Virus record (IMG/VR): IMGVR_UViG_3300047281_000029
Location: 1,013 to 65,012 of that record
Length of the DNA stretch: 64,000 nt
Origin: a virus
Taxonomy: Duplodnaviria; Caudoviricetes
Direction: 5' to 3' (one strand)
The notes below the pieces were generated by a model. That model was not told where the DNA came from, did not search any database, and saw only the letters and a list, made by a program, of their open reading frames with translations. The translations under genes and the position numbers were made by a program. Of the stretch, positions 1 to 64,000 are shown in pieces. How positions within the stretch are numbered: position 1 is the first letter of the stretch; each line of letters starts with the position of its first letter.

Positions 1-336
1 ATAATATTTTATGAATTTGATTACTGCGTTGTATGTTGCTTCTATTTTTGTTCTCTCGAATGTTTCTACAATTGGTAGTGGATATCGGTTGTCTACAATA
101 TTAACGGATGTCATTAGAATTTCAAAAACATATTGAGAAAGTCCTTCTTCATCCTCTATCTCTTCTATCTTATCCACTGCCTTTATTAACCAGTTCCAGT
201 CATAATTAAATGATAGTATGGTTAATGGTGACTCGTCTTTTTTATACCAATAGGTAGAGTTTGGATAGTCGGGATGAGGTTGTACATAACCTAAAAATTC
301 TGCTATCAGTTTGTTGTTATCTGCTATTGTGCACAT
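1..336 (-). CDS. Hypothetical Bacteroidota-phage protein, runs off the window edge (not in ORF track)
   Basis: Manual translation MCTIADNNKLIAEFLG...YDWNWLIKAVDKIEE...ATYNAVIKFIKYY; open to position 1. Confidence 0.7.
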   Translation of the reverse strand, partial: MCTIADNNKLIAEFLGYVQPHPDYPNSTYWYKKDESPLTILSFNYDWNWLIKAVDKIEEIEDEEGLSQYVFEILMTSVNIVDNRYPLPIVETFERTKIEATYNAVIKFIKYY

Positions 337-596
337 AGTTCCCAAGTGTTAAGTTGTTTTACGTTTTGTTTTGTTAGTCCTAGTTCCTTTACAATAAACT
401 TGGCTAGCTTCTTGTTGCCTATTGTACCTTCGTCTATCACGTTTGTTCCAATGTAACTTGCCACGTATGATGGCGGTGTGTTTAGTACTCTATTGCAAAA
501 CTTTACGTCTTGACCTAGGAAGAATTGTTTTCTGTTGTACTCTAGTGTCCAGTTACGACCGAACCCGTACTCTCCTTGTGTGATAATTACTCTCAT
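324..596 (-). CDS. Hypothetical early protein (likely start 596, MRVIITQ)
   Basis: AT-rich TTAATTAATAAC leader before ATG at 596; the longer start at 710 lies inside a tRNA-like element. Confidence 0.7.
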   Translation of the reverse strand: MRVIITQGEYGFGRNWTLEYNRKQFFLGQDVKFCNRVLNTPPSYVASYIGTNVIDEGTIGNKKLAKFIVKELGLTKQNVKQLNTWELCAQ

Positions 597-619
597 GTTA
601 TTAATTAATTTAAAGTTAG

Positions 620-760
620 TGAAGAGGGCAGGACTCGAACCTGCACTATGATTTTTATCGAATCTTAAAAACATATTTACAATGACTGGATTTTTTATAC
701 TTAACTCCATAAGTTAAATCATATTAAGTATTTAGCGTCTTCCTTTTCCGCCACCTCTTC
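620..760 (-). ncRNA. tRNA-like element (Leu-type D arm) with a ~90-nt insert in place of the anticodon/variable arms
   Basis: GAAGAGG/CCTCTTC 7-bp acceptor stem plus discriminator A; TG GCG GAAAAGGAAGA CGC D arm; GCAGG TTCGAGT CCTGC T arm. Confidence 0.75.
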
Positions 761-772
761 GTGTGCTAGCAG

Positions 773-991
773 TTACTCTGCTAGTCTTTGTATTGTTAGG
801 TTGGTGCTTGTTTTAATTCTCTCTAGCGTGTCCTCGTGCTTGTCCTCGAACCACTTCGGTACATCTACAACTACTAGGTAGTCGTTAACTATCGTGTGCT
901 CGAATGACTTCGGGATAAAGAACGGCTGACCACCATCGTCGATAGTCAGCGCGTTGTTAGATAGTTGTCTGCGGTATAGTTGTAGTGTCAT
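773..991 (-). CDS. Hypothetical early protein
   Basis: ORF; start MTLQ overlaps the upstream stop. Confidence 0.65.
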   Translation of the reverse strand: MTLQLYRRQLSNNALTIDDGGQPFFIPKSFEHTIVNDYLVVVDVPKWFEDKHEDTLERIKTSTNLTIQRLAE

Positions 992-1236
992 TTTATTTCC
1001 TCCCATTTTATAATTTTATTTGAGTCTGCTGGTATGTGGTCTCCTCCAAATCCGTGAGGCATTAACCTCCCGTTAAAACTTTGATATTCAGGTGGTATAG
1101 CAAAATTATTAAACAACTTATTATAAAAACCTCTCTTAGTTACTATCTCTTCTCGACTTTTACTTTGGTAATCTCCAAATCGTATTGTCTTTTTATACGT
1201 TATCATAACGTCTTCGTATGGATTAGGTAGTGTCAT
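988..1236 (-). CDS. Hypothetical early protein
   Basis: ORF translationally coupled to both neighbours. Confidence 0.65.
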   Translation of the reverse strand: MTLPNPYEDVMITYKKTIRFGDYQSKSREEIVTKRGFYNKLFNNFAIPPEYQSFNGRLMPHGFGGDHIPADSNKIIKWEEIK

Positions 1237-1559
1237 TATCTTATAAAGTATTGGTTATCAAACTTGTATCGTTGTCCGTTGAAGTTCTGTGCGTACACTA
1301 GCAGGTCGAACTGGTCTGTGCTTACCGCGATGCAGTTCTGTGTTAGTATCGTTGCCAGCTCTTCAATCTTCTTGATGAAGTGACTTGTCCTTGCGTATGG
1401 ACTTTCTAACTCGACAATCAGAGTCGGTTCGTGCTCGTCCTCGTATCGTCCGATGCCGAACTTATACGTGTCGATGGTGTAGTCCTCTCTTAACTTGTTG
1501 ATGATTGCCTCTTGGCTCAATGGGTTGTTGTTTAGTCCGATGTTTAAAATTGCTTTCAT
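1236..1559 (-). CDS. Hypothetical early protein
   Basis: ORF with TTAATTAATTATC leader. Confidence 0.7.
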   Translation of the reverse strand: MKAILNIGLNNNPLSQEAIINKLREDYTIDTYKFGIGRYEDEHEPTLIVELESPYARTSHFIKKIEELATILTQNCIAVSTDQFDLLVYAQNFNGQRYKFDNQYFIR

Positions 1560-1564
1560 GATAA

Positions 1565-1876
1565 TTAATTAAAGTGTTTATAGGTTACGTTTTTGTTGTC
1601 TCCGAATAGGAACTTGTTTATCTTGTTGTAGATTTTTGAGATGATTTTCGCCATAATGATTTGCCTTTTCTTAATATGTAATTTGATTGGTGCTTGTTTA
1701 GTCCGTGATGGCTTGCCCAGTTCGTTGCGCTTAGCCAGTTGTTTACGTAGTCTAGGTATAGACGTTCTATTTCGTTGTTGCTATGATACTGCATATGCTA
1801 GTAGATTAAAGATTACTATTACTAATACAATTGTTACCTGTAGGTATAGTCTACCTTGTTTTTGTGATTTTGTCAT
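1565..1876 (-). CDS. Three overlapping small ORFs: 1781-1876 (31 aa, hydrophobic), 1618-1794 (58 aa), 1565-1654 (29 aa)
   Basis: Manual translation: MTKSQKQGRLYLQVTIVLVIVIFNLLAYAVS; MQYHSNNEIERLYLDYVNNW...; MAKIISKIYNKINKFLFG...; the first has the conserved early leader. Confidence 0.55.
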
Positions 1877-1894
1877 GATGTTATTAATTAAATT

Positions 1895-1944
1895 GGTTAA
1901 GACGCCTCTCGGCGTTTCGATCATTTAGATCTCATCAGTTAACC
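1895..1944 (-). ncRNA. Hammerhead ribozyme, type I (HHR1)
   Basis: GGTTAA-CTGATGA-GATC TAAAT GATC-GAA-ACGCC GAGA GGCGT-C^TTAACC; complete core, GUC cleavage triplet. Confidence 0.93.
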
Positions 1945-2292
1945 TTAGTAATAGAAGATCTGAGGCAGGTTCTTCGTTTGCTCTCTTAGTATCTGTCTGT
2001 TTGAGTTGTTGTTTGCTATAGTTCCAGCGTCAACAAAGAATATTGCGTTATCATTAAAGCATCCTGTACTTAGTCCGCCGTTAGATAAACAACTAGAGTA
2101 GCTTAGCTTCTGACAGAATCTTATTCCGTCTGCTATATATATTGCGTACACATCTTCCGTGTCATCAAAGAACGTGCACTCATCTTTAGAGTATAACTCT
2201 ATTGTGCGTTTCCATGCGCTTGGATTGTAGTCGTTACGCTTGTGGTTGATTGCTTCTTCCTTTGTGATTTGTTTTGCTTGAATTGTTCTCAT
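1945..2292 (-). CDS. Hypothetical early protein flanked by HHR2 and HHR1
   Basis: 115-aa ORF with conserved AT-rich leader. Confidence 0.75.
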   Translation of the reverse strand: MRTIQAKQITKEEAINHKRNDYNPSAWKRTIELYSKDECTFFDDTEDVYAIYIADGIRFCQKLSYSSCLSNGGLSTGCFNDNAIFFVDAGTIANNNSNRQILREQTKNLPQIFYY

Positions 2293-2310
2293 GATAATAA
2301 GTAATTAAAT

Positions 2311-2365
2311 GTTATAGACACACCCGATGGATGTGTTTCGACTATTGAAGTCTCGTCAGTATAAC
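2311..2365 (-). ncRNA. Hammerhead ribozyme, type I (HHR2)
   Basis: GTTATA-CTGACGA-GACT TCAAT AGTC-GAA-ACACATCC ATC GGGTGTGT-C^TATAAC. Confidence 0.93.
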
Positions 2366-2592
2366 TATTTTAGTTTTGTTTTGATGAACCAGTAGGCTCC
2401 CTGTATTCCTTCATCGTCAAGTTTAAATGATGCTGACTCAGAGACGCTATCTTCTGCCCATCCTGTGAAGTAGTATTTTATATCTATCTTGTTTACGTGT
2501 CCATGATAGTCTACAAACCATGTTTTGAATGTTGCTTGGTTTTGTTCTACTGCTACTGCTACTAATTCGAATAAATCTTTTAATGTTTTCAT
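2365..2592 (-). CDS. Hypothetical early protein flanked by HHR3 and HHR2
   Basis: 75-aa ORF with conserved AT-rich leader. Confidence 0.75.
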   Translation of the reverse strand: MKTLKDLFELVAVAVEQNQATFKTWFVDYHGHVNKIDIKYYFTGWAEDSVSESASFKLDDEGIQGAYWFIKTKLK

Positions 2593-2605
2593 GATAATAA
2601 TTAAT

Positions 2606-2660
2606 TAACGTTTCGTCGTTCTGCGACTCATCAGCATGGATAACACATCCATGTACGTTA
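2606..2660 (-). ncRNA. Hammerhead ribozyme, type III (HHR3)
   Basis: TAACGT-A^CATGGAT GTGTT ATCCATG-CTGATGA-GTCG CAGAA CGAC-GAA-ACGTTA; GUA triplet. Confidence 0.93.
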
Positions 2661-2989
2661 CACGTCTATCCCTATTTAGGTAGCTCGTGGTCCTCGGTTT
2701 CTACGCCAGAGTGGACTTACCCTATTTTATCCTGTTTTATCAGTCCGCCACTTTTTACATCTGTGGTCTCGATGGTTTGTTCGTTAGTGCAGGTGATTGA
2801 TAGTTGATGTCTTTAGGATTGTAAAGCCTGTCTCGTCTCTTCCCTTTACTTTCACTGCCTCTCATTGGGTCAGGTAGGGATGAAGTTTCTAGTTTGCTAT
2901 CCTGCTGATTATCAAGCAGTTAGAAGCTAACTTGCTGGAAATCAATCACTTACAATAAAATTAAGAACGTGTCGCTCATTTGAACACTG

Positions 2990-3021
2990 CAATAGTACGG
3001 CGGGTATTTCAATCCTGCAAA
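2990..3021 (-). promoter_or_regulatory. Bacteroidota sigma-A-type promoter for the early transcript
   Basis: TTTG-N20-TACTATTG, one mismatch to the TTTG-N19-21-TAnnTTTG consensus. Confidence 0.6.
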
Positions 3022-3401
3022 TAAAAATTAAAAAAAAATCACTTTTGTATGCATTTTTATGACATTCTCAGTGAATTGATTATTTTGATGAGAATAATGC
3101 AACAGATTTGTGTTGATATTGAGGATTATGCAAGGAAATTGAACGAAGTTTGATTAACGTGTTGATTATCAGTGTTTTACGGATTGTATTTGCTTACTAT
3201 TGGATTTGATAGTGGTGGGATGGGGCTGGGGTTATTTCAAGTCTCTATATATCTGAGCACATATTTTTACGAATCGATGCATAAATAATCCGATAAACCC
3301 AATAACAACAAGGTCTGACAAGGTATTTTCGTTCATTTTAATTCACTCTAGGATTGATTACGATAATCTCATGACGCGGGAAGTCCCGTCATTGCTGGGT
3401 T

Positions 3402-3666
3402 TATGTCGAGTTTTAGAAATTTATGTCGATTTTATGTCGAGTTTTTTGAGTTAACTAACTGATAATCAATAATCTATGTCGATATGTCGATTTTTACTAT
3501 CCTAAATAGATTTAAAAAAAAATAATATATATATAAAAACGTATAGAGCCTATATAGGGATAACATTGACATTTCGACATAAATCAAGACAAAGTCTTTA
3601 TTGGTGTGGCCTAGCGCCATGACGCAACGAAAAAATCTTGTCATTTGTCGACATAAAACGACATAG
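3402..3666. repeat. Iteron-like TATGTCGA repeats around an AT-rich core (candidate ori or packaging signal)
   Basis: TATGTCGA at 3402, 3422, 3433, 3475, 3483; inverted copies at 3574, 3648 and partial 3659. Confidence 0.65.
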
Positions 3667-3739
3667 AACGTCATGGATTAGGCGCTTAAATAGATTAAGT
3701 TGTCATTTCGTATCTTTGCATAAACTAAAAATGTATATT

Positions 3740-3937
3740 ATGAAAGTATGTAGCAAGTGTAAAATTGAATTGGATTATGATTGTTTTAATGTAGACAAGA
3801 CTAAACTGGATGGACTACGTCCAGATTGTAACAAATGTAGAAAGCAAGTGACACAGAAGTATATTAGTACAGATGAATTCAAGGAAAGGAAAAAGGAATT
3901 GAATAGACTATATAGACTCGCTCATTCTGTCAAGTAA
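3740..3937 (+). CDS. Small zinc-ribbon protein resembling the N-terminus of phage HNH/EndoVII nucleases, possibly truncated
   Basis: MKVCSKCK...F.VDKTKLDGLRPDCNKC; promoter TATCTTTG at 3711. Confidence 0.55.
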   Translation: MKVCSKCKIELDYDCFNVDKTKLDGLRPDCNKCRKQVTQKYISTDEFKERKKELNRLYRLAHSVK

Positions 3938-4235
3938 AAAAAGGGAACTATAGGTACGTATACGTGCGCGTATAGTAGTACGTGTATGCGTGTGATATAG
4001 TAGACACCTGCGTGTATGGGTAGGGCAGTCCAGAAAAAGCCAAAAATTCTCGGCAAGTCCAGTGAAATCGGTACCCCACCCTTGATTTTTAAGTCGTTTT
4101 CGTTTTGGCATCCCATCCGCAATATCTATATATAACCCACACACCACACATATCTAACATGTTCAATAAAAACCGGCGTTCATTGTCAATGAACACACGA
4201 CACCTATATCTGACATTTTTTATTATATTTGCAGC

Positions 4236-4439
4236 ATGAGCAGATCAACAAAAAAACCAATAATGAAGCACAGCCCAAAAGGACGCAGGGCCCTTTACTG
4301 GAGAACAACCCGTCGTATAATCAACGAATCCATACGCCAACAAAAGGAGACGCTTCCGCTTGAGAAGGAGATCGTAAACGACTACGACTACAGCGACTAC
4401 AGATTTTTTTCTGATAGGCCTTGCGACACTAGAAAATAA
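4236..4439 (+). CDS. Hypothetical basic protein
   Basis: ORF directly after a TATATTTG promoter. Confidence 0.7.
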   Translation: MSRSTKKPIMKHSPKGRRALYWRTTRRIINESIRQQKETLPLEKEIVNDYDYSDYRFFSDRPCDTRK

Positions 4440-4455
4440 TTTATATATTTGCCCT

Positions 4456-4677
4456 ATGAAAGACGAGTACATTAAACTACGAACCCAAGCCGACATGTCG
4501 ATCAGTTGGTTCCATAAGTACTTTATGGACAAGACTGGAAAGAGCATCCACTTCAATCACTTCCACATGATATTCATGAACGGGGACATTCACGAGGTGA
4601 TGAATTACCTTGACAAGCAGTTCGACCTGACCTTAGTCATCGGTAAGAACGGTAACGTAATTAAAGTAGTAGAGTAG
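4456..4677 (+). CDS. Hypothetical protein
   Basis: ORF directly after a TATATTTG promoter. Confidence 0.7.
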   Translation: MKDEYIKLRTQADMSISWFHKYFMDKTGKSIHFNHFHMIFMNGDIHEVMNYLDKQFDLTLVIGKNGNVIKVVE

Positions 4678-4681
4678 AGGT

Positions 4682-4876
4682 ATGAGTTTATTTAAAATTA
4701 AAGGTTTAAGATATATTAAGGGATTTAAAAATAAGATACTTTATATTTTAAAGATACAGCCATTCTGTACAAAAGGAATAGAGAATTATAATTATAAGTG
4801 CATTAGATTTGAATTAAAAAACGGGTCTTGTATTTACTGCGGCGCTACTAAAGATAAATATAGCTGGCATAAATAA
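4682..4876 (+). CDS. Hypothetical protein (CxxC)
   Basis: ORF following the upstream gene by 4 nt. Confidence 0.5.
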   Translation: MSLFKIKGLRYIKGFKNKILYILKIQPFCTKGIENYNYKCIRFELKNGSCIYCGATKDKYSWHK

Positions 4877-4942
4877 CGTAGTTGTCCGACGGTTATGAGA
4901 CCTGCCTAGCGGTGCAGGTATAAAGAGGCAACGAACCGCAAC

Positions 4943-5022
4943 AGTCAGGTGGGCGTAATGAGGGATGGTCCCGAATCCATGAGATACTGGTTGCTTATCC
5001 GGTTCGAGTCCGGCCCTGACAC
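4943..5022 (+). ncRNA. Degenerate tRNA-like element
   Basis: GTCAGG/CCTGAC acceptor-like stem and CCGG TTCGAGT CCGG T arm; no canonical D or anticodon arm. Confidence 0.55.
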
Positions 5023-5175
5023 GATAAGCGTTTCGCGGTTAAACGGAAAAACACGCCGTGCGGAGTGACCTTCAGAGGTGGTCGATAAAGAACTCGAAAC
5101 GTGATAGTACATGAAGCTCATGTTATAAGTAACTATCGAAGTGCGACTTAGGACGACGCTGTCTAAGTGGAATAA

Positions 5176-5244
5176 TACCGGTTGGTGTAATTGGTAACAC
5201 GATGGTTGATCCATCAGATAAGGGTTCGAATCCCTTACCGGTAT
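5176..5244 (+). tRNA. tRNA-like gene (Gln-type body) with an aberrant 5-nt anticodon loop
   Basis: TACCGGT/ACCGGTA; GTGT AATTGGTA ACAC; GATGG TTGAT CCATC; AAGGG TTCGAAT CCCTT. Confidence 0.7.
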
Positions 5245-5369
5245 CAACAGCCCTGCTCGCGAGGGGATCGTAAAACACAACACACTTCTCGTAAGATCAG
5301 TGCGCTCATGTTGTTCTCATCGTATAGGAGATAGAGTTAGATTTCTCGACGTCGTTCAAAAAATCAACC

Positions 5370-5443
5370 GGTCCCGTAGCTCAGTTGGTTAGAGCGTCTG
5401 ACTCATAATCAGGATGTCCATGGTTCGAGCCCATGTGGGACCA
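5370..5443 (+). tRNA. tRNA with CAT anticodon, probably Ile2 (lysidine) rather than Met
   Basis: Full cloverleaf GGTCCCG...CT CAT AA...TGGGACC A; C4-G69 and C5-G68 are TilS determinants; no encoded CCA. Confidence 0.9.
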
Positions 5444-5502
5444 CAAACAGTACCTTCGACGCTACCCGTAGAACAGCGTCCCAGCGAAGGTCGTTTACTT
5501 AA

Positions 5503-5548
5503 GGCATCGGTTTAGGCTCGGGATGTCCCGGGCGCCGATGTTTTTTTT
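5503..5548 (+). terminator. Probable intrinsic terminator ending the ncRNA island
   Basis: GCATCGG...CCGATGT stem followed by a T8 tract. Confidence 0.55.
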
Positions 5549-5681
5549 GTCACATATAAAGTTGGCAAATACCGGCGATAATTGCCGTTATTATATAGGT
5601 GGGTAGAACAGGTGGGTAGATATGTTCATTTAAAATCAGCGTTCATTGTCAATGAACAGTAACAAAAAATAAAATTATATT

Positions 5682-5927
5682 ATGAAAAACGAGTTTATAC
5701 AAGTAGAGATAGAAGTTTACAATAGAGAACTTGCTGATCTTGGAGTTGAATCAAAGGAATCAATATGGGCTGATGCAGTCATAAACGAATCAGAAGTAGC
5801 TGCCATAAGAGCTTCACTAGATAATAATGATCGTTGTGTTATATACTTGAAAAATGGAGATAACTTTATAATTAGAATGCATCTTTATGAGGCGGTATGG
5901 CTATTTACTGGAAAAAAATTCGAATAG
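5682..5927 (+). CDS. Hypothetical protein
   Basis: 81-aa ORF, AT-rich leader. Confidence 0.65.
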   Translation: MKNEFIQVEIEVYNRELADLGVESKESIWADAVINESEVAAIRASLDNNDRCVIYLKNGDNFIIRMHLYEAVWLFTGKKFE

Positions 5928-6001
5928 AATGTTCGATATTCTAGACATTTCTAGATATTTTGTGTATAATAACAATCAAATAATTTTATTACCTTTGTAG
6001 C

Positions 6002-6142
6002 ATGACAGAAATAGAAATTCAATCAAGATTCAATATTGGTCCAGCAATTGGATGGGGATATTATGGTAAGGACGAGGAGTTCGACTACGGAGAGTTAATA
6101 ATATATCTAACATTTATAAGTATACACATCAGATGGGAATAA
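6002..6142 (+). CDS. Small hypothetical protein (46 aa, not in ORF track)
   Basis: MTEIEIQSRFNIGPAIGWGYY...IHIRWE after a TACCTTTG promoter. Confidence 0.6.
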   Translation: MTEIEIQSRFNIGPAIGWGYYGKDEEFDYGELIIYLTFISIHIRWE

Positions 6143-6324
6143 AACTAGAAAACAACAATAAGCCGATGCCAACACAGGAGATCGGATTGTACAGAATGGC
6201 CAAAGCTAAAAAAAACATGCACGAGGCTAAAGAGATGATGGAAAAATCTATGACGATGGCTAACGCCATTAACCTAGCTAAGACTATGCCGACCATGTCA
6301 TTCATGAAAGGTAAAAAGAAATAA
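6133..6324 (+). CDS. Small Met/Lys-rich protein
   Basis: ORF overlapping the upstream stop. Confidence 0.6.
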   Translation: MGIKLENNNKPMPTQEIGLYRMAKAKKNMHEAKEMMEKSMTMANAINLAKTMPTMSFMKGKKK

Positions 6325-6361
6325 AAAGTCCATTTTTTGCCTAAACATTTTTGTTTAGAAC

Positions 6362-6389
6362 GAGCACCCTAACGGGTGCTTTTGTTTTT
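6362..6389 (+). terminator. Intrinsic terminator
   Basis: GAGCACCC TAAC GGGTGCTT followed by T-rich tract. Confidence 0.75.
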
Positions 6390-6433
6390 AATAAATAATA
6401 TGTATATTTGTCGAGAATTAAATCTAATACATA

Positions 6434-8038
6434 ATGACAAACTTCGGATACAGTCCAAAGGTCCTAGACTTCGACAAGGAAGGTCAGGACAAACTAATCA
6501 ACGGCATCACCACGATTGCCAAGGCCGTAAAGAGCACGCTTGGACCGCGTGGAAAGACGGTACTAATCGAATCAGCTAACCATACTCATGGAATTACAGT
6601 AACAAAGGACGGTGTAACGGTAGCTAAATCAATCGACCTATTAGATCCGGTAGAGAACCTAGCGGTAAAGATGATGAAGGAGGCCGCAGACCGAACCGCG
6701 ACAAGCGCGGGTGACGGTACCACGACGGCTATCGTACTAACTGAAGCGTTTGTAAAGAACGGGGCAGACATAATCAAGGACAGCCTAAACACTACAGAGG
6801 TGATTCGTCACATCAACAATACTACAAACGGTCTAATCAAGAGACTGGAGAAGCGTTCCAAGAAGGTAACTGGTAAGACGTTGAACAACGTGGCGTCAAT
6901 ATCTGCTAACAACGACTCTGAGATTGGAGATTTAATATCGGATGCGTACAATAAGGTAGGTGACGATGGTATTGTTACGGTAGAGAACTCTCAGACATCA
7001 GAGACGTACTGCGAATTTACTGACGGTATTAAGATCAACAGGGGGTACACGTCTCCATTGTTTGTGAACGACCACAGAAAGGACGAGTGCATTCTGGACG
7101 ATGTGCATATTTTGGTTACGGATCAGGAGATTAATAACATCCTGTCAATTGAGAACGTGCTGAGAGATGTTATCTCAACAGGTAAAAAACTGTTAATCAT
7201 CGGGCCGTGCAGTCAGAACGTAATTAATACGCTGGCAATCAACGTGGTACAGAAGGGACTTAAGTTCTGTAACATCACCCCACCTGAGTTTGGTTACAAG
7301 CGTAACGAACTTATGAACGATATTGCCTTGGCAGTAGGTGCGAAGTACTTCTCGGAGCAGACCGGAGACGACTTAAGCTTGATGACAATCGAGTCTTTAG
7401 GTAAGGCTAAGCGTGTTATCGTTGGAAGGGAGACGGCGTCTATTATAAAATCACCAGAGACTAGTGAGGCGGTAAGGGAACGAGTGATTCAGTTATGGCA
7501 GGCACACGCGCTAAGCTCTAAAAAGAACGAGCAGGACTTTATCAAGGAAAGAATTGCCAGCTTAACAGGTGGAATCGCTGTAATTCATGTGGGTGGAAAC
7601 TCGGACCTGGAGCAGAAGGAACGCAAGGACCGTGTTGACGATGCAGTATGCGCGGTAAGATCTGCACTGGAGGAGGGCATTTTACCTGGTGGTGGAGTAG
7701 CCTTGTTCAATGAGTCGTATGCGATCATTGCAGATGCAGACGACATGATCGAGGACATCAGCGCTGAGCAGTACGCTGCGATGCATATTGTGGCAAGATC
7801 GATCCAGGCACCACTACTACAGATATTTGAGAATGCAGGACTAGACGGATACGAGCTAATGGATGGACTACAAGGGTACACCATAGGATTCGATATTAAG
7901 AAAATGCAGTCGGGGGACATGTACAAGATGGGAGTAATTGATCCATTAAAGGTAACGAAGAATGCGCTTAAGAACGCGGTGTCCGTATCAACAACAATTT
8001 TGAGTACTAACGCAATTATAACAATGGCAAGAGCATAA
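6434..8038 (+). CDS. groEL: Phage chaperonin GroEL (Cpn60)
   Basis: TLGPRG, ITVTKDGVTVAK, AGDGTTTA, GILPGGG, GVIDPLKVT motifs; no GGM tail. Confidence 0.97.
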   Translation: MTNFGYSPKVLDFDKEGQDKLINGITTIAKAVKSTLGPRGKTVLIESANHTHGITVTKDGVTVAKSIDLLDPVENLAVKMMKEAADRTATSAGDGTTTAIVLTEAFVKNGADIIKDSLNTTEVIRHINNTTNGLIKRLEKRSKKVTGKTLNNVASISANNDSEIGDLISDAYNKVGDDGIVTVENSQTSETYCEFTDGIKINRGYTSPLFVNDHRKDECILDDVHILVTDQEINNILSIENVLRDVISTGKKLLIIGPCSQNVINTLAINVVQKGLKFCNITPPEFGYKRNELMNDIALAVGAKYFSEQTGDDLSLMTIESLGKAKRVIVGRETASIIKSPETSEAVRERVIQLWQAHALSSKKNEQDFIKERIASLTGGIAVIHVGGNSDLEQKERKDRVDDAVCAVRSALEEGILPGGGVALFNESYAIIADADDMIEDISAEQYAAMHIVARSIQAPLLQIFENAGLDGYELMDGLQGYTIGFDIKKMQSGDMYKMGVIDPLKVTKNALKNAVSVSTTILSTNAIITMARA

Positions 8039-8397
8039 TGGAACAAGCAAGAATGAATTCATCAGGAACACTTACGTTTTCAGGTAGCAGTAACTCATCA
8101 ATTTACGCTACAGGACTAACATATAATCCATCATCAAATATAGGAATGGGTGACCCAAACCCATCATTTAAATTCACAGTAACATCAAGTAAAATGAGAC
8201 AAGTAAAGGCAGCACTATTCACAGTGACAAGAGATTCAAAAACAAACGAAATTATCGACTCTGAATTTGTAAAAGAGTTCTGGGTAAAGCAAAAACCAGG
8301 AGTTTCGTTTGATGTAGCAGCGTCACATGCTAACGGATACGCAATTGATCCAGACAAGGAAGTAATTAGAGAATTATTTAGCGTAAATTTCTACTAG
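8038..8397 (+). CDS. Hypothetical protein between groEL and groES
   Basis: Coupled ORF. Confidence 0.65.
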   Translation: MEQARMNSSGTLTFSGSSNSSIYATGLTYNPSSNIGMGDPNPSFKFTVTSSKMRQVKAALFTVTRDSKTNEIIDSEFVKEFWVKQKPGVSFDVAASHANGYAIDPDKEVIRELFSVNFY

Positions 8398-8398
8398 T

Positions 8399-8674
8399 AT
8401 GCAACAGACTAACGGACCACAACCAATCAATAAGTACATTTTAATAAATTCGATAGACGAGCAGATCCAGACAGACTCTGGACTGCTGCTATCAGGAAGC
8501 GATAACGAAAAGTTTCGCTACAAAAAAGGCCAGGTCGTTCGACCTGGCACTAATGTAGACTGCGTTAAAGAGGACGACATGATATACTATGACAAGAATG
8601 CCGGGTATACCATGATCATAAACGACATTCCCTATACAATTATTCTTGAGAGGGACGTTGTTGTTGTTCTTTAA
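8399..8674 (+). CDS. groES: Co-chaperonin GroES (Cpn10)
   Basis: PINKYILI...TDSGLLL...GQVVRPG...VKEDDMIYY...ILERDVVVVL pattern, next to groEL. Confidence 0.85.
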   Translation: MQQTNGPQPINKYILINSIDEQIQTDSGLLLSGSDNEKFRYKKGQVVRPGTNVDCVKEDDMIYYDKNAGYTMIINDIPYTIILERDVVVVL

Positions 8675-9239
8675 GTTGTTTTTTATACTCTAAGTAGGGT
8701 GTAATTTCCTTTCTACGCTTAATAACATGAGGCTGCTGCTGATATGCTTGTTCTTCAAGCTCGGCAAGCCTCTTTTTTTCTTTCCTTGTACGATTCATCT
8801 TACGAATTATACGCTTATCACGGTCCATAGCATAACCACTGTTTCGCTTTTGGAACATTGGGTTGGCACAAGGACTTTCAGATATGGTCTGTTCACCTTC
8901 TAGCTTCTTATAGATCGCCTTAATAAGGTTTCTACCCTTTAATGATACCTCGTATAGTGCAGCCTCACCGTTCATTCGGTCACGCCACTTGCTAATCCAC
9001 CCGTCACGATACAGTCTGGCCCATCTAACGTTGTCCCAAGCCATCATTTTATCAAATTCAGTGAACTGAGCCTTGTTAAAAAGCCTCTCACTGTGTAAGA
9101 ACAGCAGCATTTCTAGATCTGGATAGTTTAGACCGTGCTTTTCACGTGCCCATATGCGAACAATTCTCCAGTACTTTAAATAATCTGACTTTGGTTCGAC
9201 CCTTGTGTAGGTTTTCTTAATAATTTTCTTGAATTCCAT
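8640..9239 (-). CDS. Putative winged-helix (MarR-like) regulator
   Basis: LNYPDLEMLLFL...LYRDGWI...LYEVSLKGRNLI wHTH-like pattern; lone antisense gene. Confidence 0.55.
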   Translation of the reverse strand: MEFKKIIKKTYTRVEPKSDYLKYWRIVRIWAREKHGLNYPDLEMLLFLHSERLFNKAQFTEFDKMMAWDNVRWARLYRDGWISKWRDRMNGEAALYEVSLKGRNLIKAIYKKLEGEQTISESPCANPMFQKRNSGYAMDRDKRIIRKMNRTRKEKKRLAELEEQAYQQQPHVIKRRKEITPYLEYKKQLKEQQQRPSQE

Positions 9240-9254
9240 TTGAATTAAATTTAA

Positions 9255-9270
9255 TATCTTTGCAAAGATA
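9255..9270. promoter_or_regulatory. Palindromic pair of opposed -7 promoter elements
   Basis: TATCTTTG|CAAAGATA perfect 16-bp palindrome between divergent ORFs. Confidence 0.65.
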
Positions 9271-9284
9271 ATTAATTTACGGTT

Positions 9285-9536
9285 ATGAAGAAAAAATGCG
9301 CACCAAGTATGTCTGCTAGCAAGAAAAAAGCGGCACAGTACGAGTCAAAAAAGTCTCTTAACGGGAAAATGAGCTACCTTAAGGGTAACGTAAAGAAATA
9401 AGCTATGCCATTAAAGTCAGGTAAGAGTGCTAAAACAATTAGCGCAAACATAAGAATGGAAATGAAGCATGGTAAGCCTCAGAAGCAGGCCATTGCTATT
9501 GCATTATCTAAGGCTGGTAAATCTAAAAAGAAGTAG
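9285..9536 (+). CDS. Two small Lys-rich proteins: 9285-9401 and 9405-9536
   Basis: MKKKCAPS...; [38 protein letters not shown], a common phage basic peptide motif. Confidence 0.7.
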
Positions 9537-9537
9537 C

Positions 9538-9804
9538 ATGGTTGATAAGAAGTCAATGAAGTGTAATACTCCTAAGAGAACACCTAGCCACCCTACAAAG
9601 TCTCATGTTGTAAAGGCATGCACTAACGGAAAGGAAAAGATAATTCGATTCGGAGAGCAGGGAGCTAAGACGGCAGGTAAACCAAAGGCTGGAGAGAGCG
9701 ATGCGATGAAAGCAAAGAGGGCTTCTTTTAAGGCAAGACACGGTAAGAACATAGCTAAGGGTAAGTCGAGTGCGGCATACTGGGCTGATAAAGTTAAGTG
9801 GTAA
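9538..9804 (+). CDS. Conserved small basic phage protein (start 9538)
   Basis: KIIRFGEQG...RASFKARH...SAAYWADKVKW. Confidence 0.75.
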   Translation: MVDKKSMKCNTPKRTPSHPTKSHVVKACTNGKEKIIRFGEQGAKTAGKPKAGESDAMKAKRASFKARHGKNIAKGKSSAAYWADKVKW

Positions 9805-9941
9805 TGATGATAAAGAGAAAGGACGGATCAACGTCTAAAAGAGGGCTCTGGGACAACATAAGAGCTAACAAGGGTAGCGGAAAGGCTCCGACTAAGGAGA
9901 TGCTGAAACAGGAAAAGAAAATCAAAAAAAATGCCAGGTAA
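9804..9941 (+). CDS. Small basic protein (45 aa, not in ORF track)
   Basis: MMIKRKDGSTSKRGLWDNIRANKG...; coupled at both ends. Confidence 0.6.
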   Translation: MMIKRKDGSTSKRGLWDNIRANKGSGKAPTKEMLKQEKKIKKNAR

Positions 9942-10203
9942 AACAGCTACATATTATAAAGAAAATCCAGAGGCTCGTAAAAAGCGCAACGAATATCAGA
10001 AGGAATATAATAAATCTGATAAGCAAGTAGCTAAGCGAGTAGAACTTAACCGTGAGAACCGAAAAAGAGGTACGTACGGTGATAAAAATGGAATGGACTT
10101 ATCGCATACTAAGCGTGGATACGTAATGAAGAAGGCGTCAGAGAATAGAGGAGACACTAACGACATGCCTGGAGACAAAAGGGCAAGAGGTAAAAAAAAG
10201 TAA
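9931..10203 (+). CDS. Basic protein, degenerate HNH-like
   Basis: R..LNRENRKRG...DLSH...SENRG pattern. Confidence 0.55.
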   Translation: MPGKTATYYKENPEARKKRNEYQKEYNKSDKQVAKRVELNRENRKRGTYGDKNGMDLSHTKRGYVMKKASENRGDTNDMPGDKRARGKKK

Positions 10204-10221
10204 ACTTAAAAACTAAATAAA

Positions 10222-10410
10222 ATGTTACTAGGAAACGCAATAGAACTAATCACAGAAGCAACAGGGATAAAAAAAGTAGTTGACACTATAGCAGAAAAAA
10301 CAAACACGGACTGTGGATGTGGAGCTAGAAAGGAAAAACTAAACAATCCTAATTTACTAATAAACAAAATATTAAACAAAGATGGCGTATCAGAAACTAC
10401 AACAAAGTAG
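10222..10410 (+). CDS. Hypothetical protein (DCGC motif)
   Basis: LGNAIELITEATGIKKVV...DCGCGARKEKLN. Confidence 0.7.
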   Translation: MLLGNAIELITEATGIKKVVDTIAEKTNTDCGCGARKEKLNNPNLLINKILNKDGVSETTTK

Positions 10411-10642
10411 AGCCTTAGCAGTAGTTAAGTCCAATACAGAAAACATTCCTTCGGTTAACGGGGCAGCACAGACTGATCCTTGTGTACTTTACACTGGATC
10501 TGGAGGAGTTATAAGAGTTCTTACAGCAGGAGGTGATGACATCACTTTAAATGCAGTACCAGCAGGAGTAGTACTTCCAATTCAAGTAGTTCGTGTATTC
10601 TCTTCAACAACAACAGCTACTGGTATTGTAGCTCTTTGGTAG
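10382..10642 (+). CDS. Small beta-rich structural protein (spike-base-like)
   Basis: LYTGSGG.IRV...VPAGVVLPIQVVRVFSS.TTATGIVALW. Confidence 0.6.
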   Translation: MAYQKLQQSRALAVVKSNTENIPSVNGAAQTDPCVLYTGSGGVIRVLTAGGDDITLNAVPAGVVLPIQVVRVFSSTTTATGIVALW

Positions 10643-10643
10643 T

Positions 10644-10835
10644 ATGCGTAAGAACCTTGATACAATAATAAACAGATGGATAAGTAGAAAGTTATTTGTT
10701 TTCCTTATAGGATGTGCTGGGCTGTTCTCAGGAACACTTACATCATCTGACTGGGTTATTATAGCTACAGCGTATATTAGTATTCAAGGGGTTACAGATA
10801 TTGTCGAAAAATTATCCGTTAAAAAAAATGAGTAA
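10644..10835 (+). CDS. Putative holin
   Basis: Two hydrophobic segments, SRKL motif, upstream of the endolysin. Confidence 0.6.
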   Translation: MRKNLDTIINRWISRKLFVFLIGCAGLFSGTLTSSDWVIIATAYISIQGVTDIVEKLSVKKNE

Positions 10836-11121
10836 TTTAGAGATAGAGAGATTGGACAGACTTGAAAAGAAGCAGCAAGAACTTGTTGAAGACTTAGCAA
10901 TTGTTGGAGAAAATATACGTGATATTAAGAACGCTATTGTTGGCAATGAGCTCAACAATAACCACGGAATGCTTTACAAGATAAATGAGATAGAGGACAG
11001 GGTAGAGGATCTTGAAGTATTTAAAAACGAGGTATCAGTATACGTTAAACAATTTAAAGTAGTGATGCTTATTATATTAGGATCTTTAGGAACTATACTA
11101 GTAAAAATATTTTCAAAGTAA
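10828..11121 (+). CDS. Coiled-coil protein with C-terminal TM helix (lysis-associated)
   Basis: Heptad pattern, hydrophobic C-terminus, within the lysis cassette. Confidence 0.55.
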   Translation: MSNLEIERLDRLEKKQQELVEDLAIVGENIRDIKNAIVGNELNNNHGMLYKINEIEDRVEDLEVFKNEVSVYVKQFKVVMLIILGSLGTILVKIFSK

Positions 11122-11579
11122 TGCAGCTATCCAAGAACCTATCTCTAGCAGAAATGATTCGTAGCGAGTCAGCAAAAAGAAACGGAATAAGTAACATGCC
11201 AACAGAAGAACATTTAACTAATATGAAAAAATTAGCTATAAACGTTTTTCAGCCTATTAGAGAGCATTTTAACGTTCCAATACATATAAGTTCCGGATAT
11301 AGAAGTTTAGAGTTAAACAAGGCTATAAAAGGATCTAAAACAAGTCAGCACTGCACAGGTGAGGCTATAGATATTGACATGGATGGAACTAAAGTGACAA
11401 ACAAGCAGGTATTTGATTATATTAAAAATAATATAGTATTTGATCAGATGATATGGGAGTTTGGTACAGATTCAAATCCAGACTGGGTACACGTATCTTA
11501 CGAGTCTAGTGGTAAGCAAAGAAAACAAATACTAAAAGCAACCAAAAAAAATGGCAAGACAGTTTACACTAATTATTAG
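11121..11579 (+). CDS. Endolysin, peptidase M15A family
   Basis: SSGYRS, SQHCTGEAIDID and WVHVSY zinc-peptidase motifs. Confidence 0.9.
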   Translation: MQLSKNLSLAEMIRSESAKRNGISNMPTEEHLTNMKKLAINVFQPIREHFNVPIHISSGYRSLELNKAIKGSKTSQHCTGEAIDIDMDGTKVTNKQVFDYIKNNIVFDQMIWEFGTDSNPDWVHVSYESSGKQRKQILKATKKNGKTVYTNY

Positions 11580-12015
11580 TATATTACTCTTAGTATCTTG
11601 TGCCTCTAGAAAGGTAGATGTAGCTAAGGTAGAGGTATTAAATAAGGTAGACAGCTCTGTAGTTTTTAAAGTAGACGGTACTTATATTAAAGATAATAAC
11701 GTCGTTGTAATAGAGTCAACAGATGAGGTTGAGTATGTTGCAAAGGACACATCTAAGCCAATGGAGATTGAAGGAAAGCTATTTAAGAATGTAATTATAA
11801 AGAGCAAGAAATCAAAAAAAACAACCATAGATAAGACAAAAGAAAAGGAGCAGGTATCTTCTGTAAAAAAGTTAAATGTAAAAAAAGAAGCTGCTAAAAA
11901 AATCTTCAAAAAGAAGACTGACAAGAAGGCTAACTACTTTGTTTATTTATGGTTATTACTTATACCTGTCGGAATGTATGTTTATAGACAGATCAAAAAC
12001 AAAATATTCTTATAA
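11551..12015 (+). CDS. Probable unimolecular spanin
   Basis: N-terminal lipoprotein signal (LLLVSC) and C-terminal TM helix, directly after the endolysin. Confidence 0.7.
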   Translation: MARQFTLIISILLLVSCASRKVDVAKVEVLNKVDSSVVFKVDGTYIKDNNVVVIESTDEVEYVAKDTSKPMEIEGKLFKNVIIKSKKSKKTTIDKTKEKEQVSSVKKLNVKKEAAKKIFKKKTDKKANYFVYLWLLLIPVGMYVYRQIKNKIFL

Positions 12016-12149
12016 TGGCAAAACAAACAGAATCAAACAAAAAAGAATCTAAGAGTATTAGTAGACCAGAAGTTCATGCTAAATCAAAGACTTCTAAATT
12101 AAAGTCAAGTAAAAATTACGTGAAGAAAAATCGCGGACAGGGAAAGTAA
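12015..12149 (+). CDS. Small basic protein (not in ORF track)
   Basis: MAKQTES...HAKSKTSKLKSSKNYVKKNRGQGK. Confidence 0.65.
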   Translation: MAKQTESNKKESKSISRPEVHAKSKTSKLKSSKNYVKKNRGQGK

Positions 12150-12150
12150 C

Positions 12151-12864
12151 ATGACAAAAATAAGTACATACGTTATAGATGACAAGGTTACCTCACTAGA
12201 TAAGTGGATTGGTTCTGATGCTAATATGCAGAACAAAACAAAAAACTTTACACCTAAGAAGCTAGCCGAGTATTTTAATGAGAATCAGATAATTAATATC
12301 GGGGTTCCGCTTCAGTACAAGTACTATACTTTAGAGCCTTTAGAATCAAGACCTAACGGAACGTTAACGTTTGAGACTGAGATAGGTCCTACCGTTAACT
12401 TTTCTTCTATAAGCACATTTATATTAAGTAAGTACACAACAAAGCAAAATATAGTATCTGATTTTTTAGACTTCTTAGATAAATCTAAGGTATTACTATT
12501 TAAATCTAGCGATATAAATTTCTTTGGATTTTATAAAATAACAAGTATAGAGCCGTACGAAGCGGATCCTAACTTCTTTGTTGTTACTGTGGAATACGAG
12601 ACTGGTCATGGAGCGCTAGAAGAGGACGAGGATTATATGATATCACTTGTTGCTCTTGAAGAATCCTTGGACAAGACGTTTATCTTTACACAGGACACGC
12701 CTGCTAATCCTTGGATAGTAAATCATAACCTAAATAAATTTCCGTCAGCCACAATGGTCTTGTCTACAGGACAGGTAGGTATTGCGGACATTGTATATAT
12801 AGACGCAAATAACTTAACAATAACTTTTTCTGGAGATGAATCTGGGAAAGCATACATGAACTAA
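12151..12864 (+). CDS. Putative virion structural protein
   Basis: C-terminal WIVNHNLNKFPS...LTITFS..SGKAYMN fibre-type module. Confidence 0.65.
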   Translation: MTKISTYVIDDKVTSLDKWIGSDANMQNKTKNFTPKKLAEYFNENQIINIGVPLQYKYYTLEPLESRPNGTLTFETEIGPTVNFSSISTFILSKYTTKQNIVSDFLDFLDKSKVLLFKSSDINFFGFYKITSIEPYEADPNFFVVTVEYETGHGALEEDEDYMISLVALEESLDKTFIFTQDTPANPWIVNHNLNKFPSATMVLSTGQVGIADIVYIDANNLTITFSGDESGKAYMN

Positions 12865-12866
12865 TT

Positions 12867-14189
12867 ATGGCAATACAGTTTTTAAATAACTTAAATATTA
12901 ACGACAACCAGCTATTGAACGCTAAGGTTCAGGTTGCTTCAACTGCCCCTACAGCTGCTAAGGGACAAATATACTTAGATAGTACAACAAACGTTAATAC
13001 ATTAAAGTATCACGACGGAACAGAATGGATAGGTTTAAAGCAAGTAAATCTTAACAACAGTACATTTGTTAGCTTAACTAATTTAAGTGCAGCAGGAAGC
13101 AATGTAATCAGTTTAGAGGCTAGTTTATCAGCTACAGGTACAAAGGATAGCACTACATTTTTAAGAGGAGACAATACATGGGCTGCTCCATTACAATATG
13201 CTGGATGGTATATTGATGGAGATAGCGGAATTTCTAGCTTAATAAATTCTGGAGAGACTGCTTACTTTGTAGGAGGAACAGCTATTACAACTGTTGTTGG
13301 TTCTGATACATTAACAATTAACCACGACTCTGTATCAAGAAGTGATACTACTTCTACATCTACTCCGTCATTTGGAGGGACCTTCACAGCTGTTGATAGC
13401 GTTACAAGTAATACTGAGGGTCATATAACAGGATTAAACTTAAAAACAGTTACAATACCAGCATCTCCTACAATTACATTGACAGGAGACGTTACTGGAT
13501 CTGGAACAACTTCTATTGCAACAACAATTGCTGCTGGAGCTGTAGAATTTGCAATGATGGATCCTACAGTAATTATTACTTCAAGCGAAGGTATAGGAAG
13601 CAACAATAATGACGTTACGTTACCAACAAGTGCAGCGGTTAAGTCTTATGTTGATTCTGCTGTTGCTGGAGGATTAGTATATCAAGGAGGGTACAACGCA
13701 TCTACAAACACACCTAACTTAGATTCTCCTCCAACAGGTACGATCAAGAAAGGATTTATGTGGACTGTTACAGCTGATGGATTATTCTTCACTGAACAGT
13801 TAAGAGTAGGTGATTCTGTAATAGCAGAAGTTGATTCTCCAACTACACTAGCAGATTGGACAACTGTTCAGGGTAATGTTGACTTAGCTACACTTTCAAC
13901 TGTAGGTATTGGTAATGTAAATGCAGGGACTGGTATTAGTGTATCTTACTCTAGTGGTACCGCTACTGTAAGCACTGTATCAACTTCAACATCTGGTCAA
14001 ATTACAGCTGGATCCTTGTCTGGTACTGTAAGCCATGCTTTTGGATTAAACACTATGGTTCAAACATTAGATGCAATAACTGGAGATACAGTATATTGCG
14101 ACGTTACTAGAACAACATCATCAGTAACAGCTACAATAGCAGCTGCAAATGCTAATAATATAATTATTTTAGTACAAAAAATAGGATAA
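12867..14189 (+). CDS. Putative tail fibre / structural protein
   Basis: Thr/Ser/Gly-rich; FLRGDNTW, LTGDVTGSG and PTSAAVKSYVD fibre motifs. Confidence 0.7.
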   Translation: MAIQFLNNLNINDNQLLNAKVQVASTAPTAAKGQIYLDSTTNVNTLKYHDGTEWIGLKQVNLNNSTFVSLTNLSAAGSNVISLEASLSATGTKDSTTFLRGDNTWAAPLQYAGWYIDGDSGISSLINSGETAYFVGGTAITTVVGSDTLTINHDSVSRSDTTSTSTPSFGGTFTAVDSVTSNTEGHITGLNLKTVTIPASPTITLTGDVTGSGTTSIATTIAAGAVEFAMMDPTVIITSSEGIGSNNNDVTLPTSAAVKSYVDSAVAGGLVYQGGYNASTNTPNLDSPPTGTIKKGFMWTVTADGLFFTEQLRVGDSVIAEVDSPTTLADWTTVQGNVDLATLSTVGIGNVNAGTGISVSYSSGTATVSTVSTSTSGQITAGSLSGTVSHAFGLNTMVQTLDAITGDTVYCDVTRTTSSVTATIAAANANNIIILVQKIG

Positions 14190-14202
14190 TAAAATATAAT
14201 AT

Positions 14203-17200
14203 ATGAAATTTAAAAGCGATATAGAGGTCCAAGCGGGTCTGAAGGATTCTTCAGGCTCTAATGGATCATCAGGCCAAGTATTATCTTCAAATGGCACAAC
14301 GGTTAGTTGGGTTAACGCAGGTGGTGGCGTTGCTAGTGATGTTCAGAATTTAGTTAAAGCAGGTGTCGCTATAAATAAAGGCCAAGCTGTATATGTTACA
14401 AGTGCTGACGGAACAAATATAATCGTTGGATTAGCATCGAATACAACAGAGGCTACTTCATCAAAAACACTAGGTTTACTTGATGCAACAGTTGCTATAA
14501 ATGGAATGGCTAATGTAGTGCAGATAGGTAGATTAGAAGGTCTTAATACTTTAGCCGCAACTGTTGGTGATCCTGTTTGGTTAGGGGCTAATGGTAATCT
14601 TATTTATGGGTTAATAAATAAACCTTACGCACCATTACATTTAGTATTTATCGGGGTTGTTACAAGGGTAAATGCTAACAACGGTGAAATATTTGTAAAT
14701 GTACAGAATGGATTTGAGCTTAACGAAATACACGATGTAGACCTAAAGACTAATGTCCCTATTAACGGTGATATTCTTGGATATAACGGTACATTATGGG
14801 TAAATAAAACAATAGCAGGATGGCTAGGATATACTCCTGCAAATCAAGCAATAACTATAGCAACTACTGCTCCTTTATCAGGTGGTGGTGATTTATCAGC
14901 AAATAGAACATTATCTATAAGCCAAGCTGGAGCTGCGTCAAATGGTTATTTAAGCGCAAACGATTGGGGTATATTTAACGGTAAGCAAAACGCTTTAAAT
15001 GGAACTGGATTTGTAAAAATATCAGGAACTACTATAAGCTATGACAATAGCACGTATACACCAACTTCAAGAACAATTACAATTAACGGTGTTACTCAGG
15101 ATTTAAGTGCAAACCAAACATGGACAATCGCTAGTGGTGTAACATCTTTCAATACAAGAACAGGAGCTATTACATTAACATCAGGTGATCTAACTACAGC
15201 CTTAGGATACACCCCTGTAACCGATTCAAGAACAATTACAATTAATGGCGTAGCCCAAGATTTATCAGCTAATAGAAGCTGGACAGTAAGTTCAACTGTT
15301 ACTTCTGGATTTAGTTTAGTAAACCAAGGAGCAGCAAGTAACACTCCATCTTCTCCAACAGCAAATATGGGTGTATTTGTTGATACTTACGCTTTTATAG
15401 ATTTAGCTACAGCCCATCCTGACGGAGGTTGGATTGATTTTAGTAAGGCTAATGGAACTGATTATGCAGGAAGAATTAGATATAATAATACTAGTGATTA
15501 CCTTAGTATAGCTGCTGGATCTAATGAACAAGTTAGAATATTTAATTCAAATGCAGAGGCTTTAGGTTCTTTTAGATCCCCTATATTTTACGACTCAAAT
15601 AATACCGGATTTTATTTAGATCCATCTGGATCATCGGTACTTAACGGAACAGTTGTTATCAAAGGAAATGATAATCAATTAGCAATAGACGGCACTACAG
15701 GCGGATTGGCATCGGGGTTATTTTTTAGGGAGTCTGGAGTTGACAAATATGAACTTTACCATTATAGTGGTGAATTTAGATTTTATAACTATACAACAAA
15801 CCAACAAGAAATGAGCATTAATAATGCTAGTGGTTTTGTTACATCAAGAACTTCTTTTAGAGCTCCAATATTCTACGATTCAAATGATACTAGTTTTTAT
15901 ACAGACCCTGCGTCAACAAGTAATTTAAACAAATTAAGAATAACTTCTGCTGGTAATAGCGCTGGCGGTAATATATTAATGGGGCCTGCCGGAGAAGGTG
16001 TAGGTAAATGGTCTTATCTAACGGGCACACACTATAATGCAACTTCGCAATCGAAGGGTGTATCAATTATAGGACTATATGCGTCAGCGTCTGAAAATGC
16101 TATTTCAATTGGAGGTAATATTTATGAGGCTAACCCGGCTACTGAAATAAGATTTTATACCCATAATGCAATAACACATGATACAGGCGGTAGTGTAAGA
16201 ATGGTTATTAATAGTGCTGGTAATGTTGAGGCTAACGTTGATATGAGAGCTCCAATATTCTACGATTCAAATAATACTGGGTATTATGTTGATCCAGCTT
16301 CAACAAGTAATTTAAATGGGTTAACAGTCGCTAATACAATAACTGGTAATATATCTGGAAATGCTAATTCATTAGGTAGTATTGCTGCGGATAGATTTGT
16401 ATATGGAGATGGAGCAAATGGTAGATCAAAGGGAATGAGTAGTGGAAATGCTAATACATCCGATTCATCTAACTCATCTGGATTTTATTTTGGAACTAAT
16501 GTAACTGGTATGCCTGGATCTGACTGGTGGAACTGGCTTACGGTGGCTGGTAATTCATGGTCAGGAAGTGATGGGTATAGATGGCAAATGACTGGGTCAT
16601 TTTGGTCTGATGATTGGAGATTAAGAAGAATGACATCTGGTTCTTGGAGCAGTTGGGTGTCATTATTACATTCAGGGAATTATAATTCATATTCTCCAAC
16701 TCTAACAGGAGGTAATGCTTCTGGTACCTGGGGAATAAATATAACTGGTAATGCGGCAACAGCAACAACATCAACCAGTTCAAGTTATTCAAATATGGAT
16801 TATTTGATGAGTGATAGAGATTTTCCTAATGGGACGCTTATTCAAACATCTATTAATTACAACAACTCTGAAGGAGACGCCTTTATATTAGAAATAAAAG
16901 GGAATGCGTATGGCAACGGAATGCCAATGGACATTCAAATACAAGGTTATATATATGCAAATACAATAATAAATACAGGAGGATACTCTAATGGTTTTCA
17001 AGTTAGTAGTATTTCAGCTATAAGATTTGGCGGTAATCTTTGTTTCTGGTTTCCTTCTCAAGGATATTGGAATGGTTATACAGTAAAGGTATATAGTGCA
17101 TTTAGCGGAAGACAAGCAAACAAAGTAACAAGTATAAGTAATTCTGGTTTGCCAACAACAGATAAAATAGTTAATTTTACTACTGCCCAATCTTTACGAT

Positions 17201-18189
17201 CAGATAATTACAGAGGATATTCTAACTTTTTAACTTCTGTATACGGGCCTAATTATTACGACTCAGATGATACTGCTTATTACGCTAACTTTGCATCTAC
17301 GTCTGACATTGCAGTTAAACAAAGAGGTGGAACAATGCACGGTCCAAATGTTACGTGGGGTGCTTACTTGTTAGTTGGCGGTGATGGTAGACAGAACTAC
17401 ACTGACACAACAGTAGCATCTGTATGTACTACTAATGGAAACCTTCATTTGGATTCTGGTAGCGGGTATAGTACTCATATAAATTTTTACGATGGTAATG
17501 ATATAATATTTGGTAATGGAGCAAATACTGAAATAGGTAGGGTTTATAACGCTGGTTATTTACAAATGAGTGGTAGTGTTAGAGCAGCGTTGTTTTATGA
17601 TTCAAATAATACAGGATATTATTTAGACCCAGCTTCTACAAGTAATTTATATGATTTAATCATAGCAGGACAATCTCATAAATATCTTTTCATTAATCCA
17701 GGTAATGGTTATGAGGCTATGGTTAGGTACAATGGAGGATCAGGTAGCAGTTGGTATTCTGGAAAAAGAACAGCAAATACAACGCAAGCTGGTACTGATG
17801 GTTTTCATTTTTACTCAGATGCTGCAGGAGATACTGTAGTCGGGTTTGGAGCTGATGGAACTATACGAGGTAAAGGTGATGTTGTTGCTTATTCATCATC
17901 CGATAGACAATTAAAAGACAATATAAAACCAATAGAAAATGCTTTAGAAAAAGTAAAACAAATAAGTGGATATACATTTGATTGGAATAATAAGCAAACT
18001 ATATACGAAGGTCATGATGTAGGAGTTATTGCTCAAGAGATTGAAGCAGTATTACCAGAAGTTGTTACAACAAGAGATACAGGATTTAAGGCTGTTAAAT
18101 ACGAAAAAATTGTACCTTTGCTTATTGAAGCAATAAAAGAACAACAAACACAAATAGAAGAATTAAAACAACTAATAAAAAATAAATAA
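14203..18189 (+). CDS. Long tail fibre with C-terminal intramolecular chaperone (peptidase S74)
   Basis: SSDRQLKDNI...GYTFDWN...VGVIAQEIE...LLIEAIKEQQ; repeated RAPIFYDSNNT modules. Confidence 0.9.
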   Translation: MKFKSDIEVQAGLKDSSGSNGSSGQVLSSNGTTVSWVNAGGGVASDVQNLVKAGVAINKGQAVYVTSADGTNIIVGLASNTTEATSSKTLGLLDATVAINGMANVVQIGRLEGLNTLAATVGDPVWLGANGNLIYGLINKPYAPLHLVFIGVVTRVNANNGEIFVNVQNGFELNEIHDVDLKTNVPINGDILGYNGTLWVNKTIAGWLGYTPANQAITIATTAPLSGGGDLSANRTLSISQAGAASNGYLSANDWGIFNGKQNALNGTGFVKISGTTISYDNSTYTPTSRTITINGVTQDLSANQTWTIASGVTSFNTRTGAITLTSGDLTTALGYTPVTDSRTITINGVAQDLSANRSWTVSSTVTSGFSLVNQGAASNTPSSPTANMGVFVDTYAFIDLATAHPDGGWIDFSKANGTDYAGRIRYNNTSDYLSIAAGSNEQVRIFNSNAEALGSFRSPIFYDSNNTGFYLDPSGSSVLNGTVVIKGNDNQLAIDGTTGGLASGLFFRESGVDKYELYHYSGEFRFYNYTTNQQEMSINNASGFVTSRTSFRAPIFYDSNDTSFYTDPASTSNLNKLRITSAGNSAGGNILMGPAGEGVGKWSYLTGTHYNATSQSKGVSIIGLYASASENAISIGGNIYEANPATEIRFYTHNAITHDTGGSVRMVINSAGNVEANVDMRAPIFYDSNNTGYYVDPASTSNLNGLTVANTITGNISGNANSLGSIAADRFVYGDGANGRSKGMSSGNANTSDSSNSSGFYFGTNVTGMPGSDWWNWLTVAGNSWSGSDGYRWQMTGSFWSDDWRLRRMTSGSWSSWVSLLHSGNYNSYSPTLTGGNASGTWGINITGNAATATTSTSSSYSNMDYLMSDRDFPNGTLIQTSINYNNSEGDAFILEIKGNAYGNGMPMDIQIQGYIYANTIINTGGYSNGFQVSSISAIRFGGNLCFWFPSQGYWNGYTVKVYSAFSGRQANKVTSISNSGLPTTDKIVNFTTAQSLRSDNYRGYSNFLTSVYGPNYYDSDDTAYYANFASTSDIAVKQRGGTMHGPNVTWGAYLLVGGDGRQNYTDTTVASVCTTNGNLHLDSGSGYSTHINFYDGNDIIFGNGANTEIGRVYNAGYLQMSGSVRAALFYDSNNTGYYLDPASTSNLYDLIIAGQSHKYLFINPGNGYEAMVRYNGGSGSSWYSGKRTANTTQAGTDGFHFYSDAAGDTVVGFGADGTIRGKGDVVAYSSSDRQLKDNIKPIENALEKVKQISGYTFDWNNKQTIYEGHDVGVIAQEIEAVLPEVVTTRDTGFKAVKYEKIVPLLIEAIKEQQTQIEELKQLIKNK

Positions 18190-18548
18190 TGGCAATTACT
18201 TACACATTTTTAACAGACGACACAATGAAGCTGGAGATTGCTCCAGTATTAGGAGATTTAACAGATGTAGTTACACGCGTAAGATACAATTACGTAGGAG
18301 TAGACGAAAACGGAGTAGATGGAACATTTGCAGGAGCAACACCTATGCCGCTTCCAGAAGATACAGAAAACTATATTCCTTTTGCAGATTTACAACCAGA
18401 GGATGTTGTAGCTTGGTTAGAGGTAGTTTCTGATAAAGTACACATGCAAGAGCGTATTGCAAAGCAAATTGAAGCTAAAATAGCTCCTAAGTATGAGCCT
18501 GTACCTTCTCCATGGGCACCTCCAACACCTCCAACACCAGAAGCATAA
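18189..18548 (+). CDS. Tail-fibre-associated small protein
   Basis: Coupled to the fibre gene; YIPFADL..EDVVAWL motif. Confidence 0.7.
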   Translation: MAITYTFLTDDTMKLEIAPVLGDLTDVVTRVRYNYVGVDENGVDGTFAGATPMPLPEDTENYIPFADLQPEDVVAWLEVVSDKVHMQERIAKQIEAKIAPKYEPVPSPWAPPTPPTPEA

Positions 18549-18877
18549 TGAGCGTATCTTATAAATATGAAATACAAGAATTAAGATGCGAACCTATTGT
18601 CGGTAGCTTGACTAAGGTTGTAACTGAAGTCGTCTATGAGTATATAGGTGAGTCTGAAATTGGAATTATATCAAAACTTCCAGGGCTTGTTACATTAGAG
18701 GTGCTATTAGAGCAATCATTTACTCCAATTGAAGAAATAAACGAGGCAACAGTTATTAGTTGGATTGAATCAATTGCTGATGTTAATACAGCAAAACAAA
18801 TGATTGACAATGAAATAAAGTATAAATCAGGTCTTATATACAAGGGAGATTCTTTACCTTGGAATAGTATCGTTTAA
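18548..18877 (+). CDS. Paralog of the preceding tail-fibre-associated protein
   Basis: LT.VVT.V.Y.Y.G and F.P..EI.E..V.SW shared with 18189-18548. Confidence 0.7.
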   Translation: MSVSYKYEIQELRCEPIVGSLTKVVTEVVYEYIGESEIGIISKLPGLVTLEVLLEQSFTPIEEINEATVISWIESIADVNTAKQMIDNEIKYKSGLIYKGDSLPWNSIV

Positions 18878-18887
18878 ATAATTTTCT

Positions 18888-19340
18888 ATGGCATTACCAG
18901 GACCAGGTGTACCACTGTCAATAAATATGATTCGAAATGAGCTCGGTCAATCGAGTGGATCTCTAGGATTTTTAAGTGATTGGGCTGGATTTAATGCACC
19001 TGATGCAATTTCTGATTTTTATGGTTATAGTAATAACAGTGTAGTATTTAGTAGTTCTTATTCATATACGGGAAGTCAGTCTGCTAGTTATAGCGGAACG
19101 GTTACTATTACAGGAGCTGCCGCTACGTTCAATGCTAGATCAACGTCTACTGGAAACTTTAGTACGGATACTATTATAAACATAAATGGTAACAGTAGAA
19201 GAGCTAGACAAACCACAACTGGTACGCTAAACTCAACTACTTTTACATTAACAGCAGGTACTTATAGTTATTCATTCTCTTGTCAAATATCTCCAGCTGG
19301 AGCAGGGACAGGTATAGGTCAAATAATATTCACACAATAA
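18888..19340 (+). CDS. Putative fibre-tip adhesin/structural protein
   Basis: MALP..G.LSINMIRNELG...ISDFYG N-terminus typical of fibre-attached adhesins. Confidence 0.6.
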   Translation: MALPGPGVPLSINMIRNELGQSSGSLGFLSDWAGFNAPDAISDFYGYSNNSVVFSSSYSYTGSQSASYSGTVTITGAAATFNARSTSTGNFSTDTIININGNSRRARQTTTGTLNSTTFTLTAGTYSYSFSCQISPAGAGTGIGQIIFTQ

Positions 19341-19350
19341 AAAAAATAAA

Positions 19351-19614
19351 ATGACAAAAATTAGTCAATACCCAGACGACAATGAGATCACGGTTGATGA
19401 TAAGTTAGTCGGAACAGATGCAGAGAATAGTTTAGAAACAAGGAACTTTACGTTCGCTGATGTTATTAGCTTCTTGCAACAGAATTTGTTAATACTTAAT
19501 ACACCTTCTTTTACAGGAGTTCCTGAGTATGCAAGTAATTCAGCAGCAGTATCTGCTGGACTAGCAGTTGGTAGAGTTTACAGAACAGCAGACGTTCTAA
19601 AAATCGTACATTAA
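19351..19614 (+). CDS. Small structural protein
   Basis: N-terminus similar to 12151-12864; YASNSAAVSAGLAVG.VYRT. Confidence 0.65.
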   Translation: MTKISQYPDDNEITVDDKLVGTDAENSLETRNFTFADVISFLQQNLLILNTPSFTGVPEYASNSAAVSAGLAVGRVYRTADVLKIVH

Positions 19615-19650
19615 AAAATAATTTGTATATTTGTCAAAAATTAAATTAAA

Positions 19651-19914
19651 ATGAAAAAAGTGGAATTAAAAAAAATTGAAGAAAAGGAATTGGCTAAGTT
19701 ACAAAACTTAGAAGCATTCTTTACAAAAGCTCATTCTGCATTAGGTCAATTAACATCTGACTTTGAATTTAAAAAATCAGATATAATGAGACAGATTAAT
19801 GATCAGTACATTAAGAGAGAAGAGTTCAAAAAGGAGTTATCTGAAATTTATGGAGATAACATTGTTATCGATGTAAATACCGGAGAAATTTCTGAAGCAG
19901 AAGCTCAAGCATAA
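19651..19914 (+). CDS. Hypothetical coiled-coil protein
   Basis: ORF after a TATATTTG promoter at 19626. Confidence 0.7.
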   Translation: MKKVELKKIEEKELAKLQNLEAFFTKAHSALGQLTSDFEFKKSDIMRQINDQYIKREEFKKELSEIYGDNIVIDVNTGEISEAEAQA

Positions 19915-20141
19915 TGTTCGATATTAGAAAAATAACAATAGGGGCTGACTATAAGAGTAATGGTATGCATTACATTGTAGGTCAGCCTATATTGAATAAC
20001 TCTCACATAATTCATCTCATACGACTTGACGAGAATACTGGAGGTATTAAGATATGGATAGAGAAGGAAGACGAAGTATTTCTCTGGAAAGAATTTAATG
20101 CTAATATGCCAATCTCTATAGAGTATAACATCAACTTCTAA
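19914..20141 (+). CDS. Hypothetical protein
   Basis: Coupled ORF. Confidence 0.7.
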   Translation: MFDIRKITIGADYKSNGMHYIVGQPILNNSHIIHLIRLDENTGGIKIWIEKEDEVFLWKEFNANMPISIEYNINF

Positions 20142-20707
20142 TGAAATCCCCAAACATGTTCATCGTAAGACCTTTAAATGGAAGGAGATACGATAATATA
20201 AAGAACATAGGAGGAATAGACTTAATCACTAGTGTATCTCAGGAAGACCACGAGTCATCAAATAGGTACGCTGAGGTAGTCGAAACACCTATCAACTATT
20301 CAGGAGAAATAACTAAAGGAGACGTACTACTCGTGCATCATAACGTATTTAAGCTATACTATGATATGCGTGGTAGAGAGAAGAGTGGAGCGAGTTACTT
20401 CAAGGATGACTTATTCTTTGTAGACTACGAGCAGTTTTTTCTTTACAAGCATAACGATAAATGGAAGTCACATTCTAAGTATTGCTTTATAAAACCTATA
20501 GAATCCAAGGAATCTATAATTAAAAAGAACTGCAAGGAGGAGCCTCTAGTAGGAACAATAGAATACATAAACGACGAGCTACTATCTCTTGGACTTAGTG
20601 TAGGAGATGAAATTGCATTTGAACCAGACAGTGAATATCCTTTTACTATAGAAGATCAAAAACTGTACAGGATGTTTACTAATAACATCACACTTAAATG
20701 GAATTAA
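20141..20707 (+). CDS. GroES-like tandem-domain protein
   Basis: Two GroES-like halves (FIVRP...AEVVETP...KGDVLLV; FIKP...GTIEY...VGDEIAF...LYRM). Confidence 0.55.
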   Translation: MKSPNMFIVRPLNGRRYDNIKNIGGIDLITSVSQEDHESSNRYAEVVETPINYSGEITKGDVLLVHHNVFKLYYDMRGREKSGASYFKDDLFFVDYEQFFLYKHNDKWKSHSKYCFIKPIESKESIIKKNCKEEPLVGTIEYINDELLSLGLSVGDEIAFEPDSEYPFTIEDQKLYRMFTNNITLKWN

Positions 20708-20985
20708 AAGAAATTAAATTACAAATAATCGAGGCTGGAGAGAAGGCTGTAATGGAACTTATTAAGGTTGCATCAGATCAGATACTAAAGCCAATCGATG
20801 ACGGTACTGACTTAGCGGCAGATAAACTAAAGAATGCCGCTTCGGCTAAGAAGTTAGCTATCTTTGACGCATTTGAAATTCTAAATAGGATTGAATCTGA
20901 AAGAGAGAAGCTAAACGAGGATCCAAAGGAAGCCGAGAAGCCAGAACCTAAAATACAAGGATTTGCAGAAAAAAGATCAAAATAA
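20698..20985 (+). CDS. Possible terminase small subunit
   Basis: Helical protein directly upstream of the terminase large subunit. Confidence 0.45.
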   Translation: MELKEIKLQIIEAGEKAVMELIKVASDQILKPIDDGTDLAADKLKNAASAKKLAIFDAFEILNRIESEREKLNEDPKEAEKPEPKIQGFAEKRSK

Positions 20986-23209
20986 CTTATACTCAGTAGT
21001 TAGGAACCATATTCCTGCCAGCACCTTGTCAATTAAAAATAAGAAGGCTAGTTGGGAGTACGGATATGACGAGAAGTATGACATGATCGTTATATCAAAG
21101 AACGGTACTATCGGAGAGGTGTATAATGTTAATGGGCTATTCATTGCTCTACCTGCAACTCCTGATGACGTTTACTCAAGAGATAAGAAGAAAGAGAATC
21201 AGTACTGGCAGCCTTTCGAATATCCAAAAGAACTTGATAAGATAAAGTCTATATTCCAATGGCATAACACTCCTAGTGAGTTTAAGTCCAAGTGGGTAGA
21301 CTATATTGAGAAGGAGTTTGACAGGAGAGAGAATGGATTCTTCTTCATGAACAATGGGGTTGAGACTTACATGACAGGATCTCACTACATGTACTGTCAG
21401 TGGACTAAGATTGACGTTGGACTTCCTGATTTCAGGGAGGCTAATAGGATATTTTTTATTTACTGGGAGGCGTGCAAGGCAGACCCTAGATGCTTTGGAA
21501 TGGTGTACCTTAAGATTAGACGTTCTGGGTTTTCATTTATGGCTTCATCTGAGGCTGTAAATATTGGAACACTTGCTAAGGACGCTAGGATTGGTATACA
21601 ATCTAAGACAGGGGGAGATGCTAAGACAATGTTTACAAACAAGGTGGTTCCTATATCTAGTAACCTACCGTTCTTCTTCAAGCCTATCATGGATGGTATG
21701 GACAAGCCTAAGACTGAACTAGCCTTTAGGGTTCCTGCGTCTAAGATTACTAAGAAGAATATGTACGATGATTCTGAAGCAGAGCTTGAAGGATTGGATA
21801 CATCTATTGACTGGAAGAATACAGCGGACAACAGCTATGATGGGGAGAAACTAATATACTTAGTTGAGGACGAGTCTGGTAAGTTGGAAGCTCCTAATAA
21901 TATATTGAACGGATGGCGAGTTAGAAAGACCTGTCTTCGTTTAGGTAGTAGAATTATCGGTAAGTGTATGATGGGATCTACTCCTAACGCACTTGCTAAG
22001 GGTGGTGCTAACTTTAAGAAGCTATACGAGGACTCTAACATAAAGACTCGTAATGATAATGGACAGACTAAGTCTGGTATGTACTCACTGTACATTCCAA
22101 TGGAGTGGAACTTTGAGGGGTATATAGATAGATACGGAATGCCTGTATTTAGAAAGCCTGAGTCACCTATAACAGGAATTGATGGTAGACCTATTAATAA
22201 TGGAGCTATAGACTACTGGGAGAATGAGGTTGCATCATTAAAGAATGACGCTGATGCCCTTAATGAGTTTTACAGACAGTTCTCCAGAACAGAGTCTCAC
22301 GCGTTCAGAGATGAGAGCAAGGCTTCATTGTTCAACTTAACAAAGATCTATCAGCAGATAGACTATAATGACTCTCTAATTAGAGATCAGATACTAACTA
22401 GAGGATCGTTTCACTGGAAGAACGGAGAAAAGGACACTCAGGTTGTATGGACTCCAGATCCAAGGGGTAGATTCTTGGTGTCGTGGATTCCAAATACAGC
22501 AATGCAGAATCAAGTAATTTATAAAAATGGAAATAAGTACCCTGGTAATGAGCACATTGGTGCTTTTGGCTGTGACCCTTACGATATATCCGGAACTGTC
22601 GGAGGAGGAGGATCCAACGGATCTCTACATGGACTTACTAAGTTTAATATGGATAATGCTCCTAGTAACCATTTTTTCCTTGAGTACATAGCTCGTCCAC
22701 AGACGGCAGAGATATTCTTTGAAGAGGTTCTTATGGCTTGCATATTTTATGGAATGCCTATCTTAGTTGAAAACAATAAGCCAAGGCTGTTGTATCACTT
22801 TAAAAATCGTGGCTATAGAGGGTTTTCAATGAACAGACCTGATAAGCACTTTACTAACCTATCTAAGACTGAAAGAGAGCTTGGTGGAATACCTAACTCC
22901 TCTGAAGATGTTAAGCAATCACATGCTGCTGCTATTCAATCTTATATAGAAAAGTATGTAGGAATGGATACTGAAGGTACATACAGAGACTCTGACGAGA
23001 TGGGTGATATGTACTTTACTAGAACGATAGAAGAATGGGCTAAATTTGATATAAATAATAGAACTAAATTTGATGCTGCAATTAGCTCTGGACTAGCTAT
23101 TATGGCTAATCAAAAGAACTTATACTTAGCGGCAAAGAAAGAGTCGAAAATAAGTGTTAATTTTGCAAAGTATAATAACTCAGGAACTAGAAGTGAACTT
23201 ATTAGATAA
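20963..23209 (+). CDS. Terminase large subunit
   Basis: KIRRSGFS Walker A-like, LVEDESGK Walker B, GSTPN, GCDPYD nuclease motif, LVENN. Confidence 0.9.
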   Translation: MQKKDQNNLYSVVRNHIPASTLSIKNKKASWEYGYDEKYDMIVISKNGTIGEVYNVNGLFIALPATPDDVYSRDKKKENQYWQPFEYPKELDKIKSIFQWHNTPSEFKSKWVDYIEKEFDRRENGFFFMNNGVETYMTGSHYMYCQWTKIDVGLPDFREANRIFFIYWEACKADPRCFGMVYLKIRRSGFSFMASSEAVNIGTLAKDARIGIQSKTGGDAKTMFTNKVVPISSNLPFFFKPIMDGMDKPKTELAFRVPASKITKKNMYDDSEAELEGLDTSIDWKNTADNSYDGEKLIYLVEDESGKLEAPNNILNGWRVRKTCLRLGSRIIGKCMMGSTPNALAKGGANFKKLYEDSNIKTRNDNGQTKSGMYSLYIPMEWNFEGYIDRYGMPVFRKPESPITGIDGRPINNGAIDYWENEVASLKNDADALNEFYRQFSRTESHAFRDESKASLFNLTKIYQQIDYNDSLIRDQILTRGSFHWKNGEKDTQVVWTPDPRGRFLVSWIPNTAMQNQVIYKNGNKYPGNEHIGAFGCDPYDISGTVGGGGSNGSLHGLTKFNMDNAPSNHFFLEYIARPQTAEIFFEEVLMACIFYGMPILVENNKPRLLYHFKNRGYRGFSMNRPDKHFTNLSKTERELGGIPNSSEDVKQSHAAAIQSYIEKYVGMDTEGTYRDSDEMGDMYFTRTIEEWAKFDINNRTKFDAAISSGLAIMANQKNLYLAAKKESKISVNFAKYNNSGTRSELIR

Positions 23210-25645
23210 ATGAAAGACGTAAAAATAAATATACCTGCAACTGCTTTTCCAAACCAGTTTGCTTCAGACAAAGAAAAGGAAACCTTTGAGTATGGATTGC
23301 AGATATCACAAAGTATTCAGTACGAGTGGTTTAGAAAAGACGGGAATAACTCAAGATTCTACGATCAGTGGGGTAACTTCCATAAATTAAGATTATACGC
23401 AAGGGGTGAGCAGTCTATAGGTAAGTATAAGGATCAGATAGCCGTTGATGGTGACTTATCTCATACTAACCTTGACTTTACTCCGGTACCTATTATACCT
23501 AAGTTCGTTGACATTGTTGTTAACGGAATGAATGACAGATTGTTTAAGCCTAAGGCATACGCTCAGGATGCGATGTCTACTGATAAAAGATCTAAGTATC
23601 AGGACATGATACAGGCTGATATGGTATCTAAGGATATGCTACTTCAAGTTAAGGAGCAGTTCGGTGTTAACGCATTCGATACTAATCCTGACGACCTTCC
23701 TGAGAATGACGAGGAGCTTTCATTGCACATGCAGCTTAAATACAAGCCAGCTATTGAGATAGCTGAAGAGGAAGCTATCAATACTGTATTTGACGAGAAT
23801 AAATATAATGAGACTAGAAAGAGAGTAGACTATGACATAGCAACTATTGGTGTTGGTATGGCTAAGCATATGTTCCTTCCTGGTGACGGAGTAAGAATTG
23901 AGTACGTTGACCCTGCTAATGTAGTGTATAGCTATACTGAGGATCCTTACTTTAAAGACTGCTTCTATTGGGGAGAAATTAAAACTGTGCCTATTACAGA
24001 GTTAGTTAAAATTGATCCTACACTTACAAACGAAGACTTAGCTGAAATATCAAAGTATAGCCAGTCATGGTATGACTATTACAACTCAGCTCAGTTCTAT
24101 AATAATAGCTTGTTCAGTAATGATACAGCTACTTTATTATATGTAAACTACAAAACAACTAAAAAGATAGTATACAAGAAAAAGATACTTGAAGACGGAA
24201 GTTTTAAAATGATAGAAAAGGACGATACATTCAATCCACCACAAGAGATGATGGATGAAGGTCGTTTTGAAAAGATTGAGAAGACTATTGACGTTTGGTA
24301 TGATGGTGTGATGGTTATGGGTACTAATATTATGTTGAAGTGGGAACTATCTCGCAACATGGTTAGACCTAAGTCAGCTTCACAGCACGCAATTCCTAAC
24401 TACATAGCTGTAGCACCAAGAATGTACAAAGGGAACATTGAATCTCTTGTGAAGAGAATGATCCCTTTTGCAGACTTGATTCAAATGACTCACTTAAAAT
24501 TACAACAAGTAATTGCTAAGGTTGTTCCTGATGGTGTATTTATTGACGCTGACGGATTGAACGAGGTTGATCTTGGTAATGGTGCAGCATATAATCCTGA
24601 AGACGCATTAAGACTATACTTCCAGACGGGTAGTGTAATTGGTAGAAGCTATACAGGTGACGGAGAATTTAATAATGCTAGGGTTCCTATTCAAGAGCTT
24701 AATTCTAATAGTGGACAAGGTAAGATTTCTAGTTTAGTCGCTAGTTATAATCACTACCTAAGCATGATTAGAGATGTTACAGGATTAAATGAGGCTAGAG
24801 ACGGATCGAATCCAGACCCTAACTCATTGGTTGGTGTACAGAAGTTAGCCGCTCTTAATTCAAATACTGCTACTAGACACATATTAGAGTCTAGTTTATT
24901 TATCACTAAGTCGTTAGCTGAGGCTATCTCGTACAGGGTAGCTGATATCTTAGAATACTCTGACTTTAAAGAAGAGTTTATCAATCAAATTGGTAAGTAC
25001 AATGTAGGTATATTAGATGAGATTAAAGACCTATACTTATATGACTTTGGTATCTTTATCGAGGTGTCACCAGACGAAGAAGAGAAGGCTCAGCTAGAAC
25101 AAAACATTAGCCTAGCATTATCTCGTGACTCTATCTATTTAGAGGATGCAATTGACATTAGAGAGATGCGAAACCTTAAGCTAGCTAATCAGTTACTTAA
25201 GCTTAAGAGAAAGAAGAAGGAAGAGCAGATTCAAAAGAATGAGCAGGCTAAGCAAGAAATGCAAGGTCAAATCCAAATGCAATCACAGCAGATGGCAGCT
25301 CAGACAGCAATGCAGAACATACAAGCAGAAACTCAATCTAAAATGCAGATCAAGCAGGCAGAGGTTGCTTATGAAATTGAGAAGATGAAGAGCGAGGCTC
25401 AATTGAAGATGGAGTTGATGCAGTTAGAATTCCAAATGCAGATGCAGCTTAAAGGGGTTGAGATGGAAACAACTAAGACTAAGGAGCAATTAAAAGAAGA
25501 GGCTAAGGATAAGCGTATTAGCTTGCAAAATACACAGCAGTCTAAGCTAATCGATCAGCGTAAGAATAACTTACCTCCGATGACATTTGAATCTAACGAC
25601 GATAGCTTGGATGGGTTTGACCTAGCTGAGTTCGAGCCTAGATAA
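23210..25645 (+). CDS. Portal protein
   Basis: Follows terminase; PIIPKFVDIVV; Gln-rich C-terminal coiled-coil barrel. Confidence 0.85.
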   Translation: MKDVKINIPATAFPNQFASDKEKETFEYGLQISQSIQYEWFRKDGNNSRFYDQWGNFHKLRLYARGEQSIGKYKDQIAVDGDLSHTNLDFTPVPIIPKFVDIVVNGMNDRLFKPKAYAQDAMSTDKRSKYQDMIQADMVSKDMLLQVKEQFGVNAFDTNPDDLPENDEELSLHMQLKYKPAIEIAEEEAINTVFDENKYNETRKRVDYDIATIGVGMAKHMFLPGDGVRIEYVDPANVVYSYTEDPYFKDCFYWGEIKTVPITELVKIDPTLTNEDLAEISKYSQSWYDYYNSAQFYNNSLFSNDTATLLYVNYKTTKKIVYKKKILEDGSFKMIEKDDTFNPPQEMMDEGRFEKIEKTIDVWYDGVMVMGTNIMLKWELSRNMVRPKSASQHAIPNYIAVAPRMYKGNIESLVKRMIPFADLIQMTHLKLQQVIAKVVPDGVFIDADGLNEVDLGNGAAYNPEDALRLYFQTGSVIGRSYTGDGEFNNARVPIQELNSNSGQGKISSLVASYNHYLSMIRDVTGLNEARDGSNPDPNSLVGVQKLAALNSNTATRHILESSLFITKSLAEAISYRVADILEYSDFKEEFINQIGKYNVGILDEIKDLYLYDFGIFIEVSPDEEEKAQLEQNISLALSRDSIYLEDAIDIREMRNLKLANQLLKLKRKKKEEQIQKNEQAKQEMQGQIQMQSQQMAAQTAMQNIQAETQSKMQIKQAEVAYEIEKMKSEAQLKMELMQLEFQMQMQLKGVEMETTKTKEQLKEEAKDKRISLQNTQQSKLIDQRKNNLPPMTFESNDDSLDGFDLAEFEPR

Positions 25646-25686
25646 TATAATATAATAATAATTAACTTTGCAAAAAATTAAATCAA

Positions 25687-26796
25687 ATGGAAAACACTTT
25701 CACTGTAAGGGACTTAGGTGTCGCCGAGCAAAAATCAGTACAGGAAGTTGAACAAGAGTTATTGGCTAAGCATGAAGAAAGCATTGCAGAACCAGCACAA
25801 GTAGAAGTTCAATCAGAACCTGAAGTAGAAGTAGAATTACCAGCCGAGCCAACAAAGGCAGAGCTACAAGATGACGACGTTCTTTCATATATTAAAAACA
25901 GATACGGAAAAGAGGTAAACTCCATCAATGATCTTTTCGCAGAAAGAGAAGAAAAGAAAGAGGACTTACCTGAAGACGTAGCTGCATATTTCAAATACAA
26001 AAAAGAAACGGGTCGTGGAATTGAAGATTTTGTTAAACTAAACAAGAACTTTGACGACATGGATCCAAACGATTTATTAGTTGAGTACTACTCTCAAACA
26101 GAAGAGGACTTAGATAGAGATGATATCCAGTATATGATCGAGGATAAGTTTGATTACGATGAGGATCTTGATGACCCAAAGGAAATTAAGAAGAAGGAAA
26201 TAGCTAAGAAAAAAGAGCTTGCTAAAGCTAAGAAGTTTTTTGATGAGTATAAAGAAACTTATAAGACGCCTCTTGAGTCAAAAGGTGGATTGGTTTCAGA
26301 TGACGAAAAAGAAACGTACGAGGCTTACAAGAAATACGTTCAAGATTCCAATAGTCAACAGGAAGAGAATCAAAGAAAGTCTCAATACTTTCAAAAGAAA
26401 ACTGAAGAACTTTTTTCAGATGAATTCAAAGGTTTTGATTTCAATGTCGGAGATAAGAGCATTAAGTTTTTACCAGGGGATGTAGCAGAGACAAAAAGAG
26501 CCCAATCAGATGTGGTTAATTTCATATCTAAGTATTTAGATGCGGATGGGTTGATTTCAGATCACGTTGGTTATCATCGTTCATTAGCCGCGGCAATGAA
26601 TCCAGAAAAAATGGCTAAGTTCTTTTATGAACAAGGTAGAGCAGAGGCGTTATTAGATAACACCAAAAAAATTAAAAATATCGATATGGAGATGAGAAAT
26701 GCTCCTCAATCAATTGCTCAGTCTGGATTTAAAGTAGTAGCTTCTGACAACGATAGCGGAAGAGGACTAAGAATAAAAAGTAATAAAAATAACTAA
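25687..26796 (+). CDS. Putative capsid scaffolding protein
   Basis: Acidic helical protein between portal and capsid; own promoter at 25663. Confidence 0.6.
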   Translation: MENTFTVRDLGVAEQKSVQEVEQELLAKHEESIAEPAQVEVQSEPEVEVELPAEPTKAELQDDDVLSYIKNRYGKEVNSINDLFAEREEKKEDLPEDVAAYFKYKKETGRGIEDFVKLNKNFDDMDPNDLLVEYYSQTEEDLDRDDIQYMIEDKFDYDEDLDDPKEIKKKEIAKKKELAKAKKFFDEYKETYKTPLESKGGLVSDDEKETYEAYKKYVQDSNSQQEENQRKSQYFQKKTEELFSDEFKGFDFNVGDKSIKFLPGDVAETKRAQSDVVNFISKYLDADGLISDHVGYHRSLAAAMNPEKMAKFFYEQGRAEALLDNTKKIKNIDMEMRNAPQSIAQSGFKVVASDNDSGRGLRIKSNKNN

Positions 26797-26810
26797 AAAA
26801 AACTAAAAAA

Positions 26811-28211
26811 ATGGCAGGATCAGTACAGCCAACCCCAGGGTTCGCATTACAACCTAGTGCTACAAGACAAACTTTAAGCACTAACTACATTACAAATTTT
26901 GACTTCTTGAATCAGTATCTTCCTGATACTTATGAAAAAGAATTCGAACGTTACGGAAATCGTTCAGTTGCATCTTTCTTAAGAGCAGTTGGAGCTGAGA
27001 TGCCGTCTAACTCAGACCTTATCAAATGGGCAGAGCAAGGTCGTCTTCACACTAAATACATCGACTGTTCGTCTGATGCTGCTGTTGGTGGAGATACTGC
27101 TACAATTACAGTTGATGATGCTTTAACAGGATCTATCGCTTTCAAACCAGGGCAAACAGTTTTCTTATCAGATAACGCTGCTGCTGCTAACTCTAACAAA
27201 GCTATCATTACTTCAGTAGATTATGCTGCTGGTACTTTTGATGTTGCTTACTACGAAGCTGCTGGTCAATCTTTTGCTGCTACTGCTACAGTAACTGCTT
27301 TTGTTTATGGTTCTGAATTCAAAAAAGGAACTGAAGGTCAAACTGAATCTTTAGAGGCTCAAGACGATATATTCGAAAACAGCCCAATCATCATCAAAGA
27401 GAAGTACGCTGTTTCTGGATCTGACATGGCTCAAATCGGATGGGTTGAAGTAACTACTGAAAATGGAGCTACTGGATACTTATGGTACATTAAATCTGAG
27501 CACGAAACTCGTTTGCGTTTCGAAGATTACTTAGAAATGTCTATGATCGAAGCTGTACCTGCTGAAGCTAATTCAGGAGCTATCGCTAACACTGCTTTTG
27601 GAAACAAAGGATCAGAAGGTTTATTCTACGCTGTAGGACAAAGAGGTAACGTATGGGCTGGTGGAAATCCAACTGCATTATCTGACTTTGACGCTATCAT
27701 CCAACGTTTGGACAAACAAGGAGCTATCGAAGAAAACGTATTGTTCTTGAACCGTCAGTTCTCTTTCGATATCGACGATATGTTGGCTGCTCAAAACTCT
27801 TACGGTGCTAATGGTACTTCTTATGGTTTGTTTGACAACGATAAAGATATGGCATTGAACTTAGGATTTACAGGTTTCCGTAGAGGTTACGATTTCTACA
27901 AAACTGACTGGAAATACTTGAACGACGCTACACTTAGAGGTGGAGTAGTTGGTGGAGCTATTAATGGTGTATTAGTTCCTGCTGGATCTACTACTGTTTA
28001 CGATCAAGTTCTTGGTAAAAACGCTAAACGTCCATTCTTACACGTTCGTTATAGAGCTTCTGAGACTGAAGACAGACGTTACAAAACTTGGATTACTGGT
28101 TCTGCTGGTGGAGCACAAACTTCTAGCTTAGATGCTATGGAAGTTCACTTCTTGTCAGAAAGAGCTTTATGTACTTTAGGTGCTAACAACTTCTTCTTGT
28201 TCGAGAACTAG
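26811..28211 (+). CDS. Major capsid protein
   Basis: 466 aa, strong codon bias, position, followed by terminator. Confidence 0.85.
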   Translation: MAGSVQPTPGFALQPSATRQTLSTNYITNFDFLNQYLPDTYEKEFERYGNRSVASFLRAVGAEMPSNSDLIKWAEQGRLHTKYIDCSSDAAVGGDTATITVDDALTGSIAFKPGQTVFLSDNAAAANSNKAIITSVDYAAGTFDVAYYEAAGQSFAATATVTAFVYGSEFKKGTEGQTESLEAQDDIFENSPIIIKEKYAVSGSDMAQIGWVEVTTENGATGYLWYIKSEHETRLRFEDYLEMSMIEAVPAEANSGAIANTAFGNKGSEGLFYAVGQRGNVWAGGNPTALSDFDAIIQRLDKQGAIEENVLFLNRQFSFDIDDMLAAQNSYGANGTSYGLFDNDKDMALNLGFTGFRRGYDFYKTDWKYLNDATLRGGVVGGAINGVLVPAGSTTVYDQVLGKNAKRPFLHVRYRASETEDRRYKTWITGSAGGAQTSSLDAMEVHFLSERALCTLGANNFFLFEN

Positions 28212-28226
28212 AAAATAGTTATAATA

Positions 28227-28258
28227 AACCAGGGTGTAACAGCCCTGGTTATTTTTTT
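28227..28258 (+). terminator. Intrinsic terminator after the capsid gene
   Basis: AACCAGGG...CCCTGGTT followed by T7. Confidence 0.8.
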
Positions 28259-28277
28259 AAAATTTAAATCTTATCAA

Positions 28278-29018
28278 ATGAAAAATCAAGCTATGCCCGT
28301 AGACAAGATCTACGTACTTAAGAAAAAACACACTCCGTTATCCTACATGTTGTCATCTAGAAATACTCATAGAGCACCATTGTTATACTTCGACGGACAA
28401 TCAAACAGACCTTTAAGATATGCAGTTAACCAGAAGAGTCCTTTCGAAGACGAACAGGATGGTAACGCTATTTTAGAACCTATTGTATTTGTGGATGGAG
28501 CCTTAAAGGTTTCTAAAACAAATCCTGTTTTACAAAAATTCTTAGAACTACACCCAGGTAATGGTAATGTATTCGAGGAAGTTAATACAGAGAAGGATGC
28601 TTCTTCTGATATTGATAAGTTAACAAGTGAATTAGATGCTCAGATTGCTGCTAGAGATTTAGATATTGACTCATTAGAGGCTGTAGCTAGAGTTCTATTA
28701 GGATCTAAGATCGAAAAAATGTCTACTGCTGAATTAAAGAGAGACGTATTTGTATACGCAAGAAACTATCCAACCTCATTCTTAGAGATGTTGAATGATC
28801 CAATGCTACAGTTACGTAATACTTGTGCTAAATTCTTCGAGTACGACTTGTTAAAGATGAAGAATAAGAATAGAGATATTTACTTCAATCTTCCACAAAA
28901 CAAGAAAAAATTATTGACTGTCCCATTCGGAGAGAATCATATTTACATATTAGCTTCTTACCTACAAACAGATGAAGGTATTGAAGTGTTGAGATTACTT
29001 GAGAATAAAATCGAGTAA
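28278..29018 (+). CDS. Conserved hypothetical protein in the structural module
   Basis: 246-aa ORF after the capsid gene. Confidence 0.75.
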   Translation: MKNQAMPVDKIYVLKKKHTPLSYMLSSRNTHRAPLLYFDGQSNRPLRYAVNQKSPFEDEQDGNAILEPIVFVDGALKVSKTNPVLQKFLELHPGNGNVFEEVNTEKDASSDIDKLTSELDAQIAARDLDIDSLEAVARVLLGSKIEKMSTAELKRDVFVYARNYPTSFLEMLNDPMLQLRNTCAKFFEYDLLKMKNKNRDIYFNLPQNKKKLLTVPFGENHIYILASYLQTDEGIEVLRLLENKIE

Positions 29019-29040
29019 ATTACTTTTCTTTTCATGCTTA

Positions 29041-29070
29041 AAGGCGCTCTTTTACGGGGCGCTTTTTTTT
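29041..29070 (+). terminator. Intrinsic terminator
   Basis: GCGCTC TTTTAC GGGGCGC followed by T8. Confidence 0.75.
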
Positions 29071-29096
29071 ATTATCTTTGTAAAAAGTTTTTAAGA

Positions 29097-29786
29097 ATGA
29101 TAAACTCAGTAAGAAATACTGTGCTGTCTGTAGCTAACAAGAATAATTTTGGGTATATTACTCCGGATGACTTCAACTTGTATGCTAAGCAAGCTCAATT
29201 AGATATATTTGAAGACTACTTCTATCAGTATAATACATGGATACTAAAGCAGAACGCTAGACAGTCAGGAAGCGGATACGCTGATATTGTAAAGAACGTA
29301 GAAGAGGTTATTGATAGCCTATCTTCAACAGCCACATTGACATACTCGTCTCCTACATTTAATTTACCTAGTGATTTTTACTATTTAAATACAGTAAGAT
29401 ACGGATCAAAAGAAATTGACAGGGTATCACAAGATAAGATACTTAATCTACTTTCATCTAATCTAACATCTCCGTCGGTACTTTATCCTGCGTATATCTT
29501 AGAGGGTGACAGTATCAAGGTATACCCAACATCTATAGTCTCAAATGTTAGTACTCAGTACATTAGATACCCTAGGGATCCTAAGTGGACGTATACTTCA
29601 TTACTAGGAGGAGAGCCGTTGTTTAATCAATCAGCATCTGACTATCAGGACTTTGAATTACCACTAACAGACGAGCCTTTACTAACGGCTAAGATACTTC
29701 AGTTCGCTGGTATATCTATTAGAGAAGCAGATGTATTCTCATTCGGAACAAGTGAAGAAGTTAAGAATCAACAAACTCAAGGATAA
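29097..29786 (+). CDS. Tail tubular / head-tail ring protein (start 29097)
   Basis: GYITPDDFN.YAKQAQ...IKVYP...YIRYP pattern; upstream in-frame extension overlaps a terminator. Confidence 0.65.
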   Translation: MINSVRNTVLSVANKNNFGYITPDDFNLYAKQAQLDIFEDYFYQYNTWILKQNARQSGSGYADIVKNVEEVIDSLSSTATLTYSSPTFNLPSDFYYLNTVRYGSKEIDRVSQDKILNLLSSNLTSPSVLYPAYILEGDSIKVYPTSIVSNVSTQYIRYPRDPKWTYTSLLGGEPLFNQSASDYQDFELPLTDEPLLTAKILQFAGISIREADVFSFGTSEEVKNQQTQG

Positions 29787-29788
29787 TA

Positions 29789-30706
29789 ATGGCATACTTA
29801 ACTGGTTATCAATACTATGAGAATTCAGGTAATATACCTGAAAATGAAAATTGGGGATCATACCAATACATATCATTGGAAGATATTGTGAACAACTTTA
29901 TGCTTATGTATGTTGGTAATGATAAATTAATAAACAACGTACAGAGGTATAATGTTTTATTCCATGCAAAGAGAGGAATTCAAGAAATAAATTACGATGC
30001 CCTTAAAGAGATTAAGGTACTAGAGATTAATATCTGTGACGATCTTAAGTTTATATTACCAAACGACTACGTAAATTACGTTAGAATATCTTTATATAAA
30101 GACGGAGTACTAAGACCTCTTACTGAAAACATTCAAACAAACTATAGCAATAGTTACTTACAAGATAACAACTGTAGGGTTTTATTTGATCAGGATGGAA
30201 ACATACTGGAAGGTACTTCTATTTTAGATTACGATAGGGTTACTGACAAACAAAAAACAATGTACCCTGGAAGCGGAATGTACGCTGGTAGAGAGGGTGT
30301 AAATATAGATCAGAACTGGTACTTTGATTATGCTATCGGAGCTAACTATGGTTTAAATACTGAAACGGCAAACGTAAATCCTACATATAGAATTGACAAG
30401 GCTTCTGGAGTAATCAACTTTGGATCAGGTATGGCCGGAGAGTTATGTATTTTAGAGTACATTTCTGACGGAATGCAGGATGGAGATGATTCTAAGGTTA
30501 GCATCAATAAGATGGCAGAAGAGTTTATATATGCTTATATTAAGTATGCTATATTAAACGCTAAGGTTGGTGTACAAGAGTACATAGTTAACAGAGCTAA
30601 GAAAGACAAGACAGCACTTCTAAGAAACGCAAAAATAAGATTGAGTAATATTCATCCAGGAAGATTGTTGATGAATATGAGAGGTCGTGATAAATGGATT
30701 AAGTAA
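29789..30706 (+). CDS. Tail ring / structural protein
   Basis: LPNDYVNYVRIS, LEYISDG motifs; position before the stabilisation protein. Confidence 0.65.
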   Translation: MAYLTGYQYYENSGNIPENENWGSYQYISLEDIVNNFMLMYVGNDKLINNVQRYNVLFHAKRGIQEINYDALKEIKVLEINICDDLKFILPNDYVNYVRISLYKDGVLRPLTENIQTNYSNSYLQDNNCRVLFDQDGNILEGTSILDYDRVTDKQKTMYPGSGMYAGREGVNIDQNWYFDYAIGANYGLNTETANVNPTYRIDKASGVINFGSGMAGELCILEYISDGMQDGDDSKVSINKMAEEFIYAYIKYAILNAKVGVQEYIVNRAKKDKTALLRNAKIRLSNIHPGRLLMNMRGRDKWIK

Positions 30707-30711
30707 GACAT

Positions 30712-33700
30712 ATGGCAAATATTGATGTAAATTTTATTGCCGGTAGAATGAACAAAGATTTTGACGAGCGTGTAGTTCCTGCTGGGGAGTACATTGACGC
30801 GTTAAATATCAGGGTAGGATCTACTGAGAACAATAGTGTAGGTGCTGTAGAAAATACCAAGGGTAATATAAAATTAACAAGCCTTCAATACAACGGAGTT
30901 CCTCTAGTAGGAGCTAGATGTATTGGTGCATACGAGGACGGATCTAACGAGACATTATACTGGCTTGTAACATCTGCCACTGTTGATATGGTGGTGTCTT
31001 TTAATACAGAAAAGAGCTTACTAAAGTACCACGTTGTATCTGAGGATGTACTTAACTTTGATCCTGAGTACTTAGTAACTGGTATTAACTTAATTGATAA
31101 CCTATTATTTTGGACGGACAACTTAAATCCGCCTAGAAAAATAAATATAAATAGAAACTACCCAGAACCAATAGGTGGGGTAGATCAAATTGATGAGAGT
31201 GATATATCTGTGATAGTTGCTCCTCCATCATCTGCACCTGAAATTTCACTATTACTTGTTCCTAGAGAAGAAAATTATATGACTAATAAGTTCATATCAT
31301 TTGCTTATAGATATAAGTATAAGGATGGAGAGTACAGTGCACTATCTCAATTTAGTGATATAGCATTTGAACCAGGTGGTTTTGGTCTTGATTACTCTAC
31401 ATTTGAGAATTCAGGAATGGAGAACATATTCAACTCTGTTAATGTAAAATTTAATACAGGAAGTGATAATGTTGTAGGTATAGATATCTGCTTTAAACTA
31501 TCAGACTCTAGCGTGATAAATGTTGTAGAAAAATACAATAAATCTCAAGAGGGATGGGCTGATAACAAAACTGAGCAGATTACATTTACAAATAAAAAAG
31601 TATATACTACCCTTACAGAGAGTGAACTTCTTCGTGTCTTTGACAACGTTCCTAGATTAGCTAAGGCACAAACTGTTATGGGTAACAGGTTAATGTACGG
31701 AAACTACGTCGACGGATATAATATTACAGATGAATATGGTAATCAAATAGATATTGATTACGATCTTGATTTAATGTCTGAGAACATTGGTTTTGTTGAG
31801 TTACCAGTTTCTCTAGATACTGGATCAAATTATACTATAGATCCTTCTAGTACTAAGACTATAAACGATGCTCAATTCAATATAGACTTGACAGGTGTGC
31901 CTCTAATTAGTGGATCATATCTTTCAATTAATATAACATTACAGCACGAATCATATTCTGGAGATGCTTCATATACAAATCCACCTAGAAATGATTTTGA
32001 ATACGACTTAGTATTTAATATTCAAAAGAACTATAGTAGCGTATATGAGTTAGCTACTAGTCAAGAATTTATAGATGCAATATCAACTCATAAAGTATAC
32101 GCTGACGCGTGCACTGGTACATCGGTAACAGATGCTTTTAACTGTCAGATAATTGCAAAATCAGGATGGACTGAAATAGGAACTGGTATAATTGATGCTA
32201 CAGGAAGTTTTACAATATCATCATCTTTAGGTTCTGATATAATTAGTATTCAAATTCCAGCTATAAAGTTTGGATTTGAAACATCTCCTGGTGTGTTTGT
32301 ATATGCTTATGAGTACCTTTCAAATACCAACACTTCCGCTAGTTTTTCAGCTATAGGTTCTAATCGGAGTCTTCATAGTAACAGAGATTACGAGGTAGCT
32401 ATTGTGTATATGGACGAATATAGTCGTAGCTCTACTGCCTTAGTAGATACTAATAATACAATTTTTGTTCCTCCATATAATTCAGATAAAAAGAATTACA
32501 TAAGAGCAAGCATAAAAAGTAAAGCTCCAAGCTGGGCTACTAAGTATAAGTTTGTAGTAAAACCATCTAAGAGTCAGTACCAAGTTGTATACTCTAATGT
32601 TTTCTTTCAAGAAGATTCTGGTTTTACTTGGTTTAAATTAGAAGGTGATAATAGAAGTAAGGTTCAAGAGGACTCAACTTTAATTGTTAAGGCCGACTCT
32701 AACGGAGTTATGAAGAGCTTAATAAAAACTAAGGTTCTTGCTCTAGAGGCTCAACCTAGAGACTTTATTAAGGATAATAAGAATTCAGCAGGTCAAGATA
32801 TTATAGAGCCAGCAGGGATGTATATGAGGCTTAAGGCTTCTAACTTTTCATCAGAATATACTGAGAATTCATTTATAGATGAAGGGGAGATAAGTGAAGC
32901 TGGAAGTTATGCTAATTTAAATTACCCTTGCTATATAGATAATCCATTATTTGGACAAGCTGGAGAATTACAATTTGCTCCTTACGATATACCTGCTGGA
33001 AGTTTAATAAACATTAACTTTACATTAACCAGAGATGCGGCCGGAGATAGTTGTGGTAATAGAACGTACGTGTTTAATAAATCATTTACAGCATCTCAAT
33101 ACTACACTAGTTTGTATAACTTTATAATAGGTGATCAAATCAATTTAGAAGCTGGAGATAGCACTGGAGGTGACGCTACAGTAAATAAGAACGACTTTAA
33201 TAAAAACTTAGTTAGTCCTTACACAGGAAATATTAATGCTATACCTGGTACTAACCAGTACGAATTCCAATATGATACGACAAATGGAAGATTATTCTTT
33301 GTAATTAAGAGTGGTACTCCTAACTGTAGTGGAAAGAAATCAAGAGTTATTTGCCATATACAGGTACAAAGAACCGAATCATTAATTGTATTCGAAACAG
33401 AAGCTGCCGATGCTAACGATGAGACTTATTTTGAAGGAAGTGAATCATTTGATATTATCAATGGTTATCATCAAGGTAACGTTACTAATCAGTCATCTGG
33501 AATTCCAGCTGTAGTTGATTTAAACTTTTTTGACTGCTTTTCGTTTGGTAATGGAGTTGAGAGTTATAAAATTGGAGACTCGTTAACTGGAGCTCCGTTT
33601 TATTTAGGAAGTAGGGTTACTGCTGTTTCTCAAGAAGAATTTAAAGAAGCACATAGATACGCTGGAATAACATACAGCGGAATATATAATGAAGAGACTA

Positions 33701-36700
33701 ATGTAAATAAATTAAATGAATTTAATTTAGCGTTAGCAAACTTTAAGGACTGTGAGAAATCATTTGGTCCAATTAATATACTTCACGGAAGAAAAACAGA
33801 CGTACTTACATTACAAGAGGATAAGATATCTTATGTATTAGCCGGTAAGAATTTACTTTCTGATGCAGCCGGAGGAGGAGCTATCACGTCTGTACCTGAG
33901 GTTCTTGGTACACAAATATCTAGAATTGAAGAGTTTGGTATTAGTAATGACGCTGCTAGTTTTGCTTCATGGGGAGAGGATATATACTTTACAGATACCA
34001 AAAGAACATCTGTTATTAATTTAAAGGGAGGCGCTTCTCAATCTGATAACTTAATTCCTATATCTAGACTAGGTATGAATGGATGGTTTAGAGATAACTT
34101 TAAAAATAAAATAAACTATCAAAAACTTGGTGGATATGATCCTTACTTAAAGGAGTATGTTTTATCTGTTAATGATGAAAAATTACCAGCACCTATTGAA
34201 ACATTTGACTGTGGATTCACTGTATCTCAGGATGGATCTAATGAAGAGTTAAAGTTTAATTTAGAGTACGGTAAGATTATAGGTGAGGCTTCTTTTGATT
34301 ATAACTTTGAAAGCGGATCAGCTCATATACTTGTACAGTATAATGGAGAAGTTGTTATAGATGATGAAATATCTGGATCTGGTTCTGTTTCATTTAATAA
34401 GGACATAATTAATCCTACATCCGCATTAGTTACTATAACTCCTTACTACGCTACATATAATATTTTATCAAACTGTGTTGAATCAGATCAGATAACTGTT
34501 ATTAGAATTGTAGTTAACTCACCATCAAATGAAGGACAGACTACTCATAATAATTATAACTGGTCACTTAACGGATATAATAGTCCTACAAATATTGACT
34601 TTGTATTATTAGAGTCTGACGGAGTATCTCTTTATCAGTCAATTACTGGTCCAGTATCTGTGGGTGTTATACCTTCATTTGGCAGTACAATTAAAATGCA
34701 GTCTGATAAATACATTACGGATACGTTTGATTTTGATCCTGCATCTAATTCTCTTAAATATTTAGTATCTGATACTTTATATACAGAATCAGACATAAAT
34801 ACACTAAGACCTTTATTAAATACAGCTACACCTATAATAAATCCATCTAGTGGTAAATTTGAATCTTCATTTGTTTATAACAATCCAAGTAAGCTTCAGT
34901 ACCTTTATTTAGTTTGGGATTTATTAAATGCTTACAGCGTTGGATTATGTTACAGCGATATAAGCGGAGAAGATGCTTGTATTACTTGTATACCAGTTAA
35001 CTGTGAAGTATCAGAATGGTCTGAGTGGTCTGATTGTATTGACGGAGTTCAAACAAGAACTAGAACAGTTGTTGTTCCTGCTGAAAATGGAGGTACTGAA
35101 TGTCCATCGTTAATAGATACAAGAATTTGCGGATATGATATAGATCTTTGTTACGACGATTTAAGCGCTCAGTTGGCTTGTAACTGCGGAGTACCAACTG
35201 TAAATTGCGAGGTTTCTGCATGGTCTGAATGGTCTGAATGTATCGATGGTACTCAGAGCAGAACTAGAACAATTGTAGTTCCACCTACAGGTGGTGGTAA
35301 TTCATGCCCGCCTTTAACAGAGACAAGGGACTGTGTTCCTGTAGTTAACTGTCAAGTATCTGAGTGGTCAGAATGGTCTACGTGCGATGACGGATATCAG
35401 TCTAGAACTAGAACTGTTATAGTTCCGCCATCTGGTGGAGGTCAAGCTTGTCCTGAATTATCAGAAACACGTACTTGCTCAAGCATAAACATAACAAACG
35501 CATCATGTAACAATGAAAACGGTAGTACTGTCACAAAAAGATTTACTATAGCTATTGGTAATGCTCCTGCAACATACACAATTGAAACCGGAACAGTTGT
35601 TAATCCAGCTGGTCTAGAGTATACTATATCTTCTGCTCCTGGTAATTCATTTATACAGATTGTATTTATGCCTGCTGTTACTTACGGTAATGAATTCTCT
35701 ATTGAATTATTATTGAAAAATTCAACAGGGGCTGTTGTAGGTACAAATGTTACACAAACTGTATACGGAAATTACGAAAGCTTTTTACCATCTTGTACCC
35801 CAGTAAACTGTGTAGTTTCTGAGTGGTCTGCTTGGTCAGATTGTGTTGATAATGTATCTACAAGAACACGTACTATTATTACTCAACCTAGCGGTGGAGG
35901 AGAAGCATGCCCTACTCTTACAGAGTCAAGGGATTGTGCAAACTGTGAAGTATCAGAATGGTCTGCTTGGTCTACATGTTCAGACGGACTTCAAACTAGA
36001 ACAAGAACAATTGTGACTGAACCATACAACGGAGGTACTGCATGTCCTACATTATCTGAAACAAGGACATGTTCAGGAATAGATATAACAGATACGATAT
36101 GTAATTCGGATGGAGGAAGTACTATTACTAAGAGATTTAGAATAGCATTAACTGACGCTCCTGCTACTTACACTATTGTGGCTGGCTCTGTAATTAATCC
36201 TGCGGGTCTTGAGTACTCTATAGTACCTACTCCTGGAGATGCTTACATACAGGTTGCATTTAAACCTGCACTTACTTATGGAAATGAGTTTTCTATTCAA
36301 TTACTATTAAAGAATTCTACAGGTGTTACTGTAGGTATGAGTGGTACAGAGACGTTATATGGTAACTACCAAAGCTTCTTACCATCATGCTTCCCTGTTA
36401 ACTGTGTAGTGTCTGAATGGTCTGAATGGTCTTCATGTGTTAATAACGTTTCTACAAGAACTAGAACTATTATTACTCCAGCTTCAGGCGGAGGAACACC
36501 TTGTCCAGTATTGACAGAATCAAGAGACTGTGCAAACTGTGAGGTTTCAGCTTGGTCAGATTGGTCAGCCTGTACTGATGGTTTAGAGACAAGAACAAGA
36601 ACGGTAATTACACAACCATACAATGGAGGTACAGCGTGCCCTATATTATCAGAGACAAGAACTTGTTCAACCATAGCTTTAACAACTACAATATGTAATA

Positions 36701-38127
36701 CTGATGGTGGTAGCACCATTACCAAAAGGTTTAGAATATCTATCGGTAACGCTCCTGCAACATATACTATTCAAGCTGGAACTGTAGTTAATCCTGCTGG
36801 ATTAGAGTACTCAATAGTGCCTACTCCTGGTGATTCTTATTTACAAGTTATATTTAGACCTTCAGTTACTTACGGTAGCGAGTTCTCTATAGAATTATTA
36901 TTGAAAAATTCTACTGGAATAACAGTTGGTACTAATGTTAGTCAAACAGTATATGGTAACTATCAGAGCTTCTTACCTTCTTGCTTTCCTGTAAACTGTG
37001 TGGTATCTGAATGGTCAGCATGGTCAGATTGTATTGGAGGAACTCAAAGTAGAACTAGAACAATTATTACTCAGCCTAGTGGAGGTGGAACTCCTTGTCC
37101 TCCTTTATCAGAGACAAGAGACTGCCCTGTAGATTGCGTTGTATCTGAATGGTCAGCGTGGTCAGATTGCGTTGGAGGAACTCAAAGTAGAACTCGTACA
37201 GTAATTACACCAGCTATTAATGGCGGAACTCCATGCCCAGTATTATCAGAGACAAGAGATTGTCCTGTAGACTGTGTTGTTTCAGAATGGTCGGCCTGGT
37301 CAGCATGTTCTGATGGTTTAGAGACTAGAACACGTACAGTAATTACTCCAGCTATTAACGGAGGTACTCCTTGTCCAGTATTGTCAGAAACTAGAACATG
37401 TTCAGGAATAACCCTAACAAGCACTATATGTAATACTGACGGTGGAAGTACTGTTACTAAAAGGTTTAGAATAGCATTAACTAATGCTCCTTCAACATAT
37501 ACTATTGTTGCTGGAACAGTAAACAACTACGCTGGACTAAACTACTCTATAGTAGCTACTCCTGGGGATTCTTACTTACAAGTAGAATTTAAACCTTCAA
37601 TTACGTATGGTAATGAGTTTTCTATTCAGTTATTGTTGAAAAACTCTACCGGTACAATAGTAGGTGAAAGCAGTCTTCAGACTGTTTATGGAAATTATCA
37701 AAGTTTCTTACCTGGTTGTTATCCTGTTAACTGTCAAGTTTCAGCTTGGTCTGAATGGTCAGCTTGTGTTGATGGCATAGAGACAAGAACAAGAACTATC
37801 ATAACTCATCCTTCAGGCGGAGGAGAGCCTTGCCCTCCTTTAACAGAAACTAGAGGATGTTATGTGCCACCAACAAGTTATCCTTTTACATTCTCTGTTA
37901 GTTCAAGTTATGATTTCTTTGAATCTTGTCTTTTCTATGATATGGGATTAACTTTATGGGGAGCAAGTGATAGCTTATCTTATATGATGAGTAACGGACT
38001 TGCTTTATATGAAGATCAAAACTTAACAATTCCTTTTGATGGACAAAATAAATTTAGAAGTACTGGTGATGGGTTTACTTGGTCGATAGATTCAAACGGA
38101 ATAATTACAGGATTAGAAAATTGTTAA
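30712..38127 (+). CDS. Tail stabilisation (muzzle/nozzle-like) protein with a C-terminal array of TSP1 repeats
   Basis: GRMNKDFDER.VP.GEYIDALNI, LLFWTDNLNPPRKIN, GNRLMYGNY motifs; repeats in the last ~1050 aa. Confidence 0.8.
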   Translation: MANIDVNFIAGRMNKDFDERVVPAGEYIDALNIRVGSTENNSVGAVENTKGNIKLTSLQYNGVPLVGARCIGAYEDGSNETLYWLVTSATVDMVVSFNTEKSLLKYHVVSEDVLNFDPEYLVTGINLIDNLLFWTDNLNPPRKININRNYPEPIGGVDQIDESDISVIVAPPSSAPEISLLLVPREENYMTNKFISFAYRYKYKDGEYSALSQFSDIAFEPGGFGLDYSTFENSGMENIFNSVNVKFNTGSDNVVGIDICFKLSDSSVINVVEKYNKSQEGWADNKTEQITFTNKKVYTTLTESELLRVFDNVPRLAKAQTVMGNRLMYGNYVDGYNITDEYGNQIDIDYDLDLMSENIGFVELPVSLDTGSNYTIDPSSTKTINDAQFNIDLTGVPLISGSYLSINITLQHESYSGDASYTNPPRNDFEYDLVFNIQKNYSSVYELATSQEFIDAISTHKVYADACTGTSVTDAFNCQIIAKSGWTEIGTGIIDATGSFTISSSLGSDIISIQIPAIKFGFETSPGVFVYAYEYLSNTNTSASFSAIGSNRSLHSNRDYEVAIVYMDEYSRSSTALVDTNNTIFVPPYNSDKKNYIRASIKSKAPSWATKYKFVVKPSKSQYQVVYSNVFFQEDSGFTWFKLEGDNRSKVQEDSTLIVKADSNGVMKSLIKTKVLALEAQPRDFIKDNKNSAGQDIIEPAGMYMRLKASNFSSEYTENSFIDEGEISEAGSYANLNYPCYIDNPLFGQAGELQFAPYDIPAGSLININFTLTRDAAGDSCGNRTYVFNKSFTASQYYTSLYNFIIGDQINLEAGDSTGGDATVNKNDFNKNLVSPYTGNINAIPGTNQYEFQYDTTNGRLFFVIKSGTPNCSGKKSRVICHIQVQRTESLIVFETEAADANDETYFEGSESFDIINGYHQGNVTNQSSGIPAVVDLNFFDCFSFGNGVESYKIGDSLTGAPFYLGSRVTAVSQEEFKEAHRYAGITYSGIYNEETNVNKLNEFNLALANFKDCEKSFGPINILHGRKTDVLTLQEDKISYVLAGKNLLSDAAGGGAITSVPEVLGTQISRIEEFGISNDAASFASWGEDIYFTDTKRTSVINLKGGASQSDNLIPISRLGMNGWFRDNFKNKINYQKLGGYDPYLKEYVLSVNDEKLPAPIETFDCGFTVSQDGSNEELKFNLEYGKIIGEASFDYNFESGSAHILVQYNGEVVIDDEISGSGSVSFNKDIINPTSALVTITPYYATYNILSNCVESDQITVIRIVVNSPSNEGQTTHNNYNWSLNGYNSPTNIDFVLLESDGVSLYQSITGPVSVGVIPSFGSTIKMQSDKYITDTFDFDPASNSLKYLVSDTLYTESDINTLRPLLNTATPIINPSSGKFESSFVYNNPSKLQYLYLVWDLLNAYSVGLCYSDISGEDACITCIPVNCEVSEWSEWSDCIDGVQTRTRTVVVPAENGGTECPSLIDTRICGYDIDLCYDDLSAQLACNCGVPTVNCEVSAWSEWSECIDGTQSRTRTIVVPPTGGGNSCPPLTETRDCVPVVNCQVSEWSEWSTCDDGYQSRTRTVIVPPSGGGQACPELSETRTCSSINITNASCNNENGSTVTKRFTIAIGNAPATYTIETGTVVNPAGLEYTISSAPGNSFIQIVFMPAVTYGNEFSIELLLKNSTGAVVGTNVTQTVYGNYESFLPSCTPVNCVVSEWSAWSDCVDNVSTRTRTIITQPSGGGEACPTLTESRDCANCEVSEWSAWSTCSDGLQTRTRTIVTEPYNGGTACPTLSETRTCSGIDITDTICNSDGGSTITKRFRIALTDAPATYTIVAGSVINPAGLEYSIVPTPGDAYIQVAFKPALTYGNEFSIQLLLKNSTGVTVGMSGTETLYGNYQSFLPSCFPVNCVVSEWSEWSSCVNNVSTRTRTIITPASGGGTPCPVLTESRDCANCEVSAWSDWSACTDGLETRTRTVITQPYNGGTACPILSETRTCSTIALTTTICNTDGGSTITKRFRISIGNAPATYTIQAGTVVNPAGLEYSIVPTPGDSYLQVIFRPSVTYGSEFSIELLLKNSTGITVGTNVSQTVYGNYQSFLPSCFPVNCVVSEWSAWSDCIGGTQSRTRTIITQPSGGGTPCPPLSETRDCPVDCVVSEWSAWSDCVGGTQSRTRTVITPAINGGTPCPVLSETRDCPVDCVVSEWSAWSACSDGLETRTRTVITPAINGGTPCPVLSETRTCSGITLTSTICNTDGGSTVTKRFRIALTNAPSTYTIVAGTVNNYAGLNYSIVATPGDSYLQVEFKPSITYGNEFSIQLLLKNSTGTIVGESSLQTVYGNYQSFLPGCYPVNCQVSAWSEWSACVDGIETRTRTIITHPSGGGEPCPPLTETRGCYVPPTSYPFTFSVSSSYDFFESCLFYDMGLTLWGASDSLSYMMSNGLALYEDQNLTIPFDGQNKFRSTGDGFTWSIDSNGIITGLENC
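35002..37860 (+). repeat. 11 thrombospondin type-1 (spondin-like) repeats interleaved with 4 copies of a ~105-aa domain
   Basis: C-x-VSxWSxWSxC...RTRT...P..GG..CP.L.E.R.C counted 11 times. Confidence 0.9.
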
Positions 38128-38152
38128 ATAAATAATAAATAAATAAACAACC

Positions 38153-38656
38153 ATGGCATTATATTATATAGATACACCTAGTTTTTCTACAGCAACAGCT
38201 GTATGGACTGACTCATTACTTACAATTAAAGCTCCTGATGGGTACTACTCTTTTGACTTTAACTTTAGACGTCAATTTAACGGTGTGCTACAAGCTATAT
38301 CTTCTTGTACAGCACCACCACCACCTGATGTTCCAAGTATAGGTGTAACAAGTACTATATGTAATACTGATGGAGGAAGTACTGTTACAAAACGATTCAG
38401 AATATCTGTAGGAAATCCTCCTCTTAATTATACTATTGCTCAGGGGACTGTAACTAACTATGCTGGATTAGTATACTCTATAAATGATACTCCTGGAAAC
38501 TCTTACTTAGAGGTTGTATTTAGACCTTCAGTTACTTATGGTAGTGAATTCTCTATTGAGTTGTTATTAGAGGATTCTACAGGAGCTACAGTAGCTACAA
38601 ATGTTAACCAAACAGTTTACGGTAATTACCAAAGCTTCTTACCTTCTTGTTCATAA
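38153..38656 (+). CDS. Small protein with a fifth copy of the ~105-aa repeat domain
   Basis: ICNTDGGSTVTKRFRI...TVYGNYQSFLPSC after a proline linker. Confidence 0.85.
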   Translation: MALYYIDTPSFSTATAVWTDSLLTIKAPDGYYSFDFNFRRQFNGVLQAISSCTAPPPPDVPSIGVTSTICNTDGGSTVTKRFRISVGNPPLNYTIAQGTVTNYAGLVYSINDTPGNSYLEVVFRPSVTYGSEFSIELLLEDSTGATVATNVNQTVYGNYQSFLPSCS

Positions 38657-38671
38657 AATAAAAAATAATAA

Positions 38672-39418
38672 ATGGCATATACATTATCATTTAGCGAAGA
38701 CTCAAAAGGATGGACGTCATTCTTCTCTTTCATACCAGAGAAGATGATCGGCATGAACTCGTACTTCTACACATTTAAAAACGGTAACTTATATAGACAT
38801 AACTCTAATAATACTAGAAACAATTTCTATGGAGTTCAGTACAATTCTAAATTAACAGGGGTATTTAATGTTGAGAACGGAATGGTAAAGAACTTCAAGA
38901 CAGTGTCATTAAATAGTGACGACTCTTGGAGTTGTAATATTGTTACAGACTTAGATACTGGTTTTATAGACAAGTCGTACTTTACATTAAAGGAAGGAGA
39001 CTACTTTGGTTATGTAAGAAGGTACGCATCAGATGACAACTTATCTATGAGATCTGCTCAGGGTATTGGTAACATATTAAGCGTTAACTCAACAAATCCA
39101 TCTGCAGTTGTTATGACGTTTAGTTTTGGAATTGGAAGTATTATAAATGCAGGTGATACTGTATATAAAAATAATGCAGGTGCCCTTTTAAAGTTAGGAA
39201 CTATTGTTTCTGTATCTACCAACTCTATTACGATAAACACGTCTATAACAGGAGGAAATATTCCTTCGGCATCTGACTATGTATTGTGCCTTAAAGATAG
39301 CACAGCGGAGTCGTATGGAGCTAGAGGATACTACATGCAGTTTGAGTTGGAGAATGATAAGACGTCAAGGGTTGAATTGTTTTCAGTAGGAAGTAGCATT
39401 TTTAAAAGTTACCCATAA
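38672..39418 (+). CDS. Tail protein, probably the split-off C-terminal part of the stabilisation protein
   Basis: TLSFSEDSKGWTSFFSFIPE...KEG.YF...GARGYY...VELFSVGS. Confidence 0.65.
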   Translation: MAYTLSFSEDSKGWTSFFSFIPEKMIGMNSYFYTFKNGNLYRHNSNNTRNNFYGVQYNSKLTGVFNVENGMVKNFKTVSLNSDDSWSCNIVTDLDTGFIDKSYFTLKEGDYFGYVRRYASDDNLSMRSAQGIGNILSVNSTNPSAVVMTFSFGIGSIINAGDTVYKNNAGALLKLGTIVSVSTNSITINTSITGGNIPSASDYVLCLKDSTAESYGARGYYMQFELENDKTSRVELFSVGSSIFKSYP

Positions 39419-39440
39419 TTTCATTATCTTTGTAAAAAAA

Positions 39441-39836
39441 ATGTTTTCCTGTAGAGTAGAGAATAAGCATGACTTTTACGATACATTATGTAAGTGGTGG
39501 ACAGACTGGAAGTTTCCAGTAATGAACATTAATGCACTTCCAAATAACATATTTGTGGTCAGTAATGAAGGTGTAGATTTATATGCTGTTCCGGTTTACT
39601 TAAGTGATTCTGATGTGTGCTGGATGGGTTTTATAACAGGAAATAAAAATAGTACCAAGGCTTTACGTTCTGGATCCTTGGATTACTTAATGAAGTATAC
39701 AGAACAATATTTAAAGCAGTCAGGACGTAGTTTTATTATGACTGTAAGTAAGACTCCTATACTAAAGAAAAGATTCGAAGATAACGGATACTTATTGTCA
39801 GGAGAAAATGTTAACGAATACATAAAAAATATATAG
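39441..39836 (+). CDS. GNAT-like protein preceding the ejection genes
   Basis: Size, position and acetyltransferase-like beta/alpha pattern. Confidence 0.45.
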   Translation: MFSCRVENKHDFYDTLCKWWTDWKFPVMNINALPNNIFVVSNEGVDLYAVPVYLSDSDVCWMGFITGNKNSTKALRSGSLDYLMKYTEQYLKQSGRSFIMTVSKTPILKKRFEDNGYLLSGENVNEYIKNI

Positions 39837-39838
39837 TT

Positions 39839-40594
39839 ATGGGACAAGGAGCAGCGGGAGTTACTCAAGGACTATCAGGTATAGCATCAGCAGCAGGAGG
39901 ACCTATTGGAATGGGTGTAGCTGCAGCAGCTAATATCGGAATGAGTTTAGTTGAAGCTAGTAAGCAAAAGGAATTACAAAGATCAGCTGATAGAGAAGTT
40001 GAAAAGGCAGCAGCAGAACAGGAACGATTATTAAGTCAGAACTTTTTTGAAGGCTTACAAGTTCCTATGCAAGCATACGATAGAGAGTTTAGAGAGACTA
40101 CAGCTCAACAACAACAAGCCATGTCTGCACTTCAAGAGGGTGATCCTAGATTACTTTTAGGTGGTGTTGGAAAGGTTCAGGCTGTAGCGGCTGATCAAGA
40201 AGCCAAGACTAGAGAGGCGTTGAGTCAGGACTTATTTGATATAGGTAAATTACAGGCTCAAGAAGCTGGTCAAACTAATGAACAATTAGCAAAGGTAGAA
40301 GGAGAAAGATTAGCTGGAGCTCAAGAAGCATCAGCTGCCGCTCAAGCTGCAAGACTTCAAAGTCAACAGAAGGCGTTATCAGCTGGTGGTGACTTACTAA
40401 AAGGGCTTGGTGGTTTAATACCTGAATATTCTAAAAGTAAAGGGTCTACTACTGGTCCAATGACTGGTACAGGATCTGCTGTATTTAATAAGTTTTTACC
40501 TAATCAATCATCAAGTTTTTCATTGCCGTCAGCCCCAATGGCTCCTATGGGATTTGGTCAAAACCCGTTTGCTGGTGTAAGCATTCCGGGTTAA
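39839..40594 (+). CDS. Internal virion / ejection protein
   Basis: Ala/Gly/Gln-rich with hydrophobic N-terminus. Confidence 0.6.
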   Translation: MGQGAAGVTQGLSGIASAAGGPIGMGVAAAANIGMSLVEASKQKELQRSADREVEKAAAEQERLLSQNFFEGLQVPMQAYDREFRETTAQQQQAMSALQEGDPRLLLGGVGKVQAVAADQEAKTREALSQDLFDIGKLQAQEAGQTNEQLAKVEGERLAGAQEASAAAQAARLQSQQKALSAGGDLLKGLGGLIPEYSKSKGSTTGPMTGTGSAVFNKFLPNQSSSFSLPSAPMAPMGFGQNPFAGVSIPG

Positions 40595-40612
40595 ATAAAT
40601 TAAAAATAAATT

Positions 40613-42094
40613 ATGGCAGAGTACTTAGGATATGTAAATCCAGCTGAAACTAAAGCTAACCCAACACTGGACTGGTCTACAGTTATTAATGATGTTAGGG
40701 ATACTTTAGCTAGTCAAGAGGCTACTAGAAAGGCTACTAGACAAAAAGCAAAGCAAGAAACTAACGACTTATATAATTCGTTAAATAAAATTTCCTCTGG
40801 TCAAAACCAGGGGTTAAATGGTTTTATAACAAATGCTAGCTACCAATCTAAGAACCTACTTGGAGAGGCGTATAAATTATACACGTCTGGAAAAATAAAA
40901 GGAAAGGAATATACTGAAATACAAAATAATATGAAGGCATCCTTTAATGACATCAATGATGTTGTTAAAACCATGCAGACTGATTATGAAAAGTATATGG
41001 ACTTATTAAGTAAAGGACAGACCTCAATTATAGATGAGTATAATCAAAAGCAAAAGGGAGAGTTCTTAGACTTAAGCAACAAAGAGTTTTATGTTGATCC
41101 ATTAACTGGTAGAGGTTATATTGGTAAGATTGTTGATGGTAAAATAGATCAGTCTAGCTTACAGCCACCAGCTTGGATAAAAAATAACGGATCTACATTT
41201 ATTGGAAAAGTTGATATTCCTAAAGAAATAGCTCCTTATACTAAGGATCTTGGTAAGTTTCAAGAAATTATAAGTAAGCCACCTGCAGGAGGAATATGGA
41301 CTATTGAAGACGCAAGCAAGCGTCCTGGTTTTGGAGATTGGCTAGAAAAAACAGCTACTATCATTGCTTCAAATCCTTACAAGATGACTACTATTTTAGG
41401 TCAGGTAGGTGATTATAATTTAGTAGATGATCCAAAGCAGGCTAGTAAAGATAAAATATTAATGCAAAAGGATTCTTCTACTGGAATGAATACTCCTATG
41501 CTTACTAAAGAACAAGAGGAAGCCGCTAAGAATGTTATTAAAGAAAATATACTTCAACAAGTAAACAGTACGCTTAAGCAAGAAGAAAACACATACAGAG
41601 CCCCTGTTAGAAGTGGAGGTTCTGGAGGATCTGGAACACCTTCAAACACAAGTCCTAAATCTATTCAGCATACAGTAGATGCAAAAGGAAATTTAATAGT
41701 TCCAATGTCAGGTGTTAATGTTAAAACAGGATCAATTACAGAAAATATATCTGACTGGGGTAAAATTGCTGATAATGGAAAATTATTTATAAGCTATAGT
41801 TACCCTGTAACTACAAAGGATGAGGATGGAAATTCTGTAAGAACTACTAAATCTGTACAAGTATACGAAGGTAGTAATGAATTCAACAGAAGATTAGGTC
41901 AGCTTGTAAATCCTTCTACTGGTAAAAAAGTAAAAAGTTTAAATGAGGCTAAACAATATGTTAACTCATTAGGAGGCGGAAATACTTCAAAAAATAACTC
42001 TGAGTATACAAACCTAACAGAAACAAATAAGGGTACTCTTGGTTTGAAAAATGGAAAATGGTACAATATTAAAACAGGTAAAATAGCACAATAA
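40613..42094 (+). CDS. Internal virion / ejection protein
   Basis: Position in the podovirus ejection triad; helical. Confidence 0.55.
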   Translation: MAEYLGYVNPAETKANPTLDWSTVINDVRDTLASQEATRKATRQKAKQETNDLYNSLNKISSGQNQGLNGFITNASYQSKNLLGEAYKLYTSGKIKGKEYTEIQNNMKASFNDINDVVKTMQTDYEKYMDLLSKGQTSIIDEYNQKQKGEFLDLSNKEFYVDPLTGRGYIGKIVDGKIDQSSLQPPAWIKNNGSTFIGKVDIPKEIAPYTKDLGKFQEIISKPPAGGIWTIEDASKRPGFGDWLEKTATIIASNPYKMTTILGQVGDYNLVDDPKQASKDKILMQKDSSTGMNTPMLTKEQEEAAKNVIKENILQQVNSTLKQEENTYRAPVRSGGSGGSGTPSNTSPKSIQHTVDAKGNLIVPMSGVNVKTGSITENISDWGKIADNGKLFISYSYPVTTKDEDGNSVRTTKSVQVYEGSNEFNRRLGQLVNPSTGKKVKSLNEAKQYVNSLGGGNTSKNNSEYTNLTETNKGTLGLKNGKWYNIKTGKIAQ

Positions 42095-45000
42095 TGGAAG
42101 AATTAAATAAAATAACCCCTCCACTACCTAGTGGGTACGAGCCTATTAAAAAACAAAATTCTTCTACACCTCCACTACCTAGTGGATACGAGCCTATATT
42201 AAAAAAAAAAGGATCTACTCAGCTTACTTCTCAAGAAAGTCTGTGGGGGTCAAACTCACAACCGAAAGATGCGTATACTTCATTGGCTATAGATCAACAG
42301 CTACCTCAACAGGGATCGGATGTTTCAAATGGAGAACAACCTAAGCCTATATTAAAAGGACTTCCAAGTGTAGAGTCGTTTAAAAAGAAATCTATACAAC
42401 CTAAAAAAGAAGTAAAAGAAATAATCAAAGATGTTGTTCCTAAAGTTACAAAGGCTATATCTATAGAAAAAGGTAAAGAAGATTTTTCTGAAGCAACTCA
42501 AAAAGCTAGGAAAGAATCTAAGTCCTTAGTAGATAAAAAACAAATAGATCAAAAAATATCTCAAGTAAGTAATCTTCAGAATGAATATGCTAAGTCTTTA
42601 AAAGACATTGAATTAGCAAAAAAAACATTATCTGATGAGAAAGCAGAAATAGATTATCAATTATCTATTGGTAATAATGCTCCGGAATTTAAAGAAAGAG
42701 TTGCTCTTCATAACCAAAAGGTTCAAGAAAACCTAGATAAGTTTAACTTATTAAAGAATAAGTCTGAAGTTATTAATTACAACAAAAAAGTAATAGAGTC
42801 TGCATCTGGGAACTTACTTAGAAGCAAAGCAGAACAAGGTAACTGGTTCGGAGCTATTTATAATAAAATGCTACAGAGCGCTAGCTCTATGGCTTCTGGA
42901 GCTGTATCTAAAGTTACAGATTTAATTGCTGAAGTTGTTCCTTCTGAGTACTTAATAGGACCTAAAGAACTAAAAAAACTACAAGACAAGGGATTAAGTC
43001 AAAATCAAATAGATGACTACATAAAAAAGTCGGCTAAAAAAGACGTGTTGCCAGCTATAAGAAAGGGTAACGTTGAGTTGTTTGGAGATAAAGGAACTAC
43101 AGAAGAGTACATAAAGAAAAAAGAATCTTCAGGATTAATTGAAGGAGGAGTACTAGGTCTTGCTGGTTCTGTACCTGCAATGTTAGGTGGTGTATATGGA
43201 AGAGCTACTAATTTTTTCCTTATGGGATCAGATGCTGTTGAACAAGAAATGGAATCTAATCCTGACTTTCAAAACATAAGCGAAAATGAAAAGCTAGCTG
43301 TTATAGTACCTATAGGTATTGCTAATGCTGTTCTAGAAGAGTTTGGTCTTCAAGGAGTTATGAAGAATAACTCGTTAGTAAATAACTTAGTTCATAAAAC
43401 ATTACTAAAGGTTGGTGCTGATGCAAGCGCTAGTACTTTTAAAAGGGCTATGAATAATGAAATAAAGAGCGGAATTGCAGCTGGTATATTTAAAGTTGGT
43501 TCTGGTTTTACATCTGAAGCTATAACTGGAGGATCTCAGCAGGCTGCTGAAATAGGTATTAAGGATATATATAATGTAGTTAAGGATAAGAAGATGTTTC
43601 AAACACCTGAAACATTATCTGATGCTGTGTCTCAAATATCTGATGCCGCTATAATGGAGGGTATTGGAGGTACTGTTATGTCTACACTTCCAGCTATTAA
43701 TACTGCTATGCAGAATAATGAGTTAGGTAAAAAGTCTACTGATTTTGAATTTGAAATACTAGATAATATAAACGAGAATTCAGAAGAATTTAAAAAGTTA
43801 TTTACTACTGACTTAAAAAATAAAATGATCGAAGGAAAGATTACTAAGGATGAGGCTGAGTCTCAACTTAAGTCCTTCGATAAGATGACTGCTACCTTTA
43901 ATAGAATGCCTAAGGACATGTCTATAGAAGACAAGAAGAAGTCTTTTGATTTATTGGTTGAAAAGGATAAGCTTACTGATGAAATAAACGGAAAGGACGA
44001 GAGCTTATCTACTAAACAAAAGGAAAGAATATCTGAAATAAACAACGAACTATCTAACATATCTTTAGGTGTAAAGCCAAAAGAAGAAGTTAAAACAGAA
44101 GAGGTTGTTACAGAAAATAAACCTAAAGAAACAGCTACAGCACAAGCATACGTTGAGGAGCTTACTAAAACAAAGGAATCAGACCCTGAAACATACTGGT
44201 CTGTAAGTGAAGTGTCTGCTGAAGACGCTGCTAAAGGAACAATTATAGACACTACTGATGGATCTGCTTTGGTTAAACCTGACGGTGATATAGCTGGTTT
44301 ATTTAAAAAACCAACATCTAATGCTAAGGGAGTTGCTCAGGACTTATTAAGCAAGGCAGTTGAGGCTGGAGGTACTAAGTTAGATAACTTTGATGGATAC
44401 CTTACAAAACAATATGAGAAGGCTGGATTTAGAGTAGCTTCTAGAACTCCATTCAATGAGCAATACGCTCCAGAAGGATGGAATAAAGAAAAGCACGGTA
44501 CTCCAGATGTTGTTGCTATGGTTTATGATCCTAACAACCAGATAGACATAGAAGAAAAAACATTTGAAGATTACGATCAAGCTATTGAATATAGAGATGG
44601 ACTTGTTGATCAAGTAAAAACAGAAGTAAGCGATACTCAGCAATTAATTGATGAGAGTGAAAAGTCAAATGATTTACCTTTGTTAGTTGAAAAAGCAAAG
44701 ACTGCTTTGTCTAAAGTACTACCTAATGTTCAAGTTATATTGCACAATACAGATGCAGAATATAAGGCAGCTGTTGGTGAGTCTTTAAGTAGCGGAACAT
44801 ATGTAGATGATGTTATTCATGTTAATCCTTCAAGAGCTAATGGTAGAACTGTAGCTCACGAGGTGTTTCATGCTGTACTTTTAAATAAAGTAAAGACTGA
44901 TCCAGAAGCTCAAAGGATTACAGCTAAAATGATTACTTCTGTAGAAAAATCATTGCCTGACGATATGAAACTTAAGCTACAACAATTTGTAGAAGAAGGT

Positions 45001-48000
45001 TATAATAGTCAAGAAGAATTATGGGATGAAGAAAAATTAGCTGAACTTATTGGTTTCTTGGCTGACGGATATCCTTCTCTTTCTAAACCAACTCAAAATG
45101 TAATTAAACAGTGGATAGATCAGTTAGCTAAGTTGTTTGGTTTAAAAGAATTTACAGATGCTGATGTTGTTGACTTTATGAATACACTATCTGGTAAAGT
45201 TGCTAGTGGAGATGTTTTAACTGAGTCAGATATTAAAATATTACCTGGAGGAGAAAAGATATCTAATCCATTTGATTATTTTAAAAGAAAGCAGGTAGGT
45301 GCGTTTGACGTTCAATATACTGAACAAGAAAAACTAGATCAATTAATAAAGGATAAGTTAGTTACCAAACCTGAAAACTTAGATTTTTTATCTGGAAAAG
45401 AAACTTCTATTACATCTCCTGATGATATGCTTGCTGGTACCATAAGTATAGACGGAAAAGAAATATTTGAAGGTGGTGGTGGTGTTTTCTTTGTTACTAA
45501 GTACGGGGATGTTTGGGCTTCTGGTAATAAAGGAACTGCAAATACATTAGCTAGATCTATAAATAATTCTTATAAGAAGAATGGAGATAAGGGATATTTA
45601 GTTTTAGCTAAGGGTTCAGATTCTAAATTAATAAGCAGTGCTTCAGGAGTTAATTCAAGCTTAGCTGTTTTAGATTCAATGATTGATAAAGGACTTATAA
45701 GCCCTTCTGATTTTAGATCAGCAGTTTCTGAGTCTATCAAAAGGTTTGGAGGTAATATATCTTTAAATGGTAGTGCAAAGCAATTAAAAGAAGATGTTAA
45801 TAATTACTTCTCTGATCCAAAATCTTCTACATTTGAAGTTAGAGGAAGCGTACTTGGAAGTATAATAAACTCATTGGCTAAGTCAAAAAATACAAAGCTA
45901 AATAAGGATAAGATAATTGAATTCCTTGGAGGAGATAAAAATAAAGGATTAGTAGCTTTAACAACTAAAGAAAATAAATCTAAAAACCAATCTTTATCTG
46001 ACCTTATATCTGGAGTTGCTGCTGAGCAATTGACAAAGGGATTAAATGTAGGAGATGTTTACGCAGTTATAGAAGTTGATGGTGAGGTTATGGTTAAAGA
46101 GGATTCTCATCCTAGCTATCCATTCCATATTGTTCCTGTAGGAAAAAATAAACCTGTTCTTCACTTACCTAAGACTAGACAAAATGGTGCTGAATTACTA
46201 ACTACTTCAACAGGTAAGCCTTATAAAGTAGGTCAGGTATCCATAATGTCAGGATCATTTAACGGTCCTGTTAGAAAACAAATTATAGGTGAGAAAGCTA
46301 TTAAGGACAAGTTAGTTCAAGATAACTTAGATGTAGCCAAGAAGATGGAAGCTGAGAATAAATCAGCTAAAGACATATTTGTTGCTACTGGATGGGAAAA
46401 GGGAGCTGATAAGAAGTGGAAGTATGATTTGCAGGAAGGTGTTGTTGAGATTAAATCTAAAAAATCTGGCAAGGCATCTGATGTTTTAAATTACCCTGAA
46501 CTTTTCAAGGCATACCCTAAAGCTAAGGACTTGGATATTGTGTTTATGAATAGCGACAAGTTCGAAGGTATGTACCTTCCTAGTAAGAACAGAATAATGA
46601 TATCATCTGATCTATCTGACGCTGAGTCAACTAGTACTTTACTTCATGAGTTACAACACTTTGTACAGCACCAAGAAGGATTTGCTGTAGGTGGTCAAGC
46701 TAGGTTAATTAGAGATTTATATAACGAAAGAATTAAGTACGAAAAAAACTTTAGTGTTAAGAAGGTACTTAATAATATTAAGAATTCTTTATTTGGATCT
46801 AATAAAAACGAAGCTGACACTAAAAAAGAATTAGATAAGTTAGGTAAGTTAGTTAGTAAGGTTGATGAAGATCTTTATAGATCTATAGCTGGAGAGGTAG
46901 AAGCATTTAATGTAGAGAAGAGATCTACAATGACTGCCGAACAAAGAAGAGCTACTCCTATATCTGAAACCGCTGACGTACCAGTAGAGGAGCAATTAGT
47001 TGTTTCTGATTCTGATACAATGTTAAGAGATAGAAAACAATCCTCTCTTCCTATTGCTAGGCTTAAAAAAGAAGGAAAGACAGATAGACAAATATCAAAA
47101 TTTTTACAGTCTAAAGGTCTTACTGTTGAGAAAGCTACAGAAGCAATCCTTAATTACAATAAGGAAAAAATGAAGATGCTTCAGAAGGAAGAAGGAATAT
47201 TTACTAGAGACGGTAGGAACAAAGTAATTACTGCCTTAGATAGTTTTAAAAGAATGTTCCTATCTGCTAAAGCATTCTTAGGAAAGTCTGCATTTATAGC
47301 TAAAGAAAACATAGAGGCTGGAATTAAAGCTCAGTCTAAGATAGCTTCTTATTTAGTTAACGATCTAGATGTAGCTATTAAGAATTATGATGGAGATAAA
47401 GAGAAAGTAATATCAGACTTTGATAAATTTGTAAGAGGTGAAGAGGTAGAACTTCCTGATAATTTCTTAGAAATAGGAAATGCAATGAGGGATCATATTG
47501 ATAAGCTATCTTATGAACTTATAAACTCTGGAATTGTAGATGAGTATCAGGCTGAAAATATTCGTAAGAATATAGGAACATACTTAACTAGATCTTATGA
47601 GGTATTTGATAAGAAGAACTGGGCAGAGAAGGTAGATCAAGAGGTTCTACAGGCTGCTAAGAATTTCCTAAAAAAGCAATTACTTAGTGAAGCTACTAAA
47701 GAAGCTAAGAGAAATGGTCTAGATGTTAAGTCTGTTTTAGAAAATAAAGTTGATTTAGCTATTAATGATTTAATAGATAGAGAAGGAGCTCAATCATTTA
47801 TATCTTCTGGTAAAACAGGATCTAAGGATGTATCTATACTAAAACAGAAGACAGATATTCCTTTTGAAATTAGAGCTTTGATGGGTGAGTACACTGATCC
47901 TGCTCAGAATTATTCTAGAACAATATTTAAGATAGCTTCATTAATAAATAACGCTAAGTTTTTAAATACTGTAAGGGATAATGGTATAGGAGTTTATTTG

Positions 48001-49779
48001 TTTGAAAAGAACGATATAAATAGACCTAAAGAATTTGATACTTTAATAGCAGCTGAGGGAAGTGAAACCATGAATCCATTAAACGGATTATATACCACTA
48101 AGGAAATAGCTGGATCATTAAAGGAGTCTGCTGGAATATTAAATAGTATTGAAGTAGCACTTCCATTCGAAGTATCTAGTACAGTTAAGAGTACATACGA
48201 ATACTATATGAAGCTTTTGAGTACTGTTAAGTGGCTTAAAACTGTTGGATCTGTAGGTACTCACTTTAAAAACGTTTCTGGTAACATTACATTTATGTTG
48301 GCTAATGGATACTTTAAACCTGATGAGTATAGAAAATCAGCTCAGGTTATACACAATGACTTTTTTAATAAGACCGACAAGGAATTAAGAGAAAAGATGC
48401 AAGAGTATGTTGATGCTGGTATTGTTGATCAGAGTGCTGTACTTGGAGAGTTAAGATCAATGTTTAAGGATGCTGATTTTGATAAGACTTTTGAAAGAAG
48501 AATGAACAGTGAAGAATTAAACCCTTCTAAAAAATTCATTGATAAAGTAAAAAGATTAGGAAAGAAAGGTGCATCGTTAGCTGAAAATGCTTACCAGGCA
48601 GAGGATGATTACTTCAAGGTAATCTCTTATGAAACTGAAAAGGGTAGATACGCTAAGGCTATGTACGGAAAGGAATACTCTAAGCTAACAGAGAACCAGC
48701 AGGACGACGTAAGAAAGTATGTTACAGAGATAACAAAGAACGTACTTCCTAACTATGGACGTGTACCTGGAGCTGTTAAATTAGTCAAAGCCTTCCCTGT
48801 TGTAGGAACATTTATTTCGTTCCAGACAGAGGCTCTTAGAACAGCGTACAACATTGTTAACTTATCGGTTACTGAATTGAAGTCAAGCAATCCTGATATT
48901 AAAAAAATAGGTGCGTTAAGAATGGCTGGTATTATATCTTCTCAGGCAGTTAAGTATGCTATGATGTATTTAATAGGTGGAGCTGTGCTTGGAGATGATG
49001 ATGATGAGAAAAAGGAAAAGGCTAAACGATTTGTTGCTCCTTGGTCTAAGAACTCTAACATCTTAATTAAGAACGAAGGAGATGGTAAGTTTAGTTATAT
49101 TGACTTTAGCGCTTCTGATCCGTTTGGAGGAATAGTTAAACCTATTAACGCTATGATGGCAGGAGAAGATATGTTAGATGGTTTTATAGAAGGTGTTAAG
49201 GAGTTAGTATCTCCGTTTACAAATCCAGACATACTTAAGTCTATGTTTACTGAAATATCAGAAAACAAGGATGCTTACGGAAATCCATTATACAATCCGT
49301 CTGATAGTTTTGAAAAGAAATCAGAGGCTATACTTTCTAGAGTTTACAAAACTTTTGAGCCTGGTACAGTTTCCTCTGTTAGAAAAATAGCAGAATCTGA
49401 TGGAGCTTTAAATGAGATGGCTGGTCAGTTTACTGGATATAAAGCTAAGGATCTTGACTTACAAAAAGAGTTCTCTTTTAAAATTTCAGACATGAAAAAA
49501 AATGAGATTGAAGTTAGAAATATATACAACAAGGCTTATAATAAATTTGAAAGAAAAGAAATTTCTAAAGAAGAATTACAAGAGGCTTATAATCAATCTA
49601 ATAAAGAGTCTAAAAAACTATATGAAGAATTTAAAAAAGATTACGATGCCGCTATATACTTTGGGACAGATGCAAAAATTCTTAAAAAGCAAATGAAAAG
49701 AGCTCATGTGTCTAAAGCTATAATTAGATCTATCCTTACTGGAAAGTTCAAGGATATGGAGAAAAAAAAGATGAAATAA
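42094..49779 (+). CDS. Large polyvalent internal virion protein (GNAT-like, two zincin HExxH regions, LPD23-like)
   Basis: 2561 aa; AHEVFH; TGWEKGADKKWKY; LLHELQH...GEVEA. Confidence 0.75.
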   Translation: MEELNKITPPLPSGYEPIKKQNSSTPPLPSGYEPILKKKGSTQLTSQESLWGSNSQPKDAYTSLAIDQQLPQQGSDVSNGEQPKPILKGLPSVESFKKKSIQPKKEVKEIIKDVVPKVTKAISIEKGKEDFSEATQKARKESKSLVDKKQIDQKISQVSNLQNEYAKSLKDIELAKKTLSDEKAEIDYQLSIGNNAPEFKERVALHNQKVQENLDKFNLLKNKSEVINYNKKVIESASGNLLRSKAEQGNWFGAIYNKMLQSASSMASGAVSKVTDLIAEVVPSEYLIGPKELKKLQDKGLSQNQIDDYIKKSAKKDVLPAIRKGNVELFGDKGTTEEYIKKKESSGLIEGGVLGLAGSVPAMLGGVYGRATNFFLMGSDAVEQEMESNPDFQNISENEKLAVIVPIGIANAVLEEFGLQGVMKNNSLVNNLVHKTLLKVGADASASTFKRAMNNEIKSGIAAGIFKVGSGFTSEAITGGSQQAAEIGIKDIYNVVKDKKMFQTPETLSDAVSQISDAAIMEGIGGTVMSTLPAINTAMQNNELGKKSTDFEFEILDNINENSEEFKKLFTTDLKNKMIEGKITKDEAESQLKSFDKMTATFNRMPKDMSIEDKKKSFDLLVEKDKLTDEINGKDESLSTKQKERISEINNELSNISLGVKPKEEVKTEEVVTENKPKETATAQAYVEELTKTKESDPETYWSVSEVSAEDAAKGTIIDTTDGSALVKPDGDIAGLFKKPTSNAKGVAQDLLSKAVEAGGTKLDNFDGYLTKQYEKAGFRVASRTPFNEQYAPEGWNKEKHGTPDVVAMVYDPNNQIDIEEKTFEDYDQAIEYRDGLVDQVKTEVSDTQQLIDESEKSNDLPLLVEKAKTALSKVLPNVQVILHNTDAEYKAAVGESLSSGTYVDDVIHVNPSRANGRTVAHEVFHAVLLNKVKTDPEAQRITAKMITSVEKSLPDDMKLKLQQFVEEGYNSQEELWDEEKLAELIGFLADGYPSLSKPTQNVIKQWIDQLAKLFGLKEFTDADVVDFMNTLSGKVASGDVLTESDIKILPGGEKISNPFDYFKRKQVGAFDVQYTEQEKLDQLIKDKLVTKPENLDFLSGKETSITSPDDMLAGTISIDGKEIFEGGGGVFFVTKYGDVWASGNKGTANTLARSINNSYKKNGDKGYLVLAKGSDSKLISSASGVNSSLAVLDSMIDKGLISPSDFRSAVSESIKRFGGNISLNGSAKQLKEDVNNYFSDPKSSTFEVRGSVLGSIINSLAKSKNTKLNKDKIIEFLGGDKNKGLVALTTKENKSKNQSLSDLISGVAAEQLTKGLNVGDVYAVIEVDGEVMVKEDSHPSYPFHIVPVGKNKPVLHLPKTRQNGAELLTTSTGKPYKVGQVSIMSGSFNGPVRKQIIGEKAIKDKLVQDNLDVAKKMEAENKSAKDIFVATGWEKGADKKWKYDLQEGVVEIKSKKSGKASDVLNYPELFKAYPKAKDLDIVFMNSDKFEGMYLPSKNRIMISSDLSDAESTSTLLHELQHFVQHQEGFAVGGQARLIRDLYNERIKYEKNFSVKKVLNNIKNSLFGSNKNEADTKKELDKLGKLVSKVDEDLYRSIAGEVEAFNVEKRSTMTAEQRRATPISETADVPVEEQLVVSDSDTMLRDRKQSSLPIARLKKEGKTDRQISKFLQSKGLTVEKATEAILNYNKEKMKMLQKEEGIFTRDGRNKVITALDSFKRMFLSAKAFLGKSAFIAKENIEAGIKAQSKIASYLVNDLDVAIKNYDGDKEKVISDFDKFVRGEEVELPDNFLEIGNAMRDHIDKLSYELINSGIVDEYQAENIRKNIGTYLTRSYEVFDKKNWAEKVDQEVLQAAKNFLKKQLLSEATKEAKRNGLDVKSVLENKVDLAINDLIDREGAQSFISSGKTGSKDVSILKQKTDIPFEIRALMGEYTDPAQNYSRTIFKIASLINNAKFLNTVRDNGIGVYLFEKNDINRPKEFDTLIAAEGSETMNPLNGLYTTKEIAGSLKESAGILNSIEVALPFEVSSTVKSTYEYYMKLLSTVKWLKTVGSVGTHFKNVSGNITFMLANGYFKPDEYRKSAQVIHNDFFNKTDKELREKMQEYVDAGIVDQSAVLGELRSMFKDADFDKTFERRMNSEELNPSKKFIDKVKRLGKKGASLAENAYQAEDDYFKVISYETEKGRYAKAMYGKEYSKLTENQQDDVRKYVTEITKNVLPNYGRVPGAVKLVKAFPVVGTFISFQTEALRTAYNIVNLSVTELKSSNPDIKKIGALRMAGIISSQAVKYAMMYLIGGAVLGDDDDEKKEKAKRFVAPWSKNSNILIKNEGDGKFSYIDFSASDPFGGIVKPINAMMAGEDMLDGFIEGVKELVSPFTNPDILKSMFTEISENKDAYGNPLYNPSDSFEKKSEAILSRVYKTFEPGTVSSVRKIAESDGALNEMAGQFTGYKAKDLDLQKEFSFKISDMKKNEIEVRNIYNKAYNKFERKEISKEELQEAYNQSNKESKKLYEEFKKDYDAAIYFGTDAKILKKQMKRAHVSKAIIRSILTGKFKDMEKKKMK

Positions 49780-49801
49780 TTTATTTTAAATTTAAAGAAA
49801 G

Positions 49802-49829
49802 AACCCGCTAATTAGCGGGTTTATCTTTT
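49802..49829. terminator. Likely bidirectional terminator at the convergence of the two genome arms
   Basis: AACCCGCTAATTAGCGGGTT palindrome with T-rich flanks on both strands. Confidence 0.65.
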
Positions 49830-50125
49830 ACAAACATTCCGTCCTTCATGACTCCAGTTCTTTTGCTGATAACATTGTATGCCGACTGTAAGCAGTTAAG
49901 CAAGTCAACGTTTTGCATTTTTGCCTGAATGATGAGTGTGACAAGTATATCTCCTAACGCATCGATTGTCTCGTCTCGGTTCTCCTTGTCAATTGCATCC
50001 ATTAGTTCGTTACATTCTTCTAATGTCTTTAGCGCCTGGGTTGTTGGAGTAGCTTTAGATAGTATACCCTTGTCTTCTGCCCACTCTTCAATCTTTGTCT
50101 CTAATGTTCTATATCTGTTTTCCAT
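49808..50125 (-). CDS. MazG-like nucleotide pyrophosphohydrolase
   Basis: QALKTLEECNEL...DALGDILVTL...AYNVISKRTG. Confidence 0.85.
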   Translation of the reverse strand: MENRYRTLETKIEEWAEDKGILSKATPTTQALKTLEECNELMDAIDKENRDETIDALGDILVTLIIQAKMQNVDLLNCLQSAYNVISKRTGVMKDGMFVKDKPAN

Positions 50126-50339
50126 TTCTTCTTAGGTGGCTGGCTGTCCAGTTCTTTTTTTTAATTATTTTTTTTAGTGAATCCTTATCGTTGGTTTGAA
50201 TTAACATAAGGTAAAGCGCGTCCCTTGTACACGTTGCATAGTGCACGTTGAATGTGTTAAGATCTAGCAGAACTACCCTGTCCTCAAGGTAGTCTACTAT
50301 AAATCTTCTTCTCAATTTTTTATTAAGGCCAGCCCTCAT
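50109..50339 (-). CDS. Hypothetical protein
   Basis: ORF in operon. Confidence 0.55.
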   Translation of the reverse strand: MRAGLNKKLRRRFIVDYLEDRVVLLDLNTFNVHYATCTRDALYLMLIQTNDKDSLKKIIKKKNWTASHLRRNGKQI

Positions 50340-50340
50340 A

Positions 50341-51540
50341 CTAGAACACGTGTACTATACGAGCAATCTGCCCGTGAGTTTTAGAATGCAAGAATCCTTC
50401 AATAGCCTTAGGAGCATGCTGGTAACCATTACGCGAATGCCATCCATCTGCACTACTAGGACTTCTCATACTCTCTACTGTAACCCCTATAAAGTCCTTG
50501 GACGTCTTATGATGGACGTGATGAGTATAAACATATCTATGCTTAGTGCTACTCCACTCTGGACTTTCTTGAGCCATAAGTAGTGGCAGGTCTTGAGTCT
50601 TAGCTCCGTCACCATGACTTGTACCAATCAAGTTGTCGTAGTACCTGAAGTACTTTCTATGCTTGATGTCACAGTCAAATGTAATATTCTTACAGTCCTT
50701 GAAGTATGTCTCAATAACATTAGCTAAAAAGAATCCATGGGTAAAGTCGTGGTTTGATGGATTAAAAACAAAGTGTACATCAGCTACTTGTATTAGTCTA
50801 GATAGTACGTCAATGTAAAGTTCCTTAGCTATTAAGAAGTTACTGTACCACATACCGTCAGTATCCTGAGGAGTACCAGATGTAGTTGTTCTCTTAGGCG
50901 TGTCGATATGTAGAATATCATTACCTCCTATGAATAGCACCTTATCAATATTGAATCCCTTAGTCTTCTCAATAATTCCGTCTACACCTTCCTTAACTCT
51001 TTTAACAGCGATCTGATTGTTGTAGTCCTCTCCAGTCTCAAAGCTCATAGATAGTTTACCTATGTGACAATCAGCTGGATCAACTACCAATAAATAAGTT
51101 TCGTTATCTACTGGACGCTGTCTTACTATTGTAGATGGCTTGTTTGGAAGTTCTGATAAGTCCTTAAGCAAATCATCAAAGAACTTACTGATATCATCGT
51201 TCTTTAGAACGTTACTAGCAATGTTATAGTAAGGAGTTCCTGTATGGGTAACTAGCTTATACGTTCTTGCCTGTTCAAATGGTATACCGTAGTACACGCA
51301 GTACTCCTCAATATTCATTATAGTTCCGTCAGGTTTCATTGCTGATAGCTGAACCTCGTTCTTGTACTGATTTGTTTCAGACCTATTCACTATATCGTGA
51401 AATGTTCTTCTTACTCCATCAGTAAACTCAATGCCAAACGATGCGCATGCCCTTTTGACAGCTTTGGTAATTGACATTCCGTTAGTGACAAGATCATTTA
51501 CCATGACCTCCATTTCACTAGGATACTTGTTCTTTGCCAT
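50341..51540 (-). CDS. Calcineurin-like metallophosphoesterase
   Basis: DCHIGK, GNDILH, SNHD, SHGD and HHVHH motifs. Confidence 0.85.
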   Translation of the reverse strand: MAKNKYPSEMEVMVNDLVTNGMSITKAVKRACASFGIEFTDGVRRTFHDIVNRSETNQYKNEVQLSAMKPDGTIMNIEEYCVYYGIPFEQARTYKLVTHTGTPYYNIASNVLKNDDISKFFDDLLKDLSELPNKPSTIVRQRPVDNETYLLVVDPADCHIGKLSMSFETGEDYNNQIAVKRVKEGVDGIIEKTKGFNIDKVLFIGGNDILHIDTPKRTTTSGTPQDTDGMWYSNFLIAKELYIDVLSRLIQVADVHFVFNPSNHDFTHGFFLANVIETYFKDCKNITFDCDIKHRKYFRYYDNLIGTSHGDGAKTQDLPLLMAQESPEWSSTKHRYVYTHHVHHKTSKDFIGVTVESMRSPSSADGWHSRNGYQHAPKAIEGFLHSKTHGQIARIVHVF

Positions 51541-51648
51541 ACTTTTGTTTTAAGATGTTTTTATAAACTTTATTTACTCTCTCAGAGTTATGACCCATCT
51601 TATAATAGTAGTTCATCACTCTTTGTATTCTCTGTAGTGGACTTTGTT

Positions 51649-52284
51649 TCATAACTTAAAGGCTTTAATTGTATTTTCAAATGGGTTTCCTTCAATATTT
51701 TTTACGAGATCTAACATCTTTCTCGCAATATCTCTAACTTCTACCTGAGCGTGCTCAGAGTTTCTTAATCCTTGAAAGTGAGCAAAGCTTCTCCAATTGA
51801 ATGAAATGTCTAGTGTAATTTGAGAGTTCATTGTCTTAAAGAAACGTGCTGACTCTTTAGCTCTTTTTCTACCTAGAATAGGCGTGAGTTCTTCTAAACA
51901 CTTATGGTATAATTGGCAAGATGCGTTGGTAAATTCTTCTAATACTCTAAACCAATCTTCTTGTGAATTTATAAGCTCCCAGTCTTTAGGAAAGTAAGAC
52001 TTATCTTCCTTCAGTTCCTTATACCTAGCACTCTCTCCATTAATAGAAACACCTATGCGATGTTTAAGCAAATGAATATGAGTAGCTTGGTCTACAGTAA
52101 CTAAGAAATGTAATTGACTTTTCTCAAAAGGTGTATGATGACCCTCTGATGCCAACATATTTAATAGACTTGGTATTCTTTGAACCTTAGATTCATCTAT
52201 ATCTCTTGATGTTGAAGTCCAAGCAGATAATGCGTGAACCTTATCGTCTCCGTACCAACCTAGTAACTCTACACTATTTTCCAT
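51649..52284 (-). CDS. thyX: Flavin-dependent thymidylate synthase ThyX
   Basis: GHHTPFE, LKHR...S.NGESARY, NWRSF.HF..LR...HAQVEVR. Confidence 0.9.
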   Translation of the reverse strand: MENSVELLGWYGDDKVHALSAWTSTSRDIDESKVQRIPSLLNMLASEGHHTPFEKSQLHFLVTVDQATHIHLLKHRIGVSINGESARYKELKEDKSYFPKDWELINSQEDWFRVLEEFTNASCQLYHKCLEELTPILGRKRAKESARFFKTMNSQITLDISFNWRSFAHFQGLRNSEHAQVEVRDIARKMLDLVKNIEGNPFENTIKAFKL

Positions 52285-52723
52285 TAAATTCCTTTCTTAA
52301 TCTTTCTAAGTAAAGTATCCCATCCATTAACTCTTGTTGTAAGTGCTCAGCCCATCCATCAAAGTTAATGTCTGACCTATCCAATGTAGTACCGTACTTT
52401 TTAATACCTACATCTGATCTATTCTTAAACTTCTTAACAACAGACTCTACAATAGAATCAACCTTTGCAGTTTCAAATATAACAGGAATGTTCTGTAGGT
52501 AAATTCCATTACCACCTAAGTTAATATCTTTTCTTCTGTCCCTCTTAAAATGATTCTTAAAGTCTTCGTCCCTAAACATTTGATGATCCTTATAAAGAAT
52601 AGATATAAGCTCTCCGTCATTAATGGACTCGTATATCTGACCCTTCTTATAAGCTAAGTCACCATCTTCCATTATATAATCTTTAGTACACAAGTACTTC
52701 TGTCCTTTTTTAATTGTTTTCAT
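52274..52723 (-). CDS. Hypothetical protein with a C-terminal RS.VG..KYGTTLDR domain
   Basis: Common phage nucleotide-metabolism-region motif (HLQQELMDGILY). Confidence 0.65.
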   Translation of the reverse strand: MKTIKKGQKYLCTKDYIMEDGDLAYKKGQIYESINDGELISILYKDHQMFRDEDFKNHFKRDRRKDINLGGNGIYLQNIPVIFETAKVDSIVESVVKKFKNRSDVGIKKYGTTLDRSDINFDGWAEHLQQELMDGILYLERLRKEFNGK

Positions 52724-52926
52724 GTTCGATATAAGTTAAAATTTTTCTTAATTCATTAATTGCATCTAATACCTCTTGCTTCTCTCCATCATACATTCCT
52801 TCGTACAAAGCATCAGTCTGATCGTTTATGTCATTGATAATCTGTTGAATATTTTTCATAATAGTTTTTTTGTTTGTAAAATTAACACATCACATATGAT
52901 TAATGTGAATAACTTATTAACATTTA

Positions 52927-53373
52927 TTAGCAATATTCTAACAATGTGTGTATTTTTTCATAAAAGAAGTCAACCCTATCGTCCGGAACTCTATTTATCA
53001 ACCTATAAAGCTTAGATAACCTCGCGTTCTTATTTGATAAGTTCATATACTCCTTTTCATCTTCTGATATTAAGTTAAGTCCTAGCAGTATCTTTAAGTA
53101 CTTCTGTCTTTTAACATTATCAGATTCAATGTGGTACCTAAAATTATATACCGATCCAAGTACTGTGGCATGAGTCTTATCAACAGTTGAAGCTATCTCT
53201 TCATAAGTCATGCTGTAAAAATCATAAAGTATCTTATAGTATATTGACCTTGCATCTATGTACTCCATCTTTCTGCTCTTTGAATTTAAGTCTAGGTTAA
53301 ACTCAAACATCACGTACTTTTTTACTTTTGCTGATATGTCCTTAATCTCTTGTTCTGTTAATTTATTTTTCAT
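52927..53373 (-). CDS. DnaA C-terminal-like HTH DNA-binding protein
   Basis: SKSRKMEYIDARSI...TYEEIA..VDKTHATVL. Confidence 0.7.
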   Translation of the reverse strand: MKNKLTEQEIKDISAKVKKYVMFEFNLDLNSKSRKMEYIDARSIYYKILYDFYSMTYEEIASTVDKTHATVLGSVYNFRYHIESDNVKRQKYLKILLGLNLISEDEKEYMNLSNKNARLSKLYRLINRVPDDRVDFFYEKIHTLLEYC

Positions 53374-53624
53374 GGGTATATCTTTCCTTTAGTGTCATGT
53401 AGGCAGAACGCCTCAAAACCTTGTTTAATTAATTCATCTATCCTAAATTTCTGTAGTGGCTTTAGTGTGTCGCCGCCTTCCTTGCACTCTATAAATATAG
53501 TCTTGCCTTCTTTGAAGCAGAACAGGTCGGGGTATCCGCTAACGCTTAGCTTTATCGTGTTGATCACTATCCACCCCTCGCTCTCGTACTTCTTCTTTAC
53601 TTTCGCTTGATGCTTGCTTGCCAT
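53370..53624 (-). CDS. VRR-NUC nuclease
   Basis: GYPDL...FIECK...LKPLQ. Confidence 0.85.
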   Translation of the reverse strand: MASKHQAKVKKKYESEGWIVINTIKLSVSGYPDLFCFKEGKTIFIECKEGGDTLKPLQKFRIDELIKQGFEAFCLHDTKGKIYP

Positions 53625-53689
53625 ATCCTTTGCATTTGTGACAGTATAGGCTGTCTGTTAGTTGATTACTTATAACTACTCTACAGTTA

Positions 53690-53926
53690 TTACAAAGCGT
53701 CGAGTCTGTATTGAAGTTGTGTATTGGTTTCATCTCTAGATTTAAATGTTACTGGATATTTTGATAAATAAGATTCTGCATCCCTCATTCCTATAAACTT
53801 TATATACTTTCCATTAGTATCTAAAGCCTTTATCATGCTTATTACAATTTTAGGATTATCGTCTATTAATTCAATAGAGTACTTTACTATCTCAAAACTT
53901 CCTACTTGTCTTCCGTTTATTATCAT
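53690..53926 (-). CDS. Hypothetical protein
   Basis: ORF in operon. Confidence 0.55.
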   Translation of the reverse strand: MIINGRQVGSFEIVKYSIELIDDNPKIVISMIKALDTNGKYIKFIGMRDAESYLSKYPVTFKSRDETNTQLQYRLDAL

Positions 53927-54072
53927 AATGTTTTTTTTAAGGTTATACCCTTATTATTGTTAGAGTATCTTAAGGTTATAGCCTGACTATTTCTTTTTAA
54001 GTTCTTTCAAGATTTGTGCTAATAAGTATATCGCTATACATATATTAAAGGATATTCCAATTAGTATTGCTG

Positions 54073-55299
54073 TCATAATGTTTTTTTAAAGTGAGACAAT
54101 GTAAAGTTCTTTTTATTCAGTACCTGCTTGTACACGTGCGATTCTATTCCGCCCTGAGCAAATATCCAGTAGACCTTATTAAACTTTCTGTCCATAGTAG
54201 TCATTCTGTCACGTGCCTGCCAGTAGCTTGTAGCGGAGAAGTCAATGTTATAGAATACTAAGTAGTCAGCGTTTCTAAGGCTAATACCCTCACGCCCTGA
54301 TACTATCTGTAATGCTATAGACTTGTCAGTACTATTAAACTCGTCAACGTCAGTTGTCAAATTATCCTTGAATACTTCCTTAAGAGCGTCTAGTTCTGCC
54401 TTGAATTTATAGAATATACCTATCTTATTTCCATAGAATCTATGCTTAATGAACCCTGCCTTAGACGGGTCAAATACCATGGAGTTACCAGACTCAAACT
54501 TAACTGTACCTGAGTACATTTGGTGTAGCTTCTGCTGTAATTTAACGGGTGTATCAGCTAAAATAACCTCTTCCTTACCTTCGACTACTAAATCCTTTTT
54601 TAGCTTACTACACATGCTGTATGTAAGCGGACTCATCAGTACATAAAGTATCTCCTCCTCGATTTCAGAACTAAAACCTGCCTGCTCCTGCGTAAATGTG
54701 ATTACGTAGTCTTTTATCACACTCATCACTTTTTCTCTGTCCGCATCGGAGTAGTCGTTAACCTCATGCGATCCTAGGTACTTCTTCTTAATCTTTACGA
54801 AGTCGTTAGCCCACTTATAGAAGTTAGTGTACTTTCTAAACGGTGACGCATTGGAAACCCAGAACTGATGATACAATTGGCTATAACTCTCAGGGCTCAT
54901 GGTACCACTTAGAAATATCATCGGTAGACTAGCGAACATCTTCTTAAATGTCTTAGCTCCAACGCCTGGCTTAGGGAACGATCCGAACCTGTGGCTCTCG
55001 TCGTGCACTACAAGATCGTAGTCGCCATTAAGCTTGTGCATGGACTCGTCATTCATTACCTCTATTGAGAAGTACTGCGCGTAGTTGAAGTCGTTGTAAT
55101 CTCCAACGATAGAACTGATAGCCTTCTTCTTAGTAAGGAACAGCACCTTGTTAGCTCCGAATAGCCTAGCGGTTTCAAGTGCCATTAGTGTCTTACCGCA
55201 ACGAACCTCTGCTGCTAAATAAACAATTTTGTTTACTTTTAAAATCTTCACAGCCTTGTTGGCTATGTCTACCTGATAATCTCTAAGCTTTTTTTCCAT
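54073..55299 (-). CDS. Superfamily 2 (SNF2/DEAH-like) helicase
   Basis: LRDYQ, RCGKT, DESH, LSGT, GREGISL, QARDR. Confidence 0.85.
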   Translation of the reverse strand: MEKKLRDYQVDIANKAVKILKVNKIVYLAAEVRCGKTLMALETARLFGANKVLFLTKKKAISSIVGDYNDFNYAQYFSIEVMNDESMHKLNGDYDLVVHDESHRFGSFPKPGVGAKTFKKMFASLPMIFLSGTMSPESYSQLYHQFWVSNASPFRKYTNFYKWANDFVKIKKKYLGSHEVNDYSDADREKVMSVIKDYVITFTQEQAGFSSEIEEEILYVLMSPLTYSMCSKLKKDLVVEGKEEVILADTPVKLQQKLHQMYSGTVKFESGNSMVFDPSKAGFIKHRFYGNKIGIFYKFKAELDALKEVFKDNLTTDVDEFNSTDKSIALQIVSGREGISLRNADYLVFYNIDFSATSYWQARDRMTTMDRKFNKVYWIFAQGGIESHVYKQVLNKKNFTLSHFKKTL

Positions 55300-57310
55300 A
55301 AACTTCTCTGTACTTGTAAGCTAAATTATTGTTACAAAATTCAATCTCTTCAGGCGTTAACGTCTTATAAAATATAGTGCGTCCTCCCGTAAACTTCTTA
55401 GCCTTGATGCATGATTTTTCATTTAAAAAGTTCCTAAACGACTTCTTGCATTCCCTTAAGTAGAAAGGGAACAACGGTAGTCCGTCGTACCTCTGATCTA
55501 CTGACTTGATATTCCCAAACTGCCATGATAATGTGTCTACATGAATCTCATCCTTGATTGATACCTTGTCTATCTTAAGTAGCTCCTGGAACTTAGCCTT
55601 AATCTCTACGGATGACTTGTTTAGTACAAATGCAACCTCTCTATAATTTAGTGTCATATATCTTTGGTAGTTTAACTCTTAATAATTTATTCCAATTATG
55701 TTTTAATTTATTCCGATTATGTTTTAATTTATTAGAACTTTTAATTCCTTCAATAATATTGACAATTATTATTAAACCTAAACAAAATATATTAAACATA
55801 GGTATTAAATATGCCCACCATACGTCTAACACATCTCCTATTGTATTTGTTTTTTCGTCAAGTAATATTGCGTATAACAATACAACCACCATTGGCAGTA
55901 TATATCCATATAAAAATAATATCATCATAATAATTCATTTAAAAATAATACTCTGTTCTCTCTAGCCTTGTCGATGTTGTCTACCACGTGATTGATAACG
56001 TGTGACAGCAGTAACAGGTCCGGCTCATCAAACTCTGCTATCTGACTTATCAGTCGGTGCCTAGAGTTCATTAGATTAGTTACCATCTGCGGGTCGTTCT
56101 TGTACATTGTGTTGTAGTTATTAACGACGTCCCTTTCAATATCGTTCTTGAGTAGGTTGGCCAGGTTCTTTGTTTTGCCCTTCAACCTCATCTCGTCCAT
56201 TAACTCCAGCGCCAGCTGTAGTGTTAATGATAATTCAATTCCTGTTTTCATCTTTATACTGAATTAAAAATCCTATGAATACTAGTATGTTCATTCCAAA
56301 CGAGGCAATGATCTCGTGTATGTCCTGATATACGTTAATAGTTAAGTGCACGTGACCTACTACCCAGAACGGTATGGCTAGGTTACTTGCTACCCATACT
56401 ATGGTGTACTTAATCAGTTTCATCTTTAAATTGATTAAAAAATCTTTCGATACTTTCTAGTTCAAGGTCATGCATTTTATTTAACTGATCAATCCTTGAC
56501 TGCTTAGCCTCTTCTACTGAGTTGAAGATGTACTGACAAGTTAAGCTTAGCGACGTCTCTTCATTACCTTCAAAGTCACGTAGTAATCCTTTAGGTATTT
56601 GTATTTTGTAGTATATATTAGGATTCAAGTCGTCTTCTAGTTCAATACCTCTTATTAAACCTCTGAATATTTTATCCTTTCCATATCCAACAAATACATT
56701 GTCTCCAATGCTAAACTTTTTCTGGTTTCTCAGTGTGCCTAAGTATACCTCATAATCCCTACTAAACCTTGCCTGGTATATGTTATCTATTGTCATAATT
56801 GTTTTTTAAAAATTTCTAATAGTTCTTTTGTGGTAAACTTTTCATTATCATCCCAATCCATTGAAGCCGACCAATTACTATTTCCTTTTCCGTTTTTAAA
56901 ATAATTGTCATCGCACCATTCCGCAAACTCAATAGCGTAATCGTCTGCTATTTTTTCAACGTTAGAAGCAGCTCTTTTTATTTTATTATATTCGCCATCT
57001 AACCCAAATGTTAATTGATAGTTAATTGCCTGTTCAAATATTTCTTTTAGTGTCATCTATGTCTTTCTTTTAAGTATTTGTAAACCTCTGGTATCTTCTC
57101 AGTAGCTTTTTCTACCGTCTTATATCTCATAGAACCTAACACCTCAGAGCTAGTATATTCAATACCATTCTCCATTCGCCAGTCCTTACCATGCGAGGAT
57201 ATTCCGCCTCGTCTTATAGCGATGCAGAACTGACTATCAATTGGCTTAATGTAAACCTGATAGTCATTATCTACACACCACTTAGCATCAGAATAGGAGT
57301 TGTGGTTCAT
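55283..57310 (-). CDS. Run of seven small overlapping hypothetical ORFs (55283-55657, 55641-55928, 55925-56251, 56235-56423, 56410-56796, 56793-57056, 57053-57310)
   Basis: Overlapping start/stop codons on the minus strand; two are hydrophobic membrane proteins. Confidence 0.65.
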
Positions 57311-59699
57311 CCTTCTTAGGCTCTGGTTTAGCTATAAATTTTATCCAACGTCCGTTCATATCACGACCCTCTATTGGCTGTATGCCTGACACGAATACAC
57401 CGTAAGAGTTAAGCCACTTATAGAATGTATTCCTTGAGATAGTCATCTTAGCCTTCGGCGCAAAGTCAGGGTTGTCCTGAATAAAGTCAACGTATAGGTC
57501 CTGCTTATAAATAACTACGTCAGTCTTTAACTTGTCACTGTGCGCGTTACCATCAATGAATCCACACCAATCAATAAACTCATGGCACGTCTCAGCTGAT
57601 AACTTTCTGATCTTCAAGTTAACGAATGAACTCTTAACAAGCCCAGTACTTAAATACAACTGTAGGTTAGTGATCATGTAGTTATCAAACCTGCACCACT
57701 CGTCCTGGTCCCACTCGCTAAACAGTAACCTACCGAACTCTACTTGTGGCGTAAACTCCTTGGTATAGAACTGCTTAAACTCTAGCTCCCACTTACGTCT
57801 CTCGAATGAGTTACCCTTACCCTTGATGGCGTAGTTGGTTGTGATAATAATCTTTGGTGACTTGTCGAACGGTATCTTAATCGCATCCTTGTTCTTCTTC
57901 TCAATTGTTATACCCTCTGTAATAACAGAGAACAGTCTCTCAAAGTCAAAGTGCTTCTTGACGTCATCAAATGATAGCACCTGAGTATCAACTGACATGG
58001 TCTGGTATGGGAATGAACTATCAAAGTTGAATCTCTTACCGTCAATGTATGCAGTGTTCTTCATCTTAGACACGGCATTTACAAATATACCCTTACCAGT
58101 ACCGCCCTCAGGATTGTCCGTGATAACCTCGTCATTCAAGATAACTGCTGGACAGTACGAAAAGTTCTTGTAACCGTGTAATAAGAACCCAATAGTACTC
58201 TCCATTGATCTGATCCTATTCTCATCACCACCTGAAATGTTAGATATAAATACCTTATAATCACAGTCAGTTACCTCACAGATATCAAAGTCCCTATCGA
58301 TCACCTGGTCACTCCACACATAACCTCCAAGGTCTAGGTAGTCAATTACGTTTACCTTGTCCTTAGTTATATTAACAGCGCAGTTCTTGTAGTATAGGTA
58401 CGCGTTGTCCTTGTCGTCCTCCATGAATGATACATCAACCGATGAAAGTAGTGACAAGAAGTCATCCTTAAAGAAGCGTGTCTTATCAGCGAAATAATTG
58501 TAGATAGACAAATCATCCAACCCTTCGAGATATGTCAACACAAAGTCCTTAATCTCGTCGTCAGACGTGTGGTTGATTAGGTTATTGGTTACACGTACAA
58601 AGATTGAACTCTTACTACCAGTAGGAGTAAACTTATAGAACCCGTTGTCCTCTAGGAACTCCTTGAACAAGTAGTGAACGATACTGATCGCTCCCTTGTC
58701 CGACTTAGTCCAGAACTTCTTGGCTGACTCGTCCTGATCAATCGTGCTGATCACGGTGTCAATTGTGTTCTCGTCTAGTGCAGTAGTCATAAGCTCAGAC
58801 TTGATGTCCTTCTTAGATACTCCTCGCTTAATCTTCTGTCTTACCTGGGCCAGCTTATCGTCGTCCTCGTAGAACTTTGTCCCGTGCTTACTTGTATTTC
58901 TGTATGCAGAGTTAATGGCTGTATTGATCTCAGACATTGGAAAGTCCTTTGACTGAAACTGACTCATAACATATTCAGACAGTGACTTAGATATACCGTA
59001 CTCATTAAACGCTGAGGCTAGTATGAACACGTTGTTGTTACGCTCTCCGTCTACTAGTCCGTACCTCTTTGTCCACCACTTCATAAGGATCTCAACGATC
59101 TTGTTCTCGTTGGTGATTGGTATGGTTGGTTGTGACGTTACCTTGTCCTTCTCAACGTACTCATGCTCGGCTACCTCTGTCCACACGTCGGAGTCCTCGT
59201 TAACGTATATCGCCGGATCGTACGACTCGTAGCATACACGTGATATGTTCTTACAGGCCTTATCGAACTGAGGCGAGTCGAAGTGCTTCTCTAGTGCGTT
59301 AAAGTAGTTCTTGTGATTTTCTGGATCCTTAGGTATCTTAACCAATACCTTAAGTCCATCACCTGATGGTGATATAAATACAGAGTAGACATAGTTATCA
59401 GTAGATAGTATGTCCTTTTCGGTCTTCATTTCCTTAGTCGTAGCATACCCATCAAAGTCAAGACATATGAAACCACTGTGCTCAACAAGTGCAGTGTCTA
59501 GTCTTTTATTAAAGGTACCCGAGAAGCATATCGCTGGTAGTGACTGCTTCATAATATTTCTAAGAGACTTGTCCTTTTCCTTTCGTATTTTCTCTACTAT
59601 TTCTTTTGAGTTACCGTCTCTGGTGCGCTCTAGTATCTTTTCGATTGGTCTAAAAAATGGCGTCTCGGTTTGTTTTATATTAGCAAATATTGTTACCAT
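57288..59699 (-). CDS. Primase-helicase (BT4734/VirE N-terminal, PriCT, D5-like ATPase)
   Basis: LPAICFSG, HSGFICLDFD, FISPSGDGLK, GERNN, GGTGKG, FDD. Confidence 0.88.
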   Translation of the reverse strand: MVTIFANIKQTETPFFRPIEKILERTRDGNSKEIVEKIRKEKDKSLRNIMKQSLPAICFSGTFNKRLDTALVEHSGFICLDFDGYATTKEMKTEKDILSTDNYVYSVFISPSGDGLKVLVKIPKDPENHKNYFNALEKHFDSPQFDKACKNISRVCYESYDPAIYVNEDSDVWTEVAEHEYVEKDKVTSQPTIPITNENKIVEILMKWWTKRYGLVDGERNNNVFILASAFNEYGISKSLSEYVMSQFQSKDFPMSEINTAINSAYRNTSKHGTKFYEDDDKLAQVRQKIKRGVSKKDIKSELMTTALDENTIDTVISTIDQDESAKKFWTKSDKGAISIVHYLFKEFLEDNGFYKFTPTGSKSSIFVRVTNNLINHTSDDEIKDFVLTYLEGLDDLSIYNYFADKTRFFKDDFLSLLSSVDVSFMEDDKDNAYLYYKNCAVNITKDKVNVIDYLDLGGYVWSDQVIDRDFDICEVTDCDYKVFISNISGGDENRIRSMESTIGFLLHGYKNFSYCPAVILNDEVITDNPEGGTGKGIFVNAVSKMKNTAYIDGKRFNFDSSFPYQTMSVDTQVLSFDDVKKHFDFERLFSVITEGITIEKKNKDAIKIPFDKSPKIIITTNYAIKGKGNSFERRKWELEFKQFYTKEFTPQVEFGRLLFSEWDQDEWCRFDNYMITNLQLYLSTGLVKSSFVNLKIRKLSAETCHEFIDWCGFIDGNAHSDKLKTDVVIYKQDLYVDFIQDNPDFAPKAKMTISRNTFYKWLNSYGVFVSGIQPIEGRDMNGRWIKFIAKPEPKKDEPQLLF

Positions 59700-59716
59700 T
59701 GATTATAATTTAAATT

Positions 59717-59742
59717 AAAAAGGCCCCGAACACTCGAGGCCT
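59717..59742 (-). terminator. Intrinsic terminator after the SSB gene
   Basis: Minus strand AGGCCTCGA GTGT TCGGGGCCT TTTT. Confidence 0.6.
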
Positions 59743-59762
59743 GATGAGTGTGATACGTCTAA

Positions 59763-60059
59763 TTAAGGGATGTCGTTAACCGCGTCCTTCTTAATGTTCC
59801 ATCCTTGGATAGAGTTAAAGTACTTAACCTCACCCGTGTTAGGGTTAGTGTACTCTCTACCTCTCAAGTTAATACCTACAGTAACCTCGTCTCCTACAGC
59901 GTACTTGTCCAAGATAGAACACTTGTCCTGGTTGAACTCAATACTGATGTGTTGTGGGTACTGCTCGTCTGTAGATACTACTACTTCTCTTTTAGAGAAC
60001 TTATCAGATACTTGTTGTGTTGATCCGATGAATTTGATTTTTCCTTTTACTTCGCTCAT
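59763..60059 (-). CDS. DUF3127-type single-stranded DNA-binding protein
   Basis: FSKREVV...EQYPQ.I.IEF.QDK...NLRGRE...YFNSIQGW. Confidence 0.85.
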   Translation of the reverse strand: MSEVKGKIKFIGSTQQVSDKFSKREVVVSTDEQYPQHISIEFNQDKCSILDKYAVGDEVTVGINLRGREYTNPNTGEVKYFNSIQGWNIKKDAVNDIP

Positions 60060-60078
60060 GTTTATTTAATTTAATTGT

Positions 60079-60813
60079 TTATAATTCTTCTTCAATAATG
60101 TAACTGTTAATATCTGCCCATGCGTCCTTGCCAAAGAACTTGTTGTACTGATCCACTGCTGAGATAACCTTAACGCGTCCAGACTCTAAGAAGTCATCGC
60201 TACAGCTATACTCTCCTAGCATGCCAGTAGTCTTGTCTATAACATAGAACACCATAGGCTTACCAAAGAACTCTTGGTATAGGTAGGCCTGACTATCGTA
60301 GTTGTACTTCTTCGCATTGTACCTGAAGTCATTGATACTTGATGTGGTCTTGATATCAATGATCATGTCTGTGCCTACGATGTCAGCCTTACCCTTCCAC
60401 ATTACTCCGTATACTTCCTTAACGTTTGGCACCTCGAATTGGTTACCCTGCGCGTAGATGTTATCGTAGAAATGTAGATTACCCTTCATGATGTTTACTA
60501 TATTATTAAGGTCGTCCACCTCAGATCTAAGCAGTAGCATGGAAGCGCCTGACTCCTTAACTGCATCCTTGTAGATGTTTGTGTTGCGACTTGACGCGTC
60601 AACTATCTGAAAGTCAGGTAGTTTGTTTGGCTCAAGCATTGCAGTGTGGAAGTATGACCCCTCTATTAAAGCCTTAGTCGTCTCTGACTTCTTCTTAAAG
60701 TTCTTCGGATTATATAGTAAGTCACCAATGTCCGAATTCGATAGGAATTGTTTACCATAATCTCCGTAATAGTCCGCATCGTTCTGTAGTTTTTCAATAA
60801 TATTAGTCGACAT
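60079..60813 (-). CDS. PD-(D/E)xK exonuclease (RecE/ExoVIII-like, DUF3799)
   Basis: LSNS, GSYFHTAMLEP, KGKADI, IDIKTT, YDSQAYLY. Confidence 0.85.
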   Translation of the reverse strand: MSTNIIEKLQNDADYYGDYGKQFLSNSDIGDLLYNPKNFKKKSETTKALIEGSYFHTAMLEPNKLPDFQIVDASSRNTNIYKDAVKESGASMLLLRSEVDDLNNIVNIMKGNLHFYDNIYAQGNQFEVPNVKEVYGVMWKGKADIVGTDMIIDIKTTSSINDFRYNAKKYNYDSQAYLYQEFFGKPMVFYVIDKTTGMLGEYSCSDDFLESGRVKVISAVDQYNKFFGKDAWADINSYIIEEEL

Positions 60814-61327
60814 AATTTCCTAATTCTTTTTTAGTAGCAGTAGAGATTGTGTACTTAGACTGCAAGTTGTTAATAATACTAGCCAATCCTAGTTGCTTGT
60901 TAGCCTTCACGTACTCTATCACTCCAGCCCAGTTAGGTGAGTCAGGTGTTAGCTCTGTCTTACCAGTCACTGGTGTTGATCCTTCACCAACCGCAATGAT
61001 CCTATTGATCGCTAGTCCCTGAGCCTCTCCGATACGTCCCTTGTTAGGCTTAACACTCAACTCAATTGTAATGTTCTTCCATGCATCAACATTACCAGAC
61101 TTAACCGCGTTGTGTAGCATCTTACAGTTTCCTGAGTTAAGGATCATTGGCTTGGTTGGTCTACCTGATGGTAGCTTAGCCTCTTTAAAGTAGGCAACGT
61201 TCTTTAGTTCCTGCTTGGTTAGTTGTACCATCTTCTGCTCAACCCTATCGATGGTGAGCTGTACTGCTCCGTCAAGTTCATATGAACTCATGAACGGGCT
61301 ATCGAATGCGTCTTTCCAGTTTGTCAT
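60803..61327 (-). CDS. Probable ssDNA annealing/recombination protein
   Basis: Adjacent to the exonuclease; KPMILN..N motif; C-terminal I..LQSKYTIS. Confidence 0.5.
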   Translation of the reverse strand: MTNWKDAFDSPFMSSYELDGAVQLTIDRVEQKMVQLTKQELKNVAYFKEAKLPSGRPTKPMILNSGNCKMLHNAVKSGNVDAWKNITIELSVKPNKGRIGEAQGLAINRIIAVGEGSTPVTGKTELTPDSPNWAGVIEYVKANKQLGLASIINNLQSKYTISTATKKELGNYVD

Positions 61328-63591
61328 TTTATTTTAGATATTATTTGTTTCACTTCCTCTATCCTAGCGATGCAGTCCTTGACGTCCTCGCAGTTTTCTG
61401 TCTTTAAGTCCAGGTACTTTCTTAGTGCCTGCTCTACTGTTAGGTAGTACCACTTGTCAGTGTATATAAAGTCTACCATCTTACCGTCCTTCTCGCGTTG
61501 TCTAGGCGTTGCGAAGTTTAGCGTTGTACCTGAGCCATCGCTTACAATTGAATACTCTTCGTCTATTTTCATATTATTTAAGTTTTAAAATTTCAGTATA
61601 CTTATTCATGATATAGGTTCTGTGCGACTTCATGGAGTGGTAGTGCTTCTGATTGTTACGGTTCGTTAGTTCCGTTCTAATCTTGTTCTGTATTCCATTA
61701 AGCGAGCAGTTGTAGTTGAAGATGCATAGGTTGTATACTCCCATTCTGAATCCATGATCAAAGAATACCTGGTACTGATCTTCTGAAATCTCAGTGTAGC
61801 TATCTCCTGGAATCTTGGTATTGTATATCGCAATATCACCCTCTCTATTCTCTATCTTTATACCCTTGTAGATATATGATACGGATACTGGAGTCACTAG
61901 CCTTGTAGCTAGCGCGTCCAACTTTGCCTGATTAAAAATTTCTTCTTTCATGGGGCAAATATATTACTTATTGAATTCTTCTACAAGTTTTTCGGTTATT
62001 TTTTTTAATTTATTTATGCAGTACGTGTTGTCACTTACTGATAGTACCGATATTACTAGTTCTAAGTCATTCAATACTTCTCGTTGTTGCGCTGTCATCA
62101 GAATAGTCTTTTTAGTTGTTGCTTGTCCATGGATAGGATAGTTGTAAGCGCGTTGTCCATGTCATCGTTGGTGCTTAAAATTTTGAAAAGAACATGTACT
62201 TTTCTGTCTGTCAGGCGTTTACCTTGTGAGAAACTCTTCACTCTCATCAAAGTCTCCTGGAATTGATTATGCTCGTCTGGGGTAGTCAAGGCCTCGCCAT
62301 GATCATTTACCCATTTACCGTTAATTACTTTCATCGTATATTGTTAGTTTAGAATCTATAGGTAGCTCGTACCATAGATCGATTAGTTCTTGATTAATTT
62401 CTTCTACCCCGTATAGTTTACAAAGTTCTTGTCGTCCCAGTGTCTTGTACCAAGTGTCTAGCTTGTTCTGTACTGCCTCTTTATATGTTGCCATTTTGTA
62501 TTTCGTATTTAATTAGTGCAAAAATTATGTTCTGTCTTGTTAGTCTCTTGGCGTCTTCCCAATTTAGATTGTTATCCTTCATCTCGTACTTGGCCAGTTG
62601 CCCAAATTTTTTATTGTACTCGCGCTCTCTATCGATGTGCTTCTGTATGTTTACTTTTCTTCTCATCTATTAAATTATTAATGTAGTTATAAATTTCTAT
62701 TTCACGCTCTGTGCTGACTATCATTGTCGATACCGTATCGGAATCTATTATCCCGTTGCCGTTAAAGAAGTCGTCGTATAGACTCCTTAGTTCTCTGTTA
62801 AGACACTCTAGTTTAGAGGATATCTTTATACTGGCCTCATGTTGCATAGTAGTGATATTACTATTACTGTTTCTATTATTGAAAATAGTACTATTACTAT
62901 TCCGAAAGGATCGTCCTTTGTATTTCGTATACCCCAGTTGGATAGGTGTGTTAGTACTGTGTGTAGTAGTATTACTACCGCTACTGCTACTGCTAGTGGT
63001 ATTTGTATCATAATTTTTGTGATTTTTTAAATATTTCTAATAGTTCTTGTATCGTAAATTTTTCAGCAGTTGAGTAATTATCAAATCCTTCTTGTTTGTA
63101 TGTCACCCAATTTCTTCCATCTCCATCCTTATCTTGATACATATCTTCATACATATTATCTGATAAAAAAAATGCGAACCTTATCGCAATTTCTTCTGCT
63201 ATTTCTACGCATCTGTTGGCAACGTTTTCTGTACGTTCATCATTGAATCCAGACACTATTTCTTTGTATTGTTCCTTTATTGTTTTCATAAGTATAGTAT
63301 TGCTTCGTCTTCTGTTATGTCTTCGTCTTGTATCTCTAGTCTTAGGTCGTCTTGGTCTAGTATGGTTATGTAGAATACCCATGCGTTTCCAGTCTTCCTT
63401 GCTCGTGTCGGGAACGTCTTTGATTCTAGTGTCGGTCTTCTAAACACAATCCTATCATCGTATATCTTATAAACAAACTCCTTGCTGAACCAGTCGTTAC
63501 TTATGCTCACATTAAATCTGTGTCGGTGTGTCGCGCTGTTTGGATACAGCCTAACCTCGTTTTGCTTTATTGGTGTCCTTGTTGATGTCAT
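61324..63591 (-). CDS. Run of small hypothetical ORFs (61324-61572, 61574-61951, 62098-62334, 62481-62666, 62629-62847, 62826-63011, 63008-63289, 63286-63591)
   Basis: Consecutive or overlapping minus-strand ORFs. Confidence 0.6.
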
Positions 63592-64000
63592 CTTGTACTG
63601 TTTTTAAATAATTAATTCTTTTTTGTTCTGATACAAATGGTACGCTCCAGAACTGACGCGTCTTTGTTTTAAACCATCCAAACACGAACGAGTATACTCC
63701 CATTACCAGCCTTAACTTTACTGAGTTTAGGTACAATGTAAGTACTGGTAGTGATGGAGCCCCGTGTGTCAGGTACGTTCTTACCTTCTTGTCGCTTAGT
63801 AGTGGCTTAGGGTATCCGTATAGTTTGGTTAGTGGTATAAAGTTGTAGGCAAATCCAGGAGTGAATACCTGATCAAAGAACGACTCCAGCATCGGCGTGG
63901 TTCTGAACCACCACACGGGAGATATAATATAAATCCTATCCGACCATGTCACTAGTTCCTTGTACTCTTCTACTCTTTTTTTCTTAAACACGAACGACTT
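63551..64000 (-). CDS. Flavodoxin-like NAD(P)H:quinone oxidoreductase (Flavodoxin_2), 5' end outside the window
   Basis: WSDRIYIISPVWWFRTTPMLESFFDQVFTPGFAY...LSDKKV..Y.THGAP. Confidence 0.8.
   Translation of the reverse strand, partial: KSFVFKKKRVEEYKELVTWSDRIYIISPVWWFRTTPMLESFFDQVFTPGFAYNFIPLTKLYGYPKPLLSDKKVRTYLTHGAPSLPVLTLYLNSVKLRLVMGVYSFVFGWFKTKTRQFWSVPFVSEQKRINYLKTVQDDINKDTNKAKRG

Follow-up and report, generated by a model that had tools for sequence, protein, structure and literature searches.

A tRNA-like element with a hypervariable core between two early genes of a phage, and its candidate role in transcript processing

Mitochondrial transcripts are divided by tRNA punctuation. In the MALAT1 mascRNA, the tRNA-miRNA units of murine gammaherpesvirus 68, the C4 RNA of phages P1 and P7, the species 1 RNA of phage T4, and the engineered 'tRNA scaffold', a tRNA-shaped part recruits RNase P and/or RNase Z. 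Such tRNA-like modules can tolerate foreign RNA in the place of the anticodon arm and retain their processing. To our knowledge, none of them has a hypervariable core and punctuates a phage mRNA, and most bacterial and phage hammerheads have no assigned role. A literature search, with supplementary files outside its scope, found no paper on such elements in phages. The t-elements of plant mitochondria are reported to be non-canonical cloverleaves that carry the motif GGTTCRANYCC and lie at mRNA ends, which RNase P and RNase Z form there; in the same account, an excised t-element can be stable and gain non-encoded C residues (PMC1920247). Tandem hammerheads are reported to cut phage-like polycistronic RNAs, for a purpose left open in that account (PMC3088659). 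YrlA is described as a tRNA-like partner of the TROVE protein that occurs in some phages (PMC7824862), and theta (HDV-like) ribozymes are described beside tRNAs in phages of Bacteroidota (PMC10879173).

The window analyzed here, a stretch of 64,000 nt to which all coordinates refer, comprises nearly all of a 65,012-nt IMG/VR record that is rated complete. The genome encodes GroEL, GroES, a large terminase, a portal, two virion proteins of ~2,500 aa, and a replication module. The terminase shares 73.5% identity with the uncultured podovirus record MW202828.1, the nearest record to the phage clade, and ~46% identity with those of Flavobacterium and Cellulophaga podophages (87 records matched). 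The phage is a podophage of Flavobacteriia type. Its best DNA holders were freshwater metagenomes; beyond 'freshwater' for these holders, the habitat labels of low-share runs were set aside. The small early genes of the minus strand (2600 down to 1) each stand behind an AU-rich leader of the TTAATTAAT type, and no Shine-Dalgarno sequence was found in these leaders. Bacteroidia ribosomes are reported to ignore Shine-Dalgarno sequences (PMC9976891), and a Bacteroidia host therefore fits the early leaders.

Proteins of the phage were scanned in three sets: 15 large proteins against PHROGs, eight small early proteins against Pfam and PHROGs, and 59 others against Pfam. Nothing informative was returned for the eight small early proteins. 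Because no tRNA-related domain (TROVE, RtcB, CCA-adding, synthetase) was found among the scanned proteins, host enzymes are the likely actors at the element described below. A megablast search of window positions 1-6000 against cultured phages gave no match. A blastn search against cultured phages with the element and leader of one relative (L047) returned 686 records, with short pieces only. The records inspected were ordinary phage tRNAs or unrelated sequences, among which the Kremar tRNA-Gln has an identical D arm, and no family member from a cultured phage was found in them.

The element, as read from the sequence, occupies positions 760..620 of the minus strand (141 nt) between two early genes, with element position p equal to window position 761-p (Table 1). 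The first-pass annotation had described a perfect 7-bp acceptor stem, a perfect T arm, a Leu-like D arm, and about 90 nt in place of the anticodon and variable arms, all of which are present in the sequence. The D stem consists of 3 bp, GCG (751-749) with CGC (737-735), and encloses an 11-nt D loop, GAAAAGGAAGA, that contains GG, an arrangement as in bacterial tRNA-Leu. The tRNA-Met of the phage likewise lacks an encoded CCA. Upstream, a 77-aa ORF ends with its stop codon at 775-773, 12 nt before the element. Downstream, the ATG of a 90-aa ORF (596-594) follows the discriminator after exactly 23 nt (619-597). These coordinates agree with the intergenic site and the 23-nt distance to the ATG at 596 given earlier, as does the 24-nt spacing of the neighboring hammerheads. 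The hairpin over the upstream stop codon may form the 3' end of the upstream mRNA following an RNase P cut. Relatives with an extra upstream block carry TGCTAG-GAAAGA-CTAGCA in its place, and the hairpin is missing in L007, L009, and L047.

The insert contains the TTAACTT-ATG-GAGTTAA hairpin of the earlier annotation at 717-701, with the ATG at 710-708, and the pairing of insert segments proposed there was located at 723-716/654-647. Because this TATGATTT/AAATCATA helix competes with the MFE pairing, it is treated as a tentative structure. Together with ATACTTAA/TTAAGTAT, it may form an H-type pseudoknot, in which the variable patch would be the long loop.

Table 1. Features of the tRNA-like element and its surroundings (window coordinates).
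Feature	Position	Strand	Basis or remark
Acceptor stem, 5' strand GAAGAGG	760-754	-	Sequence; invariant in 12/12 locus-A sequences
U8, G9, and D arm	753..735	-	tRNA-Leu type
AT-rich insert, 90 nt, replacing the anticodon and variable arms	734-645	-	Sequence, fold
ATACTTAA, pairing with TTAAGTAT (704-697)	731-724	-	Helix S1 of a possible H-type pseudoknot; in the MFE fold
TATGATTT, pairing with AAATCATA (654-647)	723-716	-	Sequence; tentative helix where an anticodon stem would stand, separated from the T stem by 2 nt
Sole variable patch of the window-type insert	686..660	-	11/13 variable columns, at element positions 75-101
T arm GCAGG-TTCGAGT-CCTGC	644-628	-	Sequence, MFE fold
Acceptor stem, 3' strand CCTCTTC	627-621	-	Perfect 7-bp pairing with GAAGAGG
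Discriminator A620	620	-	No CCA encoded after the element
23-nt leader CTAACTTTAAATTAATTAATAAC and ATG of the 90-aa gene	619..594	-	Sequence; CTAAC trailer in all listed locus-A members
Hairpin CTAGCAG-AGTAA-CTGCTAG, 7 bp	784..766	-	Spans the stop of the upstream gene, ends 5 nt before the element

ARAGORN made no tRNA or tmRNA call at the element, contrary to the earlier expectation of a pseudogene or intron call, and the Rfam tRNA model (RF00005) gave no match at its gathering score, nor at E<=10 on window positions 1-6000. In its 7-bp acceptor, its D arm, and its T arm (TTCRANY loop), the element matches a canonical tRNA; it lacks the anticodon stem of 5 bp with its 7-nt loop and exceeds the usual total of ~72-95 nt. 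The element cannot decode. All three arms are retained in its MFE fold (-32.9 kcal/mol, z -2.76), with one of 200 shuffles as good. A strict scan for U8 and the T-loop motif, together with a T stem of 5 bp and an acceptor of 7 bp closing within 62-299 nt, found three sites in the window: the element, the tRNA-Met, and an odd tRNA-like sequence at 5176-5244. Simulated 64-kb sequences gave 0.135 sites each, and since 26 of the 200 simulations had at least one site, the arms alone are only moderately unlikely by chance. The feature is nevertheless certain because of its D arm and its conservation in relatives. It is an RNA structure under selection that goes back to a tRNA whose D arm was of Leu type.

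Relatives of the 90-aa protein were found at 16 viral-contig loci. The element was present in the equivalent place at the eight closest of these (71-98% identical) and missing at the eight distant ones (48-55% identical). An exact 25-mer located the element in four viral contigs and a degenerate pattern in nine viral stretches. A pattern scan of metagenomes found members at nine of 76 loci, the other 67 being ordinary tRNAs (many Tyr/Leu, with a similar acceptor) or unrelated sequences. The 12 distinct sequences of this site (locus A) agree in their first 12 nt and in the D-loop GG, and almost every position of the T arm and the 3' acceptor strand is invariant in them. The core occurred in at least seven versions that cannot be aligned, six besides that of the window, with lengths of about 20 to 170 nt. 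Both the conserved arms and the variable insert that had been anticipated for a homolog alignment were seen in these 12 sequences.

The window type, with elements of 140-142 nt, was found in the window, L006, L011, L013, L053, and others. The other types comprised elements of 72 nt (L010), 92 nt (L007 and L009), 92 nt (L012), 107 nt (L047), 171-172 nt (L008 and L090), and 220 nt (L037). The short versions fold as cloverleaves with a simple helix as the 'anticodon' arm, closed by a loop that does not have the right size. ARAGORN labels four relatives tRNA-??? with 2- or 4-base 'anticodons', and L009 (39.8 bits) and L047 (38.6 bits) exceed the threshold of the Rfam tRNA model only because the model skips this arm. 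No short version of the family can decode. At relaxed thresholds, neither the inserts nor the 170-nt upstream block of the relatives matched a known Rfam family.

The strand of the element and its position relative to the next gene were also retained in all relatives. In every locus-A member, 22-23 nt separate the end of the element from an ATG, and CTAAC...TTAATTAAT follows the element; in the RNA, the leader reads CUAAC...UUAAUUAAU and also CUAAC-UUUAAAUUAAUUAAU. Three different genes stand behind the element: the MRVIITQ gene, an additional gene of 105 aa in L047, and, in L037, a lipoprotein-like ORF. In L007, L009, and L047, it begins 6 nt past the upstream stop codon.

The arms covary; the absence of covariation in homologs, a stated ground for giving up the earlier proposal, was thus not observed. 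In an alignment of 14 family members, 97.6% of cells pair. Changes on both sides were observed at six of the seven acceptor pairs, where covariation partly rests on L022B, L024B, and MW202828.1, picked by a scanner that required acceptor pairing, and at two of the five T-stem pairs, whose variants came from a pattern constraining the 3' strand only. None of 500 shuffles reached the observed values, and slid controls paired in 42-49% of cells. Specifically, L007 and L009 have the T stem ACGGG/CCCGT instead of GCAGG/CCTGC, which amounts to two compensated pairs, and L047 has a G-U pair in the T stem. The compensated acceptor GACCGAG was found in elements beside the tRNA-Met of L022 and L024, and the compensated acceptor AGTGCAG in an element of MW202828.1 that carries no annotation (523-630); the D and T arms are unchanged in both cases. 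The element L022B was independently detected by Rfam (41.3 bits). The D stem is paired in 88% of cells, and the unpaired cells are alignment slips in L007 and L010.

The early operon also carries hammerheads, for which Rfam gave sub-threshold matches at 1955-1878, 2411-2312, and 2643-2605. The first two are of type I and would be cut after C1901 and after C2317, in both cases 24 nt upstream of an ATG; the third is of type III and remains on its own mRNA. A hammerhead scan of the window and 15 related loci gave 22 candidates, of which 21 were kept as distinct type I hammerheads and one (window 42632+) was dropped, as it lies inside a virion gene on the other strand. Predicted cut-to-ATG distances among the 21 were 22 nt in four, 23 in two, 24 in eight, 25 in five, and 26 in two. 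The 5' ends of the predicted hammerhead products read UUAACC, UAUAAC, or UUUAAC, followed by AAUUUAAUUAAU, and the tRNA-like element would leave CUAAC. A cut after the discriminator would consequently give an mRNA 5' end that matches the ribozyme products in length and nearly in sequence. By this analogy, the shared leader length and the nearly shared sequence form the strongest argument for a processing role. No exchange of a hammerhead for a tRNA-like element, or the reverse, was found at any one gene junction.

With slightly better than even confidence, and by analogy, the element is read as a t-element-like signal that would be cut by host RNase Z and RNase P. As for t-elements, a non-canonical cloverleaf that keeps the T-loop motif and the acceptor was found between cistrons within an mRNA. 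In the proposed mechanism, the acceptor, T, and D arms would fold as the 'top half and elbow' of a tRNA in the leftward early polycistronic transcript. Host RNase Z would cut 3' of A620, so that the downstream mRNA begins with CUAAC..., 23 nt before its ATG, and host RNase P would cut 5' of G760 and free the upstream mRNA behind its terminal hairpin. Host enzymes would in this manner do at the element what the neighboring hammerheads do through self-cleavage. Each cistron would gain a short, unstructured, AU-rich leader suited to ribosomes that work without Shine-Dalgarno pairing. The anticodon domain, dispensable for RNase P and RNase Z, would have ceded its place to a phage-specific insert. 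We infer the cleavages, the enzymes involved, and the benefit to translation. In addition, the excised RNA of ~141 nt may have a second role of its own. The earlier suggestion of a processing signal akin to the hammerheads is partly supported, by the covarying arms around a free core, the fixed spacing of 22-23 nt, and the similar leader. It did not anticipate that the insert is an exchangeable cassette conserved within each type, nor that a second and perhaps a third odd tRNA-like element adjoin the tRNA-Met.

Sequencing data were examined from 22 runs as assembled contigs, which cannot show RNA ends. The only run recorded as RNA, X18, yielded a 459-nt contig of a close relative (483-941, 12 differences, depth 173) that reaches from the upstream gene across the complete element into the downstream gene, with no break at either predicted cut site. 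Because this contig bridges the element, an uncut transcript, or DNA in the library, exists. The bridging weakly argues against efficient cleavage and not against cleavage as such. Stretches of X18 that lack cover (e.g., 1920-2567) carry no information. The run X19, probably DNA, covers 610-769.

The inserts behave as exchangeable cassettes. For example, L010 and L011 share 98% identity in the 100 nt ahead of the element and 99.3% in the gene that follows, and their cores are unrelated (elements of 72 vs 140 nt). Similarly, L011 and L012 have flanks of 100% and 95.6% identity and unrelated cores. The insert type is uncoupled from the flanking genes. Within one type, in contrast, the insert is better conserved than the adjoining gene: the inserts of the window and L013 are 97.8% identical (adjacent gene, 74.8%), those of the window and L060 100% (88.9%), and those of L008 and L090 99.2% (90.0%), while L007 and L009 share the whole element at 100% (81.5%). 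Five distinct window-type sequences have 13 variable columns, and element positions 14-74 and 102-126 never vary. Both strands of helix S1 and the TATGATTT/AAATCATA segments are invariant in all five. A search of viral contigs placed all three matches to the window insert inside the element and none elsewhere. A pure processing signal leaves the conservation of the insert unexplained, as it does the presence of unrelated inserts between the 98-99% identical flanks of L010 and L011.

Additional hypervariable tRNA-like elements adjoin the tRNA-Met on the plus strand, in the window (5176-5244) and in L002, L003, L022, L024, and L090. The window copy is a cloverleaf with a 5-nt 'anticodon' loop, labeled tRNA-Ser by ARAGORN, and the versions of relatives measure 80-123 nt. 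The placement 23 nt before an ATG was not found for these elements. A candidate third tRNA-like sequence at 4944-5021 folds no better than shuffles (z -0.14) and is a positional lead only. In one genome, the inserts at locus A and at the tRNA-Met site (locus B) are similar to each other, with GUAAGG...CCUUACAU in L012 and GUAAAGG...CCUUUACAU in L022. The shell also occurs around a GC-rich core in L105, a contig binned as Pseudomonadota that carries phage replication genes; one of 26 bases differs from the element in the 5' part, and all 25 bases are identical in the 3' part. The covariance model R1 returned its training sequences, as expected by construction, and other long tRNA-like genes in unrelated contigs. 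Since the insert is an exchangeable, conserved cassette and further odd tRNA-like sequences lie near the tRNA-Met, punctuation is perhaps not the whole story, and the conserved, exchangeable inserts suggest that the released RNA also carries a cargo.

A tRNA-scaffolded small RNA is accordingly the main alternative, possible though rather unlikely in our estimate. The insert would be the functional part, with the type-specific cores as regulators, aptamers, or mimics; the shell would serve excision by RNase P and RNase Z as well as stability, and the placement ahead of an ATG would be secondary. This reading draws on the insert types, more conserved than the adjacent coding gene and uncoupled from their flanks in the manner of allelic cassettes, and on the window type, in which the insert is invariant outside one 27-nt patch. 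It is also consistent with the non-coding cluster of hypervariable elements around the tRNA-Met, with the similarity of the L012 and L022 inserts at loci A and B, and with the matching arms around a GC-rich core in the unrelated, phage-like contig L105. The cores would act in the manner of the RNase P-processed C4 antisense RNA, which reportedly sets immunity in phages P1 and P7; Rfam, which includes a C4 family, gave no C4 match for the element. However, no antisense target of the insert with complementarity of at least 12 nt was found in the window, where only eight scattered 11-mers occurred, and no motif is common to the 7-10 insert types compared. The smallest version (L010, 72 nt) contains just a 7-bp hairpin with a 6-nt loop. 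High insert identity could alternatively stem from recent recombination at the conserved arms, which, if frequent, could be the source of much of the exchange pattern; a similar shuffling affects the modules of stems II and III in the hammerheads. In its broadest form, which we regard as doubtful, the shell would be a natural 'display scaffold' and the cores functional small RNAs, such as anti-defence mimics or specificity determinants, which Flavobacteriia phages would exchange through recombination at the invariant arms, at two or more loci per genome, with punctuation as a by-product or second use. A scaffold and a punctuation mark can coexist in the same element.

An improbable alternative is a decoy or sponge for factors that bind the tRNA body or 3' end, such as defence toxins that cut or modify tRNAs, LeuRS, or the CCA-adding enzyme. 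The intact elbow, acceptor stem, and A73, the Leu-type D arm, and the location in an early operon are compatible with such a role, as is hypervariability, which is typical of arms-race loci; bacterial LeuRS is not known to read the anticodon. Nucleases of the anticodon loop, on the other hand, would need a mimic of that loop, and the cores have none in common. A search of 185,579 species genomes gave no occurrence of the 5' 26-mer, and the element is therefore not an exact copy of a cellular tRNA. A single copy inside an mRNA would be a weak sponge, and no link to a defence system was found.

Readings other than processing, cargo, and decoy are improbable even when taken together. A decaying or insertion-disrupted tRNA-Leu pseudogene that lacks function would account for the missing tRNA-finder call and for indels in an AT-rich core (lengths of 140, 141, and 142 nt), but we consider it very improbable, given arms that are invariant or compensated while the neighboring gene is at 75% identity, a fixed spacing to the ATG, and a shell that is kept in a GC-rich phage. 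Least credible of all are a working intron-bearing tRNA, a mini-tmRNA, or a coding N-terminal extension (ORF 710..324), which could be suspected from a CUUAAUA loop after the D arm that resembles the anticodon loop of tRNA-Leu(UAA) and from an ORF that runs from the ATG at 710 in frame into the next gene: no single excision gives a 5-bp anticodon stem beside the T arm; a group I intron, for which the element had already been called too short, finds no Rfam Intron_gpI match in an insert of just 90 nt; no Rfam or ARAGORN match indicates a tmRNA, and the third acceptor pair is A-U and not the G-U needed for alanine charging; and insert differences of +1/-1 nt in relatives break the ORF, while other types differ in length.

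The processing signal favored here resembles the plant mitochondrial t-elements in its acceptor stem, its T-loop motif, and a non-canonical cloverleaf located between or at mRNA ends. It differs from them in lying in a phage operon, in relying on presumed bacterial enzymes, in standing alongside hammerheads, and in having an exchangeable, conserved core, with its cleavage only predicted. YrlA shares with the element a module of acceptor, D, and T arms in which another helix replaces the anticodon arm. The ends of YrlA lie in the Ro-binding stem, and YrlA adjoins the rsr/TROVE gene. An identity with YrlA was rejected, as no TROVE protein is among the scanned window proteins and the element ends at its acceptor stem; in CcrColossus, a YrlA-like candidate precedes a gene annotated 'RNA-binding protein'. 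The theta ribozyme is described as maturing a working suppressor tRNA, whereas here a tRNA-like structure that does not decode would mature an mRNA.

The tandem hammerheads are like the element in their intercistronic place and in the presumed cutting of a long early RNA into units. They cleave themselves and leave a 5'-OH and a 2',3'-cyclic phosphate, whereas cleavage of the tRNA-like element would depend on host enzymes, and the resulting ends would be a 5'-phosphate and a 3'-OH. The occurrence of both in one operon set, with similar leaders, points to one purpose, in which early transcripts would be cut into units with short leaders. If the processing reading is true, tRNA punctuation and t-elements would be extended from organelles to phages. 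If the cores are cargo, the element would parallel in nature the engineered tRNA scaffold and represent a new class of phage small RNA.

On the plus strand beside tRNA-Met, a 69-nt cloverleaf was identified, in which the "anticodon" loop spans only 5 nt on a 5-bp stem. Its acceptor and T arm were kept in relatives with differing middles (85-87 nt), and the T stem changes in the counterpart from contig L003 were compensated. Further relatives carried elements of 80-123 nt with different acceptors at this locus. A third, degenerate tRNA-like element is possible in the window at 4944-5021, where a matching position is occupied by the GACCGAG elements of contigs L022 and L024; the fold of this candidate was no better than those of its shuffles (z -0.14).

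Coordinates of tRNA-like elements, insertion-bearing tRNA genes, and hammerhead ribozymes in the window and in the compared contigs
Feature	Location	Strand	Remarks
Cloverleaf, 69 nt	window 5176-5244	+	ARAGORN label tRNA-Ser(tga); Rfam 50.9 bits
Candidate third tRNA-like element, degenerate	window 4944-5021	+	TTCGAGT loop on a 4-bp T stem; acceptor pairing over 6 bp
Hammerhead ribozyme	window 1878-1955	-	27.1 bits, below Rfam gathering score
Hammerhead ribozyme	window 2312-2411	-	32.7 bits, below Rfam gathering score
Hammerhead ribozyme	window about 2605-2665	-	19.7 bits, below Rfam gathering score
Stretch with a 220-nt family member of the tRNA-like element	L037 2050-2345		
Version of the tRNA-like element's shell, 76 nt	L105 7729-7804	-	GC-rich middle; ARAGORN call tRNA-Ala(cgc)
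tRNA gene with long insertion, anticodon loop or nearby	L030 10324-10448		
tRNA gene with long insertion, anticodon loop or nearby	L096 9731-9873		
tRNA gene with long insertion, anticodon loop or nearby	L079 2893-3033		
tRNA gene with long insertion, anticodon loop or nearby	L026 134-222		
tRNA gene with long insertion, anticodon loop or nearby	L026 1849-1962		
Stretch with unannotated tRNA-like pieces	L106 (Caulobacter phage CcrColossus, NC_019406.1) 108128-108953		T arm, then Leu-type D arm half

Directly 5' of the tRNA-like element of the early operon, a conserved non-coding block of ~170 nt was observed in six relatives (L006, at 2660-2836, L008, and L010-L013), and it was missing in the window, L007, and L009. 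The last 100 nt of the block share 89-100% identity among relatives, and the block includes complementary segments at long range. It had no Rfam match at E<=1, and it was also present as a loose end of the contig from X18, a sequencing run on record as RNA.

The 220-nt family member in contig L037 is predicted to be at the extreme 5' end of a transcript, not in an intercistronic position, because it lies directly behind a sequence (TTTG ... TATGTTTG) resembling the Bacteroidetes promoter consensus and precedes a lipoprotein-like ORF.

The early operon of the window included three hammerhead ribozymes, two of type I and one of type III. Each type I ribozyme would cut 24 nt 5' of an ATG, while the single type III ribozyme is predicted to remain joined to its own mRNA. 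Stem I covaried among copies (GGUUAA/UUAACC, GUUAUA/UAUAAC, and GUUAAA/UUUAAC), and the relatives showed an exchange of stem II and III modules among copies. Separately, ATGTCGA-type words (TTTATGTCGA) recur in both orientations at about 3370-3680 of the window, a divergent intergenic stretch that separates the leftward from the rightward early operons. These words may be binding sites of a regulator or an origin protein.

The shell of the tRNA-like element also occurred in L105, a 53-kb contig binned to Pseudomonadota, with phage-type genes on both sides and a downstream module of an exonuclease, a Gp2.5-like SSB, a DNA polymerase, and a helicase. In addition, insertion-bearing tRNA genes of 89-143 nt were found in other metagenome and jumbo-phage contigs; that of L030 contains a hairpin of ~50 nt within an anticodon arm normal in other respects. 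Phage tRNA genes with inserts may be commoner than annotation suggests. In CcrColossus, the tRNA-like pieces are located just 5' of a gene annotated as 'RNA-binding protein', and this arrangement looks like a YrlA-type Y RNA adjoining a Ro-like gene.

What the first reader, a model, noticed from the sequence alone, without database searches (positions are those of the whole stretch)
1895..2660. Three hammerhead ribozymes punctuate consecutive intergenic gaps of the early operon
Seen: three complete hammerhead cores on the coding (minus) strand: a type III at 2606-2660 (GUA^) and type I at 2311-2365 and 1895-1944 (GUC^). Their stems differ in sequence but stay paired, which argues for selection on structure rather than recent duplication. 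Both type I ribozymes start at or immediately after the upstream stop codon and cut exactly 24 nt before the next ATG, and both have a UxAAU loop II. Established: hammerheads self-cleave to give 5'-OH and 2',3'-cyclic phosphate ends, and isolated ones are known from phages. Inference: the first transcript made on infection cuts itself into monocistronic RNAs (337 nt for 2365-2592, 416 nt for 1945-2292) without any protein. This would be a ribozyme analogue of RNase III processing of T7 early mRNA. Caveat: stem I of the type I ribozymes is only 6 bp, so rates could be low.
Basis: partly seen in the sequence, partly recalled or inferred. Interest (0 to 1): 0.92.

Follow-up and report, generated by a model that had tools for sequence, protein, structure and literature searches.

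The report
Three hammerhead ribozymes in phage operon
Three well-formed self-cutting hammerhead RNAs sit in front of the first three small genes of one operon in an uncultured phage of Flavobacterium-type bacteria, a real but already described arrangement whose purpose is still untested.

Summary
A descriptor scan finds exactly three complete hammerheads in 64 kb: type III at 2660-2606, type I at 2365-2311 and 1944-1895, all on the minus strand. Shuffled windows gave a mean of 0.02 hits.

They belong to a large family in viral contigs. 115 of 118 core-only pattern matches fold into full type I hammerheads, against 11 of 1180 with shuffled flanks. Covariation is strong in all three stems.

A model built only from other contigs scores the two type I sites at 65 and 60 bits. 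Rfam's own models miss all three at their gathering scores.

Same-strand arrays of up to six occur in other loci. A single type III comes first in 13 of 14 mixed arrays. Cultured Flavobacterium phage elemoE carries two unannotated ones.

Processing of a long phage transcript into gene-length mRNAs by clustered hammerheads was proposed and tested in vitro in 2011 (PMC3088659). This scan has noted the layout before on other DNA, in 345 findings. So this is a new member of a known kind.

Cleavage and early timing remain unshown here. Extras: a fixed 6-bp stem I flanked by A residues, 21-30 nt leaders, and a tRNA-like element in the equivalent position.

The parts
2990..3021 (-). Promoter-like site of Bacteroidetes type: TTTG at 3021-3018, a 20-nt spacer, then TACTATTG at 2997-2990. 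The probable transcript start lies a few bases downstream.
   Evidence: Read. Aligned with four relatives: three of them have a perfect TAnnTTTG box, and conservation stops near 2975. The consensus itself is recalled from the literature and comes from no call. Two RNA-library contigs from two studies stop at 2969 and 2968, which is only a weak hint.
2661..2985 (-). ORF-poor leader of about 320 nt that the type III hammerhead would cut off.
   Evidence: The longest minus-strand ORF here is 36 aa. Length and sequence vary among relatives: about 140-170 nt in L230, L233 and L213. RNA-library contigs cover 2679-2969, 2784-2968 and 2841-3019.
2606..2660 (-). Type III hammerhead. Cut after A2654, so the 3' product starts at 2653. 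The ribozyme body stays on the downstream mRNA, 61 nt before ATG 2592.
   Evidence: Rfam Hammerhead_3 gives 19.7 bits. 19 of 20 unique IMG/VR matches to its core and stem II pattern form the full structure. Stem II changes in a compensatory way in elemoE and other loci.
2365..2592 (-). First gene, 75 aa, function unknown.
   Evidence: 99% identical protein in L118. No PHROG, Pfam or NCBIfam family.
2311..2365 (-). Type I hammerhead. Cut after C2317, so the 3' product starts at 2316, 24 nt before ATG 2292. The body stays on the upstream RNA.
   Evidence: 59.7 bits, E 3.5e-14, against model R1 built from 41 other contigs. Rfam RAGATH-1-hammerhead gives 32.7 bits against a cut-off of 56.3.
1945..2292 (-). 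Second gene, 115 aa, function unknown.
   Evidence: 45% identical to a 120-aa ORF in the elemoE locus L244. No significant family.
1895..1944 (-). Type I hammerhead. Cut after C1901, so the 3' product starts at 1900, 24 nt before ATG 1876.
   Evidence: 65.2 bits, E 9.8e-16, against R1. Rfam HH9 gives 27.1 bits against a cut-off of 52.
1781..1876 (-). Third gene, 31 aa and hydrophobic. The likely start is ATG 1876, not the in-frame ATG 1924 that lies inside the ribozyme.
   Evidence: Conserved at 77-100% in L118, L233, L230 and L213.
620..760 (-). tRNA-like element in the same operon: 7-bp acceptor stem, D-like arm, T arm and a long insert. Its 3' end lies 23 nt before ATG 596.
   Evidence: ARAGORN calls a 93-nt 'tRNA-???' at the same place in L118, L233 and L187. 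The T stem covaries. Neither ARAGORN nor Rfam calls it in the window.

Best explanation
The three elements are functional cis-cleaving hammerhead ribozymes in a leftward, probably early, polycistronic transcript of an Elemovirus-like phage of Flavobacteriia.

Transcription probably starts just downstream of the conserved promoter-like site at 3021-2990.

The type III ribozyme removes the variable leader of about 320 nt. Its body stays on the 5' end of the first mRNA.

Each type I ribozyme cuts between two genes. Its folded body, ending in a 2',3'-cyclic phosphate, stays as a 3' cap on the upstream mRNA. The downstream mRNA starts with a 5'-hydroxyl and an unstructured, AU-rich leader of 24 nt.

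The result would be two single-gene RNAs of 337 and 416 nt, plus a multi-gene remainder. These could differ in stability and translation.

Shown here: the motifs, their covariation, their placement and their recurrence in related phages. Inferred: cleavage in vivo, early timing, and the effects on stability and translation.
For: Motifs and chance: exactly 3 full hammerheads against a mean of 0.02 in shuffles. All invariant core positions are intact. The minimum-free-energy folds match the hammerhead junction.

Selection on structure:
- 115 of 118 unique viral-contig matches to a pattern that fixes only the core and stem II also form stems I and III, against 11 of 1180 with shuffled flanks. For type III it is 19 of 20 against 6 of 400.
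- On 41 gap-free type I sequences, none from the window, 99.7% of cells pair and 14 of 16 pairs change on both sides. The covariation score is 0.80 against 0.17 when shuffled and at most 0.09 when slid.
- The ten highest mutual-information column pairs are all predicted base pairs.
- Model R1 finds the two type I sites at 65.2 and 59.7 bits and nothing else in the window.

Placement:
- Hammerheads lie on one strand only in 139 of 139 loci.
- Median spacing is 537 nt.
- Arrays reach up to 6.
- The cut lies 21-30 nt before the next ATG of an ORF of at least 30 aa in 135 of 221 type I hits. For type III it lies 54-62 nt before in 17 of 30.
- A stop codon of an open frame of at least 40 codons ends within -4 to +10 nt of the motif start in 139 of 185.
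- A single type III is the 5'-most element in 13 of 14 strands that carry both types.

Relatives keep the layout while the genes change. ElemoE has a type III before gp59, the first gene of a block of 23 small minus-strand genes, and a type I between gp64 and gp66.

Precedent: three tandem prophage arrangements cleaved as expected in vitro, and one in E. coli (PMC3088659, passages).
Against: No cleavage data exist for this phage. The RNA evidence was assembled contigs only, which cannot show ends.

One RNA-library contig (X2) carries the type III motif identical over 2604-2657 and continues past the cut site into different flanks. Uncut RNA or DNA carry-over therefore exists somewhere.

Rfam gathering scores are not reached.

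The ribozymes are dispensable in the clade:
- Model R1 finds no type I in 5 of 5 relatives with 73-78% identical terminase, three of them 100% complete by CheckV.
- Two of those relatives have a single type III. The other three gave no full hammerhead with the pattern used.
- The gene at 1559 has a hammerhead in L118 and L233 but not in the window or L230.

The same AU-rich leader precedes ATG 1559 and ATG 596 without a hammerhead, so cleavage is not needed for every gene.

Early timing is not tested.
Confidence: 0.75

Rival explanations
1. Junction modules for gene shuffling. The hammerhead plus the shared AU-rich leader is mainly a repeated boundary sequence at which small-gene cassettes recombine between phages. 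Cleavage is incidental or secondary.
For: The genes right after the type III motif differ among close relatives, and the number of type I motifs varies from 0 to 3. Homology with L233 and L230 begins at window 1893/1894, exactly at the 3' edge of the hammerhead. With L118 it begins at 1949, just before the motif. Hammerhead-plus-leader stretches of 52-79 nt match at 80-93% in non-equivalent places of several loci.
Against: A recombination sequence needs sequence identity, not compensatory pairing. Yet every stem position shows 3-5 Watson-Crick pair types while the catalytic core is invariant. The shared leader occurs without a hammerhead as well, so the leader alone could serve as the junction. 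The two readings are not exclusive.
Confidence: 0.12
2. Conditional cleavage. The ribozymes act as switches. Because the upstream stop codon abuts or overlaps stem I, a terminating ribosome would unfold the ribozyme. Cutting would then report whether, or when, the upstream gene is translated, or respond to Mg2+ or a factor, and so set timing or decay.
For: The stop codon ends within -4 to +10 nt of the motif start in 139 of 185 unique type I hits, in some cases inside the core. In the window the offsets are +1 and 0. Perreault et al. raise regulated cleavage for phage hammerheads (PMC3088659, passages).
Against: There is no aptamer-like extra domain. The motifs are minimal (50-55 nt) and fold as the lowest-energy structure. 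Tight packing alone explains the abutting stops. Mutual information shows no alternative pairing partner for core or loop nucleotides.
Confidence: 0.08
3. Circular or ligated RNAs. The doubly flanked 337- and 416-nt RNAs, which carry 5'-OH and 2',3'-cyclic phosphate ends, are joined by a host RtcB-type ligase into circular mRNAs.
For: The end chemistry would fit such a ligase (established knowledge, no call). Perreault et al. mention the possibility.
Against: Reading the sequence, the two ends of each fragment come from different ribozymes. Joining them would not rebuild a hammerhead or any helix that holds the ends together. Perreault et al. looked for spliced or circular products in their systems and found none (PMC3088659, passage). 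The laid contigs showed no back-joints (table 5), but contigs are poor evidence here.
Confidence: 0.03
4. Inactive relics or chance look-alikes with no present function.
For: Rfam gathering scores are not reached. Several relatives lack them.
Against: Chance expectation is 0.02 per window. All core positions are intact. There is strong covariation and positional regularity across more than 100 contigs.
Confidence: 0.02

Closest known systems
Clustered hammerhead ribozymes flanking single genes or short gene blocks in prophages (Perreault et al. 2011, PLoS Comput Biol, PMC3088659; passages read)
   Same: Several hammerheads lie on one strand, close together, between small phage genes of changing identity. 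The proposed role is to cut a long phage transcript into gene-length mRNAs. The same core rules apply.
   Different: Their tested cases are prophage regions of Clostridium scindens, Azorhizobium caulinodans and Agrobacterium tumefaciens. Here it is a virulent-type podophage lineage of Flavobacteriia with leaders that lack a Shine-Dalgarno sequence. Specific to this group: an ordered layout with one type III first and type I after, a fixed 6-bp stem I with flanking A residues, and a tRNA-like element in an equivalent position.
HHphage of haloviruses HF1/HF2 (described in PMC3088659, passage read)
   Same: A hammerhead lies just upstream (13 nt) of the first ORF of an early polycistronic transcript. 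The mapped 5' end lies within 3 nt of the cut site. This matches the role proposed for the type III motif at 2660-2606.
   Different: It is an archaeal virus with a variant core that needs high Mg2+, and a single ribozyme, not an array.
RNase III processing of the T7 early transcript (recalled textbook knowledge, no call)
   Same: It works alike: intercistronic cuts turn one early RNA into separate mRNAs, and a folded element is left at the 3' end of the upstream product.
   Different: T7 uses a host protein enzyme that leaves 5'-phosphate and 3'-OH ends. Here the RNA cuts itself and leaves 5'-OH and 2',3'-cyclic phosphate. This is an analogy only, not membership.
Rfam RAGATH-1-hammerhead (RF03152) and Hammerhead_HH9 (RF02275)
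   Same: These are the best Rfam matches for the two type I motifs. They share type I topology and a similar stem II.
   Different: The scores of 32.7 and 27.1 bits are far below the cut-offs of 56.3 and 52. The upstream hairpin of the RAGATH-1 model is matched only through a 22-nt insertion with mismatched pairs (alignment). I do not file the motifs under either sub-family.
Type I hammerheads in 5' UTRs of fungal RNA viruses that enable translation initiation (Lopez-Galiano et al. 2026, PMC13725137; abstract and outline read)
   Same: A type I hammerhead sits just upstream of a viral ORF, and self-cleavage is reported as needed for translation. This gives a precedent for a translational role of the cut itself.
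   Different: These are eukaryotic hosts with cap-independent initiation and RNA genomes. Nothing is shown for bacteria or DNA phages.

Membership tests
Hammerhead ribozyme (Rfam clan CL00010) | Invariant core: C3 U4 G5 A6 N7 G8 A9, G12 A13 A14, the A15.1-U16.1 pair, and H17 at the cut site. | tested here: met
   All three motifs carry CUGA(U/C)GA, GAAA, and U followed by A or C at the right places. The criteria are as listed in PMC3088659 methods.
Hammerhead ribozyme (Rfam clan CL00010) | Three helices around the core, with the pairs next to the core formed (10.1-11.1, 1.1-2.1, 15.1-16.1). | tested here: met
   Stems I/II/III are 8/4/5, 6/4/7 and 6/4/4 bp. The minimum-free-energy folds reproduce them.
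Hammerhead ribozyme (Rfam clan CL00010) | Helices supported by compensatory changes in relatives. | tested here: met
   14 of 16 pairs change on both sides, and the covariation score is 0.80 against 0.17. In type III, stem II changes from GUCG/CGAC to GUCA/UGAC and GCCA/UGGC.
Hammerhead ribozyme (Rfam clan CL00010) | Score at or above the curated gathering score of an Rfam hammerhead model. | tested here: not met
   There is no hammerhead at gathering scores. The best scores are 32.7, 27.1 and 19.7 bits against cut-offs of 56.3, 52 and 48.5. This is a threshold of particular seed alignments, not a structural criterion. The family-specific model R1 gives 60-65 bits.
Hammerhead ribozyme (Rfam clan CL00010) | Site-specific self-cleavage 3' of H17, giving 5'-OH and 2',3'-cyclic phosphate ends. 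| not testable with these tools
   Only assembled contigs of RNA libraries were available.
Hammerhead ribozyme (Rfam clan CL00010) | [quoted passage not shown] | tested here: inconclusive
   No covarying pseudoknot partner was found for loop II. However, A at -1 and A at +1 of stem I are near-invariant (159 and 158 of 161). Stem I is 6 bp in 173 of 185. Loop II is a 5-nt U-start loop. These hold also among the 72 family members not chosen by my search pattern: A in 64 of 72, 6 bp in 61 of 72.
Clustered gene-flanking phage hammerheads (Perreault et al. 2011) | Two or more hammerheads close together on the coding strand, flanking single genes or short blocks. | tested here: met
   Three lie within 766 nt and flank a 75-aa and a 115-aa gene. 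The same layout occurs in relatives.
Clustered gene-flanking phage hammerheads (Perreault et al. 2011) | Phage or prophage context. | tested here: met
   The source is a 65,012-bp virus record that CheckV rates 100% complete. It encodes terminase, portal, tail fibre and GroEL. Its terminase is 73% identical to MW202828.1 and 46% to Flavobacterium phage elemo.
Clustered gene-flanking phage hammerheads (Perreault et al. 2011) | The polycistronic RNA is cut into the expected pieces. | not testable with these tools
   This needs transcription assays or end mapping.
RAGATH-1 hammerhead (RF03152) | Type I hammerhead with the conserved upstream hairpin, scoring at or above 56.3 bits. | tested here: not met
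   Scores are 32.7 and 19.9 bits. The upstream hairpin columns align poorly, through long insertions.

The most novel reading that the evidence does not exclude
In phages of Bacteroidetes-type hosts, whose ribosomes do not use Shine-Dalgarno pairing, the hammerheads are interchangeable devices for making 5' ends. In this operon a tRNA-like element, presumably cut by RNase P and RNase Z, does the same job. Each places a free 5' end 21-30 nt in front of a start codon, so an internal gene becomes a 5'-proximal one that ribosomes can load on.

The order of one type III first and type I after sorts the folded ribozyme bodies so that every coding RNA keeps a protective structure, while the non-coding leader keeps none.

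Evidence that fits: the distance peak (135 of 221); the tRNA-like 3' end 22-23 nt before the ATG in the window and three relatives; type III first in 13 of 14 mixed arrays; and leaders that stay unpaired in the folds.

Evidence that does not fit: the same leader works without any processing element at ATG 1559, and several relatives lack type I motifs altogether.
Probability: 0.2. Interest if true: 0.65.

Novelty: new member of a known kind. Interest (0 to 1): 0.35.

Why it matters
The biological purpose of clustered phage hammerheads has been open since 2011. This case adds no new principle, but it offers a practical way in.

The same two ribozyme types sit, unannotated, in cultured Flavobacterium phages of the genus Elemovirus. 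In NC_055854.1 one of them lies under a probably spurious CDS. End mapping and core mutants could therefore be done in a laboratory phage-host pair.

The case also shows that a large hammerhead subfamily in viral metagenomes falls below Rfam's thresholds, so routine annotation misses it.

The family has regular features that any functional model must explain. These are a 6-bp stem I with flanking A residues, 21-30 nt leaders and a type III in first position.

Tried and rejected
Rfam at gathering scores gave only two tRNAs. The whole-window E-value scan added no other ribozyme class: no twister, pistol or hatchet at E up to 10.

Megablast of window 1-6000 against the phage collection found no match.

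PHROGs, Pfam and NCBIfam on the small operon proteins gave nothing above cut-offs. The functions of the flanked genes stay unknown.

The exact Bacteroidetes promoter pattern TTTG-N18-22-TAnnTTTG gave 2 matches in the window, neither near the operon and no more than chance. The site at 3021-2990 has one mismatch and rests on the alignment.

RNA libraries: only Logan contigs with small word shares (0.05-0.12) were available.
- Two 40-nt X1 contigs align to 2281-2316 and so stop at the predicted first base of the 3' product. They are only 86% alike and carry 2 unaligned letters at each end, so I draw nothing from them.
- No contig bridges 2679 to 2600 in the window's own context, which is likewise no evidence.
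- An X4 contig (2166-2308) runs on into a hammerhead-like core with a different loop and ends inside it. This shows a relative with another ribozyme before that gene, and shows no RNA end.
- An X2 contig holds the type III motif in other flanks.
- No joints were listed.

Mutual-information search for a pseudoknot partner of loop II: none found.

Distance from tRNA 3' ends to the next ATG in hammerhead-bearing loci: 52 same-strand tRNA calls, mostly from two near-identical tRNA arrays. Only about a dozen lie 4-25 nt before an ORF, too few independent cases to support tRNA/hammerhead interchangeability beyond this clade.

Model R1 on five relatives' whole records gave 0 of 5. I report this as real variation, since the pattern control found the window's own three sites.

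Circular-RNA reading: judged unlikely from the sequence and the passage.

Papers:
- For PMC3088659 and PMC6765202 I saw only the passages returned by 'find'.
- For PMC13725137 I saw the abstract and outline.
- Searches for hammerheads in Flavobacterium phages or Elemovirus listed nothing on this. I therefore know of no printed report for this phage group, within that library only.
- Supplementary alignments of PMC3088659 were not seen and may hold this subtype.
Full report
**What the window is**

The window is bases 1013-65012 of a 65,012-bp virus record that CheckV rates as 100% complete. It encodes GroEL, a large terminase, a portal protein, tail-fibre proteins, helicases and an exonuclease. 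The terminase is 73.5% identical to that of an uncultured podovirus, MW202828.1. It is 46% identical to those of Flavobacterium phages of the genus Elemovirus, and Cellulophaga phages also match. The host is therefore probably a member of the Flavobacteriia. This is an inference from relatives.

**Checking the observation**

My own descriptor requires CUGANGA, a closed stem II, GAAA, stems I and III, and U followed by A, C or U at the cut. It finds exactly three hits in the window on both strands:
- type III at 2660-2606, cut 2654/2653;
- type I at 2365-2311, cut 2317/2316;
- type I at 1944-1895, cut 1901/1900.

One hundred Markov shuffles gave a mean of 0.02 hits. A looser core pattern matches only these three places in the window and in the whole virus record. 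With flanks included, each motif folds into the three-way junction as its lowest-energy structure, and the short leaders downstream of the type I motifs stay unpaired.

The stop codons of the upstream genes (2367-2365 and 1947-1945) touch the type I motifs. Both type I cuts lie 24 nt before the next ATG, and the fragments are 337 and 416 nt.

Rfam does not report the motifs at gathering scores. In E-value mode the best matches are:

| Rfam model | bits | cut-off |
|---|---|---|
| RAGATH-1-hammerhead | 32.7 | 56.3 |
| HH9 | 27.1 | 52 |
| Hammerhead_3 | 19.7 | 48.5 |

**Are they under selection?**

I scanned IMG/VR with two patterns that fix only the core, the outer stem II pairs and loop II. 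The type III pattern hit 22.

Stems I and III were not part of the patterns, so they give an unbiased test:
- 115 of 118 unique type I matches with full flanks form the whole ribozyme, against 11 of 1180 with shuffled flanks;
- 19 of 20 type III matches do so, against 6 of 400.

On 41 gap-free type I sequences, none from the window:
- 99.7% of cells pair;
- 14 of 16 pairs change on both sides;
- the covariation score is 0.80, against 0.17 for shuffles and at most 0.09 for slid partners.

These 41 were chosen by a descriptor that demands pairing, so the paired percentage is inflated. The counts of pair types and the test carry the weight. The ten strongest mutual-information pairs among 161 sequences are all predicted base pairs. 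A covariance model built from the 41 sequences scores the window's type I motifs at 65.2 and 59.7 bits and finds nothing else in the window.

**Family features**

Among 185 unique type I hits:
- stem I is exactly 6 bp in 173;
- its outermost pair is G-C in 164 of 178.

The bases just outside stem I are A in 159 and 158 of 161. These features were not in my search pattern. They also hold among the 72 unique neighbours that the pattern did not select: 6 bp in 61 of 72, and A in 64 of 72 on each side.

Loop II is UNAAU by construction in the selected set. In the unselected set it is a 5-nt loop starting with U in 52 of 54, and UNAAU in 20 of 54. The 6-bp stem I looks selected, not a defect. A tertiary contact through the invariant A residues is possible but not shown.

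**Layout**

The descriptor finds 251 hammerheads (221 type I, 30 type III) in 142 loci. 59 loci have two or more, and one has six. Some loci overlap or repeat a record.
- After I dropped seven duplicate loci, hammerheads lie on one strand only in 139 of 139 loci.
- Median spacing is 537 nt.
- In 13 of 14 strands with both types, a single type III is the 5'-most element.
- The type I cut lies 21-30 nt before the next ATG of an ORF of at least 30 aa in 135 of 221. The type III cut lies 54-62 nt before in 17 of 30, because its body stays downstream.
- A long open frame ends within -4 to +10 nt of the type I start in 139 of 185.

In the window the operon junctions are:
- leader to first gene: type III;
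- first to second gene: type I;
- second to third gene: type I;
- then overlapping genes;
- a 58-nt gap with only the shared AU-rich leader before ATG 1559;
- more overlaps;
- a 176-nt gap before ATG 596 that holds a tRNA-like element.

**Relatives**

Close relatives share the operon frame but differ in the first genes and in ribozyme number:

| Locus | type III | type I |
|---|---|---|
| L118 (terminase 95% identical) | 1 | 3 |
| L233 | 1 | 2 |
| L213 | 1 | 2 |
| L115 | 1 | 2 |
| L226 | 1 | 1 |
| L237 | 1 | 1 |
| L240 | 1 | 1 |
| L230 | 1 | 0 |

- The 107-aa gene has a hammerhead before it in L118 and L233 but not in the window.
- The 31-aa gene has one in the window, L118 and L213 but not in L233 or L230. 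There, homology starts exactly at the motif's 3' edge.
- Of five relatives with 73-78% identical terminase, none has a type I match. Two have one type III each. Three gave no full hammerhead with the pattern used.
- ElemoE (NC_055854.1) has a type III before gp59, the first of 23 small minus-strand genes. It also has a type I with a bulged stem III between gp64 and gp66, under a plus-strand CDS (gp65) that is probably spurious. No ribozyme is annotated in the stretch I fetched.

The ribozymes are thus recurrent but dispensable, and they travel with variable gene cassettes.

**Upstream of the first ribozyme**

A site resembling the Bacteroidetes promoter consensus lies at 3021-2990. The consensus is recalled from the literature and comes from no call. 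The site is conserved in four relatives, three of them with a perfect TAnnTTTG box, and conservation ends near 2975. The leader between it and the type III motif varies in length and sequence.

Contigs from RNA libraries of three studies cover parts of 2679-3019. Two of them, from two studies, stop at 2969 and 2968. This is a weak hint of a transcript start and shows only that the leader is present in RNA libraries.

**Mechanism**

The best reading is self-processing of a polycistronic RNA. Type III trims the leader and stays on the first mRNA. Type I stays as a folded 3' end on the upstream mRNA and gives the downstream one a short, unstructured 5'-OH leader.

The motifs, their selection and their placement are shown. 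Cleavage, timing and consequences are inferred. Rivals are listed separately: junction modules for cassette shuffling, conditional cleavage coupled to translation, circular RNAs, and relics.

**Comparison with what is known**

Perreault et al. 2011 reported that multiple hammerheads flank single genes or short blocks in prophages. [quoted passage not shown] A 2019 review repeats that the purpose is undefined (PMC6765202, passage). A 2026 paper reports that type I hammerheads in 5' UTRs of fungal RNA viruses are needed for translation (PMC13725137, abstract).

Library searches for hammerheads in Flavobacterium phages or Elemovirus found nothing on this group. This scan has noted hammerhead arrays in phage operons 345 times in at least 305 other genomes. 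The eight follow-ups shown mostly name the 2011 description as closest known.

**Verdict**

I class it as a new member of a known kind, with modest interest. What it adds is a testable cultured relative, a subfamily that Rfam misses, and some regularities that a functional model must explain.

Noticed in passing
window 620-760, minus strand: A tRNA-like element lies inside the same operon. It has a 7-bp acceptor stem, a D-like arm, a T arm and an insert of about 85 nt. It is not called by ARAGORN or Rfam in the window. ARAGORN does call a 93-nt 'tRNA-???' with an odd anticodon loop at the same place in L118, L233 and L187, and the T stem covaries. Its 3' end lies 22-23 nt before the next ATG, much like the 24 nt left by the type I hammerheads.
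   Followed up: partly
window 2661-2985, minus strand: The ORF-poor leader that the type III hammerhead would release is covered by RNA-library contigs from three studies. It varies in length (about 140-320 nt) and sequence among close relatives. Whether it is a stable RNA in its own right is open.
   Followed up: partly
window 1560-1577 and 597-619, minus strand: The same AU-rich leader (a TTTAATTAAT-like tract running up to the ATG) precedes ATG 1559 and ATG 596 as well as the three genes served by hammerheads. It is therefore a general start region of this phage, with no Shine-Dalgarno sequence.
   Followed up: no
window about 3400-3660: Several copies of a TCGACATAAA-like repeat lie in both orientations around an A/T-rich tract, at the point where gene orientation switches. 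This may be an origin or a protein-binding array.
   Followed up: no
L244 (NC_055854.1 16289-16396): The annotated plus-strand CDS gp65 (35 aa) lies over the minus-strand type I hammerhead between gp64 and gp66 and is probably spurious. No ribozyme is annotated in the fetched stretch 12500-21500 of the record.
   Followed up: partly
window 5176-5244, plus strand: The tRNA call here has a shortened anticodon region: the Rfam alignment shows 5 letters where the model has 9. ARAGORN labels it tRNA-Ser(tga) at only 70 nt. It may be an aberrant tRNA.
   Followed up: no
window 30712-38127 and 42094-49779, plus strand: Two giant ORFs of 2471 and 2561 aa lie in the structural region. I did not examine them.
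   Followed up: no

Follow-up and report, generated by a model that had tools for sequence, protein, structure and literature searches.

Hammerhead ribozyme motifs bound exchangeable early genes of a Flavobacteriia-related phage and probably process their operon into single-gene mRNAs

The window analysed here, a stretch of 64,000 nucleotides from IMG/VR record IMGVR_UViG_3300047281_000029, comes from a phage genome of ~65 kb and of freshwater origin. Its relatives are podophages of Flavobacteriia, and the phage belongs to a lytic-type lineage related to Flavobacteriia phages. Three hammerhead motifs, all on the minus strand and sharing one orientation, lie around two small genes of a leftward early operon. 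HH-C, a type III hammerhead at 2606-2660 in which the core and three helices were detected, is located in the 5' UTR of the first early gene. Its core CUGAUGA occupies 2634-2628 and its cleavage triplet is GUA; with the predicted cut at 2654|2653, the ribozyme body (2653-2606) would remain at the 5' end of the downstream mRNA, whose ATG is at 2592. HH-B (type I, 2311-2365; core CUGACGA, triplet GUC) has a predicted cut at 2317|2316 that would leave the ORF2 mRNA with the HH-B body as its 3' terminus. HH-A (type I, 1895-1944; core CUGAUGA, triplet GUC) has a predicted cut at 1901|1900. The next ATG lies 24 nt past the cut after both HH-B and HH-A. The predicted products are 2653..2317, a 337-nt RNA with a 75-aa ORF, and 2316..1901, a 416-nt RNA with a 115-aa ORF. 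A first-pass annotation had described two ORFs, each between two hammerheads, on ribozyme-bounded single-gene RNAs of 337 nt and 416 nt; the cut sites and ORF positions bear out this anatomy, and its sizes and coordinates agree exactly with the predicted cuts.

ORF2 (2365..2592, minus strand, 75 aa) is the first gene of the operon, and the G of its TAG stop is shared with stem I of HH-B. ORF1 (1945..2292, minus strand, 115 aa) occupies a variable slot, and its TAA stop directly adjoins stem I of HH-A; the adjacency of stop codon and stem I that had been pointed out earlier is present at both genes. Neither protein has a Pfam or PHROG match. ORF2 has 73 homologous clusters, none of them named. 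Its AlphaFold model (pLDDT 92.8) has a predicted alpha-beta-beta-beta-alpha fold, for which Foldseek returned nothing at E <= 0.001. The best structural match, with Z 7.0 and an rmsd of 3.9 across 68 residues, was the dGTPase inhibitor Gp1.2 of T7; a Gp1.2-like protein is a lead only, drawn from a predicted model. Resemblances of ORF2 to a dsRNA-binding domain or a hibernation factor were discarded, their Z of 4-5 falling within the stated noise range of the tool. ORF1 has 12 homologous clusters whose alignment contains 42 invariant columns; querying viral contigs with the single protein found no relatives. Its AlphaFold model reached a pLDDT of 71.8, and the fold search was uninformative (Foldseek, nothing at E <= 0.001; VIA-align, Z <= 3.7). 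Structure prediction of both proteins, proposed with the first-pass annotation, therefore gave a lead for ORF2 and no informative match for ORF1.

Downstream of HH-A, a conserved gene for a 31-aa hydrophobic peptide (1781..1876, minus strand) has homologues in the related loci L017, L052 and L080, and would be the first gene of the polycistronic RNA left after the HH-A cut. Upstream of HH-C, an untranslated leader (2661..3019, minus strand) is the segment predicted to be removed by the HH-C cut; RNA-library contigs from three studies cover 2679-3019. A structured leader RNA upstream of HH-C was rejected, the minus-strand fold of 2654-3000 being no more stable than shuffles (z 0.78). The minus strand showed no sigma-70-type promoter-like site at 2654-3460 and no Bacteroidota-type -7 motif TAnnTTTG at 2600-3750, and the virion RNA polymerase motif DFDxD was absent from the three largest proteins.

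All three elements contain the hammerhead core (CUGANGA, GAAA and a cleavage triplet UH in which H is not G). The strict core pattern matched three times in the 65,012-bp genome, all within this cluster and on a single strand, and the reversed-pattern control gave no match. A three-helix detector found three elements in the window against a total of three in 40 shuffled windows (0.075 per window). Chance does not explain HH-A, HH-B and HH-C. In an Rfam scan at gathering scores only two tRNAs passed, with no hammerhead family at threshold. In E-value mode, the best families were HH9 (RF02275) for HH-A with 27.1 bits (E 3.7e-4, cut-off 52), RAGATH-1-hammerhead (RF03152) for HH-B with 32.7 bits (E 0.0038, cut-off 56.3) and Hammerhead_3 (RF00008) for HH-C with 19.7 bits (E 0.47, cut-off 48.5). 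Since these scores are below threshold, the elements are assigned to the hammerhead class and not to any of the three families. HH-A, HH-B and HH-C are genuine hammerhead motifs, and their self-cleavage is predicted.

The same elements are carried by 65 related viral or metagenome loci and by cultured Flavobacterium and Cellulophaga phages. Because a single stem I pattern served as the seed for this collection, its statistics apply to one hammerhead lineage and not to phage hammerheads at large. The catalytic core is invariant in 97 type I and 15 type III relatives, with U, C or A at position 7. Among 58 unique viral-contig matches to a pattern specifying the core and one stem I strand and nothing else, all three helices were present in 57, compared with an average of 0.005 of 58 in interior-shuffled controls. 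RNAalifold independently recovered the hammerhead fold from the aligned relatives. Compensatory changes were found in 13 of 17 predicted pairs of the type III alignment (n=15) and in 11 of 15 pairs of the type I alignment, for which 40 of the 97 unique sequences, the shorter ones, were used. Stem I is 6 bp long in 50 of 56 ribozymes. HH-C has orthologues in L004/L017, L005, L052, L079 and the cultured phage NC_062743.1. HH-B has orthologues in L017 and L079 and belongs to the type I family with its helix covariation, and in the HH-A orthologues of L017 and L052 stem III is preserved through changes on both strands. A pseudoknot of loop II in the type I ribozymes was rejected, pairing with the 25 nt on each side not exceeding that of permuted loops (upstream 0.344 versus 0.298; downstream 0.266 versus 0.31). 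A near-identity nucleotide search of window positions 1-6000 against cultured phages gave no match.

Comparison of the relatives revealed a repeated layout: the first gene has a type III ribozyme in its 5' UTR, and type I ribozymes adjoin stop codons, with the following ATG mostly 23-30 nt further on. An ORF stop lies within -23..+20 nt of stem I in 84 of the 97 unique type I ribozymes, and in 68 of these 84 it falls at -5..+6. This adjacency, from which the first-pass annotation drew a possible coupling of cleavage to translation, is a family-wide regularity, equally expected from tight gene packing. An ATG-started ORF follows 17-119 nt past the cut in 78 of the 97, with 71 at 17-44 nt and 49 at 23-30 nt. 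These positions fit the production of translatable mRNAs. The arrays are co-oriented with the genes, and the median length of their 74 unique inter-cut fragments is 565 nt; counting ATG-started ORFs of 30 aa or longer, 7 fragments hold none, 30 hold one, 13 two, 15 three and 9 at least four. A type III ribozyme leads the array in the window and in L005, L015, L017, L022, L039, L051, L052, L057, L074 and L079, with an ORF-less gap of 98 nt separating it from the next ribozyme in L039. It also leads in the cultured Flavobacterium phage NC_062743.1, just upstream of the first gene of a leftward small-gene operon. Exceptions are L026, L043, L071, L030, L037 and L062, in which a type I ribozyme stands ahead of the type III; a T-arm-like hairpin before the type III in L026, L043 and L071 was dismissed as a tRNA, ARAGORN making no tRNA call. 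In both L006 and L007 the ORF2 homologue is the first gene and has no hammerhead close by; the ribozymes are therefore dispensable for the genes they flank.

The genes between the ribozymes differ among close relatives. The window, L017, L052 and L079/L080 have core early genes in common and differing ORFs between the ribozymes. Similarity between the window and L017 ends directly after stem I of HH-B and returns at stem I of HH-A, and L017 has two unrelated ORFs, 56 and 96 aa long, in the ORF1 slot. The close relatives show at least four gene orders, and two more appear in RNA-library contigs. At one otherwise conserved junction, L017 and L052 have a fourth ribozyme that the window and L080 lack. 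The earlier idea of mobile cassettes thus gains support at the DNA level: different ORFs do occupy the same ribozyme-flanked slots, as the proposed comparison of relatives was meant to reveal, and homology breaks at the ribozyme edges.

Taken together, three self-cleaving hammerheads probably process the leftward early operon into insulated single-gene mRNAs and sit at the boundaries where early genes are swapped; their likeliest function is to process the transcript without protein and to insulate exchangeable early-gene modules. From the sequences we infer cleavage in vivo, effects on RNA stability and translation, and a benefit from insulation. The operon would be cut by the ribozymes during transcription without any protein. 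HH-C would strip the long 5' leader and remain as the folded 5' terminus of the ORF2 message. HH-B and HH-A would cut just past the stop codons of ORF2 and ORF1, giving each upstream message a compactly folded ribozyme and a 2',3'-cyclic phosphate at its 3' end. Downstream messages would begin with a 5'-OH and a 24-nt AU-rich leader ahead of the ATG. The outcome would be discrete, translatable single-gene mRNAs with ends and expression independent of their neighbours, an effect resembling a natural counterpart of the ribozyme insulators of synthetic biology. The stabilised RNA ends suggested by the first-pass annotation are plausible, each predicted product retaining a compact ribozyme body at one end. 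As the ribozymes are conserved and the genes between them are not, the ribozymes mark exchange joints for early genes among related phages.

The same swaps could be taken to mean that the main role lies in the DNA, with ribozyme plus leader serving as a conserved linker or small mobile module for early-gene shuffling and cleavage being secondary or a relic. In its favour are the window/L017 homology breaks that fall exactly on ribozyme edges, the multiple gene orders in close relatives and RNA-library contigs, the clean presence or absence of one ribozyme at a conserved junction and the near-identical ribozymes between unrelated ORFs in L032. However, a pure linker needs neither an invariant catalytic core nor compensatory changes in three helices, and Pfam found no integrase or recombinase specific to the ribozyme sites. 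Recombination at any conserved intergenic element would also produce the same picture, so DNA-level shuffling is better viewed as a consequence of the arrangement than as a rival to processing, and as the main role we consider it unlikely. A different question is whether cleavage itself is regulated, ribozyme activity being modulated by stop-codon ribosomes or ionic conditions, for example, to tune the dose or timing of early proteins. The stop adjoins or overlaps stem I in most cases, and a ribosome terminating there would, given its footprint, be expected to unfold both stem I and the core. Regulation was also suggested for phage hammerheads by Perreault et al. (2011; PMC3088659), as far as the available text goes. 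Yet the stop adjacency follows equally from tight packing, the loop II-flank pairing test was negative and no sensor domain or additional conserved element was found, which leaves regulated cleavage a decidedly improbable account.

The first-pass annotation had also raised circular mRNAs, in which a host RtcB-type ligase or hammerhead reversal would close the 337-nt and 416-nt products into exonuclease-resistant, translated circles. RNAs with 5'-OH and 2',3'-cyclic phosphate ends are the substrate of RtcB, so the predicted end chemistry fits, and RtcB is present in Bacteroides thetaiotaomicron, one of the control genomes. The phage itself encodes no ligase: a six-frame search of the whole genome for RtcB (PF01139) found no match, and Pfam scans of 74 ORFs (21 + 53) gave no hit to RNA ligases, polynucleotide kinases, 2H phosphoesterases or reverse transcriptases, in keeping with the earlier remark that neither ligase nor reverse transcriptase is visible. 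The ends of the two products behave differently. In the 337-nt RNA, nt 2-12 are predicted to pair with 317-327, leaving a 10-nt 3' tail (MFE and centroid); this terminal panhandle, in which the 5' end pairs with the stem III arm of the RNA's own 3' ribozyme, is lineage-specific, and the cognate end pairing of the first fragment ranks 1, 2 and 3 of 13 in the window, L079 and L017, respectively. In contrast, only one of six stem I pairs could re-form between the 5' end of the 416-nt RNA and the ribozyme at its 3' terminus, and the predicted fold leaves both termini of this RNA unpaired. Across the family, full stem I could be rebuilt between a fragment's 5' end and its own 3' ribozyme in 17 of 56 adjacent type I pairs (controls 12.7%), L032 with four unrelated single-ORF cassettes being an example of an end-compatible array, but the ends are incompatible in the other 39. 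Moreover, end complementarity of the 74 fragments did not exceed that of mismatched controls (-6.72 versus -6.41 kcal/mol, p 0.56), and the cognate pairing ranked just 7-10 of 13 for six of the 13 fragments that run from a type III to a type I ribozyme. The prevalent 6-bp stem I would favour product release over religation. Assembled contigs of four metatranscriptome runs, compared with window positions 1-4000, showed no joints, at two to three contigs per run with patchy cover in which ends are not resolvable. The available text of Perreault et al. (2011; PMC3088659) reports that neither circular nor spliced products were detected when RNAs of such arrangements were searched for them (data not shown there), and literature searched mainly outside subscription journals contained no report of circles from phage hammerheads. 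Thus, lacking family-wide end complementarity, a rebuilt stem I in the 416-nt RNA and a phage ligase, circular mRNA is not supported and is very unlikely as an account of these products. We likewise give little credence to its narrower form, in which at least the first cassette RNA (the 337-nt ORF2 message) and shared-stem-I cassettes such as those of L032 are made circular in the infected cell; were it true, ribozyme-bounded gene slots would be a source of natural translatable circular mRNAs.

The purpose of bacterial and phage hammerheads has been open since at least 2011 and was still called unresolved in the available text of a 2019 review (PMC6765202). The present locus leaves that question unanswered but makes it more tractable: a widespread compact hammerhead lineage missed by standard Rfam annotation is defined, a simple positional layout with natural gene swaps bounded by ribozymes is placed on record, and the lineage is tied to cultured phage-host pairs, namely the elemo group of Flavobacterium phages, where ribozymes of both type III and type I were found, and Cellulophaga phage phi18:3. 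Should the insulation reading prove true, phages have reached the same ribozyme-insulator design as synthetic biologists.

The closest engineered parallel is RiboJ, reportedly a type III hammerhead in the 5' UTR that trims the promoter-derived leader, stays on the mRNA and makes expression context-independent. HH-C has the same geometry, being type III, 5' of the ATG and cutting 5' of its own body, as does the type III element of NC_062743.1; the analogy is functional only. RiboJ is engineered with an added hairpin, whereas the window element is natural and combined with a type I ribozyme after each cassette. Retrozymes, viroids and Tornado constructs resemble the locus in that self-cleaving ribozymes on either side free an RNA bearing a 5'-OH and a 2',3'-cyclic phosphate. 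There, the released termini come together as a single ribozyme or a designed stem, whereas the ends of the 416-nt unit would rebuild neither a ribozyme nor a rod, and those of the 337-nt RNA would come together solely via the lineage-specific predicted panhandle. Unlike retrozymes, the window also lacks repeats and a reverse transcriptase, and gives no evidence of circles. T4-type promoter-early stem-loop modules and integron cassette arrays likewise place short conserved intergenic elements between exchanged small accessory genes. The likeness lies in short conserved linkers between small, rapidly exchanged genes; here the linker is a catalytic RNA motif, the hammerhead, and neither an integrase family (Pfam, 74 ORFs) nor an attC-like site was found.

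The arrangement is not new in kind, and the idea of circles was also raised in 2011. In the available text of Perreault et al. (2011; PMC3088659), clustered prophage hammerheads flank single genes or short gene blocks of varying identity; the authors proposed processing into single-gene mRNAs, weighed the possibility of circles and left the biological purpose open. Comparable triple arrangements cleave in vitro according to the same text, and that of Agrobacterium tumefaciens also does so in E. coli. The window order of type III, ORF2, type I, ORF1, type I and the single-ORF fragments of its relatives (30 of 74) conform to that description, both sets having several co-oriented hammerheads around variable single genes or short blocks. 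The layout and the swaps at ribozyme edges were worked out here, although the figures and supplements of the 2011 paper may already show part of them. Literature searched mainly outside subscription journals contained no report linking hammerheads with Flavobacterium, Cellulophaga or crAss-like phages. As far as the available 2011 text allows the comparison, the arrays described there belong to prophages of Clostridium, Azorhizobium and Agrobacterium, whereas those described here belong to a lytic-type, Flavobacteriia-phage-related lineage and use compact type I ribozymes that have a 6-bp stem I and score below the Rfam thresholds.

Each of the first three intergenic gaps of a small-gene operon, running on the minus strand from about position 3000 down to 1, holds one hammerhead motif (the source record, of which the window is bases 1013-65012, is 65,012 bp long and rated complete by CheckV). 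In transcription order, HH-C (2606-2660) is of type III, with stem III open, and is predicted to be cut between 2654 and 2653; HH-B (2311-2365) and HH-A (1895-1944) are of type I, with stem I open, and would be cut between 2317 and 2316 and between 1901 and 1900, respectively. ORF2 (75 aa, 2592..2365) is located on a predicted released RNA of 337 nt and ORF1 (115 aa, 2292..1945) on one of 416 nt, all on the minus strand. The TAG stop codon of ORF2 shares one base with HH-B stem I, the TAA of ORF1 adjoins HH-A stem I, and the next ATG lies 24 nt past the cut for both type I ribozymes. The first-pass annotation had described two ORFs each between two hammerheads; the same coordinates and RNA sizes were recovered, and the observation is confirmed.

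A strict core pattern had three matches in the whole genome, all at this locus and on one strand, while the reversed-pattern control had none genome-wide. A detector requiring the core and three helices identified exactly HH-A, HH-B and HH-C in the 64-kb window, compared with three matches in total in 40 shuffled windows. Rfam at the gathering level reported two tRNAs and no hammerhead; in E-value mode, HH9 (27.1 bits), RAGATH-1-hammerhead (32.7 bits) and Hammerhead_3 (19.7 bits) remained below threshold, so that routine annotation would miss all three. IMG/VR contains four relatives of ORF2; in the related viral loci L004 (99% identity) and L005 (60%) a type III hammerhead precedes and a type I follows the ORF2 homologue, with helices preserved by changes on both strands. 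A pattern in which nothing but the core and one stem I strand was fixed retrieved 63 further viral loci, and the three helices were present in 57 of 58 unique matches (mean 0.005 when the unfixed interior was shuffled). This test is unbiased, whereas sequences picked with the detector are biased towards pairing by its demand for short helices. Once duplicate loci and type III calls having fewer than 5 bp in stem I had been removed, the set comprised 97 type I and 15 type III ribozymes, all unique. RNAalifold recovered the hammerhead fold from sequences alone, with compensatory changes at 13 of 17 pairs among the 15 type III sequences and at 11 of 15 pairs among 40 of the 97 type I sequences, these being the shorter ones, chosen so that MAFFT could align stem III. 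Judging by their relatives, the hammerheads are real ribozymes.

Within each locus, every ribozyme lies on the same strand as the genes, with up to six or seven inside a few kb. An ORF stop is found at -23 to +20 nt of stem I in 84 of the 97 type I ribozymes, and at -5 to +6 in 68 of those 84; an ATG-started ORF begins 17-119 nt past the cut in 78 of the 97 (17-44 nt in 71, 23-30 nt in 49). Going by these layout counts, a stop upstream of the cut and a leader of about 24 nt are what would be expected if the products are translated. The 74 unique inter-cut fragments (median 565 nt) carry 0, 1, 2, 3 or at least 4 ORFs in 7, 30, 13, 15 and 9 cases; single-gene units are the commonest class, yet not the rule. 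By topology, a type III ribozyme leaves its body on the downstream product of its cut (at the 5' end) and a type I on the upstream product (at the 3' end), so that each ribozyme body would be attached to a message and none to the discarded leader. Type III comes first in the array at eleven loci (the window, L005, L015, L017, L022, L039, L051, L052, L057, L074 and L079) and is preceded by type I at six (L026, L043, L071, L030, L037 and L062). In L030 (minus strand, cuts 3863 and 3981) and L037 (7847-7965), a type I and then a type III ribozyme are 118 nt apart with no ORF between, a gap that may separate two successive transcription units (a terminator-promoter gap). This spacer, if cut out, would be a short RNA without a ribozyme body.

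The first-pass annotation had also suggested mobile cassettes, and the idea gains support at the DNA level from the different ORFs found between ribozymes in close relatives. The window, L017 (on the same contig as L004), L052 and L079/L080 share an early-gene core at 74-97% identity, including a 31-aa hydrophobic peptide and proteins of 52-58, 107, 72 and 90 aa, and differ in the stretch between the leader and the 31-aa gene. The order there is III, ORF2, I, ORF1, I in the window; L079/L080 have the same series followed by an 83-aa ORF, I and two more ORFs; L017 has III, ORF2, I, unrelated 56- and 96-aa ORFs, I; and L052 has III, a different first ORF, I and three other ORFs. Similarity between the window and L017 ends just past HH-B stem I and restarts at HH-A stem I. 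Two RNA-library contigs represent further arrangements, one with the 56-aa ORF of L017 directly after the HH-C body and the other with a different hammerhead preceding the ORF1 start. A fourth type I hammerhead ahead of the 107-aa gene (L017:11698-11752; L052:2914-2968) is cleanly missing from the window (1560-1617) and L080 at an otherwise conserved junction, indicating that single ribozymes are acquired or dropped as roughly 70-nt units. In L006 and L007 the ORF2 homologue is the first gene and has no hammerhead, and the intergenic gaps there hold plain GC hairpins. A role as recombination joints in the DNA is best understood as a by-product of having conserved linkers among genes that evolve fast. 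In L032 (11853-13724), four consecutive single-ORF cassettes (142, 94, 123 and 128 aa) encode unrelated proteins with type I hammerheads between them, and three of four adjacent type I pairs have the same stem I; this integron-like array is the best candidate for ends that, in a circle, could restore a ribozyme.

When an RNA is excised in retrozymes, viroids and Tornado constructs, its two ends are brought together by a designed stem or by a ribozyme that they re-form. The ribozyme-bounded units were tested for such a meeting of ends, as a basis for circular mRNAs: a full 6-bp stem I could be rebuilt from the fragment 5' end and its own 3' ribozyme in 17 of 56 adjacent type I pairs (30%), against 12.7% for ribozymes drawn from different loci; the type I pair of the window rebuilds 1 bp only. 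Across the 74 fragments, the best duplex formed by the two ends (first 25 with last 45 nt) averaged -6.72 kcal/mol, compared with -6.41 for mismatched ends (p 0.56). Among the 13 type III-to-type I fragments, cognate end pairing was unusually strong in the lineage of the window, ranking 1 in the window, 2 in L079 and 3 in L017; it also ranked 1 or 2 in L039, L057 and L030, but only 7-10 of 13 in L005, L015, L022, L051, L052, L062 and L074. The HH-C stem I 5' arm is complementary over 10-11 nt to the HH-B stem III 5' arm (window 2317-2653, minus strand), which predicts a terminal panhandle on the ORF2 RNA in competition with both ribozyme helices; in the predicted 337-nt fold, nt 2-12 pair with nt 317-327 in both the MFE and centroid structures. 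This complementarity is kept in L017 and L079 and not in L005 and L052, and the ends of the predicted 416-nt RNA are free. Circles would be likelier for the first cassette than for the second. The first-pass annotation had seen no ligase or reverse transcriptase, and this holds: the phage encodes no RtcB, and a scan of 74 phage ORFs found no RNA ligase, kinase or reverse transcriptase. RNA-library contigs on the locus show no joints, at a cover too thin to count. The sequence evidence does not favour the circle idea, and we regard it as quite improbable. It had also been published before: Perreault et al. 2011 (PMC3088659) considered whether arrangements of this kind give circles or spliced RNAs, and state that neither was detected (data not shown).

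The recognisable phage genes include GroEL/GroES, a crAss-type muzzle domain, a BT4734-like primase, ThyX and MazG. Among cultured phages, the large terminase is closest to those of the Flavobacterium elemo group (46% identity), followed by Cellulophaga phages (35-37.5%) and a Tenacibaculum phage (33%), and an uncultured spring phage is at 74%; the sequencing runs containing this DNA are freshwater or aquatic metagenomes. Unannotated hammerheads also occur in cultured relatives. In Flavobacterium phage vB_FspP_elemoC_14-1A (NC_062743.1), gp61 opens a leftward small-gene operon and has a type III hammerhead immediately before it; a type I lies roughly 2 kb further downstream, beneath the short opposite-strand CDS gp68. 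A single type I occurs in Cellulophaga phage phi18:3. The 35-aa hypothetical gp68 (16937-17044, plus strand) lies exactly over the type I hammerhead and is probably spurious. ORF1 has 12 homologous clusters and ORF2 73, metagenome-only and none informatively named; both are real, conserved proteins. Structure prediction, proposed in the first-pass annotation, gave a confident alpha-beta-beta-beta-alpha fold for ORF2 (pLDDT 92.8) and no informative structural match for ORF1 (pLDDT 71.8). The best match of ORF2, the T7 dGTPase inhibitor Gp1.2 (Z 7.0, rmsd 3.9 over 68 residues, 7% identity), is only a lead, its Z being inside the tool's stated range for unrelated folds. Elsewhere in the window, ARAGORN calls a 70-nt tRNA-Ser (anticodon UGA) at 5176-5245 (Rfam 50.9 bits, shortened anticodon region); bacterial tRNA-Ser is expected to carry a long variable arm, which this one lacks, and its identity is doubtful. 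In a 2471-aa virion protein (30712-38127), Pfam identifies 11 spondin-like thrombospondin type 1 repeats (E 4.7e-137); phage structural proteins do not usually carry this domain.

Upstream of HH-C, the divergent intergenic region (2655-3637, about 980 nt) is unusually long for a phage. RNA-library contigs from three studies cover 2679-3019 at depths of 14.8, 13.9 and 3.3. The minus strand of this region yielded no promoter motif, and the fold is not unusually stable. L017 also has the 36-aa ORF found here (2865..2755, minus strand), but its DNA is near-identical at this place. The window leaders are AU-rich and without a Shine-Dalgarno motif, which fits a Bacteroidota host.

The likeliest mechanism is that the ribozymes cut the early transcript while it is still being made, yielding messages whose ends are fixed. 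Since every cut falls downstream of the stop codon, ribosomes would terminate as usual, and the roughly 24 nt left before the next ATG would suffice for ribosome binding. The effect may be on stability, through 5'-OH and structured ends, or on translation. Insulated units would tolerate swapped neighbours, fitting the replacements observed. The ribozyme arrangement belongs to a kind already published in 2011; the additions here are the positional layout, the breadth of the hammerhead lineage and cultured phage systems for testing. HH-C, which would strip a long, variable leader and remain on the message, has the same geometry as the synthetic insulator RiboJ.
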